A stretch of DNA of 64,000 nucleotides from Haliotis cracherodii (lineage: Eukaryota): contig NW_027266279.1 in the NCBI RefSeq assembly GCF_022045235.1, positions 10,230,001-10,294,000 of the forward strand, in the 5' to 3' direction. A program made the position numbers and the translations under genes. How positions within the stretch are numbered: the stretch's first letter is position 1; every line of letters starts with the position of its first letter. Below, in pieces: positions 1 to 64,000 of the stretch. The notes beneath the pieces are model-generated. The model was not told the DNA's origin. It saw nothing but the letters and a program-made list of their open reading frames with translations, and made no database searches.

Positions 1-3000
1 CCGTTATTAATAAACGCCAAGTCATCTAAGAACCGTTACTCCCCACTCCACCAACACCCTTGCTGTCACGACATTTCCGTTAAATAATGACTCTCGTGGA
101 GCTGTGAGGAGCTAATTATGTGCATATTGTACAAACACTCTAATACCACGCATCCAGCGTTGAGTAATGAAATGGCGACACCCCCATGCGTTGACCATGA
201 GACAAACTTCCCGGAGGCAATGCTAAGTGACAAGCAGAAGCACAAGGATTCATGAAAGGGAAAGATATTAGCAGAAACAAAAGTAGGATAATGAATTTTC
301 GGTTTGGAGATATTAACAATCTGTATTTCCACCCAGGATATCTAAGAGTTTTTATCATGCTGAGTATAATTTCAGCCCGGAGCCAAATTGGAACAGAATC
401 CATTATTTTGGACTTGGTCGTGTTCGTTGCCCTTTCATCAAAGTGATTAGAATCGCTGTGTGAATGAGGATAAGCTAGCTTTATCTCTAATAGTTTGGGT
501 TCAATACTCGGTCAGTATACTCCCTCTTAATGAGGTATATATAGATGAAACACGATCAAAAGTACGTCGGACATTATAGTGAACATTTACTTGTATTTTT
601 GCTGTATTTTTCTGTTGTTTCAAAAAAGCTGAACCGACAGGAAACTGTATATATTTATTCTGACCAGGAATCCAAACGATAGTGTAGGGGTACTCTGTAT
701 TAGCGGTATGTTCCACTCTTCACGTGTACATGAAATGACTGGGCATGCCATGATATACCTTGAATACATGAGGGTTCCGTTATTATCTCTCTACAACATT
801 ATACGTTTTCGAGGGATAACATGATGGCGTTGCTCTTCAATACTGACACAGATTCATGTCGGCGCGAAACATGGCGGACGATGATTGACGGCACTTCCAT
901 GAATCTAAAAATTATAAAAATGTTTTTTTCTCTTTTTCAAATTAATTGAAATTAATGTTCTGGAAGAAGTTACATACATGACATTTATTGTTACAAATTT
1001 ACAAATCTGAAAATGTGTTGTCAAAACATGGTGTGTGCATATTTCTTTTCTTTGCGTGGAAGTGAAGCATTTGACAATGGTGATTTCAAAATGCATTTCA
1101 AACAAATACATTTCTGTAATTTGCTTTCATTTCAGCTGTCAGTGCCGCGAAGGGACGTCCTGTCAGCAGACTGGCAACATAAAACCAGGTCCCAGTAACT
1201 ACCTCACCTACTCCTTCTACTGCCTTCCCAACGAATCCGGAAATCAGAATTAAGCGCGTGCCTACGGGTAAAGGGATGCAACTCCAAACGCTATTTTGTG
1301 TCGCCATCTTGTAATACGACGCCATATATATTTGTTTCGATTCGAACAATTTTGTCAGAGAACCATTCACACAAGATCATTTATACCCACGACTTTTTTT
1401 ATGAGTGAGTTAAACTTGTCACCGCATCGGCAATATTGGAACCATTTTTCGTTGCCTTCTTTACAGATTGTAGTCATCGTCACACTTTTTGCAGGTTGAC
1501 ATTTGTCTTATTTCAAGGAGTATATTCAACGGCATCAGTGATGATTTGTGATATTTTTTTATGACGATTGTGACAGGTACACCAATACTTCAGTGATACT
1601 GGATTTGATTTGATTGCAAAATTCATATTTTACCCGTTGAAATTTATCTTCTTTAACAAACATCTTAATTTTGGAAAGAGCAATATCTGCGTGGAATGTC
1701 AAATTATCTTTGCAGTAAAAACTTAAACTGTTACAATAAGCGGTTTAACCATTTATGTTTATAAATGATATCGGAGATCTCACGTGTTAAATAGGACTAG
1801 TTGACACGTGCATATAATGGCTGACGAATGCACATGGTTGGGATAAAATAAATACTTATTCTGATTTCTTTTGAGTTTTGTATTCTTTCTATTCGTGGTA
1901 CAGCTGTGGAGGGAGTTTCGTTCCCGAGATCCGCTCTTTAAATGATCGTAGCGCTAAGGTAATCGTTACTGCCATACTTGAACATAGACTGTGCCCTTCG
2001 ATCGCTTTGTGAATACGGGCCCGGTCGTGAGGTATTGTTATCGTGCCTTACAGAATTTGAGGATCAATGATGTTTTGATAAATTTCCATATACCCTTCTA
2101 CACTGTACAAGTGACAACCTACATTGTAAAATAGGTCTTCAGTAACCCATGGTTGCCGTTAGGGGCGACTCTGCTTGTTGTAAGATCCGACTAAAGGAAT
2201 CGGGTGAACAGGCTCGCTGACTTGGTTGATGCATGTCATCGTATCCCAATTGCGTATATCGATTTTCATGTCAATCACTGGATTGTCTGGTCCAGACTCG
2301 ATTTTTAACAGACCGCCATCATAAAGCTGGAATATTGCTGAGTGTGGCGCTAAACAACAAACAAACCAACCAACAGAATGGTGACAAGGTTCGATGAAAC
2401 GTATTTGTTGGTTTGTTGTTTAACGGTCCAATGGTCCACATACATGGCGGCGGTCTGTAAATAATCGAGTCTGGGTCAGTCTGATCACCCGATTCCGTTA
2501 GTCGCCTCTTACGACAAGCATGGGTTGCACACGAACACGTTACAACTGGTAACATATACCCTGCGATATTCGCACGTGGAGCTTAAATAAGGTTCAAACT
2601 CACTCACTCAAATGATGACTTGGTTGATGATCGTATCCCAATTGCGTAGATCGATGCTCATGATGACAATTACTGGATTGTCTGCCTTAGATTCGAAGAT
2701 TTACAGACCGCCATCATATCGCTGGAATATTGAGGGGTGCGGCGTAAAACAATAAACACACAAACACCAGGATGCTGTAGTCCGGGAGTATGATCCAAAT
2801 AACAAAGCAGGCTTCATGATCTTCAGGCAGTCGTGTCTTTTACATAACCATCCTGAAACTTGCATGATGTCTTTCCTTTTTAAGCCGTCCCTTCGCTACT
2901 CGCCAGAAGCGCGGGATTCACATACAAATACGGTTTCACTGTATGGACTTACGATAATTAAAATTTGGTCAGAACCAAATACAAACCGACAACACAAATC

Positions 3001-3463
3001 TTTCCTAAAACTACCTATATATCAGCCAGACAACATTAATAGATATCAATAGAGTTCATATGATCGTTGGAATTTGGCAAGCTTTTTATTGATTTATGTT
3101 TACGTTAAGCCTGTCAGAGTTCTCATAAAGTGCTCTGAGGGTATTCAAAGAAGCTAGCCATATATATATATATATATATATATCCCCTCCCCTCCCGAAA
3201 CACAAGCACTCCCTCTCCGGGAGGCTAGACGAATGATATTTTGGTATTACAGTATTAACATATAGATTGGCTTTGAGAAGATAGTCCAGTAGGCTTAGCA
3301 CGCACTGTGAGCGATGTCACAGAAACCCGACTCCTGTCTCCCCACTTAATCACGCCCATTGTTAAAACTGTCTGGTCATTCTGAAATGTCACCCTGGATG
3401 AAACGTGCAATCCTCTTCACTAACAATCGAGACCGAGACCAGCTGATATCAATCAGCGGCGAT

Positions 3464-3750
3464 GGGGGCACAGGGGGCCCAGTCGTGTAAGGCGCTGCGA
3501 TTCGCTGTGCAGAGTTGCGTCCCTTGGGCACGCCAGCAACCTATGATTGTGGGTTCGAATTCCGGTTCGCCCAGATAATGTTTCTAGGTTTGTCAGCACC
3601 ATACCCGTGCTCGTGGGTTTCACCGAAGTGGTAAACGTCGGAGACCTGCATCAATTCGGGCTTTCCTCCCACATTAAACTGACACGCCGCGATATAACTG
3701 GAATACTGTTAAAAGCGGCGTTAAACCAAACTCATTCGCTCACTCACTCA
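3464..3750 (+). mobile_element. SINE family B
   Basis: Full length; TSD CAGCGGCGATG. Confidence 0.85.
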
Positions 3751-6728
3751 AACAGCGGCGATGAGTACAACACGGGGACATCGTTTTACTGTACCCATTC
3801 CTGGAAATCCGGGTTAGAATTGATCTTCAGCAACCCATGCTTGTCGTAAGAGGCGACTAACGGGATCGGGTGATCAGGCTCCCTGACTTGGCATCCAAAT
3901 TGCGTAGATCTATGCTCATCATCCAGACTGATCCAGACTCGATTATTTACAGACCGCCGCCATGTATCTGGACCATTGGACCGTTAAACAACAAACAAAC
4001 ACATACGTTTCATCGCACCTTGTCACCATACTTGTTGGTTGGTTTGTTTGTTGTTTAACGCCACATGCACTCATCAATATTCCAGCCATATGACGGCGGT
4101 CTGTAAATAATCGAGGATGGACCAGACAATCCAGTGATTGATATCATGTGCATCAATCCACGCAATTGGGATCTATGACATGCATCAACCAAGTCAGAGA
4201 GCCTGACCTTCCGATCCCGTTAGTCGCCTTCACTACACTTGTACTATCACGGGGCAGTTTGAACCGAAGTCCAACAGTCCACGGCGTGTTATCTAATGCC
4301 GAATTCATTGACCTCTATGCTGAAACTGACTAAGATCGCATTAATAGCGAATTAGGGAATTGAACCCATAAAACCAGCAGCTCCTGATGCAACAAAGGGA
4401 GGCAACTACATGCACATATACAATGACAGTTGCTGTGTCCTTAAAACCAGTTGGTATGCAGTTAGAATAATCTTAATTTAATTTTTAAAAATTATTTTAT
4501 CTGCAGCTTGCTTAAGTTCTGTTATCTGACAGCAATTATAATTGTTACCCAATTCCGAAGAAATAGTGTCACATTTCCACTCAAGGGACAATCATGTTGC
4601 AGTACTAGTCTTCGTGGGATGAAGATTCATGTCCTTTATGGCAGGGCTGTTAGTGCGGTTTGCTCCCGATCCGGAATCTACCAGGAAAACACAATTGAAC
4701 AGCCCGTGGGTCTGTGTATCAAAATCGTTTATCGGGAGCAGCACAGAGATAGGTTGCCGTTGCTATAATTAAAGCCTTGAGACTTGAAATGGAGAAAAGA
4801 CCGACGAGCGTAGTCGCTACATAAGAACATACGTGTACACTTAAGAAAAATAATTGGTTGTAAAAACGAAAATATTCAAATATCCATGATCGATATTGGA
4901 AGAAACGCGTTTTTTACGGCTGTGTGTGTCCCTTTCATGTCACGCCTCCACAAATGCAGGCCATGTTGCAGGCATCCTCAATTACTTTATCCAGTGCATT
5001 ATATCTCAATTCCATTATTATAAATACCTTGGACCCATTCGCCACAATACCTTTGTCTTGAGTCCCGTTCGATTGACACGATCTAAGTCAGACGTCCACT
5101 CAAATTGCACTGTTCTTTCGGGATTGAAATAAATGTCCATATCGCCAGTATTCGACTCGACTTTTGAATGGCGTCTCAAGTACAACCTCAAATACAAGTC
5201 TTGTAGCAGAGGGAATATATTTCAACTGTCTTAATACTCAGGAAAACATGGTTAAAAGATAACTACAACAGTCTTCTTATTCGAGTAATATATCGAGGGC
5301 TCGCTCAGACGAAACCGCGGTTTTGAAAGTTGGTCTATAACATAACGGATCGAGCATTTTTTAAAGTGAGGGTTCCATAATATCAAAATCCTCTCTACCT
5401 GAACAAAATTGCTTTTCTTAAGTTTTCATAGACGGTACAGTCAAACATGAAATGAAATTCAGGTTCTCGCACAGATACAATACACCGAGAACATAATCTG
5501 TGATCTGGTGAAATATTTTGTTTTCTCCCCTCCTCAATCATAAGTCCATGATTAGAACACCTGAACTTACATTGCGAAATACAATAGACCTTGACATAGA
5601 CTAGTGATAAATAATTTTCAAAATTATAACATACTTATCCTTCTATCAATCTTAAATTTCTTAGTTTTTATTCCCTGTGGATGATCAATCTCAATACATC
5701 GTTGTTTAAAACTGTGAAATATGTTCCACACCTTTGACAGTCCAAACTGATCCAAATCCTCTACTAAACGAAAGATTTTTCACTTTTAATGCCCAACAAT
5801 CTTTTCTCTTCTCAGTTGATTTATACTGACACAAATAGACATGTTTCACCTGACTATTCTCCTTTATACTTTATAATTTTGACATGTTGATTTACCTCAA
5901 AGAATGAGAATGGTTGTTAATTTCAAGTTCAAAAGCGAGGTAATTCAGTGCTACGTTAGTGATAAGACTGGCGACGTGATTTCCGAGACGACGCAGTGCT
6001 AAGGAATGAATCCAGGGTATTTATCAGGGATATATTTCCCTGGATAATAGAGGATGTGTTGAACAGTGCTGCCTTGTAATCACTGACTGAGTTTGACCAT
6101 TATTCAGGCGTTATGTCTCCAAACATGTGTTACGTATGATAAACCCTACCCCGAGTATTTACATTTCTTACCAAAACCGAGGGACAGTGTCATACCTGTT
6201 TTACAAACCGAAACATCTGAAACCATTTTGGTTTTGTTTGTTTGTTTGTTTGTTTGTTGTTTAACCCCGCACTCAGCAATATTCCAGCTTTATGACGTCG
6301 GTCTGTAAATAATCGAGTCTAGACCAGACTATCCTGTGATTCATATCATGAGCATCGATCTTCTCAACTGGGATACGATGAAATGCATCAACCAAGTCAT
6401 CGAGCCTGACCATCTGATTTCGTTACTCGCCTCTTACGACAAGCATAGTCGCTTTTACGGCAAGCATGGGTTGCTGAAGACCTATTCTACCCCGGATCAA
6501 GTGAACACTGATCCACTGACCGGGGTAATAATTGTGTTAGCGCTTTGAGCATGCTTCAACGGATTGATTATAACCATCTGAAACTAGTGCATCGAATAAC
6601 TTCTACAATTACTTCTACTGCCACTGCTGCTACGACTATACGGATATTTGTAATGCGCTTACGTCGCTAGCGTGAATGATACTTTAATTTTTATTTGTGA
6701 TAACTGTCTCCATTTTAACATAATAGCG

Positions 6729-6791
6729 CATATCATTCCAGCGTGATGTCATATCATTCCAGCGTGACGTCATATCATTTCAGCGTGACGT
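6729..6791. repeat. 21-bp tandem repeat x3
   Basis: catatcattccagcgtga(t/c)gt. Confidence 0.85.
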
Positions 6792-6875
6792 TATGTCTGG
6801 TATATAACTGTAGGAATTCATGTAGCGAGAGACTGCTTCTGAAATTACTGATAAATTCTGTATATCGCAATGTAG

Positions 6876-7036
6876 ATAAATAGAGAATCTCACCCAAGTG
6901 TCTTTTGATATCAAATATATCAACACGATTTGATAAAAGTTGAAAAATTCCGAGGCTTGCCGAGGATTTTTGCCACTTTTATCAACGAGTGTTGATATAT
7001 TTGATATCATAAGACACGAGGGTGAGATTTTATTTA
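6876..7036. repeat. Long imperfect palindrome (~78-bp arms)
   Basis: ataaatagagaatctcacccaagtgtc...gaggc ttgc cgagg...gacacgagggtgagattttatttat. Confidence 0.8.
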
Positions 7037-8403
7037 TCATCCAACATCATTCTTCCAACTTTTTCAATTTGTAGACAGTAATTAGCAGTGTCTTCAATGT
7101 AGAAAGTACTGCTAACAGCTTCAGTAGCAGAGCCATTAGTGATGTTATTTGATTGTGACGTCATGGTAACCAGTGACGTCACAATGATCTGCAAAGCATC
7201 GTGATGTAATTCCATTGCAGCGATATCTACAGTGTAGATATCGCTTGATCTCATCCAAGCGATATGTCCTGTTGGAGCCAGTTTTCGATGATAAACAACT
7301 AACTCTGACATTTTTAACGCCCTCAGTTCCACATTACATTTCCGGACTCCGACAATAACACCCACTAATCTTATGCTTATTTCCATGGTACATCCCTTTA
7401 TAGTACTACGGTACTGGCACCATGATTCTGCGCTATACAAGTTGTCATATTCAGAGCGGGGCGGTGGGGTAGCCGTGTGGTTAAAGTCTTCGCTCGACCC
7501 GTGTTCTATTCCCCACATGGGTACAATGTGTGAAGCCCATTTCTGGTGTCCCTGTCGTGATGATGCTGGAATATTGATAAAATCCGCGTAAAACTATACT
7601 CACCCATAATCACAGCATAAAGTACACCAACCCACAATAGTGCAGGGGATGTCAGGTAGCCTAGTGGTTAAAAAGTTCGATCGTCACGTTGAAAACCCGG
7701 GTTCGAGTCCCAACAGGAACACAACCCTAACCCCTCATCGCCGACAAATATAACACCGTTGATGAACTTTTCCAATAATATGATTAAACAAATGATAACA
7801 AATATTGTGGAGGAAAGTATCGTGTTTTCGCACTTTATCGATAGGGGGACGATTGTCTTACAGATTGCGAAAAGGTACGAATGGTGACAAATGGTCACAC
7901 ACACACTAAACGATACGAGATAGTACAAGAATAGGTGTTCGTTCATAATGATATACATGTATATACAATCAGGGTACAAAGATTCAAATAAAACGGTGTG
8001 CCCTGTGAAACATGTACACAAGTAGATGCAGTTAGCTGGGATACAAGTAGAAACATCTTTGATATGCTTTGACTGTTGATTGATGTCTTGTATGAGGGTG
8101 TCATCGATCTGAAAATAAGAAATATTCATACAGTGATCCCTCGCTACAACGCTGCCTTCGGGGTCCAAATAATTGATGTGCGTTATAGATGATCAGCGGT
8201 TTACCCGTGTAGAATAATTGGTCAAAAATGGATTTATCTTATAAACGTGTATCTCCCATGTACTTAAATATATTTTCTTTCTTGAAACTAAAGTTAATAT
8301 GACATTCGTATTTTCCTAACAAATACCATATTTTTCTCATCTTAAAAAAGTTAAACATTTTATCTCATTTATATGTCAATAGTTATTCCACATATATACT
8401 CAC

Positions 8404-11400
8404 TTAGTTCGATGACTCCTCTTCTTCATAATACATGAAGTGCTGTAAAAAGAGACATTACGTCATTATCGGTCCTCGATTATTCTATTGTGTTAAATAT
8501 CTTGAACCCATTCGCTACGATATCCTTTTTGCAGCAGTGACGTCACCAGGGAAAATAAATTAATCTTCGCACAATATTTCTCCACCTGTTGATTTGACGT
8601 ACAGTGTAGTTTCTTAATGGCATGTCATGGACATCAGACTCAAAATGTATCTATGGTAGTAAATGTCTCCAAGGTATGTAACGTAATATATATGGGGTGG
8701 AGATATAATATCCTGGATAATCGAGGATGGACATTATTATGAATGTTTCGGAAGAATCATATGCGACTTGTTACCGGCTTGTTAAAATTGTCTGACGTTT
8801 TGCAGCTAAAAGAGGCAGTAGGGTAGCCTAGTGTTTAAAGCGTTTACACGTCACGCCTAAGGCTCGGGTTTGATTCCCCACATGGGTACAATGCGTGAAG
8901 CCCATTTCTGGAGTTACCAGTCTTGCTATTGCTGGAATATAGCTACGGGCAGCGTAAAACCTTGTTCACTCACTCACACAGCAGCCAGTGCAGACATATT
9001 CAAACACTTACGATGAGGAATACCGCGCCCATCAGCGTTGCCTTCACCTTCACATCAAGGTCTTGGGGAACTGAAGATACAGAGATTATTCCATATCGGG
9101 GGTGTTATACGGCCTTTGACATTGTTGGGTGTGCATGTTTGTTAGTTTGTCAGCAATATACCAGCTACATGACGGCGGTCTGTAACTAATCGAATCTGAA
9201 CCGATCGAGCAATTGTATCAACTAAGCCAGCGAGCCTGTTCACCCGACCCCGTTTGTCTCCTCTTAAGAAAAGCATGGGTTGCTCAAGACCAGTTCTAAC
9301 CAGGATCTTCAGGGGTTAGCATGTCCAGGAAGCGATGCTCTGAATGTGTGGATTTACAGTTCGGACAAACCAATGGTCATAACAAATATTATTAGGCCAC
9401 TCTGGTCCGGGTTCGAACCTACAGAGCTGACATGGTCACATGATTTCCTTCTGTGTATTTTGCCAAAGTTATGCACTTGACCATACTATGAGTTCAAGTA
9501 AAGGTAATTGCCATTGTATTTTCGACCCTATGGCTTTGAAGAAGGTGAAATCCGTACGAGTAAAATAAGAAGCATTGCTGCAACAGGTTTTTAACTCACA
9601 TGTGACCGAGAATTTCTCCGCATCGGTGAATATTTCCCTTACAGCTCCACCCCACTGCTTACTAATTTTGGACACAACCGCACCATCCTTCATGGATTGA
9701 ACCTGGGAAAATAGCAAGTTTTATCATTCAATATACTGAGCCATTTTCTGCGCATTTGGTGGTTTTCATGATGGCCGAGAGGGGAAATAGCTAACGACTT
9801 CAATTTCGGTCTCCAGAAAGTGATAAAGCATTATCACGAACACGACGAGAACTATCCTTTCTCATTTCGTGGTATTGGTTTGTCGCTGCCGAAATTGAAG
9901 TCGATAATTGAAGTCCTCTCGGCATCAATGGTTTTGTCTTCATTTGAATTAAAACTTCGAGTAACTGGTTCAGCACTCTCCATTTGATTTGTTTGTTTGA
10001 TTGTTGTTTAACGCCACACTCAGCAATATTCCAGCTATATGACGACGGTCTGTAAACATTCGAGTCTGGACCAGACAATCCAGTGATACACATCATGAGC
10101 ATCGATTCACGAAATTGGGATACGATAACATGCATCAACCAAGTCACCGAGCCTGACCACCCGATCCCGTTAGCCTCCTCTTACGACAAGCAAAGAAGCA
10201 TGGGTTGCTGAAGACCTATTCTACCCCGGATCTTCACGGGTCATCTCCAATTGAAACTTGTGCAGTGATAGGGTAGTGTTCGGCTTTTGGGCGTAGATGA
10301 GTATCATCCTTACTATAAAAGTGATGGATTAAAGGACTCGATATCGCTCTGTTATTACCAGACAGTGGATGTCGGTGATTTACCATCCTCAGTCACGAGG
10401 ACGCCATGTTTTTACAGTCTTCAAAGCGGCGCTAAACACAATGGCCTTCACATGAGGAAACTCGATATCAGTGGTATAACTGTATATTCATTAGTTGACA
10501 GCCACACGGAAACTCGACATCAGCGGTATTATGAACCTGGCTTTTATCAATCGAAGGCATACCGGAAACTCGACATCAGCGGTGTTACTTTGCTGGCTTT
10601 TATCAACCAGAGACATACCGGAAACTCGACATCAGCGGTGTTACTTTGCTGGCTTTTATCAATCAGAGACATGCTGGAAACTCACAATCCGCGGTGTTAG
10701 TATGCTGGCTTTTATCAATTAGAGACATACCGGAAACTCGACATCAGCGGTACAGCACAACCCCTGACAACCACAACATGGCCCCCAGATCTCCATCAGC
10801 TGGTTTCTTCTGCTGTCGAGGATACCATAGTGGCCCTTCCACTTGGACGGTCTGGCAAAACAACATAAAAGAAATAAACAATACCGGAGAAGAATTGTAT
10901 ATAGCTGGAAACGCGAGTGTGCGTAGAACATTCTTGTGATTGCAGCACAATCGACCAAATCAAATATACCAATTCTTCAAGACTGTACATTAGGTATCCC
11001 AAATTAATCATGTACACTGCATGAAGACATCCTTCACAAGTTTAACCTTATGTGGGTTCCATGAGGTGGCCCCAGAAAACTAACCGATGCTTGTCGTAAG
11101 ATGACCAAATGGGTTGGGTGGTCGGGCTCGGTGACTGATTTCGTGTCATCGTACCCGATGGCGCATCTTTCCGAGGCAAGGGAGTAAACTGACTATAAAA
11201 GTCCAGTTTCCACCCTTGCCGAACTTGGACGGTATTATGGAGTATGGACGAGTCTATGCATAGTCCAATCAAAATCGCGCCACGAAATCGAAATCCGTGT
11301 CGTGTAGATTTCGGTCGATTGCAAAGCATGTGTTTAATCAAGGTGCTCACGTGATTTGATGCATTTCACGATGTAAGACCTGTTATATCACAATATAGAT

Positions 11401-12001
11401 CTTGAGTATTGATCAGATCGTTCTGACTGGGCGCCACCATATTGTTTGAAGCAAAATCAAGTGATACGAAAGGTGGAATCGGATTGGTCCATAGGAGAGG
11501 CTTGGGAGTGGACATAGCTCGTAATTGCCACTGGTGGTGCTACGATCGAGACCAGGAATTCCAGCCTAGTTCTCAAGGGTGGAAACTGGACTTTCAAAGT
11601 CAGTTAACTCTCTTGCCCCGGGAAGATGACTACTGCGTGGCCTGGTGCAGAATCCATTATTTACAGTGAGGTGAGATGACCAAGATATGGACTTACAACG
11701 GCCTGACGTAACGTAGATATGGATTTAGAACTGCATGACGTATGGACTTACAACTGCCTGACGTAACCAAGAGGTTCCCCTTTCGCTGTTTCCACTATCA
11801 CTTCATGAGCTGCGCAGTCGGCATCTGCGCACCAGCAACATCCGCCACAACACTTGAAGTCACGGCGCATGCGCAATACCTCCTGCAATAGAATAGATAT
11901 ACGCAAACGCGGACAGAAAAGAAGACAAACTAGTGTATTCAATAGCTTATAACAAGTCCCAAGTTCACCCCCAGACGCACCACACACACACACACACACA
12001 T

Positions 12002-12040
<39 letters not shown>

Positions 12041-15000
12041 TACACACAGATACACAGACCCACTCTCACACAGCGAGCCGAGATGCCACAAGGATTGCTA
12101 AAAGTAAGGAAACATCAAGTAAGGAAAAGGTCTTCAGCAATCCATGCTTGTCACAACATGCGACTATGCTAGTAAGAGGCGACTAACGGGATCGGGTGGT
12201 CAGACTCGCTGTGTGGGTGAAGCATGTCATCACTAGATTGTCTGGTCCAGACTCCATTATTTACAGACTGCCGTCATACAGCTGGTATATTGCTGAGTGC
12301 GGCGTTAAACAACAAACAATCAAACAATCAATTTTAACTCGTTAATTCACTCCCTCACACGTGGTGACAATACGTCCTTGAGACACATACCTGGCCAATA
12401 TTGTCTACGATGTGAATTGTGAACGCGCGGCCGGAGCCACAGCACTGTCTCATGAACGTTCCGCTTTCTGAAACATGAATAAGCTTTTAGGATAATTCCT
12501 CGCTGGAGTGGGAGCCTCCGAAGATCAATCAATCTTATCTGATCTGATATCGTGTGTAAGTTTACCCAGCATTTCACAACCACCCTTTATCATTGAGGCA
12601 AGCCTACCCAAGTCAACAAAACCTCAATGTCACGTTTCTCTGATGTAGTATTCCTTTGCACATGCGATGTTCGACATGTTCACTGTAAAAATTTATTCCT
12701 TCGGTGTAAATGGTTACTAAATGGTCTAAAGACAAGATTGAAAATTGTTTAAATATGTGATAAAACACCGTGAATGTGTACGCGCCAGTATTATTTGCCA
12801 TGACCATTATGACTGACATTGCGGGTGGTTATTATTCGGATTTAACTGTATGATTTCTTAAGTACTTGAGTATTTCTTGTTTATACAATTAAAGTGGGAA
12901 TTGGTGCCCCAGTCGTCTAAGCCTTACGTCTCATAAGTGTGCCAGACATTTATGATCGTGGGTTCGAATCCACTACGCCCTGATAACATCACAGTTAGAC
13001 CCGTTAAGATTACGGGGTAGAATAGGTCTTCAGCAACCCATGCTTGCCATAAAATGCGACTATGCTTGTCGTAAGAGGCGACTAACGGGATCGGGTGGTC
13101 AGACTCGCTGACTTGGTTAATACATGTCATCGTATCCTAATTGCGTGGATCGATGCTCATGATGTCAATCACTGGATTGTCTGGTCCAGACTCGATTATT
13201 TACAGACCGCCGTCATACAGCTGAAATATTGCTGAGTGCGGCGTAAAACAACAAACAAACAAACAAACTTCTTTCCCCATACACTTAAGCTGACACGCTG
13301 TGATATAACTGAAATGTTGTTCGAAGTGACGTTAAGCCCAACTCACTGACTCATTTGTGACTCCAGCATTAACTATATTGCTTATCTCAGGGTCGGTGGG
13401 GTAACCTAGTGGTTAAAGCGTTCGCTCGTTATGCCGAAGACCCGGGTTCGATTTCCCACATGGCTACAATCTGTGAAGCCCATTTCTGGTGTCTCCCGCC
13501 GTGATTTTGCTGGAATATTGCAAAAGGCGGCGTAAACCTATACTTGCTCACTCACTTACTCTCTGCTGCGTAGTAGCACTGCTGGTTCATTGAGTTCATC
13601 ACGCGGTACTTGTTGTTGCATTCCCACGACAGCAACACTGGAACAAAGAAATTAACAGACGATGTTAGACTTATTCAGGCATGCTTGAAAATACCCTTTA
13701 ATCCGATCCCCGAGCTTGCCCAAACAACAGTTTTGAGAGTTGCCACCCCTTGTTCCCGGTCTGAGAATTTTGAGAGTCATTTCCCATTAATCCCCCTTTC
13801 CTGTGTTTCACCGTGGAGATGCCGGTTAAAATATAGATCCCCAGCAACCTGTATCATTCTTGTCGGAAGGGGGCGGTCGGGTAGCCTAGTGGTTAAAGCG
13901 TTCGCTCGTCACGCCGAAGACCCGAGTTCGATTTTCGACGTGGGTACAATGTGTGAAGCCCATTTCTGGTGTCCCCCGCCGTGATATTGCTGGAATATTG
14001 CTAAAAGCGGCGTGAAACCCCACTCACTCACTCACTCTTGTCGGAAGAGGTGACCAAATGGATCGGGTTGGTCAGGCACGGTGACTTGGTTTCCTACATG
14101 TCATCTATCCCAATTGTGTATCTCATCTAGATGAAATGTAACTGAGCGTTAAACGACAAACAAAACAAAAGAAAGAATTCCGGTCGAGAAAGTTTAGAAT
14201 CTCCGCCCATACTTCACGGCGACTCACCCTAAGAGGTGAGGTGAACTGATGATAGAATCTCTCAGGCGATGAAGCAAATCAGCAAAGTAGGCATCGGCAA
14301 TCGTCCTTTGACTTTCTCAGTTATCAACAAGGATCACACCCTTTGCATCCCAGAATACAGTGGCCATAGCTTTCTTCACTGGGGTGGGGAGGTCGTCTAA
14401 GGCGCCGCGATTCGCTGTGCAGAGTTGCATCCCTTGGCCACGCCAGAAACCTATGATTGTGGGTTCGAATCCCGGTTCGCCCCGATGATGTTTCTAGGTT
14501 TGTCAGCACCATACCCGTGCTCGTGGGTTTCACCGAAGTGGTAAACGTCTGAGACCTGCATCACTTCGGGCTTTCCTCCCACATTAATCTGACACGCCGT
14601 GATATAACTGGAATACTGTTAAAAGCGGCGTTAAAACCAACTCACTCACTCACTCACTCACTTTCTTCACTGAACTGGAAGACTTAACGAAGCGTTCAAG
14701 AATCTATGTGTGTGTGTCTGTATGAATGTCTGTCTCTGTGTGTGTATGTAGGTGTGCGTGCTTCTGTGTCTGTTTGTACTAATAATGGCGGTTTTGTTGT
14801 GCTTGCCTACTGAGACACCATTCCGCAGTTTAACATGAGTACCCTACTCAGACAGCGCAGACCCTTCCATGTTTCATCCCCTAAATACTGAGCGCCATGT
14901 TGGGTAACAAGAAGTACCACATTTTAACGTATTTCGCTTTGACACGGCTGGGGAAATAACCCACCCTCTATGAGGTTGACCTGCTGTTCAATGAGGATCT

Positions 15001-16605
15001 GGTCCAGATGGGACAGGTATTCCAGGCCTGGGGGGCAGTCCTGGATGTGACCCACCGCAGGCATCCATGTCACTGAAACAATAATCTCTCCATCACTACA
15101 CATGGACTATTTCTCATTAATCCAAAGTAAAGAATCAGCGTATATATTTAAGTGTTTAAATTTACGCTAAATATTTATTTTTAAAAGTCAATATTGATCC
15201 ATTGAATTGAATTTGTATAGACTGAATTACCTGATACTATAAACTGCCGGGCAAAAGAGAGTATACAACCATGGTTGTCACTTGTGGTAGATAAAAATGA
15301 AACAAACAAGAAATGTTTTTTCAATGGTGATGTACTCGATGTATGTATCATAGTTGCGTTTTTAGATTTTAAGTTGACAGTGTTTCGACGGGTTTTTTTC
15401 AGCCCGTAACGTTACGATAATGTTTGTAATTTTTGGTCAAATCCAATTTTCAAGTGTATCCTTTCTTTTGCTCGGCAGAAGATGCAGGACCTTGACATTG
15501 GATTCTCCATCAACGACATGTTCATTGTCATTATATAACTACTGAATGAGCTCAAATATCAAGTAGTAATATTTCTAAGTGAATAATTGTTAACGAATAA
15601 GTGGTAATATTTCCAAGTGGACACATCTCAGTGAACAGTTAACCGTAGGCACAGTTTCGCGTGAAGACACCCCAAATTTCCTGCTTGTCCTTTGCCAGGC
15701 CTGGTTGACGGGTAACTGACATAGCGGACCTGAACACACCCTACCATCTTGCTTGTCCTTTGCCAGCCTGGTTGACGGGTGACTGACAATGCCGACCTGA
15801 ACACACCCTACCATCTTGCTTGTCCTTTGCAAGACCTGATTGACGGGTAACTGACAATGCCGACCTGAAGACACCCTACCATCTTGCTTGTCCTTTGCCA
15901 GGCCTGGTTGACGTGTAACTGACATAGCGGACCTGAACACACCCTACCTTCCTGCTTGTCCTTTGCCAGGCCTGGTTGACGGGTGACTGACATAGCGGAC
16001 CTGAACACACCCTACCTTCCTGCTTTTGGTTTGTCTGGCCTGGTTGACGGGTGACTGACATAGCGGACCTGAACACACCCTACCTTCCTGCTTTTGGTTT
16101 GTCTGGCCTGGTTGACGGGTGACTGACAGAGCGGACCTGAACACACCCTACCTTCCTGCTTTTGGTTTGTCTGGCCTGGTTGACGGGTGACTGACAGAGC
16201 GGACCTGAACACACCCTACCTTCCTGCTTTTGGTTTGTCTGGCCTGGTTGACGGGTGACTGACATAGCGGACCTGAACACACCCTACCTTCCTGCTTTTG
16301 GTTTGTCTGGCCTGGTTGACGGGTAACTGACATAGCTGACCTGAACACACCCTACCTTCCTGCTTTTGGTTTGTCTGGCCTGGTTGACGGGTAACTGACA
16401 TAGCCGATCTGAAGACACCCTACCATCTTGCTTGTCTTTTGCAAGACCTGATTGACGGGTAACTGACAAAGCCGACCTGAAGACACCCTACCTTCCTGCT
16501 TGTCCTTTGCAAGACCTGATTGACGGGTGACTGACATAGCGGACCTGAACACACCCTACCTTCCTGCTTTTGATTTGTCGGGCCTGGTTGACGTGTAACT
16601 GACAT
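8404..16605 (-). CDS. PLSCR: Phospholipid scramblase (PLSCR family), 253 aa, 9 coding exons
   Basis: Exons (minus): 16605-16560, 15072-14965, 13637-13560, 12467-12391, 11882-11752, 10851-10731, 9702-9600, 9070-9012, 8442-8404. All GT-AG, phases consistent, total 762 nt. Translation contains WMPAVGHIQDCPPGLEYLSHLDQILIEQQVNLIE, ECNNKYRV, RQCCGSGRAFTIHIVDNIGQEV, CCGGCCWC, KISKQWGGAVREIFTDAEKFSVTFPQDLDVKVKATLMGAVFLIHFMYYE, which match PLSCR-family motifs. In-frame stops lie upstream of the ATG within the exon starting at 16647. Confidence 0.95.
10450..10752. repeat. 56-bp tandem repeat, ~6 copies, spanning the scramblase exon 6 end and donor
   Basis: GGAAACTC anchors at 10456, 10508, 10564, 10620, 10676, 10732. 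Confidence 0.9.
11164..11628. mobile_element. Family D TIR element inserted in an old family C copy
   Basis: Same TIRs and internal sequence as 52152-52681. Confidence 0.85.
11979..12050. repeat. (CA)n/(CGCA)n microsatellite
   Basis: Seen directly. A similar compound microsatellite lies at 17214-17261 and (CA)n at 44099-44132. Confidence 0.9.
13870..14035 (+). mobile_element. tRNA(Asp-like)-derived SINE, family A (~165 bp), representative copy
   Basis: A box TAGCCTAGTGG, B box GTTCGATT, (ACTC)n tail, 12-bp TSD TCTTGTCGGAAG. Other copies: ~7458-7600, 8813-8975, 13389-13556, 25531-25654, 29363-29525(-), 31378-31542, 32419-32584, 32746-33201, 35271-35373(-), 36816-36980, 44645-44806(-), 53600-53687(-). 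Confidence 0.9.
14381..14660 (+). mobile_element. SINE family B
   Basis: TSD CTTTCTTCACT. Confidence 0.85.
15243..15478. mobile_element. Tc1-type MITE
   Basis: Imperfect TIRs CTGCCGGGCAAAAGAGAGTATACA / TGTATCCTTTCTTTTGCTCGGCAG. Confidence 0.6.
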
Positions 16606-16613
16606 AGCGGACC
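15663..16613. repeat. 68-bp minisatellite, ~14 copies, derived from the scramblase start-codon exon plus its donor
   Basis: Period of 68 is visible in the staggered 66-aa ORFs. Unit (minus): gtagggtgtgttcagGTCCGCTATGTCAGTCACCCGTCAACCAGGCCAGACAAACCAAAAGCAGGAAG. Confidence 0.95.
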
Positions 16614-17216
16614 TTGGATTATTCCTCAAGCTCTTCTATCACTCCACCTGAAGTAGGACAAACGAGTGCACAGTTGAAATGTGTGTGTCTTGTACATGCT
16701 GATCACAAACGCGGACTAGGAAAGGACATAAGTTGCAATTAGAAAAACAAGAAATATCTGAAATAAGATAACCGCCGGTATATACATCAGGTGATTTAGG
16801 AGATAAATATACTGACGTTTATGACGTCACAGCCGGATATAGAAAAGCGATTTCAAGATCTCTGTTGTCCTTAAAACTTCAACTAGTCTCTCTAATTAGC
16901 CGATTTCTTTCAAGTTTTCTACCCAAAATGTATTTGGAATAGTGTAGCAAAGGCAACTCTGCATTTTGTAACCAATAATTGTACACAAGAAAGAGAATGT
17001 ATTTGTGTCATTATGGGGAACACAACGTTTCGGAGTATATACTACTATGTAAATTTGCTACGAAATTAGATTGGGGTACATAGGTATTCACTCAGTTTTC
17101 GTGTTAGTAACCTTCTGCACGGGTCTATATAATACTTTTGTTTAGTTTTCACGCCTAACTGGGTTAAGCGATAGGAGTTGGGTGAGGGGAAGGAGCCAGA
17201 CCCAGGGGGGTGAACA

Positions 17217-17260
<44 letters not shown>

Positions 17261-17284
17261 CAAATCGTATTCATCTTTCCTTAG

Positions 17285-19120
17285 CATATCCCTACATCCA
17301 TCTCACTGTCTACGTCAGCCCTCATGGATCCATGCGTATGCTCACACACTCCCTCCCCACAATTTCCCTACATCCATCTCACTGTCTACGTCAGCCCTCA
17401 TGGATCCATGCGTATGCTCACACACTCCCTCCCCATAATTTCCCTACATCCATCTCACTGTCTACGTCAGCCGTCATGGATCCATGCGTATGCTCACACA
17501 CTCCCTCCCCATAATTTCCCTACATCCATCTCACTGTCTACGTCAGCCGTCATGGATCCATGCGTATGCTCACACACTCCCTCCCCATAATTTCCCTACA
17601 TCCATCTCACTGTCTACGTCAGCCGTCATGGATCCATGCGTATGCTCACACACTCCCTCACCACAATCTCCCTACACCCATCTCACTGTCTACGTCAGCG
17701 GTCATGGATCCATGTGTATGCTCACATACTCCCTCCCCACAATTTCCCTACATTCATCACATTCTGTCTAGGTCAGCCCTCGTGGATCCATGCGTATGCT
17801 CACACACTCCCTCCCCACAATTTCCATACATCCATCTCACTGTCTACGTCAGCCGTCATGGATCCATGCGTATGCTCACACACGTCCCTCCCCACAAATT
17901 CCCTACATTCATCACACTATGTCTACGTTAGCCGTCATGGATCCATGCGTATGCTCACATACTCCCTCCCGACAATTTCCCTACATTCATCACACTATGT
18001 CTACGTCAGCCGTCATGGATCCATGCGTATGCTCACACACTCCCTCCCCACAATTTCCCTACATTCATCACACTATGTCTACGTTAGCCGTCATGGATCC
18101 ATGTGTATGCTCACACACTCCCTCACCACAATCTCCCTACATTCATCTCACTGTCTACGTCAGCCCTCGTGGATCCATGCGTATGCTCACATACTCCCTC
18201 CCGACAATTTCCCCACATTTATCTCACTATGTCTACGTCAGCCGTCATAGATCCAAGCGTATGCTCACACACTCCCTCCCCACAATTTCCCTACATTCAT
18301 CACACTATGTCCACGTCAGCCCTCATGGATCCATGCGTATGCTCACACACTCCCTCACCACAATTTCCCTACATTCATCACACTATGTCTACGTCAGCCC
18401 TCATGGATCCATGCGTATGCTCACACACTCCCTCCCCACAATTTCCCTACATTCATCTCACTATGTCTACGTCAGCCGTCATGGATCCATGCGTATGCTC
18501 ACACACTCCCTCACCACAATTCCCTACATTCATCTCACTATGTCTACGTCAGCCCTCATGGATCCATGCGTATGCTCACACACTCCCTCACCACAATTTC
18601 CCTACATTCATCACACTATGTCCACGTCAGCCCTCATGGATCCATGCGTATGCTCACACACTCCCTCACCACAATCTCCCTACATTCATCTCACTATGTC
18701 TACGTCAGCCCTCATAGATCCATGCGTATGCTCACACACTCCCTCCCCACAATTTCCCTACATTCATCACACTATGTCTACGTCAGCCGTCATGGATCCA
18801 TGCGTATGCTCACATACTCCCTCACCACAATTTCCCTACATTCATCGCACTGTCTACGTCAGCCGTCATGGATCCATGCGTATGCTCACATACTCCCTCA
18901 CCACAATTTCCCTACATTCATCTCACTATGTCTACGTCAGCCGTCATGGATCCATGCGTATGCTCACACACTCCCTCCCCACAATTCCCTACATTCATCT
19001 CACTATGTCTACGTCAGCCCTCATGGATCCATGCGTATGCTCACATACTCCCTCCCCACAATTCCCCTACATTCATCACACTATATGACTTTATCCGCCC
19101 TCATGGATCCGTACTCATCC
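17285..19120. repeat. 76/78-bp minisatellite, ~24 copies
   Basis: Unit tttccctacatccatctcactgtctacgtcagccgtcatggatccatgcgtatgctcacacactccctccccacaa. It produces the long low-complexity ORFs at 17.2-19.2 kb. Confidence 0.95.
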
Positions 19121-20135
19121 TTACATACATACACGTCCCTCTCACCATACCTCTACATCGACCCCGCTATATCAACACCAGCCCTGGATCATCCGTGTTC
19201 ATGCTCACTTACACACAATACAGGTAATCTAGCTCTACATTGACCACAGAGTATCTCCACCCAACCGCGACGAATAACACGCGAAATCTTTGGAGTTAGC
19301 GAAGATTGGGTTGAGTCCAAGGTTACTTATGACTGTGTTGAATCGCTTAAAGGAAATACCGATTACAGCCTTTTAACAAAGTATGACGATTTTTATAATA
19401 AAACATCGTTTGTTGGCATGATATAATATAATACCTTACTGTCATATATCACAGGCATTCATGCGTCGAAGCTTCACTGTGGGGAAACGGGTGGATAAAA
19501 CGTTTCAGACATAACGCATAAACACCCGTTGACAGCAACGCTAACGTGTAAATTTGACAAAATGTAATCTGCAAATGGATTGTGTTTAAAATTGACGTTA
19601 TCTTACCAATTAATTCTCTGTATTCCGTCTATCTGGCAAATGGAATGTTGAAAGCCCACTTCCAGTTGACCTCAAATATGAAGCGACGAGTCGCACCCGT
19701 GACGACAGCCAAGTGAACTCGGATAAAAATAGTCTGTAAACGCTCTTGTATTTCCAAGTCAAAGGATTCCGGAAAGAGCCGAGGAATGCAAAGTGACAAC
19801 ACACCGGTTTGGTGTATTCATTCGTGACCAACTCGTGTTATTCCGGGACAAGCCGAAGAGCTTCTTGCCGGTTACGGAAAGGGACGAGTGGTGACGAATG
19901 TGCGCATTCTATTTCAGCTGTATGTTCGCTAACCGTCGCCTTTTCTTCCGCTTGACACGATGAATCCCGACGGGTGCGAATGACGGAGAAGATGACCCAG
20001 AAGCTCGCGCTCGACTCCACCCGCGGTGTGCTCAGGCTTTGATAAACATGACCTAGTTCAGTTCCTGTATTCCGTATTTACCTGTAATGACAGACAAACA
20101 CTACACATGAACAACGACGACAGAGTGAAGTTTAC

Positions 20136-20237
20136 CTCGGCAGTTGATTGAGCCTTGGGGACACAGAACGTTGACGGAGTTAGGTTCAATGTAGAGTCGA
20201 ACAGTATCTCAGTTACAACACGTCCAGCCAGCTAAAT
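20136..20237 (-). other. Probable 5'-UTR exon of the scramblase gene
   Basis: Strong acceptor (gtttttctttcag) and donor (GAG|gtaaac) on the minus strand. The ATG-containing exon begins with an acceptor, so an upstream exon is required. Confidence 0.45.
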
Positions 20238-20277
20238 CTGAAAGAAAAACAGACATTTACGTTTGTTGTTGACGTTT

Positions 20278-20644
20278 ACTACGAAAGCCTAATAGTGCCA
20301 CTTTTGAAACATACATATCTTATTCTTAAATTGAAATTTCTCGAAATTTCATGTACTTTCTCATTACTTCGATTATTGTACAGTAAACTGCGTTTATAAC
20401 GAACTGACGGATATAACGAACCAACTTTTTTGTCCCGACTATTTGTTGTAGTTATGCTGTATATATGCTTATGACGAACTACGGTTATAACGAATTAAAA
20501 ATTAATGGTCGCTTTGAGTTCGTTATAACCGGAGTTTAATGTATTGTTATTCCATTTTAGATCGAACAATAATTAGTTCTTTCTCGTTACTTCGAAATAT
20601 TTCTCGTTAATGCTACCAAAGTGGCACCATTAGGCATTCGTAGT
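20278..20644. mobile_element. MITE with 27-bp TIRs hosting the nested MITE above
   Basis: ACTACGAAAGCCTAATAGTGCCACTTT ... AAAGTGGCACCATTAGGCATTCGTAGT. Confidence 0.75.
20379..20544. mobile_element. pogo/Tc1-type MITE (TA-CAGTAAAC...GTTTAATG-TA)
   Basis: TIRs with repeated TTATAACGAA motifs. Relatives at 27972-28131, 28764-29262 and 36714-37070. Confidence 0.75.
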
Positions 20645-23600
20645 TTACCAATTCGGGGTTAAGTTAGAGCAAATTTGGGATTCAACTCCACGATAAACGG
20701 ATCAGAGCAGCTAAGGGACGCTACTCCGCTCACCTAATCAACTTTACCTGGGTATGGAAAAGAGTGATGCCCATGTGACTGCAATTGTGAGGGAGGCAAT
20801 TTCCATCACCTACTGAAAAACAGGACGCTTAGGGACCATTTAATATTCTAATGTGGAGAGGGGCTGGGCTTTTGTGTGCAGATTGGATATTCTTTTAACT
20901 GCAGTTGCAAAACCAGATGCATTTAAAACAGCCATGAGCCTAAATGAAGCATTGTTATTGCTTTGAAACATTTTCTTGGTTAAAGACGGTGGCAGAATAG
21001 CTCAAGTGCTCGAGAAAACTCAATAGGATCAGGTCGTCGGGCTTTGTGAGTAAGCTGAATGGACAGACAATCCGACATATTTGTATTACAGTCACGCCCC
21101 AATTCAGTACAACACAGTTACATAATAAAATACATGCTTGCCGTAAAAGGCGACTATGCTTGTCGTTAAAGGCGATTAACAGGATCGGGTGGTCAGGCTA
21201 ACTGACTTGGTTGATACATGGAGGGGGGGGGGGTTGTCCATGCCATGTAACCGCTTATACGGCTAGATTTGGGGCATACTTCTCCACACCCAGATAAACA
21301 CACATTGCACGATTCTGTACAACATTAATACACGGCATATTATTCATTTCCCATATACAAGATCCATATTCTAAAACAGACCTTAACATCGTGCCATATG
21401 ACGTTGTAAATGTACGGTGTTGCACATTATATATTTAGATATTTTATATGCAGGATCAGTAAATCAAGCGATCTGCTGGCTGAGGAAGCACCTGCCTTTG
21501 TTATGGGTGTCAAGGCCAGATATTCCGTTAACAATATCCCCAAATAGTGGTAACTTTCCATAATTTCTAAATTGTGCTCACTTTATGTGAATACGCAGTT
21601 CGTCTCCAAGACTGGTTGCGGTCTCAAATGTTTGATCTGTGACTTATTGATATTTACAAATAGTGTTGGCACCAGGCACCGGACCCGTGAAGATCCGGGG
21701 TAGAAAAGGTATTCAGCAATCCATGCTTGCCGTAAAAGGCGACTATGCTTGTCGTAAGATTCGACAAACGGGATCGTGTGGTCAGACTCGCTGACTTGGT
21801 TGACGTCTGTGTCAGCTGTTAATTGTTTTGTAGTGTGTATTACATATTGTTCTCGATATTGTTAAAAGAACAATAATTATTGTCAGCATGTCATCGATCC
21901 CAATTGCGTGGATCGATGCTTATGATGTCAATCACTGGACTGTCTGGTCCATACTCGATTATTTACAGACCGCCGTCATATAGCTTGAATATTGTTGAGT
22001 GCGGTGTTAAACAACAAATAAACAAACTCTACATCTCCTTTAAGACATAATACGTTAGTTATAACAGGGTAATACATTTTTGACATATTTTTGGCGAAAA
22101 TAGCCATTCAAGAAAATAGGATAACTCGTCACCGACATCTTAAAATGAACATTAATCCGTTTTTCGCCCTGTTAGAGGGCTATGTTTGCTAACTACACGT
22201 GTGCATATTTGGTGAGCTTTTATTGACATACCTTATTGGTTGAGCAAGTGAATCAAAGTGTTTACAGAGGGCGTCACGCTGCTATTAATGATTTGGAGGA
22301 CTCTACAAGTTTGCCCGATTACATGTCGCTTACGCGCTGTCGTTATACTGTCAACCACACAGATTAACTTAAAACATATATTATGTTCATATCATAAAGA
22401 AATTGAAACACCATCGGTCAAAGCCTTGGCTCGTCACGCCGAAGACCTGGTCTCGATTCCTTGGTACAACAGCTAAAGTCAATTTGATGTCCATGTCAAA
22501 CACACCCCTCCAATTATAATCCAAAGATTCTAATATTTTTTTCTGTTTATAAACGAATCGTAAATTTATATTATTATTTGGTTGGTTGGTTTGTTGTTTA
22601 ACACCGCACTCAGCAATATATTCCAGCTATATGACGGCGGTCTGTAAATAATCGAGTCTGGACCAGACAATCCAGTGATTGATATCATGAGCATCGATCC
22701 ACGCAATTGGGATCGATGACATGTATCAACCCAGTCAGCTAGCCTGACCACTCGATCCCGTTATTCTCCGTTTACGACAAGCATAGTCACCTTTTACGGC
22801 AAGCATGGGTTGTTGAAGACCTATTCTATTCCGGAATCTTATGTTTGTGGGTTCGAATCCCGGTTCGCCCCGATTATGTTTCTAGGTTTGTCAGCACCAT
22901 ACCCGTGCTCGTGGGTTTCAACGAAGTGGTAAACGTCCGAGACCTGCATCACTTCGGGCTTTCCTCCCACATTAAGCTGACACGCCGTAATATAACTGGA
23001 ATACTGTTAAAAGCAGCGTTGAACCCAACTCACTCACTCACTCACTCACAGACAGTTTCATCTGTAAGTATGAGTTGGCCCATCTGAAGTTGGTCTTTCA
23101 GGAGTCGGAATGTAGCCTCTCGGTTTCTGCTCCAGTGTGGGGCCCGCTTGTCGCCAGCCTCAAGCTGCACTTGTAGTGTTGGTCGTCTGGTCTATCTAGG
23201 GGAATATTAGGAACCCCGCGTGGCATAGATATGGTTTTCTTCTGACGTCTGTGTCAGCTGTTTATAGTTTCATAGTTTTGGAGTGTGTAGTATTGTTCTC
23301 GATATAAAAGAACGATAATTATTGTCAGCATGTCATCGATCCCAATTTCGTGGATCGAAGCTCATGATATCAATCACTGGGTTGTCTGGTCCGGACTCGA
23401 TAATTTACAGACCGGCGTCATATAGCTGGAATATTACTGAGTGCGGCGTTAAACAACACAACCCCACCCCCACCACCCCAAAAAACAAAACACATTTAAT
23501 ATACGATTTTTATCACCATTTTTTTTTTATTTATTTCAAACCAAATTCACGTTCATAAGAAATACAGAAATATATTTTAATAGTGTGTCTCATCAGACAC

Positions 23601-24049
23601 TACAATTTACACTGCACCTAAAACATTTTGTTAAAATATATAATCCTAAATGGTTGTGTTGAGCCGTCATTCACGGTCAATAATTAATCGGACAAGACAG
23701 TTCTTGACCAAGCACTGCAAAGACATCCATGCATGTTTGGTCTTGTTACATCTGTTACAACCATTGAAGCACAATATTAAGCCTCAACGATGGGAAGGAC
23801 TAATACTGAAAATCTCCTTGTGCATTAGACAGGATGCAGGTGATGATGAACGTCAACATCCTTACTCACCAATAAATGTCACACCAATCTAGCATCGCTT
23901 GGTCACTCCCCAAGTTGCGGTGTGATCAAGCACAAACATTTCGTATCCCTAAAACATCAACTGAAATATTTCACTTACCTCGTTTGAATGAAAGCATTTA
24001 AACCACTTGTCATAATAAGGCTTTGTGATGCAATACTAAACATCCATGT

Positions 24050-24240
24050 GACATGATGCAGCAAGTATTTTTAGAAACAAGGTGTTACCAATAACGGCTT
24101 AAGACCCAGGTATCTCACCGGAGAAAAGATTATCTCCACAGGTCCCTCTGCAAGTGCTCTCACCGAAACCACATCCTGTTGACTTTATCGTCTCTCTGTA
24201 GGCTCCACACGGGAAGAGTCTTCGGGTATATATACAAAGC
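24050..24240 (+). promoter_or_regulatory. Conserved proximal promoter of His-rich gene copy 1 (paralogous blocks at ~29960-30130 and ~37280-37460)
   Basis: Alignable across all three copies: GATGCAGCAA..TTTTAGAAACAA, GATTATCTCCA, AAACCACA, TGACT, TATA box. Confidence 0.7.
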
Positions 24241-24298
24241 AACTCGTCTCCTCCTCATCAGTTCTCCTCTCCATTTAAAGGATCACAAGATTTTCACC

Positions 24299-25439
24299 AT
24301 GAAATTCTCACTCATCTTCGTTTTTGTTGGTAAGTATTTAAATGAATGGTATTTGTCTCATCCGTCTCGATTTTTTCAAATGCCCATTTTCAGGTGTAAT
24401 TTCTTTTGTTCCTTTTAGATCATAGTCATCGAAAATTGATTCCCAGCTCTGCGACACTTTTTTGAGACCAACTGTAATAATGAGCATTCTCTATATTATA
24501 ACCACTGATCAAATTTTTAATGAATCATTGCCGAAAAATATATTTCCATATTCGGGTTTTAGCCATCCTGAAGCCAACACTTTCGCATTTTTGCAATCCT
24601 TTTCATAACTAACAACAACTGCGCAATTCCATAACATCTTACGACAGGAGTGATCAGGGGGGCACGGGTGGTCCAGTCGTCTCAGGCGCCGCGATTCGCT
24701 GTGCAGAGTTGCGCCCCTTGGGCACACCAGAAACCTATGATTGTTTCCAATCCCGGTTCGCCCCGATTATGTTTCTAGGTTTGTCAGCACCATACCCGTG
24801 CACGTGGGTTTCACCGAAGTGGTAAACGTCTGAGACCTGATACTTGGGGCTTTCCTCCCACATTAGGCTGACACGCCGTGATATAATTGGAATAATGTTA
24901 AAAGCGGCGTTAAACCCAACTCACTCACTATATATTTACATCTGTGAAGGAAGGAAGAGACCATAGACACATCTGCTTATTGCGTACACAGTATCTGAAG
25001 CAATGTTAAAATAAACATTTGCCAGATGTATTTTGGTTTCTGTAGCTCTCACGTTTCTGAGAAGGTTAAAAGATTTAGCTTGAATTTGTGGTTGAAGCAG
25101 TAAAATAGACATCATCACTTACATATGTCTTTCATTGCAGCTATGCTTCTGGCTGTCAGCCTTGCCCATCGCCACCGTCGGCATCGTCATCACCACCACC
25201 ATCATCACTCCTCTTCAGTTAAGCACGTGCACCACTACCACTCATCGGGATCCTCAGGCTCCTCAGGCTCCTCCGGCTGCGGCTGTTGTGGAGGCAGCTC
25301 CGGATCCTCCTCTTCCTCCTCCGAGGACTACCCCATCCCCATCCCCGTCCCCATCTCTAGCGGCGGCAGCAGCAGCAGCGGCAGCAGTGGTGCCTCCGAC
25401 GCAGCCCTTCTGCAGGCTCTCATCAACGCTGGAAAATAG
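24299..25439 (+). CDS. Secreted His-rich/Ser-Gly-rich small protein, copy 1 (109 aa)
   Basis: Exon 1 24299-24329 (MKFSLIFVFV, G|gtaagt). Exon 2 25141-25439 after ttcattgcag; the phase-1 join gives signal peptide MKFSLIFVFVAMLLAVSLA. TATA at 24227; intron after the stop; 3'-UTR exon from 25886 with AATAAA ~25952. Confidence 0.9.
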
Positions 25440-26876
25440 ATGAAGATGTAAATAGACTATTATTCTAGGGCCTCTATTTTACAGTCTAAAGACTCACGAT
25501 CTATCATTTTAAATTTAATGGTAATGGCAGTGCCGAAGACCCGGGTTCGAATCCCCACATGGGTACAATGTGTGAAGCCCATTTTCCAGTGTCCCCCGTC
25601 GTAATATTGCTGGAATATTGCTAAAAGCGGCGTAAAAACTCACTCACTCACTCATCTTGCGTGGACCGTTGCTTATGATTTCAGTCAATGGTCCGCCTGG
25701 TACACATTCGATGATTCAATATTCACTCACTCATTACTGTGAGAGGTATACCACTGCCTCGCTGTTTTTGTTGAGGTCTTGGAAGTAAAAGGAGATGGCT
25801 TTTATTAAGACATTAAAAAATCACCATCCATGTCATCTGTCAAAAGGTCATGCATTTCATCTGAAATCGTTTTTATCTTTTTCAGCTACAATTTTCGGAT
25901 GAAGTCGTGGACGTTTGGTTCCTTTGGTTGTAATATTGGGAGCTTATGCTTAAATAAAAAAATTATTCGCAGAAAATAATATTCCCATTTAATACACAAA
26001 GAGGACGAACTCTCTATAAAGGGACTGATAATTATGAACTCATACAGCATTTTGTCCACGCCACAGCGCTTACTGACAACCTCACGGCATTACTGATAGG
26101 CATCACAAGAAGTTGATCTGTCTCCTCCTTCTGGGAACCCACCTGAAACACCTTGGGGAGACATCTGATGGGGTGAATAAGTGAAATTGGTTTACCGCAG
26201 TTTCCAAAAGTATTGTATGATAAAGTAGACACACGTTATGGAAAACGACTTCTTTAATCACAGTAAAGGCGACGTTTCGGTATAGAACCATAAATTGTGT
26301 CTACTTTGTCATCCGTTAACTTCTAAGTAATGTCTATCAAACAAGTATATATGACGGCGGTCTGTAAATAATCGAGTCTGGACCAGACAATCCAGTGATT
26401 AATATAATGAGCATCGATCCACGCAATTCAGATCGATGACATGCATCAACCAAGTCAGCGAGCCTGATCCCGTTAGTCGCCTCTTACGACAAGCATAGTC
26501 GCCATTTACGGCAAGCATGGGTTGCTGAAGACCTATTCTACCCCGGATCTTCACGTGTCCTTTTAAAAAAGAAGTAGACACGTTTCTTGTGAATGTGGAG
26601 AGGGTTTTGTCACTTTAATTAAATTTCATTGGAATGACATTTTCATCAAAACATGCCATGTCGCCCCTCAAAGAAATCATTACCTAATAAACAATTTTAT
26701 GTAATAACTGTGAAAGCCTATATTGCGCGAGTTGAGCATTTATAGTCAGTTTCTTGTCTACGTTTTACACTAACAGTGTATGAACAAACATTATCGGATT
26801 ATCTTCAATGGCAATGCAATTAAATAAACGCGACAAAACCATGAGAAATATCTGCTGAAAGCAGAGGCCATTGTAG

Positions 26877-27159
26877 TGAGTGAGTGAGTGAGTTGGGTTT
26901 AACGCCGCTTTTAACAGTATTCCAATTATATCACGGCGTGTCAGCTTAATGTGGGAGGAAAGCCCGAAGTGATGCAGGTCTCAGACGTTTACCACTTCGA
27001 TGAAACCCACGAGCACGGGTAGGGTGCTGACAAACCTAGAAACATAATCGGGGCGAACCGGAATTCGAACCCACAATCATAGGTTTCTGGCGTGCCCAAG
27101 GGACGCAACTCTGCACAGCGAAACCGGCGCCCTAGACGACTGGGCCATCCATGTCCCCC
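26877..27159 (-). mobile_element. tRNA-derived SINE, family B (~275 bp), representative copy
   Basis: A box TGGCCCAGTCG, B box GGTTCGAATCC, (ACTC)n tail, TSD GAGGCCATTGTA. Other copies: ~3464-3750, 14381-14660, 22845-23048, 24657-24929, 28143-28340, 28970-29245, 30415-30685(-), 32871-33145, 39146-39405, 39698-39995, 53688-53925(-), 60170-60373, 61395-61540, 61626-61910. Confidence 0.9.
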
Positions 27160-29362
27160 AGAGGCCATTGTACCGACTTTATCATTTACATTATGTTTAT
27201 GAATAACTATCAAACAGGTAAGGATATATATCCTTATATAAGGATGAACAACTTCTTTATAACAATTCCATATATCTTATCCTTACTTAGTACTCTAACT
27301 TCAAAATGCCTTTCAAACAAACTACCAATTTGTGATGAAAACAGTCTTTCGCGAAAAGATGAGTGGATCCTGTCCCACAAATGTCACTGATGTGTTAACT
27401 TTAGAAATGTCCTCTACATTTCAACCACAAAAACATTTTGAAAGCTTGATCGCTATAACCCTGAGGAAACAACTTTTGACGCATTAATGGTATGATTGGA
27501 ATATGATCATGACCGATCTGGCCTCAAAAGTTGTAAAATGGAGACACCAAAAACTTGAGCTGCTGGAATACATCTTCCCGAGGCAAGAGAGTTAACTGAC
27601 TTTAAAAGTCCAGTGCACATGCTTTGCAAATCCTGCAATCGACCGAAATCTGCACAACAGTTTACGAACCGGATTTCGATTTCGATGCGCGATTTTGATT
27701 GGACCATGCTTAGACTCGTTAGTCCAGCCAAAATATAACTCCATAATACCAGACTAGTTCGGCAAGGACGGAAACTGGACATTTTTAGTAAGTTAACTCC
27801 CTTGCCTTGGGAAGATGCTGGAATATTGATCGACATAAAGGGAACTTCAAGGTTGATCATTGGAAACTTGAAGAAATTCCTATTTTCATAGAGTGTTGTG
27901 AATGGTGTGTGTGTTGGGTATTCTGGACGTTGGACGCCCATTTATACACAATGAGTGGATGCCCATTGGATTACAGTAAACTACGGTTATAACGAACACG
28001 CTTATAACGAACTAACGGATATAACGAAGTAACTTTTAGTCCCGACTATATGCTGTAGTTATGCTGTATATATGCTTATAACGAATTACGGTTATAACGA
28101 ACTAAAATTAGTAGTCCCTTTGAGTTCGTTACATGTGGGGAAAAGGGGGTCAAGCCATCTAAGACTCACAGCAATTCGCAGTGCACAGTTGCCTCCCTTT
28201 GGCGTGCAAGGAACCTAGTTGTACGATCGTGTGTTTCAATCCGAGATCATGGTACTTGGTTTGTCAGCACCATACCCTTGCTCACGGGTTTCAGTAAGGT
28301 GGTAAACGTCTTAGATCTGCTTCAGGCTTTTCTCACCCATCAAGCGTGGACTATGATTCGAACCCACAATCATAGGTTTCTGGCGTGCCCAAGGGACGCA
28401 ACTCTGCCTAACGGACAGCCGTCAAACTAATGTAAAACAAAGGATAAATACGCAAATAGAAATAGTTTTTCACGTTTAAGGATAGTTTCTCAATGAAAGT
28501 TAACCATTTTATTACATATGTTTATCTACATGGAGATGTGTGGACTTTTCAGATGAGAAACATATTGTAATCTGTTGAATGACTGTAAGAGATGCGAGGA
28601 ATCGTCACAGCAGGCTGGATTGTGGCAGAGGTACTAGGTTGACCGCAAAGGAACTGTGGATAGAAAAGTGTTTTAAAGGCACAACTTACTTACAAACAAC
28701 AACGATTTTAAGGATGACTATATTTATCAAGGCAATTCTCAATCTGAAATGTTTGTAACGAAATACAGTAAACTACGTTTATGACGAACACGCTTATAAC
28801 GAACTGACCGATGTAACGAACATTTTTTTAGTCCCGACCATTTGTTGTAGAAATTTTGTATATATATGGTTAGACAGAGTTGCGTCCCCTGGGCATGCCA
28901 GAAACCTATGATTGTGGGTTCGAATCCCGGTTCGCCCCGATCGTGTTTCTTGGTTTGTCAGCACCATCACAGGTGGCCCAGCTGTCGAAGGTGCCGCAAT
29001 TCTCTGTGCAGAGTTGCGTCCCTTAGGCAGAAACCTATGATTATGGGTTCGAACCCGGGTTCGCTCTGATTATGTTTCTAGGTTTGTCAGAACCATACCG
29101 TAAATCCTCAAAGCAGGTCTTACCGAAGTGCTAAACGTTTGAGACCTGCATCACTTCGGGCGTTCCTCCAATATGAAGCTGACACGCCGTGATATAACTG
29201 GAATACTGTTAAAAGCGGTGTTAAATTCAACTCACTCACTCACTCTTTATAACCGGAGTTTACGGGACCACAAAGTGGCATGAACGTTTGCTGTACATCA
29301 GAAACACGGCTTCCATTTAGAACATCACACAGAACGCTGCACGGATAAGACAATCAAGAGCT

Positions 29363-29525
29363 AGTGAGTAAATATGGTTTTACGCCGCTTTTAGCAATAT
29401 TCCAGCAATATCACGGCGGGGGACACCAGAAATGGGCTTCACACATTGTATCCATGTCGGGAATCGAACCCGGGTCTTCGGCGTGACAAGCGAACGCTTA
29501 AACCACTAGGCTACCCGACCGCCCC
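29363..29525 (-). mobile_element. SINE family A
   Basis: Full length; TSD AAGACAATC(A/T)AGA. Confidence 0.85.
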
Positions 29526-30191
29526 AAGACAATCTAGAACAATTCGTGAGGAGTATATATCAAATGTCATGTTGACTAAGATAGAGAGGGGTATTGTATT
29601 AGACGTGAAAATTACGTCTTTAAACATCTTCATTGACTTCCAAATCAAATCTAAAACTTCACCGACAGAAAATGGCCAGTTTCAGCTCTCCGACGAAACA
29701 GATCCATTGAGAAAATAAACGACAAAACACGTTATCCGTAACATCAATGTTATCTTACTGCAAAATCAAAAAAATTAAAAGGGAAATAAATGTATACCAT
29801 ATATACGTTATCCTTAAGTAAAACGTGATCATCAAATTCTGTATGGTATTACTATGCTTTTATACATTGACCTTTTTTTACCCCTTTCACTAATTTTCAT
29901 GAAAATATAAAGCCTCTTGTCATCACATGAAAGCAGTTTTTCTCCATGCAACATCCCAGTGATGATGCAGCAAAGTCTATTTTAGAAACAAATTAAGACC
30001 TCGGAAACCACGGAGACAGGATTATCTCCACAGGTCCTGTTGCTCGTGCTCTCGTCAAAACCACACCCTGCTGACTTTATCGGTTGTCTATAGGCAAACA
30101 CATGGGAAGAGGTTTCTGGTATATATACACGACAACTTGTCTTTACAACACCAGTTCTCCTCTGCTCACAAAGGATTACAAGGCATTCACC

Positions 30192-30685
30192 ATGAAATTC
30201 TCGCTCATCTTCGTTTTTGTTGGTAAGTAAATATAATTGTTTCTAGACCTATATTGGGAATAATTAGTCTGGTATCAGTACATAACAATTTGCCTCTACG
30301 AAGGATCAAAACAAACTCAAAATGAAATTCTCACTTATCTTTGTGTTGGTTTGTGAGCATATTTTACGTAAAGGTTTTAATAACAGTGTGCATGTTGGAT
30401 ATAGATAGCGTGATTGTGTGTGTTGGATTTAACGCCGCTTTTAACAGTATTCCAGTTATATCACGGCGTATGAGCTTAATGTGGGAGGAAAGCCCGAAGT
30501 GATGCAAGTCTCAGACATTTACCACTTCAGTGAAACCCACGAGCACGGGTATGGTGCTGACAAACCTAGAAACATAATCGGGGCGAACCGGGATTCGAAC
30601 TCACAATCCTAGGTTTCTGGCGTGCCCAAGGGACGCAACTCTGAACAGCGAATCGCGGCGCCTCAGACAACTGGGCCACCCGTGG

Positions 30686-30740
<55 letters not shown>

Positions 30741-31158
30741 ATACAAAAGTCCGTAGATGAGCTGTATAATCGGTGTCACGAATGTGATTTTCAAGAGTCA
30801 TATTATATATATCATCAACTTCGATGTAGGGATTTAAACCAACATATCTATAATTCCAGCTATGCTTCTGGCTGTCGGCCTTGCCCATCACCACCGTCGG
30901 CATCGTCATCATCACCACCACCATCACTCCTCATCAGTTAAGCACGTGCACCACTACCACTCATCGGGCTCCTCAGGCTCCTCAGGCTCCTCCGGCTGCG
31001 GCTGTTGTGGAGGCAGCTCCGGATCCTCCTCTTCCTCCTCCGAGGACTACCCCATCCCCATCCCCGTCCCCATCTCTAGCGGCGGCGGCAGCAGCAGCGG
31101 CAGCAGTGGTGCCTCCGACGCAGCCCTTCTGCAGGCTCTCATCAACGCTGGAAAATAG
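30192..31158 (+). CDS. Secreted His-rich/Ser-Gly-rich small protein, copy 2 (109 aa)
   Basis: Exon 1 30192-30222, exon 2 30860-31158, same phase and structure as copy 1. TATA ~30120; 3'-UTR exon from 32082 with AATAAA ~32126. Confidence 0.9.
30686..30739. repeat. (GATA)n microsatellite
   Basis: Seen directly, in intron 1 of His-rich copy 2. Confidence 0.95.
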
Positions 31159-32870
31159 ATGAAGATGTAAATAGACCTATATATACAGTTCTTCGTATGG
31201 CATATCTTCATCACTGATTCAAAGAAATGTTTTTATTTGTTTTATAATTGATTTGATTAGTGTGTGAAAGATTATAGTCCACTTTGGTATATCATTTTCA
31301 ACACGATGAGACCATGGTGCGAGGAGAGACGGTGGAGTTCATGTTTCGATTACCTGGCCGCAGTCATACCATAGTATGGGGCGGTCGGGTAGCCTAGTGG
31401 TTAAAGCGTTCGCTCGTCACGCCGAAGACCCGGGTTCGATTCCCGACATGGGTACAATGTGTGAAGCCCATTTCTGGTGTCCCCCGCCGTGATATTGCTG
31501 GAAAATTGCTAAAAGCGGCGTAAAACCATACTCACTCACTCTCGTTAAAACAGCAATTATTTTTATCCTGCCTGCCGCTTGGTATTAAGGGGACTGGTCG
31601 GCTGGGAGTCAGTAGGACGTGTCTGTGTACGGTATCCATGCTAAACAATAATGACGAGCGCGTTGTTAAATCCGATTTCACCTCACTTGACTTCAAACGA
31701 TGTCTTAAATGACGTATTTTGAAGACGTTTCCTTATCAGTTAAAACCCCGACAATCCAAAGGTTTTGGCTTGTTTGTTTGTTGTTTAACGCCGCACTCAG
31801 CAATATTCCAGCTATATGACGACGGTCTGTAAATAATCGAGTCTGACCAGACAATCCAGTGATTGATATAATGAGCATCGATCTACACAAGTGGGATACG
31901 ATGACATCCATCAACCAAATCAGCGAGCCTGACCACCCGATCCCGTTAGTCGCCTTTTACGACAAGCATAATCGCCATTATCTGTTGTCTGGTTCCAGTC
32001 CAATATAGCTCCGCTGCTCACGGAACGTATCAAAAACATCCTGATTCATGCATTAGCTTCAATTTTAGTTTTCTTTTTCAGTTGCCATTTTCGGATGAAG
32101 TCACGTTTTGCATCTTTGACGGAGAAATAAAAAATATCTTCTTAAGAAAATGGTTTTCTTTTCTGTCCGATGTAATTCCCTATTCTGACTTGTACAATAT
32201 GTTCCCGTGTTCTTTCAGGTGAACAATCGACTTGCCCTTGCATGTGTTTGTGACGGGTGCCACCGGTGGGGCAGGATACGCTCACCTTTTTACGAACACC
32301 ATCATCTGTATCATTACTATTTGATAGTGATTCATAAACACATGCTCATGATATAGTCAGAATCGTACAATCGACTCTGCTTTGTGCAGATATTTCTATT
32401 GGATATGGAAAGGGTTTTGTCGGGTAGCCTAGTGGTTAAAGCGTTCGCTCGTCACGCCGAAGACCCGGGTTCGAATTTCGACATGGGTACAATGTGTGAA
32501 GCCCATTTCTGGTGTCCCCCGCCGTGATATTGCTGAAATATTGCTAAAAGCGGCGTAAAACCAAAACTGACTCATTCACTCACTTTATTTCATTATTTTC
32601 CTGCAAAGAAACGTACCTAATGTCATACTTGTGGGCTTATACAACGCATTATTCACACAATAGGTGTCCACTGAAAGATCCCACACCAGATATGCCATTG
32701 TATACCTTGTATAACTGGGTTTAAGGAAGCCATCGTGTTGTTGAAGGGGTGGTCGGGTAGCCTAGTGGTTAAAGTGTTTGCTCGTCACGCCGAAGACCCG
32801 GGTTCGAATTCCGACATTGGTACAATGTGTGAAGCCCATTTCTGGTGTCCCCCGCCGTGATATTGCTGGA

Positions 32871-33145
32871 GGGGGCACGGGTGGCCCAGTCGTCTAAGGC
32901 GCCGCAATTCGCTGTGCAGAGTTGCGTCCCTTGGGCACGCCAGAGACCTATGATTGTGGGTTCGAATCCCGGTTCGCCCCAATTATGTTTCTAGGTTTGT
33001 CAGAACCATACCCGTGCTCGTGGGTTTCACCGAAGTGGTAAACGTCCGAGACCTGCATCACTTCGGGCTTTCCTCCCACATTCAGCTGACACGCCGTGAT
33101 ATAACTGGAATAATGTTAAAATCGGCGTTAAACCCAAATCACTCA
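32871..33145 (+). mobile_element. SINE family B nested in SINE family A
   Basis: 13-bp TSD TGATATTGCTGGA at 32858-32870 and 33146-33158, inside the family A tail. Confidence 0.92.
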
Positions 33146-35711
33146 TGATATTGCTGGAATATTGCTAAAAGCGGCGTAAAACCGTACTCACTCACTCACT
33201 CATCGTGTTGGATCCACAGCCCTGAACGTTTCTAAAAACACGTGACCTAGGTATGCAACAATGAATTTGATGACCACAACACAAGTGTTGTGACCATCAG
33301 TGTAACATCTTGATTGCGCTTTTATTCACATTTACCACCCAAAATGCAGACTTCCTGGCTTAAGTCAACATTACAGGAAGTCCGCAAGGAACACGTGACA
33401 TGAGTTCATCATAAATCCATTTTCTGTACACGGCACAAGTGTTATAACAAATATGACATTTCTAGAAATTATATGAAACGTCAACGACAGTGAATAATCA
33501 GTTTCGATTATCTGCCGGAACAGATTTCATTGGGCATAAAGACCCGTGAAGATCCGGGGTAGAATAGGTCTTCAGCAACCAATGCTTGCTGTAAACGGCG
33601 ACTATGCTTGTCGTAAGAGGCGACTAACAGGATCAGGTGGTCAGTCTCGCTGACTTGGTTGATGTATGTCATCGAATCAAAATTGCATGGATCGATGCTC
33701 ATGATGTCAATCACTGGACTGTCTGGTCCATACTCGATTATTTATAGAACGCCGTCATATAGCTGGAATATTGCTGAGTGCGGCGTTAAACAACAAACAA
33801 AATTTTAAAAAACATTGGGCATAAAAAAAAACAAATTAACGCAAAAACTGCTGGCATGACAATGAAAACATTGTTTGAGGATTAAGTAGCGCTTGGCTAC
33901 CTTAAGTGAAGGTCTGACATATTCGCCATGTCAAGATTGTCTACGGTGGTGTGAGAGTTAAACTTAATGGGCCGTGTTTCGTCAATTAAGATGTGTTAGG
34001 AATGAACGCTGTACTTCATGGCGAGCTGATTATCAGTATTTTCCATCCATACATCTACTAACATTATCGTTGGTTTAATAGTTTGTTCGTGCAATGTGCA
34101 TGTATCGGTATCTACGTACTATTGATATTTTGAGTAGTCATCGTTATATTGACTTCGACCCATGAGCTATCATATTGCAAATATAACATGATTCATCCTT
34201 ACACCCCATTTATACACATTCTCGAGGTCAAAAGTTTTTGTTGTTGTTTTTTAAATTCAGAAAATAACTTTAGTAACTGTTTATGACCTTTGTAGTTTTA
34301 GCTGTTGCAGTTGTTAGCTATTTAAAAAATTACAAGTAATATAATATCTATTGTTTTATATCATTTGAATTGTTACTTCAATTATTACTTAATTATTTAA
34401 TGATTGTGTCTTCACAGCCACGTGGTATACATTATTTTGATTTGATCTTTCACCTCAACATTCAGAAGCTCTGTATAGTCGCATTTAGACGTACTTTTAG
34501 GAGGAATTAGTACAACACTAGTTTGAAACAGAGCTATACTAAACCCTCTTCCTTGCTCCCGAATAATTTTCTGTTTCAGAATACGTTAGACGCGTATTGT
34601 TTTCCTATTATTATTGTAGATACATGATTAGACAAAAACAAATAAGATGCAGGTACTTCATAGATTTATAACTGATTTAAGATTTCAGCCCCAACAGCCC
34701 ACTGAGTGACGATGTGCCTAAAGTACTAGTATTATAAAGTTTATGACAGATCAACAGAATCTGATATGTACGTCAGCTATGTATGAGTCTATTTATTGAG
34801 AAGGACGTTAAAGACAATTATGAAACTGTCGAAACTTATTTTTAACACATTACGAACGCATACGACTGCGTTCTGACAATGATAGGAATTCCAGATCATT
34901 GAGGATAGTAATCCGACTTTTTCACTTTTCGTGTCGTGGCGCCGTCTGATCTCAAACGGGAGCGATAATCGGCACTGTGTGAACGCAGCCTTACTTAATG
35001 TATCAAGACAATACACCATACTGCACAGCTTATGAATGAATTACTCATTGTTTGAAAGAATAATATAAAATGCAACTTAGCTTCATTGGAATCTGTCAAA
35101 ACCGGACTGTGACTAATTGGGCTTTATGTCCGGACCACATTTACTGCATAGAATAATATATCCTTCATCCACAACTTTACTTTACCAGTTCTTATACAAT
35201 AGTCTCACTTCTCCGCACCTCTATCTGAAGCCAGGGATTTACCTTGGTCGGTCTCTTTTCGAGTCAAGAGTGAGTGAGTGAGTGAGTGAGTATGGTTGTA
35301 CCCATGTCGGAATCGAACCCGGGTCTTCGGCGTGACGAGCGAACGCTTTAACCACTAGGCTACCCGACCGCCCATCGAGTCAAGAGGACTCCCAACAGTA
35401 CAATAGAAGTACAAGAGTACAGCATTGGCACGCTTCACTTGATTTCCAGGAATGTTATTGATTTCATAGCACATGCTCAGAAGCATTTATTGGGGAAATA
35501 TTTTTTGACCGAAGAAAATTAATCATTGACACTCTGATTTTTTTAGTAATTTCTTGCCTGAATAGAAATGCCGATTCCATGAAACATGCAAGCTACAATT
35601 TTGATAAATGTAGAGATTCCAAGAACCATAATGTTTATTATTTGTTTCCAACCTCAATTTGTAGGACGCAGTAATATGCGTCCTGTAAGTCTCAGCCAGT
35701 CTGGACCAGAA

Positions 35712-35980
35712 GACCCGTGAAGATCCGGGGTAGCATAGGTCTTCAGCAACCCATGCTTGCCGTAAAAGGCGACTATGCTTGTCATAAGAGGCGACTAACG
35801 GGATCGGGTGGTCAGGCTTGCTGACTTGGTTGATGCATGTCGTCGATCTCAATTGCCTGGATCGATGCTCATGATATTAATTACTGGATTGTCTTGTCCA
35901 GACTCAATTATTTACAGACCGCCGTCATATAACTGGAATATTGCCGAGTGCGGCGTTAAACAACAAATAAACCAACCAAC
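35712..35980 (+). mobile_element. Non-tRNA short retroposon, family C (~270 bp), representative copy
   Basis: Starts GACCCGTGAAGATCC, contains GCTTGTCGTAAGAGGCGACTAA, ends GCGGCGTTAAAC(AAAC/AACC)n. More than 20 copies, e.g. 2130-2375, 3795-4000, 4035-4228(-), 6230-6498(-), 9985-10242(-), 12125-12330, 12998-13268, 21682-22027, 22577-22840(-), 26347-26560(-), 31765-31978(-), 33541-33800, 38711-38955(-), 41971-42240, 54415-54686(-). Confidence 0.88.
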
Positions 35981-36815
35981 TGGACTAGAATATACAGTGA
36001 CTAATGTTATGAGCAAGGATTCACGCTGTCGGGGCACGCTGACACACTATCATCCAAGTCACCAAGCCTGACTGCCCAGCAATTGATCCGTGATTTGCTT
36101 CTTACAAGAAAAGCTTGCCGTGGACCAGTTCTTACCAGGAATTCGTACTGGGATTGAACAGTATGCATTCAAATCCTTCCCCAAAATGACACAAACGAAA
36201 TACAAAATATATGCCAATAGTTACATAATTTAGTTTTTCTCCTTGATAAAGTTTCAATTTCCACTCAGGTTGTTCATAGCTTTCCTTCAATGACATGTTA
36301 AATAACACGGAATGTGAATAACATTAAATTTCAATTGTTAAATAAATTTTAAATAAATTCAAAACGTCAACGTAAGAGAATACCCAGTCTGTCGAATGAA
36401 GGTTATCGATCACTGAAACTCAGCGATTAAATCAGGTGTTCGCGAACAGGTAAAGCATGTCCTGCTATATCGGTAGCGCCCGCTAACTACACACTTTTTG
36501 GATAAAACAAAGTAAGTGTCAGCTTGTTGCCATCGCCGCACCAAGCAATACGCCTGCAATCCGACGGCGGTCTGTAAACAGTCGAGCCTGGACAGACAAT
36601 ACAGTGATAGGTAAATTGAGCAATGATCAGCATCGTCATGCTGTCAACCAAATCACGAAAACACCCGGTCCATTAAAGTTAACGATCAATATACATCACC
36701 GTCAACCTTGAAATACAGTAAACTACGGTTATAACGAACACAAAGGAACCGCTAATTTTAGTTCGTTATAGCCGTAGTTCGTTATAAGCATATATTCAAC
36801 CTCTATACATCAAAT

Positions 36816-36980
36816 GGGGCGGTCGGGTAGCCTAGTGGTTAAAGCGTTCGCTCGTCATGACGAAGACCCGGGTTCGATTCCCGACATGGGTACAATGTGT
36901 GAAACCCATTTCTGGTGTCCCCCGCCGTGATATTGCTGGACTATTGCTAAAAGCGGCGTAAAACCATACTCACTCACTCA
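36816..36980 (+). mobile_element. SINE family A inserted in a pogo/Tc1-type MITE
   Basis: 13-bp TSD CTATACATCAAAT at 36803-36815 and 36981-36993. Confidence 0.9.
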
Positions 36981-37522
36981 CTATACATCAAATAGCCGGG
37001 ACCAAAAATAAAATTCGTTATATCCGTCAGTTCGTTATAAGTGTGTTCGTTATAAACGTATTTTACTATATATAAAACGCTTTGTGAAATATCAAAACAC
37101 AGTTTGGACACCATGCCTAATTTTAACCCGAACTATTTGACAAACCGTTTCCCTCACATCTTACTGTTTTTCATAGACAATGTACAATCCCTCGTGATGA
37201 CATAGAAGCGGGTTCAATGAAATCATTTAACCCAAGTCATCATAAGAGTTTGTGATGAAGTATAAAATTTAATGTGACATGATGCAGCAAGGTTTATTTT
37301 AGAAACAAGGTTTAATCACAACAACTTAAGACCCAGGAATCTCATCGGAGGTAAGATTATCTCCATAGGTCCCGCTGCCAGTGGTCTCGCCCAAACCACA
37401 TCCTGTTGACTGTATCGACTCTCTGTAGGCTCCACGTGGGATGAGTTTTCAGGTATAAAAACACGACAACTTGTCTCCTCCTCATCATTTCTCTTCTCAC
37501 AAAGGAAAAGAAGACACTCAAG

Positions 37523-38410
37523 ATGAAATTCTCACTCATCTTCGTTTTTGTTGGTAAGTAAAGTGTATGAATTATAATATACTAAATGTGAAAAACATTT
37601 GGATAACCATAAGCATATACTCACAGTAACATAGCAACGTGTTTTGTCATTTGTTACTTGAGAATGCCAGATGTTGGAGGAATTACTGTATTCTTACTAT
37701 TTCATAATAATTACTAGTAGCTATTGCCAAGAAAATGTGTTGCCAAATGTTACTAAACAACGCATCATTACCTCCGAAACCACCAACAGTATGAGCAGTT
37801 TTTAACATGGCATCGAAAAATATTTTTAAAAAAATTATCAAATATTGCCAGTTGTTATTTTCTTCCTATGAAAAGTGTTATATTGGGCGAAGCAAAAACA
37901 GACACGGCGCCATGATAAACTCTCTGTCAGCTCAAAAGGGAAAACATCTAAAATTTAATCCAAAAATCAGAACTAGCTAATCTATGGAATAAGAAAGCAA
38001 GTTGTTTCAGTGTTTGATAAAAAGGCCTGTTGTCATTTCAAAAATCATCTGTCAGGTTTCCTTATTTTCGAAAAAGAAATGAAAGTTACATGTATGTCAT
38101 TCCAGCTATGCTTCTGGCTGTGAGCCTTGCCCATCGTCACCGTCGGCATCGTCATCACCACCACCACCATCATCACTCCTCTTCAGTTAAGCACGTGCAC
38201 CACTACCACTCATCGGGCTCCTCAGGCTCCTCAGGCTCCTCCGGCTGCGGCTGTTGTGGAGGCAGCTCCGGATCCTCCTCTTCCTCCTCCGAGGACTACC
38301 CCATCCCCATCCCCGTCCCCATCTCTAGCGGCGGCGGCAGCAGCAGCAGCGGCAGCAGTGGTGCCTCCGACGCAGCCCTTCTGCAGGCTCTCATCAACGC
38401 TGGAAAATAG
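37523..38410 (+). CDS. Secreted His-rich/Ser-Gly-rich small protein, copy 3 (111 aa)
   Basis: Exon 1 37523-37553, exon 2 38106-38410. TATAAAA at 37454; 3'-UTR exon from 38994 with AATAAA at 39051. Confidence 0.9.
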
Positions 38411-39697
38411 GCGATGAGGTAAAGATAATGTTATGTTGTAGCCTGAAGTCCTCCGGAATTAAACAGTTCAAAGGAAAGTATTACAATCAATGTGCGTAAA
38501 TTGTGTAACATAACATGGGGATTTTATCTCAACTTTTAGCAGTAAACAAGTTTCACCGGGGCAGATTTCTTGTTTATTAGGGAAGTTAACCAGGCGTTTA
38601 TCTCTAGATCTTTAGTAAACATCCAACTCTCAACATCATCTGTGTATGGATAAATGATTTTTTTCTGTACTGGGGACTGAAACGATTCCTGTTAAGTCCC
38701 AGATTCATGCTTTGTTTGTTTGTTTGTTGTTTAACGCCGCACTCAGCAATATTCCAGCTATATGACGGCGGTCTGTAAATAATCGAGTCTGGACCACGCC
38801 GTGTCCGTTTTTGCGCATTTGGGATCGATGACATGCATCAACCAAGTCAGCGAGCCTGACCACCCGATCCCGTTTGTCGCCTCTTATGACAAGCAGAGTC
38901 GCCTTTTACGGCAAGCATGGGTTGCTGAAGACCTATCCTACCCCGGATCTTCACATGCATTGTCCCTGATACTGTATTTTCACTCTTTTTCAGTTACCAC
39001 TTTAAAGTCTCTGCTGGCAGCTTTGAATGTAACATTGGAACAAAGGATTGAATAAATATACTTTTAGGAAAATGGTAGTTTTGTTCCTTTCATTATTTTC
39101 TGACAATGATAAGCACACATTATATGATATTCTTATAATATGAAAGGGGCGCAGTTAGGCCTGTTGTCTAAGGTGCCGCAACTCTTTGTGCAGAGTTGCG
39201 TCGCTTGGGCAGAAACCTATGATTATGGGTTCGAACCCCTGGTTCGTTCGGATTGTGTTTCTAGGTTTGTCGGAACCATACCGTGCTCGTGGGTTTCCAT
39301 CAAGGGGTAAACCCCTGAGACCTACATCACTTGGAGCTTTCCTCCCACATTAAACTGACACGCCGTGATATAACTGGAACACTATTTAACCCACCTCACA
39401 CAATCACTATTATATAAAATGTGCTTCTGCTCTTTTAATAATGCAAGATGTACCAAATATTTGTTGAGTTCTGGGACAAGTTCTTTAGCATGGACATATG
39501 CCATCTTGGTTCCAGCACCAAACCAGGGAAGGACCCAACTATGCTGGCTTCATACAGACTAATTAAATATACATTTTAAGAATGATAGCACCTTATTTAG
39601 TTATTAAAATCAAGAAATACTCATACAAGTTTATTACGTGATAAAAAGAAAAGTTATAATGAATATATGTAATAAGATTTTATCAAGTCTTCCAAAT

Positions 39698-39995
39698 GGG
39701 GGGGGGGGGGGGGGGGGGGGCACGGGTGGGCCAGTCGTCTTTGGCGCCGCGATTCGCTGTGCAGAGTTGCGTCCCTTGGGCACGCCAGAAACCTATGATT
39801 GTGGGTTCGAATCCCGCTTCGCCCCGATTATGTTTCTAGGTTTGTCAGCACCATACCCATGCTCGTGGGTTTCACCGAAGTGGTAAACGTCTGAGACCTG
39901 CATCACTTCGGGCTTTCCTCCCACATTAAGCTGACACGCCGTGATATAACTGGAATACTGTTAAAAGCTGCGTTAAACCAAACTCACTCACTCAC
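39698..39995 (+). mobile_element. SINE family B with expanded 5' poly-G
   Basis: TSD CTTCCAAAT. Confidence 0.85.
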
Positions 39996-40169
39996 TTCCA
40001 AATAGTAAATGTTTCTGGTCTACCATACGAGGATTATCTCAGAGTGTGGCAACTCGTGTACCTAACATATCACTAGAACAATGGGTCGATCATTTAAAGA
40101 TGTGTTTGACAATCCAGCAGAAAAGATACGGTTATCACCGAAACGACTATTAATGATATTCATAATGAT

Positions 40170-40370
40170 ATGCCTTGCTATATTCTGGACTCCCCCATTT
40201 CACAAGAGTAGGTGCTATTTGCTATTAAGTCTTTGAAATTTGATTAATCCGCAGGAAATGACGACCTCATTTCAGAATTGTTTAAACATGCGAATGATAT
40301 TTTTGTCCCGTATCTTACAGTGCTGTTTAATAAGTTGTTTAACAATGCCAACTTTCCTGAATCTTGGTTT
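40170..40370 (+). pseudogene. Decayed LINE ORF2 fragment
   Basis: Translates to ILDSPISQE*VLFAIKSLK..SAGNDDLISELFKHANDIFVPYLTVLFNKLFNNANFPESW, typical of the pre-RT region of non-LTR retrotransposons. Confidence 0.75.
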
Positions 40371-40380
40371 TTGAAAAATA

Positions 40381-41277
40381 TTGTTGCTGTAATCCCACCC
40401 CATACCATAACGCTGCCGCCCCCGAACCGATCTTCTTCCATGACACAATGATTGACGTAACGTTCACCTCGACGTCGGTACACTCGAATCCGTCCCTCGC
40501 TGTGGCTGAGGTGAAAACGAGTGAATAGAATTAATGTCCAGCGTCAATGAATGCATGGCCGCCCAGCGTAGACGCTGTCTACACCACTGAAGGCGTGCTT
40601 GACGGTGGTTTCTTGTCAAAATGGGACGTCTGGCGGGTCTACTGGCGACATTCCCTGCACATCTGAGGCGACGACGTACGGTTTGTGAAGATATTCGTCG
40701 AAGGCCATGGATGCTTCTTGCAGTCACTGTTGCTGGCTGGAATCGATTTCCTAGGTGTGTTGTTCGAATCCTGTTGTCTTGTCGATTATTGGTTACGCGT
40801 GGCCTGCCACTCCGAGGATGGTCTCTGACTGCATTCGTCTGTTGCCAATGTTGCCATAAACACCAAATGGTGCTTCTGTGGACGTTAAATTGTCTTGCAA
40901 CATCACATTGACTCGATCCTGTTTCAAGCATACCAATGGTTCGCAGACGCTCATTTTAGGACAGGCTGAATTACTTTCGTAATATTGAATAATTGCGTAA
41001 TTTTGTGTTTTTTCTGAGTGCATGGTTGTTGTCAGCACGATGCTAAACAATGCATATGGAATCCCGTTAATGCACATGTTTTTAAACCCATTCTTGGGTA
41101 GTGAAATGCATGGGGCTTGCATAAAAGTCAACTTTTGCATGGAATGCATGCTTTTCTGTAAAAGTTACGCTTTTGTGACTTGATTCCATACATGTACTAC
41201 AATACTGAAAACCAAACTTAACTGTTTGAAAAATACACTAAAATATTGGTGTCACGGGAACTTTTGTTGCTGAGTAT
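40381..41277 (-). mobile_element. Truncated, frameshifted Tc1-family transposon
   Basis: ORF 40931-40464 encodes the paired HTH region (VARQFNVHRSTI, RSGRPRVT, SSQTVRRRLR, RPILTRNHRQARLQWC). A shifted frame gives RRRGERY..DRFGGGSVMVWGGIT. TA-TACTCAGCAACAAAAGTT terminus at ~41277; the catalytic C-terminus is missing. Confidence 0.9.
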
Positions 41278-41279
41278 AT

Positions 41280-41480
41280 GATCTGGAGACAAGGACAACT
41301 TTCAAATTACAGAATCTTGGGGTAAAAGGCAACATATGGATTTGCTCGATTCTTTCTGAAAAGTCTATCCAAATTCGCATTGGTCAGGTCTTTTCTGATA
41401 ATGCATTTGACTGAATATGGTACCCCACACGATAGTTTTATTAGCCTCGTGCTCTTCAATATTATTATAAATGACCTTTT
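41280..41480 (+). pseudogene. Decayed LINE reverse-transcriptase fragment
   Basis: With frameshifts: IWRQG..KLQNLGVKGN..SIQIRIG..EYGTPHDSFISLVLFNIIINDL, a degenerate GxPQGSxxSPxLFN motif. Confidence 0.7.
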
Positions 41481-42242
41481 TGTGAAGGATAAGGTACGAG
41501 GTGAGGTCTTTGTGCCTGGATGCAGACCCTAGGGGGGTCGGGATGGAAATATTTCCAACCCAACCCCCTCAGGTCTGTGTCCAGGCACAAAGACTGAACC
41601 GAGTCCTTTATCCGACTTATGAACCGAAAAATTTACAAGAATTTGTAATGTTTTATGAAATTTTGTTTCTATTCTCTGCCTTTTTAACCCATCACTCATA
41701 TTGATCGTACCCCGCGGTAGTGCGCCAATCAGAGCTAACCATTTCGTCACGTGCTTGCCCCTGCCTCGTAATGCACGCGCTTTGAATGTGGACTGAGCGG
41801 CACATGGTCGCTGTTGTTTGCAGTGTGCGGTTGCCTTTCAGACAGGGATGATGACATTTTTCTAACGCAAAGTAAGTTTTGATCTGGACGCGAAAGACAA
41901 TAATTTTCGTTTTCTACCACCAATCAGCTTTGAGGACCTGCAAGGCGAGTTGAAAGACTGTACCCCTTAGGACCCGTGAAGATTCCGGGGTAGAATAGGT
42001 CTTCAGCAATCCATGCTTGCCGTAAAAGGTGACTATGCTTGTCGTAAAAGGCGAATAACGGCATCGGGTGGTCAGGCTCGCTGACTTGGTTGGCGCATGT
42101 CATCAATCCCAATTGCGTGTTAATGCTCATGATATTAATCACTGGATTGTCTGGGCCAGTCTCGATTATTTACAGACCGCCATCATATAGCTGGAATATT
42201 GGTGAGTGCGGCGTTAAACAACAAACCAACCAACCAACCAAC

Positions 42243-43815
42243 ACTGTCACAGCTACATCACAGCCGCACCACATCTTTCTCAATACTACATCACAGCCGC
42301 ACCACGTCTCTGTCATAGCTACATCATAGTCGTACCACGTCTCTGTCATAGCTACATCAAAGCCGCACCACGTCTGTCATAGCTACATCATAGTCGTACC
42401 ACATCTCTGTCATAGCTACATCATAGTCGTACCACGTCTATGTCACAGCTACATCACAGCCGTACCACGTCTATGTCACAGCTACATCACAGCCGTAACA
42501 TGTCTGTCACAGCTACATCACAGCTGTAACATGTCTGTCACAGCTACATCACAGCCGTAACATGTCTGTCACAGCTACATCACAGCCGTACCACGTCTGT
42601 CATAGCTACATCACAGCCGTAACATGTCTCTGTCATAGCTACATCACAGCCGTACCACGTCTCTGTCACAGCTACATCACAGCCGCACGTCTGTCATAGC
42701 TACATCATAGTCGTACCATGTCTGTCATAGCTACATCACAGCCGTACCACGTCTCTGTCACAGCTACATAACAGCCGCACCACGTCTGTCATAGCTACAT
42801 CACAGCTGCACCACGTCTCTGTCATAGCTACATCACAGTCGTACCACGTCTATGTCACAGCTACATCACAGCCGTACCACGTCTATGTCATAGCTACATC
42901 ACAGTCGTACCACGTCTGTCACAGCTACATCACAGCCGTACCACGTGCCTGTCACAGCTACATCACAGCCGTACCACGTCTATGTCATAGCTACATCAAA
43001 GCCGCACCACGTCTGTCATAGCTACATCATAGCCGTACCATGTCTGTCACAGCTACATCACAGCCGTACCACGTGCCTGTCACAGCTACATCACAGCCGT
43101 ACCACGTGCCTGTCACAGCTACATCATAGCCGTACCACGTCTGTGTCACAGCTACATCACAGCCGTAACATGTCTCTGTCACAGCTACATGACAGCCGTA
43201 CCTCGTCTGTCACAGCTACATGACAGCCGTAACATGTCTGTCACAGCTACATCACAGCCGTAACATGTCTGTCACAGCTACATCACAGCCGTACCACGTC
43301 TCTGTCACAGCTACATCACAGCCGTACCACGTCTGTCATAGCTTCATCACAGCCGTAACATGTCTCTGTCATAGCTACATCACAGTCGTAACATGTCTGT
43401 CACAGCTACATCAGTCGTACCACGTCTGTCACAACTACATCATAGTCGTGCCACGTCTGTCACAGCTACATCATAGTCGTACCATGTCTCTGTCACAGCT
43501 ACATCATAGTCATACCACGTCTATGTCACAGCTACATCACAGCCGTACCACATCTCTGTCAAAGCTACATCATAGTCATACCACGTCTCTGTCATAGCTA
43601 CATCACAGCTGTAACATGTCTCTGTCACAGCTACATCACAGCCGTACCACGTGCCTGTCATTGGTACATCACAGCCGTACCATGTGCCTGTCATTGGTAC
43701 ATCACAGCCATACCACGTGCCTGTCATTGGTACATCACAGCCGTACCACGTGCCTGTCATTGGTACATCACAGCCGTACCACGTGCCTGTCATAGGTACA
43801 TCATAGTCGTACCAC
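42243..43815. repeat. 29/31-bp minisatellite, ~50 copies
   Basis: Unit tgtcacagctacatcacagccgtaccacgtc(tc). Confidence 0.95.
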
Positions 43816-43829
43816 TTCTAAGTCAGTCA

Positions 43830-44097
43830 GGACCGCCTCCGTGGTCAAGTGGTAGAGCGTCCACCCAGAGAGCGGAAGGTCCGGGGTTCGATTCTCGGCC
43901 GCGTCATACCAAAAGACGTTAAAAGATGGTACTTGTTATTACCCTGTCTGGTGCTCGGCATTAAGGGGTTAAAGCAAGGACTGGTCGGCTCGTAGTCAGT
44001 ATACTGTGTCTGATTGGGGTATTTATGTTAAACTGCGGCATGGTATCTCAGTGGGCTAGCACTATAAATGGGCATCAGTCCGGACTAGTACAAGCAG

Positions 44098-44130
<33 letters not shown>
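43830..44130 (+). mobile_element. SINE family F
   Basis: Same head and core as 55320-55670; it directly follows the 30-bp satellite. Confidence 0.75.
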
Positions 44131-44135
<5 letters not shown>

Positions 44136-44644
44136 ACATGCATGCACCCAATTGCATGGGTTGATGCTCATGATATCAATCACTGGATTGTCTGGTCCAG
44201 ACTTGATTATTTACAGATCGCCGTCATATTGCTAAAAGCGGCATTAAACAACAAACAATAAATCTTAGTGCAGCATTGCACCCGCACTCAGACCTAGCTG
44301 TTTGGGGCAGCATGATATCTAGACTATTACAAAGACAAAGACCACTCAACATTGAATTTCTTTATGTAAACAATTAACAAAGTATATGTATAAATAAGTA
44401 TAAATAATCACAACCATCCTTTTTAGAGAAAGTCACACAGAGAAAAGATTTTTTCCAGTTGAGAGATAGCAACCTCATTGAGGTCAAACCACAAATACCA
44501 CAAGAGGTCATCAGTTCAAGTCACTGCCATCACTGATCTGTAGACACTAGGCTTTAACAACTCACATCAAGTCTAGGTATATCTGAGCAAGTCTATATTC
44601 CAGGGGCTTCATACCGAGTCTCCTTTAGTATATTTTTAAAGAGG

Positions 44645-44806
44645 TGAGTGAGTATGGTTTTACACCGCTTTGAGCAATATTCCAGCAATATCACGGCGGG
44701 GGGACACCAGAAATGGGCTTCACACAATGTATCCATGTCAGGAATTGAACCCGGGTCTTCAGCGTGACGAGCGAACGCTTTAACCACTAGGCTACACGAC
44801 CGCCCC
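44645..44806 (-). mobile_element. SINE family A
   Basis: Full length; TSD TTTTTAAAGAGG. Confidence 0.85.
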
Positions 44807-45870
44807 TTTTTTAAAGAGGAACAAGGCTCAGGCTTATTAGCATGTGTTGAAAGAATGGTTCAAGTCCCTCAACAACGGCCTTGTCTGATGATGAATATCA
44901 GCCTAGTCATTGCTGATTATTACAATAATTAACATATAGGAGAGAACTGTGTCCTAAGGGCACTTCATGTTGCACTTCAGCGACAAAATATCAAGTTCTA
45001 ATATTGATTCTTTTTACACAAGTATTTAGTTTTTATTTTAGATTTGATATATTCAAACATGTGAGTACAACCATAAAGAAGATATATAAAAATTATCTCA
45101 ATAATACAGACAATTACCCTTTGGCGATCGAACACCAGAACAGTGCAAACAAATCATAAATAGTTCATAATCAGGGTGAATATGGAGTTCAAACCCATGG
45201 TCAGCAGATTCAGACTAAGGGAGGTAACTCTGTACAACAATTCTGAAGCACTTAAACCATTTGACCCCTGTCAGTGAGTTAAAAGAGTGTCCTCTGTTGC
45301 ATATTAAGCACACATTTTGGCATTTTCAAATATTTGGGCTTTTGAAAATATTTTCGGCATTTATCAGTTAATACAGCCTCTGTGATTCCTGATATCACAT
45401 CTGTGTATTAGGAGACAATACTGTATCAAGGTGCCCGAACAGCTTTTTACAATTAATCACAAAAAAAGCAAAGACACATACAGCATAAAATGTGACAAAG
45501 AGAAACAAAAACAAAAACTTCCTATACCAAGAAGTAAGCCAATATCACTAAAGCCTACTGTGAATACTGATAGAAATACCTCACATCAACATCTCTTACG
45601 ACAACAATAACAGAGGATCTATTCACAGAAATGTGAAACTCCGACAACAAACTGGTAAGCAAATGATTCTCACACTGACAAACAATCTGTGAACACAGAA
45701 CTGAACATGAGGATGGCAACTCACACAGCATCTTCCCGAGGCAAGAGAGCTAACTGACTATAAAAGTCCAGTTTCCACCCTTGCCGAACTAGGCTTGGAT
45801 TATGGAGTTACATTAAAGGTAAAGTGTCAAGCATATTTCTAATCTGGATCATCAATTGATAAGACAAATA

Positions 45871-46069
45871 AGACCCTGCCCTTTAGAAAACATTACACAC
45901 ATACAACCCGCTCTGTTTATGGTTAACAGCTAAAGTATGAACACAACATGCCATTAAAATGCTGCAATTGATAATACATATCAGACCTGCCCTTCAGAAA
46001 AAACATTACACACATACAACCTTCTCTGATTATGGTAAACAGCAAAAGTATAAACACAACATGCCATTA
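45871..46069. repeat. Short direct duplication (~87 bp, period ~112)
   Basis: agacc(c)tgccctt..aaaacattacacacatacaacc...acacaacatgccattaa occurs twice. Confidence 0.8.
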
Positions 46070-46342
46070 ACATATTTAATATTCATAAAATAAGATGTGG
46101 TCAATTGTCAGTTATGGGAGATCGCTGAAAAATATGGACATGTATATTACAGTTGCACAATGCGACCTTAGCGCAATGACTTTCGTAAGTCAATGTTAAA
46201 TTCATGGGAGTTACGATCACCTTAGCGCTATGACCTTCGTAAGTCTATGTTAAATTCATGGGAGTTACGATCATCTTAGCGCTATAACTTTCGTAAGTCT
46301 TTGTGAAATTTATGGGAGTAAATGGGACTTATGACCACCTTG

Positions 46343-48140
46343 GCGCTAAGATAGCTTTGTGGAACTGTGCCCTGGTTATCAAATAGGCCTTCAGTGGCAT
46401 TCAGAAATGAGGAGTGAAACACAATGAACATGATGGATACAAACAACAATAACAGTCTGTTACAGTATACAAGTCATACATGCAACCTCATACTTATCAA
46501 TCCAGTGTCAACAAGCTTTACCCACTAACAAACAAAACAAATTGATTATTGGTTCTTCAGAATCACCACTTTCTTGTTATCATTTTAGTATTTCCTTTGG
46601 TTACTGATTACTAGTTATAATGCAGTTATACAAAATGAACTCTCAGAGAAAAAATTATCCTGAGAGAGGTTCTCATAAATACAACATGGCTGACAAATTT
46701 CAATCCACATGTATCATGGGTACTGCATTGTTATACAGCATGTGTCAACAAGAATTAAATACAAAACACATATTCCAGAAAATACACGAAATGTTTGCAG
46801 GATCTTTGTGATTATTTGATAGATAATTCTAAAAAGAAAACAATCACCACCTCCTCGTGATCTAATAAACAAATAATCAATTATTAGTGTAGTTTTACCC
46901 AAGATTACAGCCCTAAGTCCTGGGCCCATGTGCACAAAGCAATCTTAGCGCTGAGACTATCGTAAGCCTGTGTTAAAGTATGGAGTTACAATCATCTTAG
47001 CGCTAAGATCGCTTTGTGCAAGTGGGTCCTGCTCCTCGGAGCTATCTTAGCGCTATGACAATCATTACCTGTATAGCTTAGCGTAGACTTGCGATAGCTG
47101 CAGCACTAGAATAGTTTGTGGAATGAGGCCCTGATAGAAATCTTGCTACTTCGAGACTTCTTACCCCCAGGGCCCCGTACCACAGTGTTACGACAGTCGT
47201 AAGTCAGTGTGAAAGAATAGTAGTTTTGATTGTCTTAGCGCTAAGATAGCTTTGTGGAACTGTGCCCTGGTTATCAAATAGGCCTTAAGTGGCATTCAGA
47301 AATGAGAGGTGAAACACAATGAACATGATGGATACAAAAAACAATAACAATCTGTTACAGTATACAAGTCATACATGCAAGCTCATACTTATCAATCCAG
47401 TGTCAACAAGCTTTACCCACTAACAAACAAAACAAATTGATTATTGGTTCTTCAGAATCACCACTTTCTCGTTATCATTTTAGTATTTTTTTTTGTTACT
47501 GATTACTAGTTATAATGCAGTTATACAAAATGAACTCTCAGAGAAAAAATTATCCTGAGAGACGTTCTCGTAAATAAAACATGGCTGACAAATTTCAATC
47601 CACTTGTATCATGGGTACTGCATTGTTATGCAGCCTGTGTCAACAAGTATTAAATACAAAACACATATTCCAGAAAATACACAAAATGTTTGCAGGATCT
47701 TTGTGATTATTTCATACATAATTCTAAAAAGAAAACAATCACCACCTCCTCGTGATTTAATAAACAAATAATCAATTTATAGTGTAGTTTTACCCAAAAT
47801 TACATCCCCAGGTCCTGGGCCCACTTGCACAAAGCGATCTTAGCGTTAAGACTATTGTATGCCTGTGTTAAAGGATGGAGTTATGATCATCTTAGCGCTA
47901 AGATCGCTTTGTGTAAGTGGGCCCTGCTCCTCGGAGCTATCTTAGCGCTATAACAATCATTACCTGTATAGCTTAGCATAGACTTGCGATAGCTGCAGCA
48001 CTAGAATAGTTTGTGGAATGAGGCCCTGATAGAAATCTTGCTACTTCGAGACTTCTTACCACCAGGGCCCCGTACCATAGTGTTACGACAGTCGTAAGTC
48101 AGTGTTAAAGAATAGTAGTTTTGATTGTCTTAGCGCTAAG
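46343..48140. repeat. Tandem duplication of an 895-bp segment
   Basis: GCGCTAAGAT anchors at 46343, 47238 and 48133; the intervening sequences align closely. Confidence 0.9.
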
Positions 48141-48303
48141 ATGCCTTGAGGAATGGGCAGCAGACTAATCCCTTATGGCTTTTTACCGATTAATGTCATG
48201 TGACATATCACAAGTTAACCTCAACTCAATCGAACAGCTGTTTTCTATCTATTTTGAATTTGCTTTAATTCTTTTAATGTCCTATTAAAACATGTCATTG
48301 CCT

Positions 48304-48406
48304 CAGGATGACTCGGGGTACATGGGATTTGATGCTTCCCTCGTTAGATTCGTGGTATAAAACATAACGCGGGATGCATAAAACCCCATGTACCCCTCGT
48401 GATCCT
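48304..48406. repeat. Imperfect inverted repeat (~43-bp arms)
   Basis: caggatgactcggggtacatggg...cgtta / taacg...cccatgtacccctcgtgatcctg. Confidence 0.7.
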
Positions 48407-49871
48407 GCTACAACTTATAAGGTTAAGTATAGCCGTTACGATAGTCGTAGCACTAAGATCAGTTTGTGAACCTGGTTCCTGGCATGTAGATCTGTGTACA
48501 AAGGGACTTTACCCTGTAATGGGAGTGAGATGGACCTGTGGTTACTTTGCAACCATATCACAGCATGGGTTCCCTGAGGAATGAGCAATAGACAACAGGA
48601 ACTAAACCCAGACCAAGTTCATATAAAGCGAACACTCTACCTGCAGTATATATATATAAGCGGGGGGCTTATTACATCGAAGACGGTATTGGAAATTGTG
48701 TGTTTGGTTAACTAATACAGAACAAAAACATTTATCCATATGTCGGAAGGCTAAATCGGCAAATCATGATATCCCTGCAATACACCAGGCTGTTGAAGAT
48801 TCTTCCATCTCACAGCGCTCGGGGGTATTTTGAGTCAAGTATTACGTGGAGGACAGCCAGACCCAGCAGGACAGTCAAACCAGGAATGTGGCCATCAACT
48901 AGAACATTATCACTCCCAAATATTTCCATGCTAGTATTGAAAACACCCTCATTAAACCACCTCATAGCCTTCACTCTACATTAACATCTGGTAGGAGGGA
49001 TCTCCTTATAATGCCAGCAGAACACAAGAAACTAAACTCAGAATCAGATTACCATAATACTGTGAAGCAACAGCAGTGTTTGAAAGAAACAGCACATGTA
49101 AAGATCTTAAAAATATATCACAGATTGTAACATTATCTCCACTGTATAATACATATTGTAACAGAAAATATTTTCAGTTATCAATTAGAACATGATTAAG
49201 AATGTGAGGAGACTTTAGTAAAACATTTCAAAAATATATCACTATAAAGCAAAGTGTAAAAATTGTAATTTGTCCTACTTAGTTCTGATATTCTGATATA
49301 AAATGTATTAGAAATGTAAATAACATGATACAATGAACGAAAAACATCTTAAAAAGATTCAACTTCTAAAAGAGCAATGCATAAGGTCTCATAATGATAA
49401 TACCTCATTCATGTCTTGATCTCAATATTGTCATTATCACTATATTCATGTATCTCGGTACACCATCATTATCTCAGTATCCAGATATCTCCTTATCTTG
49501 GTATTTCAGAATCTCAACATCTCGACGCGGAAGATACGATAAGAGTAAGATATTACCAGAGCTTTTAGATATCTTTGGCAGTGTTGATCATTAAGGCGAT
49601 TCTTGGGGTCCTTGAGTCTTGCTCCAATATCAAGATCGGATCCAGCATTTTCAAAAGGTAGGGTTCCAAAATATTAAAACCCCCTCTCAAATAATGTTAC
49701 TGCCTTCAACATGTTCAACATACTACATTTGGTTTTCCAAAGGAGGGGGACCCACCTCTCCGGATCCCCAATGCATATCATTAAAAGCCAGCAACACCAC
49801 CAAACAAAAAATTAACACAACTTATGACAAGGATCTCTTGACTCATGCTTAATTTTGAACACTGTTTGGAC

Positions 49872-49991
49872 CACAGGAGTCCTTATCTAAAAATAGATGC
49901 CCTCATGCATATTCATGACCCTTCGGGCTGGCGTGTGGAGATGGTCATGAATATGCATGAGGGCGTCTATTTTTAGATACGGACTCCTGTG
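49872..49991. mobile_element. Palindromic MITE (~49-bp arms)
   Basis: CACAGGAGTCC...GGACTCCTGTG flanked by a TTTGGAC direct repeat. Confidence 0.8.
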
Positions 49992-50304
49992 TTTGGACAT
50001 ACCATATTTGAGATAACCAAATTCAGGAAAACGACTGGAATTTGTCTGTAACAACTTGAACATCATCATGACCAATATGCCTACATCCTTAACACAAATC
50101 CTAAAGGTGTTTCATAAGTTGAAAAATCCCTCAAACATAACTGGCCTCAACATCGAACAAAATGAAAACGTTTAGGGGAAAACATAAACAGTGTTCATAG
50201 CAAAGCTGGACAAAACATTTGTAGCTTGCCTAAACCTTCCTGTCAATGGTAAATACTGTAGAAGCTGTAACAACCAGCTGTATAATCAAAGCTGTAAACT
50301 CCCA

Positions 50305-53300
50305 TCAGGAGTTAAACCCCCTTGCCAGACAGAACTCCACAAAACGTTTGTGCTCCAACTCTGTCATGATCTTGTTCAAGGCATAAATCTGAAAAAGTGA
50401 GAGAGAAAAATGTATTAGTTTTTGTTGATTGATGCTGCACAAAGCAATATTTCAGCTGTATCATGCCAGGCTGTGAATCATTGAGTCCGGACCAGACAAA
50501 CCTGTGGTTGATATTGTGAGCACCATAAGACCACCCCATCAGTTTTGTAGTTAGGAACTTGTTTTCAATTTATTGCTTAAAATCAATGTTCCAACAAATC
50601 AATAATATTCAGTGGCTAGTGTATCTTCAATAAATAGAAATGTAGGTCAAGGTCAGGTGACATTGACATTTGTTTAATCATGAAAGAATAAAGAAATTTC
50701 ATCTGACAAGTCACTCAAAACAAAGCTTTGGGTCAAGGGTACTTTTTAGTCGTGATAGAGTGAAAATTACCAGTACAATGAAAAATTGAAGACATGAATT
50801 TGTGTGTCAAAGAACCTGTTTTCTTTATGACAAATGTGTTTATGTTTAATAATTTACAAATCAAAATGGTTGAACACATTTAATAAACCTTTGACCATGT
50901 TCTTCATTTTTCACAAAAACTGATTACAGTTTCAGTTTGTAACAGCATCAGTCCAGGGCCTACTTGCACAAAGCGATCTTAGCGCTAAGACTATCATTAG
51001 CCTATGTTAAAGTATGGGTGTTACAATCATCTTAGCACTAAGATCGTATTGTGCAAGTGGGCCCAGGCCATCATAGCCAATCCATCATCATCACATCCTT
51101 CCAACATCAGGATGTCATTCAGTGGACCACAGTGGAAATTCCAAAGCATGTCTTCTTGTTGTATGCAATCGTTAGCAATAGGGCTGGGACGAGTTCAAAA
51201 TTACGACCTGGGTACTCGACCCCACTATTACCCGACCTGACCCGGATACCCACTGTATGTCTCAAGAGTTGGGTACATAATGTCTGATTTGGAATTGCTT
51301 TACCGGTGCCCTGGCAAATGATATTTCCATACACATAGAAAACGATTAGATCATGCATACACTGAAGTCAACTGAATGTTTACTCAAACGTATAAAAGTA
51401 AAAAACATTGCATTCACAGCCAGAAAGAAGTGCAAACACAATCTTTTATTGTTATCGTATTTAAACAATATGTCACGTGACTAACCAAGCGTCCAGGCAG
51501 TCATGTGGGTCCTACTCATGACCCACCCAACCCGAGTACACGAGTTACCCGTCCCAGCCCGAGCCCGTAGATAAGCCGAGGTATTAACCTGACCATTGAA
51601 ATATGAAAGAAAATGACATGACCCGTAGATAAGCCGAACCAGGAAGTGAAAGGCAAAGGTATTCGACATAATAAGCCCCCCACTCTAATAAGCGCCCATG
51701 GCGATATTTGCTAATATATTGGCACGTGAACAATCCAAATTAGCACCCCTTCCGATTGATCAATGAAAACAAGACTTATTCATTCATGTATGATACGCAC
51801 TCCTGTGTTATATGCACCATTAATTATGGGCAATTAAATTCTGGCAAAATATATTTGCCGTACAGAAACATTTCAGGCTGTCAGCATAAACCAAGAAATT
51901 TATCTTTCAACTCTGTTTTTTTCACCAAAATAATATTCTAATAAGAGCCCCCTATTTCTAATTTTGAGAGCGCCCTGGGCGCTAATTACGTCGAATACGG
52001 TAATTGGAAATGATCAGACCAGGAAAACAAGTGACTGTATTCATGACCCAAATCATCAGGGGGTACAATGACATGCAATCAGCCAAGACATTCTTTAAGA
52101 CAAGCAGAGGTTACCAGCCATCAGTTCTACCCCAGAATCCCACAGGGAACACATCTTCCCGAGGCAAGAGAGTTAACTGACTATGAAAGTCCAGTTTCCA
52201 CCCTTGCCGAACTAGGCTGGTATTATGGAGTTACATTTTGGCTGGACTAACAAGTCTACGCATAGTCCAATCAAAATCGCGCACCGAAATCGAAATCCGA
52301 TTCGTAAACTGTTGCGCAGATTTCGGTCGATGGCAGGATTTGCAAAGCATGTACACCGCCAACTTGTTGTCAGCAGATATTTTCCAAACCTTTTCACGTT
52401 TTTAATCAAGGTGCTCACTTGATTTGATGCATTTCGCGATGTAAGACCTGTTTTATCACAATATAGCTCTTGATCATTGATCAGATCGATATGACTGGGC
52501 CCCACCATTTTGTGTGAAGCAAACGCAAGTGATACGAGAGGTGGAATCTGATTGGTCCATAGGAGAGGCTTAGAAGGGACATAACCACTGGTGGCGCTAC
52601 GATCAAGCGCAGTTATTCCAGCCTAGTTGGGCAAGGGTGGAAACTGGACTTTTAAAGTCACTTAACTCTCTCGGGAAGATGCTGAGAACAGGACACCAAC
52701 ATAGTTGATGTTGATACAAAATGCTTAAAGCAACAAACAAAACATATGAAGACACGTTGTGATACCTCCTGCCTCTGTCGACGTCGCAGTTCACTCTCCT
52801 TATCTTTCTGCATCATCTTGTCTATCCTTGCCTGTTCTTCCCTCTTCTTTTCTTCTTTCTGATGTTCCTTTTTCTCCATCACTTGCAGCTTCTGTCGTAC
52901 AGCACGCTGGGACTGCAACATTCAGGAAATAACTCATCACTGCAGGTCTTACACAGATCGAAAAACGTACTGTCTGTTTTGTACCAGCATAGACATGTTA
53001 TGGCCTTCAAAAATGGATCAATATCTAGGGCTTACCAAAACGAAGCATCAACGCACTGTGGTTGACGAGATTATTTTTGAAAAATATGCCTGGGGAGACT
53101 GTAGACTTTGCATTGTTTGTCTGCTGCACTAACTGAAAGAAGCCCAAGTAAAATTACACATTTGGCTTAAAAAAATAATAGTCTTGGTTCTCAGGAACCA
53201 CCCGCATCATCATATAGTTTGCCGAACATTTTGGTTTTATTTCCATTTTAAAATGAAGAAAAATCCTTAAATATTCAAAGTCCATTGGTAGTCAAATACT

Positions 53301-56300
53301 GTATTCCAATATTGTACTCATCAAGGAATAAATTTATGTTGGGAGGCCCTTTCTCAATTCTTAATTTGGTTACACAAATGTTTATTTGGTTACATACAAG
53401 TTTGAACAAACCTTCCCCCAAAAAGAGACCGCCCACCCACAATATTTTTATTGCCTGAGAACCAATTCTTTTATTTTTTTAAGCCTTACTTACTCTGATA
53501 TCAGTTAAACTTGGGACGTACTCGTAGCGTCTCAGCTGTTCTGGTAACAGAAAGAGAAAATGTAAGTGAAAAGTGCAATATTTAAGGTCATAGAGTGAGA
53601 GGGTGAGTATTGTTTTACGCTGCTTTTAGCAATATTCCAGCAATATCACGGCTGGGGACACCAGAAATGGGCTTCACACATTGTACCGCTTTTAACAGTA
53701 TTCCAGTTATATCAGGGCGTGTCAGCTTAATGTGGGAGGAAAGCCCGAAGTGATGCAGGTCTCAGACGTTTACCACTTCGGTAAAACCCACGAGCACGGG
53801 TATGGTGCTGACAAACAAAGAAACATATTTGGGGCGAACCGGGATTCGAACCCACAAGCATAGGTTTCTGGCGTGCCCAAGGGACGCAACTCTGCACAGC
53901 AAATCGCGGCACCTTAGACGACTGGAGCTCAGGTGAACATGGTATAGGTCGGGAGAAGTCATTGATCTGTTGACCCTGGTTATTGGTCATAAATTTAAAC
54001 ATCAACCCCAACATCACTTCAGGCTTTCCTCCCACATTAAGCTGACACGCCGTGATATAACTGGAATACTGTTAAAAGCGGTGTTAAACCCAACTCACTC
54101 ACTCACACTCACTCCAGTTCTTTCCAGCGATACCTCAAACCCTACACTAGCTATTACTGAAGTGCTAGATAGCATAAGCCTTTGAAAAGGTGACACACGC
54201 TGGACGGATTGTTGGATATGTTCGCTGTGATCACAGATAGATGCCTTCATTGTCATTATCTAATAATTTTACCGTGAATTTGCAAGGAAAATATGCTATT
54301 TGATATTATTCTAGTCCATTTCAGTATCGATCATGTGATCAATAATCAGACAACCAATCATATGATCAATAGTGCTCCACCACTACAAATAAAGAATGAG
54401 AAAGACTATCAAACATTGGTTGGTTTGTTGTTTATCGCCGCACACAGCAATATTCCAGCTATATGACGGCAGTCTGTAAATAATCAAGTCTGGACCAGAC
54501 AATTCAGTGATTGATATCATGAGCATCAATCCACGCATTTGGGATCGATGACATGCATCAACCAAGTCAGCGAGCCTGACCACCCGATCCCGTTAGTCGC
54601 ATTTTACGACAAGCATAGTCGCCCTTTACGGCCAGCATTGGTTGCTGAACATGTTGAAGACCTATTCTATCCCGGAACTTCACGGGTGTTAAACGTTGGT
54701 CTCACCTGGAGTGGGCGTGGCAGGTGGAGCACAAGGCATTTCAAGACCCTCATCTTTAATCACACCTGAATGTTTCTCTGACAGGTAAACTTTAGTCACA
54801 CGTTGTAGGTACACATTTTCGGCTTGGGCTAGCGACCTGCGGTTCAGCTGTATAGGTGAAGGAGATGTGCTTGAGCAAGATTTGGTTCTGTTGTCTCCCT
54901 TTGAATTCTGAGATCTTGGCATTTGATTCATAGATTTAGACACTGTGTATGTTTTGGTAATGAGTGATGGTTTAGTTAAATTACCCAGTTCCTTTGAATG
55001 AAATGAATTATGTACAAATGAAAGTTTCATTTTGGATTCAGTGTGTTCATGCATTTTAACTGCCCTACACTGTGCTGAGAGGACATTGAGATCGGCTGTT
55101 TCCTGAGCAGAGATTCGGAACCGGATTTTTGAAGCACCATCAGTTAACTTGGGTGACTGCGAAAGATGAAGGGTGGTTTGAGACTTTTTTAGCACTGGGG
55201 AGGCTTGTGATTTCTTTCTTGATTTTCCTGTTTTCTTCTTCACAGCTGAAATCAGAGAAAGTGGACATCATCATCATCATCCTTCACAGCTCCTTGGTGT
55301 TTGAGTGGCATTATTAGGTGAGGTGAAATGGGGTTTAACATCGCGTCCAAGATTACTGAACTTAATATATAGCGACGTGCATGTACGTGTATGTGTTTGT
55401 GTGGCTGCTTGTACTAGTCCGGACTATGCCGATTTATTGTGCTAGCTCACTGAGAAACCATGCCGCAGTTTAACATGAATACCCCACTCAGACACAGTAT
55501 ACAGACTCCAAGCCGACCAGTCCTTGTTTCAGCCCCTTAATGCTGAGCGCCAGACAGGGTAACAAGAAGTACCATCATTTAACGTCTTTTGGTATGACGT
55601 GGCCGGGGATCGAACCCCGGACCTTCCACTCTCCGGGCAGATGCTCTACCACTAGACCACGGAGGCGGTCGAGTGGCATTATCAAATATAATTAATAAAT
55701 GTGATACAATCTTTCTGTTACTTTGGCATACATGTATTTTTCATACTTTGCAGGACAGTGGTAGAACTGTCATCCAACATATCATTTCTCCATTCTATTA
55801 TGATAAATACCCTGGACCAGAGGTGCGCGGAAATGTATTGTATTCGCCAATACCCATCACTACGCTGGACCTATTCACCACCAAAGTGTCGTTTCGAAAG
55901 TAATATCAAGATCTCATTCTGACCTTTTGTAAAATAAATCAAAAATACTTTAAACAACACCTGATTCAGTAAGATCTGCATATCATCAGGACCTGATCAT
56001 TAAATATTGTATTGGACAAAACATCACAACATTACCAGTACATCATTATTTAAGACAAGGGAAATTTCTAGTTTTTGATAGTTTGCCAATACATCATAAT
56101 TGTGCTATAAGATACTGAGTGGTGAAGAATGAGCCGATATGACGTGAACTGAAATCAACTCGTCTGATGTCGAACTCGCGGGTACGCATGAATAACAAGG
56201 TATTTAATAATTCATCAGGTCATTTTTGTGACAAAAGTGTGGTAGGGAACACTGTAAGGATAATGTGGGTACTAGTAAGGAATAAGGGAGGCATAAGCAT

Positions 56301-57561
56301 GGGCAGAGACAAACATAAGGGTGAGTCCGCTTTTGAATCAGTACTGAAAAAATGTAGAGGGGGAAAGTGGCTGGTGTGAATGTTCCAGGACAGTTTCCAG
56401 TAGCCAAAACATTTGACACTAAACCATTTCATCCTGATTTCTCGATGTTTTATGTGAAGAATATTAGGAGCTGCTAATAGAATATATAATAGCAACAAAA
56501 GCGGTAACTAACCCTAGCGATCATAAAGCTAGGGTTGATGGATCGTAAAAGGGATCCAAGGGCAAGGATAGAGTTCGGGGTCCCCTACCCAAACACCGAC
56601 AACATTTGGATGTGTTCAGCGCCAATATAATATACCTAATAAACTGCATTCCTGTGCATAATAATGAAATTAATGAGTCAAAAAATAATATATGCATATT
56701 AGTTCCCATTTATAATCATTTTCGCCTCTTGAATTACGAAAAAAAAAAATATATATATATTGATAATAAAAGTGCTTTCAAAAACTAGCGCTTATTATAA
56801 AATGGGCAGCCGCTGGCTAAATTTGGTAAACAAATATTCACAATTCACAATATCTCTGGGCTTATTCAATGACATTGCATGTAGAGATGATAGATCTCTG
56901 AGAGGAGCTTATAGTGCACACTCGATGTTTATTCTGTGTGACTGGCAACAAAATACTTCAAATTATGTCATAGGGTATTGTGACACTGTATTCTAAAAGT
57001 AAGACAAAAATAGTCATCCCAGCAGACTGTGATGCAACATATATGATATAAGTTACATCACACTTCAGATTTGCATCTACTATCGCGTTTCACAAACATA
57101 ACAAACTTGCATCTCCTATCATGAAACTTACATTTATGTGATTTTGATGTAAGATCTTTGCCACTGTGTCTGCATTCCTCCGATTCTTTCTGAGACTTAA
57201 AACTGGATGACATCTCATTCGACACTGCACTACCCGGTCGAACATTTGCTAAACACCCATCTTTGTCGTTGTAAAATCCATCTGACAGCAGACCAAACGA
57301 GCTTCCCTTGCCCTTGCTAGATTTCTTTATTTCAAATATTGCTGGAAATAGACTTGCTGAATCGCCTGCATCGCCTTTGTGTTGACTAGGTGCCCCATGA
57401 GAAGGTGTGTCCGACGACAAGGACAAAATATCTTGACTCTGTGAATGAAGTTTCAACTCTATCCGTGAAGTTGGCGACTTCTCCACCAAGCAAATGTTGC
57501 TCTTTCCATTTGCATATAAGAATTCAGAAGTTGACTTTGCCAAGACAGATTCAGTGGCCAT
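50305..57561 (-). CDS. SVBP: 415-aa protein with C-terminal small vasohibin-binding protein (SVBP/CCDC23) motif and long Ser/Lys-rich N-terminus
   Basis: Exons (minus): 57561-57132, 55245-54706, 53540-53494, 52912-52766, 50388-50305. GT-AG, phases 1/1/0/0 consistent, 1248 nt. C-terminus ELRRRQRQE|IYALNKIMTELEHKRFVEFC resembles human SVBP [29 protein letters not shown]. Confidence 0.82.
50956..51065. mobile_element. ~110-bp MITE family with CTTAGCGCTAAG palindrome
   Basis: TIR GGGCCCACTTGCACAAAGCGATCTTAGCGCTAAGA. Copies at 46922-47030, 47817-47924 and 46160-46372 (with internal 54-bp tandem units); degenerate copy at 1921-2022. Confidence 0.75.
51179..51562. mobile_element. hAT-like MITE
   Basis: TAGGGCTGGGACGAGT ... 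TACCCGTCCCAGCCCGA termini with subterminal ACCCG repeats. Confidence 0.6.
51658..52002. mobile_element. Tc1/pogo-type MITE
   Basis: GTATTCGACATAATAAGC ... GCTAATTACGTCGAATACGGTA; repeated TAATAAGCGCCC motifs. Confidence 0.55.
52152..52681. mobile_element. Non-autonomous DNA transposon with ~65-bp TIRs (family D)
   Basis: Ends CATCTTCCCGAGGCAAGAGAGTTAACTGAC...GTCACTTAACTCTCTCGGGAAGATG. Related copies at 11164-11628, 27571-27817 and 45729-45812 (partial). Confidence 0.85.
55320..55670 (-). mobile_element. tRNA-derived SINE with Meta-domain-like core (family F)
   Basis: tRNA head (TGGTCTAGTGG...GGTTCGATCCCC) followed by GTCATACCAAAAGACGTTAAA..GGTACT..GGCGCTCAGCATTAAGGGG, which resembles the conserved Meta domain of invertebrate SINEs (from recall). 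Other copies: 43830-44130(+), 14700-14964(-), 31330-31700(+, split by SINE A), 63920-64000(+). Confidence 0.75.
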
Positions 57562-57949
57562 ATTCTTAATGCCACAATGACAGATAGTAGCATCTTTGAC
57601 AGTAGGATTCGGCTTCTTTTGCCGCCATTATGTATACAATCCCATGGCAACGGAAGTATAAAGATTGCGCATGCGTACATGGAATGTTTTCTATTTTTAT
57701 GGAACGGAAAATGATTTCATTTGCTATTGACTTATGTTGATTAGATATGGTGACCTTGCGTATTTGATTATCACTATCAATATGAAGTAGTAAGCCAATA
57801 TATAACACCGTTTTTATAAACCTGCACGTCATTTTGATACCATCTTTTTTTCCGTTTCAGATAAATGTCTAGTTTTCGAATATATTTGACGCATGCGCAA
57901 ATTCATAAACATCAACACGTGGAACGGACTTCCTATCTAAACAAGAGAG
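57562..57949. promoter_or_regulatory. Bidirectional promoter between the SVBP-like gene and NIP7
   Basis: Start codons are 388 nt apart, head-to-head. NRF1-type TGCGCATGCG at 57666-57675 and CGCATGCGCA at 57890-57899; ETS-type CGGAAGT at 57651 and ACTTCC at 57928; YY1-type GCCGCCAT at 57621. Confidence 0.7.
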
Positions 57950-60900
57950 ATGAGACCTCTGACTGACGAAGAAACCAAGACGTTCTTTCAGAAATTGTCC
58001 AAATAGTACGTATTTTATTGTGGTATAGACATTTAACGTCATAATACTTTATTAAAAACTGAGTATATAATAACGATTGGGTATATCCTTAGTTTGCCAG
58101 TTACAATTCCCCGATCGTCTGCAAATTCACAGGGGCTTGAAACGTAAAACATCGCAGATATAAGATATATGGTCACACTCAGTGTCAGTATTCTATTTAA
58201 ATGGAAAATGATGTGAGGCCAACTCACCAAGTTCGTTCGAGGACGAATTCAACAATGTCCACTGGAAATACCCCTTTAAACATATGCTAAAACTACACAC
58301 TAATTTCAAGCTAATACAATTATCTACACAAGGCGATAGATGAACAAAGTCGAAGGCGTACTTTGGGAGCTATCGTCTTCAGAAGCTCAAAATATCATCA
58401 TTTTTCAATTCCAAATCAAAATCCCTGCTCAGAATTTGTATCTCATAACTTAACAACAATTTGTTGTTTTTATGATCGTGTACACAATTACCACGCGTCA
58501 AAACACATTGAATCGATAGGGGTGCAGGCTAAAACGGTTCCTCAGGAAAACTGCACCGCTATGTGTCTGGCGAAAACAACGCCTCTACTTTTAATAATGA
58601 TTAGAACGATTTTTGTAGTAATATATATGGTTTATTTACATGGTATTTGATGTATTAACATGTTATTGGATGTATGTGATGTATTTACACGGACAGTCCT
58701 CAGCAATCTGAAAATATGAATAAAAGTTAAAATACAATATTCGTTCTGTTACAAAATTGCGGTTATTCTGAGAATTTATACAATAGCATTATGTAGTTTA
58801 TTTATTATTAGTAGTACCTCGAAGTCCAAAGTCCCCCGGTCTTTGGGGCGCAACAGTTCTCGGGTTCAGTTCGCCATGCAAATGAGGTTTGATACTGGCG
58901 ATACTGGCGCCCGATTTGTAGATGTTTTCAACAGCTTGTTCCTTTACCTAAAACATAATACTTTCAATTACTCTACTGTAACGATAAACTATTCAACATG
59001 TAATTGATAGCTTATTGTAAATTACCGAGAACAATTACACCAATCAGTTGTAACAACAATATTAATATCTCAACTCAGACTTGAATTGCTGTCAACACTG
59101 TCCTGGTACCGGTTTGGTACTCTCATTTCTTCTGCATCTTCTGATTGGAAACAAACCTAACCCTAACCTAATCTTTTCAATGATGGGATCTACGCATCTC
59201 AAACAGCGGAAAGGGAAGTCTTTTTCTGTCCGGCAAATTTCTTTTTATGGGCACAGTTATCAGATGATACAGCATGTTGATTTTTTCTGACATTCTTCTT
59301 GCATGCAACACATCAAAAGGCCATTATGAATAATTGTGATCTGACAGCAACATGTTTGGCCTCTTAATTACAGTTTAAGCTTAAATTGAGTAAAAGTACT
59401 TAAAACTTCAAAGCGTATAGTGTTTTCACAATAAGTTAACTGCGCCTACCAATCAGAGTCGGCGAGTAAATTGGAGAATGGGTCTAATTTCTTAATTGTT
59501 TTATGTAAGTATGTAAGTATTATAATTTATTTGACCAAGGTGTAAAAAAATAAGATGCGTTTTCGCTTGATTCGAGGTGCCGTTTTTGCTATAACCCATC
59601 GATAGCACCTGTCAGCCTGCCCATCGTCATTCTTTCCGCAACACATAAACCCAATGGTGAAATGAGTTTACGTATATTTATTCGTCTCTATAAGCCTTTT
59701 GCTGTTCCCCTTCTGCCGTAGACAATCTTTGCCTTGACAAACACCGCATTCATTTGGCAGACGATGTAGAGGAGAAAAATTCACCTTAAGAGAGTTCGGG
59801 TTATCGAAGAGGTGATAAGAAACTTGATCAATATAAAAATGAAATTCAGTTGAGTTGTCACTAAACAACATGATTTACCAAATAAATTGTTTTTTTCTGT
59901 TCTTCTGGGCATTGTGTTATATGCAGAAATATAGATGACCATGTGTATTTTCTCGTAAAATCAGCCACAAATGGCAGTCAGCTGTATTCACATTTTCCAC
60001 CAATCTACCAGTGATTCGGTTAAAAATGCATATGTAAAACTTCAAAGAATTTTGATGCAATGATCGGATGAATAAAAACTATTATTTTATCAGATACTGA
60101 ATATTCCAACTTTGAGTTATTTCAGTTGCGTTTTTTTCTCTATATATGGAGAACATATATATGGCTATGGCCACATACGGTGGCTCTGCGGTTCGCCCCG
60201 ATTATGTTTCAAGGTTTGTCAGCACCATACCCGTGGTCATGGGTTTCACCGAAGTGGTAAACGTCTGAGACCTGCATCACTTCGGGCTTTCCTCCCACAT
60301 TAAGCTGACACACCGCGATATAACTGGAATACTGTTAAAAGCTGAGTTTAACCCAACTAACTCACTCACTCACTGTAAATCACAATATTCATCTTTGCAT
60401 TCTTACAGTATTGGTGAGAATATAAGGCTGCTGCTTGATCGACCAGATGGAGCATATTGCTTTCGACTGCACAGAGACCGTGTTTTCTATGTCAGGTAAT
60501 AAAACTAATATACTGCAATTCCCTCTTTTTTCCCACCATGTTTAATGTCCATTGCTAATCACCTATCAGCGCCAGTTATCTGTTGGCTTCCCTTGTGAAG
60601 TTTCCTCCTTTCTTAACTTATTACTTTTGTTGTTCTTAAGGAACATGTATATATTCTCTGCCCCATAAAATTTATTCCTCTGATGAAGGAGTAAGTATAT
60701 ACTCCGAAACATCGTGTTTCTTATAATAAAGAAGTTGACATCCATAAATTCTCTTCCTTATGTGTATCACTTCTAAAATGCCTTTAAAGACTTGATGTCC
60801 ATTTTCCATTTATCGTCACTCTCTCACTCATGTGTTTGAGTCAGGATAAGTAAAAATGATATTTTTACTTGAATAAAATACATTTTGTAAGTTGTTACAT

Positions 60901-63395
60901 TTTTAATTGCCAATGATTATGAATGTGATGTCAAGAGCCTGCAGTTCATTGTGCTCATGGTCCAAGCTTGTTCATGTTGTGAAATTGTGGTCAATAATGA
61001 TTACTGATTGTGACAAAGGTAAAGCAATTGGTACTTTGGTACAGCACTGATTCCTCAGGTTATATACTAATTCTACTTATTGCAACAGGGAAGAGTTGAT
61101 GAAGAAAGCAGGATGTGTGTCAAGGGAGAATCTCATCTCCATGGGAACCTGTTTTGGAAAGTTCACCAAGTCTGGAAGTTTCAGATTACACATAACAGCA
61201 TTAGATTACATAGCGCCATATGCTAAGGTAAGGGTTTGTTCACAATAGACGGCACATTCTGCTGACAGTATAAGACACTGTTTAGTGACATGTGCTAATA
61301 TTGTCTTTAGGGTATGATAGAAGACTAACTATAGATTACTTAGCACCATATTAAATCTATTACCATCATTTCTAAGGTGAAGAATGGGACATGATGGGGG
61401 CAAGGTATCACGTTTGTCTGGGGCACGGCAATGTGCTTTGCAGAGTTACATCCCTTGGGCACAGCTGTGGATTCAAATTCTGGTTTGCCATGATAATGTT
61501 TCAGGGTTTGTCAGTACCATACCAGTTATGGCTTTTCTCATAGTAAAATATTGATGGAAAGTTTTGGTAGGTTGTTAAAGTTTATAGTTCTCCGGGTGTC
61601 ACCATTTACTGTTTCACCTAGGCAGAGGGGGCACGGGTGGCCCAGTCGTCTAAGGCACCACAATTCGCTGTGCAGAGTTGCATCCCTTGGACAAGCCAGA
61701 AATCGATGATTGTGGGTTCGAATCCAGGTTCACCCCGATTATGTTTCTAGGTTTGTCAGCACCATACCCGTGCTCGTTGGTTTCACCGAAGTGGTAAACC
61801 TTGAAGATCTGCATCACTTTGGGCTTTCCTCCCACATTAAGCTGACACACCGTGAAATAATTGAAATGTAGTACTGTTAAAAGCTGCGTTAAACCCAAAT
61901 CACTCACTCACCTTGGCAGAGAAACACACCCATTTTTCTGAACACTTTTTCAAATAATGGCAGACAATACATAAACAAATTATGATGAATAATGCATTTC
62001 CCTTGCTCAATCCTCAAAGGACAACTCAAATTATCCTGTGGAGGATTGCGTTTGACAAGTGTTCACTATTTTCAATGCTGGGGTATGTGTTGGATATGTA
62101 CAGTGGTCCCATCTCTGGTTACTCTTATTCAAGTATGTGATGTTTCAGTTTAAGGTGTGGCTGAAGCCGAGTGCTGAGCAGCAGTTTCTGTACGGCCACC
62201 ATGTGATGAAGTCCGGACTCGGGAGGATAACAGAGAACACATCACAGTACCAGGGCTTGGTCGTGTACAGCATGAGTGATCTCCCCTTGGTAAGACCCAG
62301 GTTTAGAAGATGACAAGTGGTTATTCCAGTTGCTGAAAAAGTAAAGTTCATCAACTGTGAACGACAACAATGAAACATGCTTTTTCATTTTGTCCGGTTT
62401 GCATGTGGCACAGCTAATTTGCAATTTGATTAAATCAGTGCCGATTGAGTCTTATTCAGACCTGATGACATAGATTATTGCTGATATTTTCTGTTGGGTT
62501 TTCCTTGTCCTGACTCAATTCTCTGGTTAATATTACAGGCTGGAATATTGCAGACTTCAACCACATTCTCTCTCAGACTCGAGGACTAAGTTGATTGTGT
62601 GTCACCATACCCAATCTCATTAAAATCAGATCTTAGTTCTCGCTATTGCTAAACAAAGATCTAAGGACATCCAATTACGAGTGACGTCAGACCGACCTTG
62701 CGGGAACTTTGACTGACCAATGGAATGACCAATCAGAAGGCAGCTTTCTCGTGCTTTACGGCACAAATTTCAAATTGGTGACTACGCATTGAAACATATT
62801 TTGACAAATTCTCAATGACAAATTTGAAACATGAACAAAAAAACATTCTGGAATGACTAATAGATGGTCTAGATTGTAAGGATTCAGTTGTTAAACCCGT
62901 AACTATCGTTTGGAATACCCCATATTAAAGTTCTCGAGATTGCGTGATTAGAAATCACATTCCAACTGTCACTTTCATAATCTGGTAAGCGACGCACTGA
63001 TTGGTCAGATGAAAGGTCATTCTGACGTGACCCCTAATGGGATGTCTTCAGATCTTTGTTTAGTGGTAGCAAGAACTAAGGTCTGATTTTAATGAGATTG
63101 TCATCATACCCCAATGTTGTGGATGGATTGACTTGTTTATTACAGGGCACTGGACTATTGATGAGTGCAGCTTAAGAAACAAGCAAGGAAATACCAGTTG
63201 TCATGAGCCAGTTACCCACAACAGTCATTAAAACTTCGGGAAAAGATTTTTGACACTTGGTCTGTTATGTTGCAGGGGTTTGGTGTGGCAGCGAAGTCGA
63301 CACAGGACTGCCGTCACTGTGATCCGATGACCCTCGTGGCCTTCCACCAAGCAGATGTTGGAGAGTACATACGAAATGAGGAGGCATTATTGTAG
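57950..63395 (+). CDS. NIP7: 60S ribosome subunit biogenesis protein NIP7 homolog (180 aa)
   Basis: Exons 57950-58005, 60409-60495, 61089-61227, 62149-62289, 63276-63395 (543 nt). Translation [47 protein letters not shown]...[59 protein letters not shown]...[23 protein letters not shown] at 63422. Confidence 0.97.
60554..60794 (+). mobile_element. Penelope-like terminal-repeat fragment carrying a hammerhead-type core
   Basis: Flanked by 9-bp direct repeat ATGTCCATT (60545-60553, 60795-60803). Contains CTGATGA-A-GGAGTA-loop-TACTCC-GAAAC followed by AATAAA. A partial relative lies on the minus strand at ~16980-17045. Confidence 0.65.
61626..61906 (+). mobile_element. SINE family B in NIP7 intron 3
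   Basis: TSD CACCT(A/T)GGCAGA. Confidence 0.85.
62612..63100. mobile_element. Mutator-like non-autonomous element with ~100-bp TIRs
   Basis: CAATCTCATTAAAATCAGA...TCTGATTTTAATGAGATTG; 10-bp flanking duplication TCA(C/T)CATACC. Confidence 0.75.
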
Positions 63396-64000
63396 TTCTT
63401 GTCAGATTTCATGGCATTGTAAATAAACACCAATTCTGTACATAATGAAGGCTTTATGTTGTGTCTTGTGTTTTTGGCCCTTTTGAAATCGTTATAGATT
63501 ATTAGGTGTGTTCACATGAATGGGTAAACAGATGTTTTATTTCAACACTTTATCATGCAACTTGTGACATAATCCATTGTTGACGATGTGTTTTTAAACC
63601 AGTGACAAACTGACCTCTGTTGTGTTCTTCATGTGAATAACAACAAATTTTCGATAGGGTTGGTTTAGGGATATTATGCCAAGGACAATATCTCTGTATA
63701 TTAGCTATGATAAAGGTTACATAATTTTTCAGGGCATTATCAATTGCCGAAAGCCTGATATCTGTTCAACTGCCCTCCCTTGTTAATGGCAGACCTGAGG
63801 CTTCTGCACATGATATTGCCCTAAAACACATGTGCTGCTGAATATCCAACCCCCCAGGAAGCTCTGAATGTAGATCAGAATTAGTCTTGAGCAACTCATG
63901 CTTGTCGTAAGAAACAATGACTGCCTCCATGGTCTAGTGGTTGAGCGTCCGTCCCGGAGAGCGGAAGGTTGAGGGTTCGATCCCCGTCCGTTTCATACCA

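What the first reader, a model, noticed from the sequence alone, without database searches (positions are those of the whole stretch)
24050..39060. Tandem cluster of three genes for an unrecognised secreted, modular His-rich mini-protein
Seen: three intact genes with TATA box, signal-peptide exon, main exon and separate 3'-UTR exon. The predicted ~90-aa mature protein has sharp modules: HRHRRHRHHHHHHH (cationic poly-His), SSSVKHVHHYH, (SSG)n, a lone CGCC motif, poly-Ser plus EDY, PIPIPVPI, a second Ser/Gly linker, and an amphipathic DAALLQALINAGK end. I cannot assign it to a known family. Established: His-rich blocks bind Zn/Cu and drive pH-dependent assembly in invertebrate load-bearing materials (mussel byssus preCols, squid beak and polychaete jaw proteins) and occur in antimicrobial peptides; secreted S-x-E motifs are FAM20C kinase targets. 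Inference: a lineage-specific metal-binding structural, biomineral or mucus protein, or a defence peptide, amplified for dosage.
Basis: partly seen in the sequence, partly recalled or inferred. Interest (0 to 1): 0.82.

Follow-up and report, generated by a model that had tools for sequence, protein, structure and literature searches.

The report
Unannotated abalone His-rich secreted protein family
The three genes are real by sequence and evolutionary tests and belong to an unannotated abalone family of at least 24 genes for small, secreted, floppy, histidine/serine-rich proteins that all end in an amidation signal, but whether and where they are expressed, and what they do, is untested.

Summary
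Three + strand genes (A 24227-25985, B 30120-32155, C 37454-39080) each have a TATA box, a 31-nt signal-peptide exon in phase 1, a 299-305-nt main exon, a splice donor 8 nt after the stop, and a short third exon with AATAAA.

New findings:
- The trio is part of a family of at least 24 intact genes on three contigs of this genome, which earlier scan notes call black abalone.
- All 21 modelled members share the three-exon layout. They keep two invariant Cys, a Y-P-I-P-I-P-x-P motif, and a hydrophobic tail ending in Gly plus 0-3 Lys/Arg, which is an amidation signal.
- The His block varies from 0 to 56 residues.
- dN/dS is 0.05-0.3 with synonymous sites near saturation. Only the His-rich frame behaves as coding.
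- No relative was found in any protein, family, structure or paper search.

AlphaFold gives disorder plus one C-terminal helix.

Expression could not be tested: the one read-laying run was swamped by SINEs and exon 2 was masked. Function is inferred only: a pH- and metal-switchable extracellular protein, either a matrix component or a defence peptide. This family was not noted on other DNA by the scan; other His-rich abalone families were.

The parts
24227..24234 (+). Gene A TATA box (TATATATA), 72 nt upstream of the ATG
   Evidence: the same element lies 60-90 nt upstream of the ATG in 20 of 21 paralogues
24299..24329 (+). Gene A exon 1 coding part: MKFSLIFVFV plus the first base of a split Ala codon (phase 1); donor GTAAGT at 24330. 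The transcript start is inferred near 24258.
25141..25447 (+). Gene A exon 2: the rest of the signal peptide and the whole 90-aa mature protein; stop TAG at 25437-25439; donor GTAAAT at 25448
   Evidence: frame validated by pN/pS
25886..25985 (+). Gene A putative 3'-UTR exon (acceptor TTTTATCTTTTTCAG, AATAAA at 25953-25958). The 3' end is approximate.
   Evidence: Inferred from signals; no transcript seen.
30120..30127 (+). Gene B TATA box
30192..30222 (+). Gene B exon 1 coding part (MKFSLIFVFV + G), donor GTAAGT at 30223
30860..31166 (+). Gene B exon 2 (stop at 31156-31158, donor GTAAAT at 31167)
32082..32155 (+). Gene B putative 3'-UTR exon (AATAAA at 32126-32131). The 3' end is approximate.
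37454..37461 (+). Gene C TATA box (TATAAAAA)
37523..37553 (+). Gene C exon 1 coding part (MKFSLIFVFV + G), donor GTAAGT at 37554
38106..38418 (+). Gene C exon 2 (stop at 38408-38410, donor GTAAAG at 38419)
38994..39080 (+). Gene C putative 3'-UTR exon (AATAAA at 39051-39056). The 3' end is approximate.

Best explanation
Shown by sequence and evolution:
- The three units are real protein-coding genes. They belong to an unannotated, apparently abalone-restricted family of at least 24 genes in tandem clusters on three contigs.
- Each gene has a TATA promoter, a signal peptide split by a phase-1 intron, one main exon, and an intron just after the stop codon.
- The products are small (46-192 aa mature), secreted and predicted to be disordered.
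- The conserved core is a Cys cluster (CGCC, CCC, CSSC, CGC or CCKKSCC), a Ser run, (E/D)(D)YPIPIP(V/I)P, a Gly/Ser/His linker, and a 10-12-residue hydrophobic tail of two types (DAALLQALINA or N-Y/F-LPIVLTT). The tail always ends in Gly plus 0-3 Lys/Arg.
- In front of this core sit variable modules: a His/Arg block of 0-56 His and a Ser/Glu block.

Inferred:
- The proteins pass through the regulated secretory pathway. The basic residues are trimmed and the terminal Gly is converted to a C-terminal amide (my odds about 0.65).
- The Ser runs next to Glu/Asp are phosphorylated by Fam20C-type kinases.
- The protein then acts as a block polyampholyte. Its His block changes charge near pH 6-7 and binds Zn/Cu/Ni. 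It condenses or cross-links through His-metal bridges, its odd-numbered cysteines and its hydrophobic amidated tail.
- It would thereby form or modify an extracellular layer: mucus, an adhesive, or a mineral-associated matrix.

I put the reality of the genes at about 0.9 and this matrix reading at about 0.4. The three near-identical window copies most likely serve dosage.
For: Gene reality:
- All 24 exon-2 matches are open frames without stops.
- 21 of 21 modelled paralogues have a phase-1 acceptor inside the signal peptide.
- 20 of 21 have a 10-12-codon hydrophobic exon 1 with a GT donor, and 19 of these end in G. All 20 have a TATA box 60-90 nt upstream of the ATG.
- 21 of 21 have a GT splice-donor-like site within about 20 nt after the stop. 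Eleven of the 22 after-stop sequences examined (the 21 plus the incompletely fetched C14:11784) match GTRAG, against about 5% expected per gene by my estimate.
- dN/dS is 0.05-0.3 while dS reaches 0.8-2 between subfamilies. For example, A against C14:11766 gives dS 1.5 and dN 0.08.
- pN/pS exceeds 1 in the other two frames for eight of nine pairs tested; the ninth is a close pair (frame +1 0.35 against 0.21 in frame 0, frame +2 2.55).

Core and tail:
- The alignment shows two invariant Cys, the invariant P-I-P-x-P, a nearly invariant Tyr, and Gly as the last non-basic residue in every member across both tail types.

Disorder and helix:
- The AlphaFold2 model has mean pLDDT 57. Its only element is a helix at residues 84-97.

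Plausibility of the modifications:
- Copper type II monooxygenase domains (the PHM type) and Fam20C domains are encoded in this genome.
- S-x-E motifs number 1 to 7 per protein.

Dosage:
- Proteins A, B and C differ at 1-3 residues plus 1-2-residue indels.
Against: - No transcript evidence. In three runs guessed to be RNA, depth over exon 1 and exon 3 of gene A was zero or nearly so, and exon 2 was masked by the tool. Tissue and stage are unknown.
- No protein of the family is in a collection of about 15 billion predicted proteins. It has therefore not been annotated or assembled from transcripts there.
- Subfamilies without a His block keep the core. Metal and pH switching therefore cannot be the family's basic function.
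- C-terminal amidation is typical of peptides (hormones, toxins, antimicrobial peptides). To my knowledge it is not typical of structural proteins.
- The self-association test gave no answer.
- Metal binding, phosphorylation, amidation and assembly are all inferred from sequence alone.
Confidence: 0.42

Rival explanations
1. Host-defence effectors. The proteins are amidated antimicrobial or metal-withholding peptides. They would work like histatins or clavanins: the His/Arg block gives pH-dependent charge and chelates Zn/Cu/Ni, and the amidated hydrophobic tail inserts into microbial membranes.
For: - An amidation signal is present in every member.
- The proteins are small and the genes have TATA promoters.
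- The genes form tandem multigene clusters with mosaic combinations of modules.
- Several members are strongly cationic, with pI 9-11.4.
- Other His-rich amidated peptide genes were noted in the same genome by the scan. Those notes are unchecked.
Against: - Selection is purifying, not diversifying (dN/dS 0.05-0.3).
- Several members are neutral or acidic, with pI 4.5-7.
- The tail has a low hydrophobic moment (0.21) and no charge.
- The long Ser/Gly and Ser/Glu stretches are unusual for membrane-active peptides.
- No processing site would release a short peptide.
Confidence: 0.3
2. Precursors of a signalling peptide (hormone, neuropeptide or pheromone). The amidated C-terminal segment would be the active part.
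For: - Each protein has a signal peptide and a C-terminal Gly-(Lys/Arg) end.
- The tail is the most conserved segment within each tail type.
Against: - No dibasic or monobasic cleavage site precedes the tail in any member.
- The family has at least 24 genes in tandem arrays.
- The poly-His, Ser/Glu and Cys modules are conserved under purifying selection, which a discarded propeptide would not need.
Confidence: 0.08
3. Not functional genes. The open frames would be a by-product of a GC-rich low-complexity repeat that spreads by duplication and gene conversion.
For: - There is no transcript evidence and no entry in protein collections.
- A second frame is also open in all three copies.
- Exon 2 is more alike (98-99%) than the promoter (79-82%), which suggests gene conversion.
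Against: - Substitutions between old paralogues fall at third codon positions of one frame only.
- The splice sites, split signal peptide, TATA box and donor after the stop are conserved in paralogues whose synonymous sites are saturated.
- Only one truncated relic was found (C29:1940432-1940560).
Confidence: 0.05

Closest known systems
Histatins (vertebrate salivary His-rich peptides; from my own knowledge)
   Same: - Small, secreted, His-rich and cationic.
- They bind Zn/Cu.
- They carry an S-x-E phosphorylation site.
- They are encoded by tandemly duplicated genes.
   Different: - There is no sequence relation: Pfam and profile searches are blank.
- Histatins are 24-38 aa and lack a Cys cluster, the PIPIPVP motif, Ser/Gly linkers and an amidated hydrophobic tail.
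Clavanin- and piscidin-type His-rich amidated helical antimicrobial peptides (from my own knowledge; clavanins are mentioned in PMC11767717)
   Same: - Secreted and His-rich.
- C-terminally amidated.
- They contain a helical segment.
   Different: - In those peptides the His residues lie inside a strongly amphipathic helix of 20-25 residues that is released from a propeptide.
- Here the His residues lie in a separate disordered block.
- The helix here is short, uncharged and weakly amphipathic.
- No cleavage site exists here.
Polyelectrolyte cement and hard-tissue proteins of marine invertebrates: sandcastle-worm Pc3 with Pc1/2, Nereis jaw Nvjp-1, mussel mfp-4 and preCol His domains (from my own knowledge)
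   Same: - Secreted, disordered and low in complexity.
- Poly-Ser stretches can be phosphorylated next to basic or His-rich stretches.
- His-metal cross-links and pH-triggered condensation are the accepted mechanisms in those systems.
   Different: - No homology was found.
- Here both charge blocks sit in one protein of about 90-190 aa.
- Here the proteins are richer in Ser than in Gly, have a conserved non-repetitive core, and carry an amidation signal.
- Their tissue is unknown.
Bivalve plasma histidine-rich glycoprotein / extrapallial (EP) protein (from my own knowledge)
   Same: It is an abundant secreted His-rich mollusc protein that binds Ca and heavy metals and is linked to shell formation.
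   Different: It is much larger (about 28 kDa) and a folded glycoprotein. It was not tested here, and no match appeared in the profile search.

Membership tests
Any Pfam family (including histatin/statherin-type and YxzE-like bacteriocin PF25184) | Score above the curated gathering threshold | tested here: not met
   The best match was PF25184 at 16.9 bits against a cut-off of 40. None of the 21 paralogues matched any family at E <= 0.01.
Any previously predicted protein family | A significant sequence relative in public protein collections | tested here: not met
   - Word search on the whole exon 2 and on residues 56-99: nothing.
- Profile of 21 paralogues against 1.84 billion representatives: two hits at E 1e-5 to 1e-4, both unrelated repetitive proteins.
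- Exact look-up of 7 forms: absent.
- PDB: nothing below E 0.04.
- ESM Atlas: best score 0.78.
C-terminally amidated secretory peptides/proteins (PAM substrates) | N-terminal signal peptide | tested here: met
   The hydrophobic exon 1 plus the start of exon 2 end in small residues at -3 and -1 (for example S-L-A|H). This rests on sequence inspection only; no SignalP was run.
C-terminally amidated secretory peptides/proteins (PAM substrates) | Gly as the last residue, followed by the stop or by basic residues | tested here: met
   - All 21 aligned members and 3 further copies end in G, GK, GR, GKK or GKKK.
- This holds across both tail types and across saturated synonymous divergence.
C-terminally amidated secretory peptides/proteins (PAM substrates) | The amidating enzyme is present in the organism | tested here: inconclusive
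   There are 25 exon-level matches to the Cu2_monooxygen domain PF01082. That domain is shared with dopamine-beta-hydroxylase-like proteins, and PHM itself was not singled out.
C-terminally amidated secretory peptides/proteins (PAM substrates) | An amide found on the native product | not testable with these tools
   This needs mass spectrometry of the native protein.
Fam20C-type secretory phosphoproteins | S-x-E/pS motifs in a secreted protein, with the kinase present | tested here: met
   - The window proteins have one S-x-E motif, at the end of a run of six Ser.
- The long paralogues have up to 7.
- Fam20C domain PF06702 is encoded at three loci.
- Actual phosphorylation cannot be tested here.
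His-rich amidated amphipathic helical antimicrobial peptides (clavanin/piscidin type) | An amphipathic cationic helix with a high hydrophobic moment, released by propeptide cleavage | tested here: not met
   - The tail has a hydrophobic moment of 0.19-0.29 and no basic residue once the Lys is trimmed.
- No basic cleavage site lies upstream of the tail.
Marine His-rich load-bearing proteins (Nvjp-1, squid beak HBPs, mfp-4, preCol) | Sequence relation or the characteristic Gly/His or Ala/His repeat units; location in a hard tissue or thread | tested here: not met
   - No sequence relative was found.
- The composition is Ser 31%, His 16%, Gly 14%, with one poly-His run rather than GH-type repeats.
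- Tissue location cannot be tested here.

The most novel reading that the evidence does not exclude
This is a previously unseen class of abalone secreted proteins: amidated block polyampholytes. A conserved Cys-cluster/PIPIPVP/amidated-tail core is fitted with a tunable poly-His block (0-56 His) and a phospho-Ser/Glu block. Different paralogues would therefore condense, bind metal or attack membranes at different pH and metal levels. That would make the family a genetically graded set of pH/metal switches for building or defending an extracellular surface.
Probability: 0.25. Interest if true: 0.72.

Novelty: new variant of a known kind. Interest (0 to 1): 0.5.

Why it matters
If these genes are expressed, this is a sizeable gene family that genome annotation and public protein collections have missed.

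Standard shotgun proteomics would probably miss it too. This is my inference: trypsin would cut the window protein into a few tiny His/Arg pieces and one fragment of about 70 residues.

The family offers a natural series of poly-His lengths on a constant scaffold. That is useful for studying pH- and metal-triggered protein condensation, mollusc surface materials or innate defence. It would also be an uncommon case of C-terminal amidation on whole small proteins rather than on excised peptides.

For black abalone, an endangered species affected by withering syndrome, any new secreted defence or mucus component has practical interest.

Tried and rejected
Expression:
- The look-up of sequencing runs followed by read laying. 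The listed runs shared words with the SINEs in the introns, not with the exons.
- Exon 2 (25166-25394) was skipped by the tool as a repeat in all four runs, including the DNA run.
- Exon 1 and exon 3 had zero or near-zero depth in the three runs guessed to be RNA.
Expression is therefore neither shown nor excluded.

Relatives. All of these gave nothing usable:
- two word searches;
- the profile search (its two hits, P0001 and P0002, are unrelated repeat proteins);
- Pfam;
- PDB;
- ESM Atlas;
- exact look-up;
- papers searched by motif strings;
- papers searched by keywords.

I did not search with the joined exon 1 + exon 2 protein.

Self-association. A complex-prediction job with four copies of residues 58-99 returned no answer (score 0.02). 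It is no evidence either way.

Considered and rejected:
- A GPI anchor signal: the hydrophobic tail is only about 10 residues.
- C29 being a haplotype copy of this window: the promoter is only 84% identical and the flanks differ.
- The alternative open frame 25135-25443: pN/pS exceeds 1.
- The tandem arrays at 17-19 kb and 42-44 kb being related genes: they are non-coding minisatellites by their ORF content.

Full report
**1.

The window contains three + strand units with one layout.

Gene A:
- TATATATA at 24227-24234.
- ATG at 24299, with 31 coding bases (MKFSLIFVFV plus a G) ending at the donor GTAAGT (24330).
- An 811-nt intron.
- Exon 2 at 25141-25447, which starts with CT and so completes an Ala codon.
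- Stop TAG at 25437-25439 and a donor GTAAAT eight bases later (25448).
- A pyrimidine-rich acceptor ending at 25885, then about 70 bases up to AATAAA (25953).

Genes B and C match this feature for feature:
- B: ATG 30192, exon 2 30860-31166, exon 3 from 32082.
- C: ATG 37523, exon 2 38106-38418, exon 3 from 38994.

The deduced signal peptide is MKFSLIFVFVAMLLAVSLA.

Identity among the copies differs sharply by region:

| Region | Identity among A, B, C |
|---|---|
| Exon 2 | 98-99% |
| Exon 1 | 92-98% |
| Promoter | 79-82% |
| Introns | not alignable, filled with different SINEs |

**2. The trio is part of a much larger family**

Searching the window's own genome with exon 2 as DNA and as protein gave 21 and 24 matches. 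All protein matches are open frames without stops. The genome is 1.18 Gb in 80 contigs, and earlier scan notes call it black abalone.

The matches lie in clusters at:
- C29:1.93-2.05 Mb (at least 12);
- C16:12.36-12.42 Mb (at least 5);
- C14:11.76-11.79 Mb (at least 4);
- C16:7.96 Mb (1);
- this window (3).

I fetched these loci and modelled 21 members:
- All 21 have an AG acceptor in phase 1 inside the second half of a signal peptide.
- 20 of 21 have an upstream exon 1 of 10-12 hydrophobic codons plus one base before a GT donor. That base is G in 19 of the 20.
- Each exon 1 has a TATA box 60-90 nt upstream of the ATG, and the intron is 250-2500 nt long.
- All 21 have a splice-donor-like site 0-20 nt after the stop. 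Eleven of the 22 after-stop sequences examined (the 21 plus the incompletely fetched C14:11784) match GTRAG. By my estimate about 5% per gene would do so by chance.

**3. What is conserved and what varies**

Invariant or nearly so:
- two Cys of a cluster (CGCC, CCC, CSSC, CGC or CCKKSCC);
- a Ser run;
- Y-P-I-P-I-P-(V/I)-P;
- a Gly in the linker;
- Gly as the last non-basic residue, followed by nothing, K, R, KK or KKK.

The hydrophobic tail comes in two types: DAALLQALINAG and (T/S)N(Y/F)LPIVLTT(G/A)G.

Variable:
- a His/Arg block of 0 to 56 His (the C14:11776 protein is one-third His);
- a Ser/Glu block, (SE)n, in the long forms;
- a short IIVHHHH or VKHVHHY element.

Tail type and N-terminal type occur in mosaic combinations, which suggests exchange of modules between paralogues.

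One truncated relic (C29:1940432-1940560) and one variant with a Pro-rich tail (C29:1945019-1945393, which also ends in Gly) were seen.

**4. They evolve as protein-coding genes**

- Nei-Gojobori estimates on the codon alignment give dN/dS of 0.05-0.3. dS is 0.8-2 between subfamilies; for example, A against C14:11766 gives dS 1.5 and dN 0.08.
- In the two other frames pN/pS exceeds 1 for eight of nine pairs tested. The exception is one close pair, whose +1 frame gives 0.35 against 0.21 in the coding frame. The second open frame seen in all copies is therefore a by-product of composition.
- Within the window, dS is 0.06-0.09 and dN is 0.005-0.014. dS is lower than the promoter divergence, which fits some exon-limited gene conversion or GC-biased repair (exon 2 GC 0.62 against 0.33-0.45 in the flanks).
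- The near-identical products fit amplification for dosage.

**5. No known relatives**

| Search | Result |
|---|---|
| Pfam, window proteins | best 16.9 bits against a cut-off of 40 |
| Pfam, all 21 paralogues | nothing |
| Word search, whole exon 2 | nothing |
| Word search, non-repetitive residues 56-99 | nothing |
| Profile of 21 paralogues against 1.84 billion cluster representatives | two weak hits, both unrelated repeat proteins |
| Exact look-ups | absent |
| PDB | nothing |
| ESM Atlas | nothing |
| Full-text paper searches for motif strings | no hits |

Reviews of abalone antimicrobial peptides list no such protein.

Eukaryotic genomes other than this one could not be searched. One DNA data set from a close relative or a divergent individual covers the unique parts of the locus at about 95% identity (X18).

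**6. Structure and chemistry**

- AlphaFold2 with the paralogue alignment gives mean pLDDT 57 and pTM 0.17. The only element is a helix at residues 84-97, the tail. Confidence is somewhat higher over the EDYPIPIPVP stretch.
- The window proteins are 31% Ser, 16% His and 14% Gly, with pI about 9. Across the family, pI runs from 4.5 to 11.4.
- The tail has a mean hydrophobicity of 0.41 but a hydrophobic moment of only 0.21. It is hydrophobic rather than clearly amphipathic.
- The genome encodes copper type II monooxygenase domains and Fam20C domains. Amidation and S-x-E phosphorylation are therefore possible, but unproven.

**7. Expression could not be tested**

- The runs offered shared words with intronic SINEs.
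- When the reads were laid, exon 2 was masked as a repeat in every run, including the DNA run.
- Exon 1 and exon 3 had zero or near-zero depth in three runs that are only guessed to be RNA and whose tissue is unknown.

**8. Interpretation**

Shown:
- a real, conserved, unannotated multigene family of small secreted disordered proteins;
- a fixed core and a tunable His block;
- a universal C-terminal Gly-(basic) end.

Inferred from established biochemistry:
- Peptidylglycine alpha-amidating monooxygenase acts on exposed C-terminal Gly after carboxypeptidase trimming.
- Fam20C phosphorylates S-x-E/pS.
- Imidazole titrates near pH 6-7 and binds Zn/Cu/Ni.

From these steps I infer that the products are amidated, probably phosphorylated, and responsive to pH and metals.

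My odds:

| Reading | Odds |
|---|---|
| Extracellular matrix-type role: condensation or cross-linking in mucus, adhesive or a mineral-associated layer | about 0.4 |
| Defence role of the histatin/clavanin type | about 0.3 |
| Signalling-peptide precursor | under 0.1 |
| Non-functional repeat | about 0.05 |

The amidation signal and small size favour the peptide-like readings. The purifying selection, Ser/Gly/Glu linkers, odd cysteine number and weakly amphipathic tail favour the matrix reading. A test of self-association gave no answer.

**9. Novelty and verdict**

No defining feature of any named family is met beyond general signatures (signal peptide, amidation end, S-x-E). Orphan, secreted, low-complexity His-rich families are a known kind in molluscs, and the scan has noted several others in this genome. 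None of them is this one. I therefore class it as a new variant of a known kind. Interest is moderate and would rise if tissue-specific expression and amidation were shown.

Noticed in passing
window 30322-30352: Intron 1 of gene B holds a decayed second copy of exon 1 (MKFSLIFVLV, then T and GTGAGC). It has no TATA box upstream. It looks like a partial tandem duplication of the first exon.
   Followed up: partly
window 42180-43900: A 33-nt-period minisatellite of more than 50 copies with strong negative GC skew. The frames are open only as repeat artefacts, and it is unrelated to the His-rich genes.
   Followed up: no
window 17100-19300: A long C-rich tandem array (GC skew down to -0.35) with overlapping repeat-derived open frames. 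It lies next to the region where other first-stage notes describe scramblase-exon repeats.
   Followed up: no
window 40464-40931 (- strand): A 155-aa open frame that looks like the N-terminal DNA-binding part of a Tc1/mariner-type transposase. It is probably a transposon remnant. It was not run against Pfam.
   Followed up: no
window 24650-24930, 25520-25650, 26348-26560, 26875-27160, 29363-29526, 38700-38955 and others: Many copies of a few SINE families, some ending in (ACTC)n, fill the introns and spacers of the cluster in both orientations. They dominated the read-laying and the choice of runs, so the word shares in the look-up of sequencing runs were misleading.
   Followed up: partly
window 25135-25443, 30881-31162, 38127-38417: A second frame (Pro/Ala/Thr-rich) is open across exon 2 in all three copies. 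Substitution patterns (pN/pS > 1) show that it is not the coding frame.
   Followed up: yes
L012:6433-6561 (G000:C29:1940432-1940560) and L019:1020-1394 (G000:C29:1945019-1945393): Two odd members in the C29 cluster. One is a truncated relic that keeps only the EDYPIPIP-to-tail part. The other has the His block and Cys cluster but a Pro/Gln/Leu-rich tail ending in FGLLG.
   Followed up: partly
family-wide (alignment A2): Tail type and N-terminal module type occur in mosaic combinations. For example, the C16:12.37 Mb genes pair the ETVIVHHHH/CSSC modules of the LPIVLTT-tailed genes with the DAALLQALINAG tail. This suggests recombination between paralogues.
   Followed up: no
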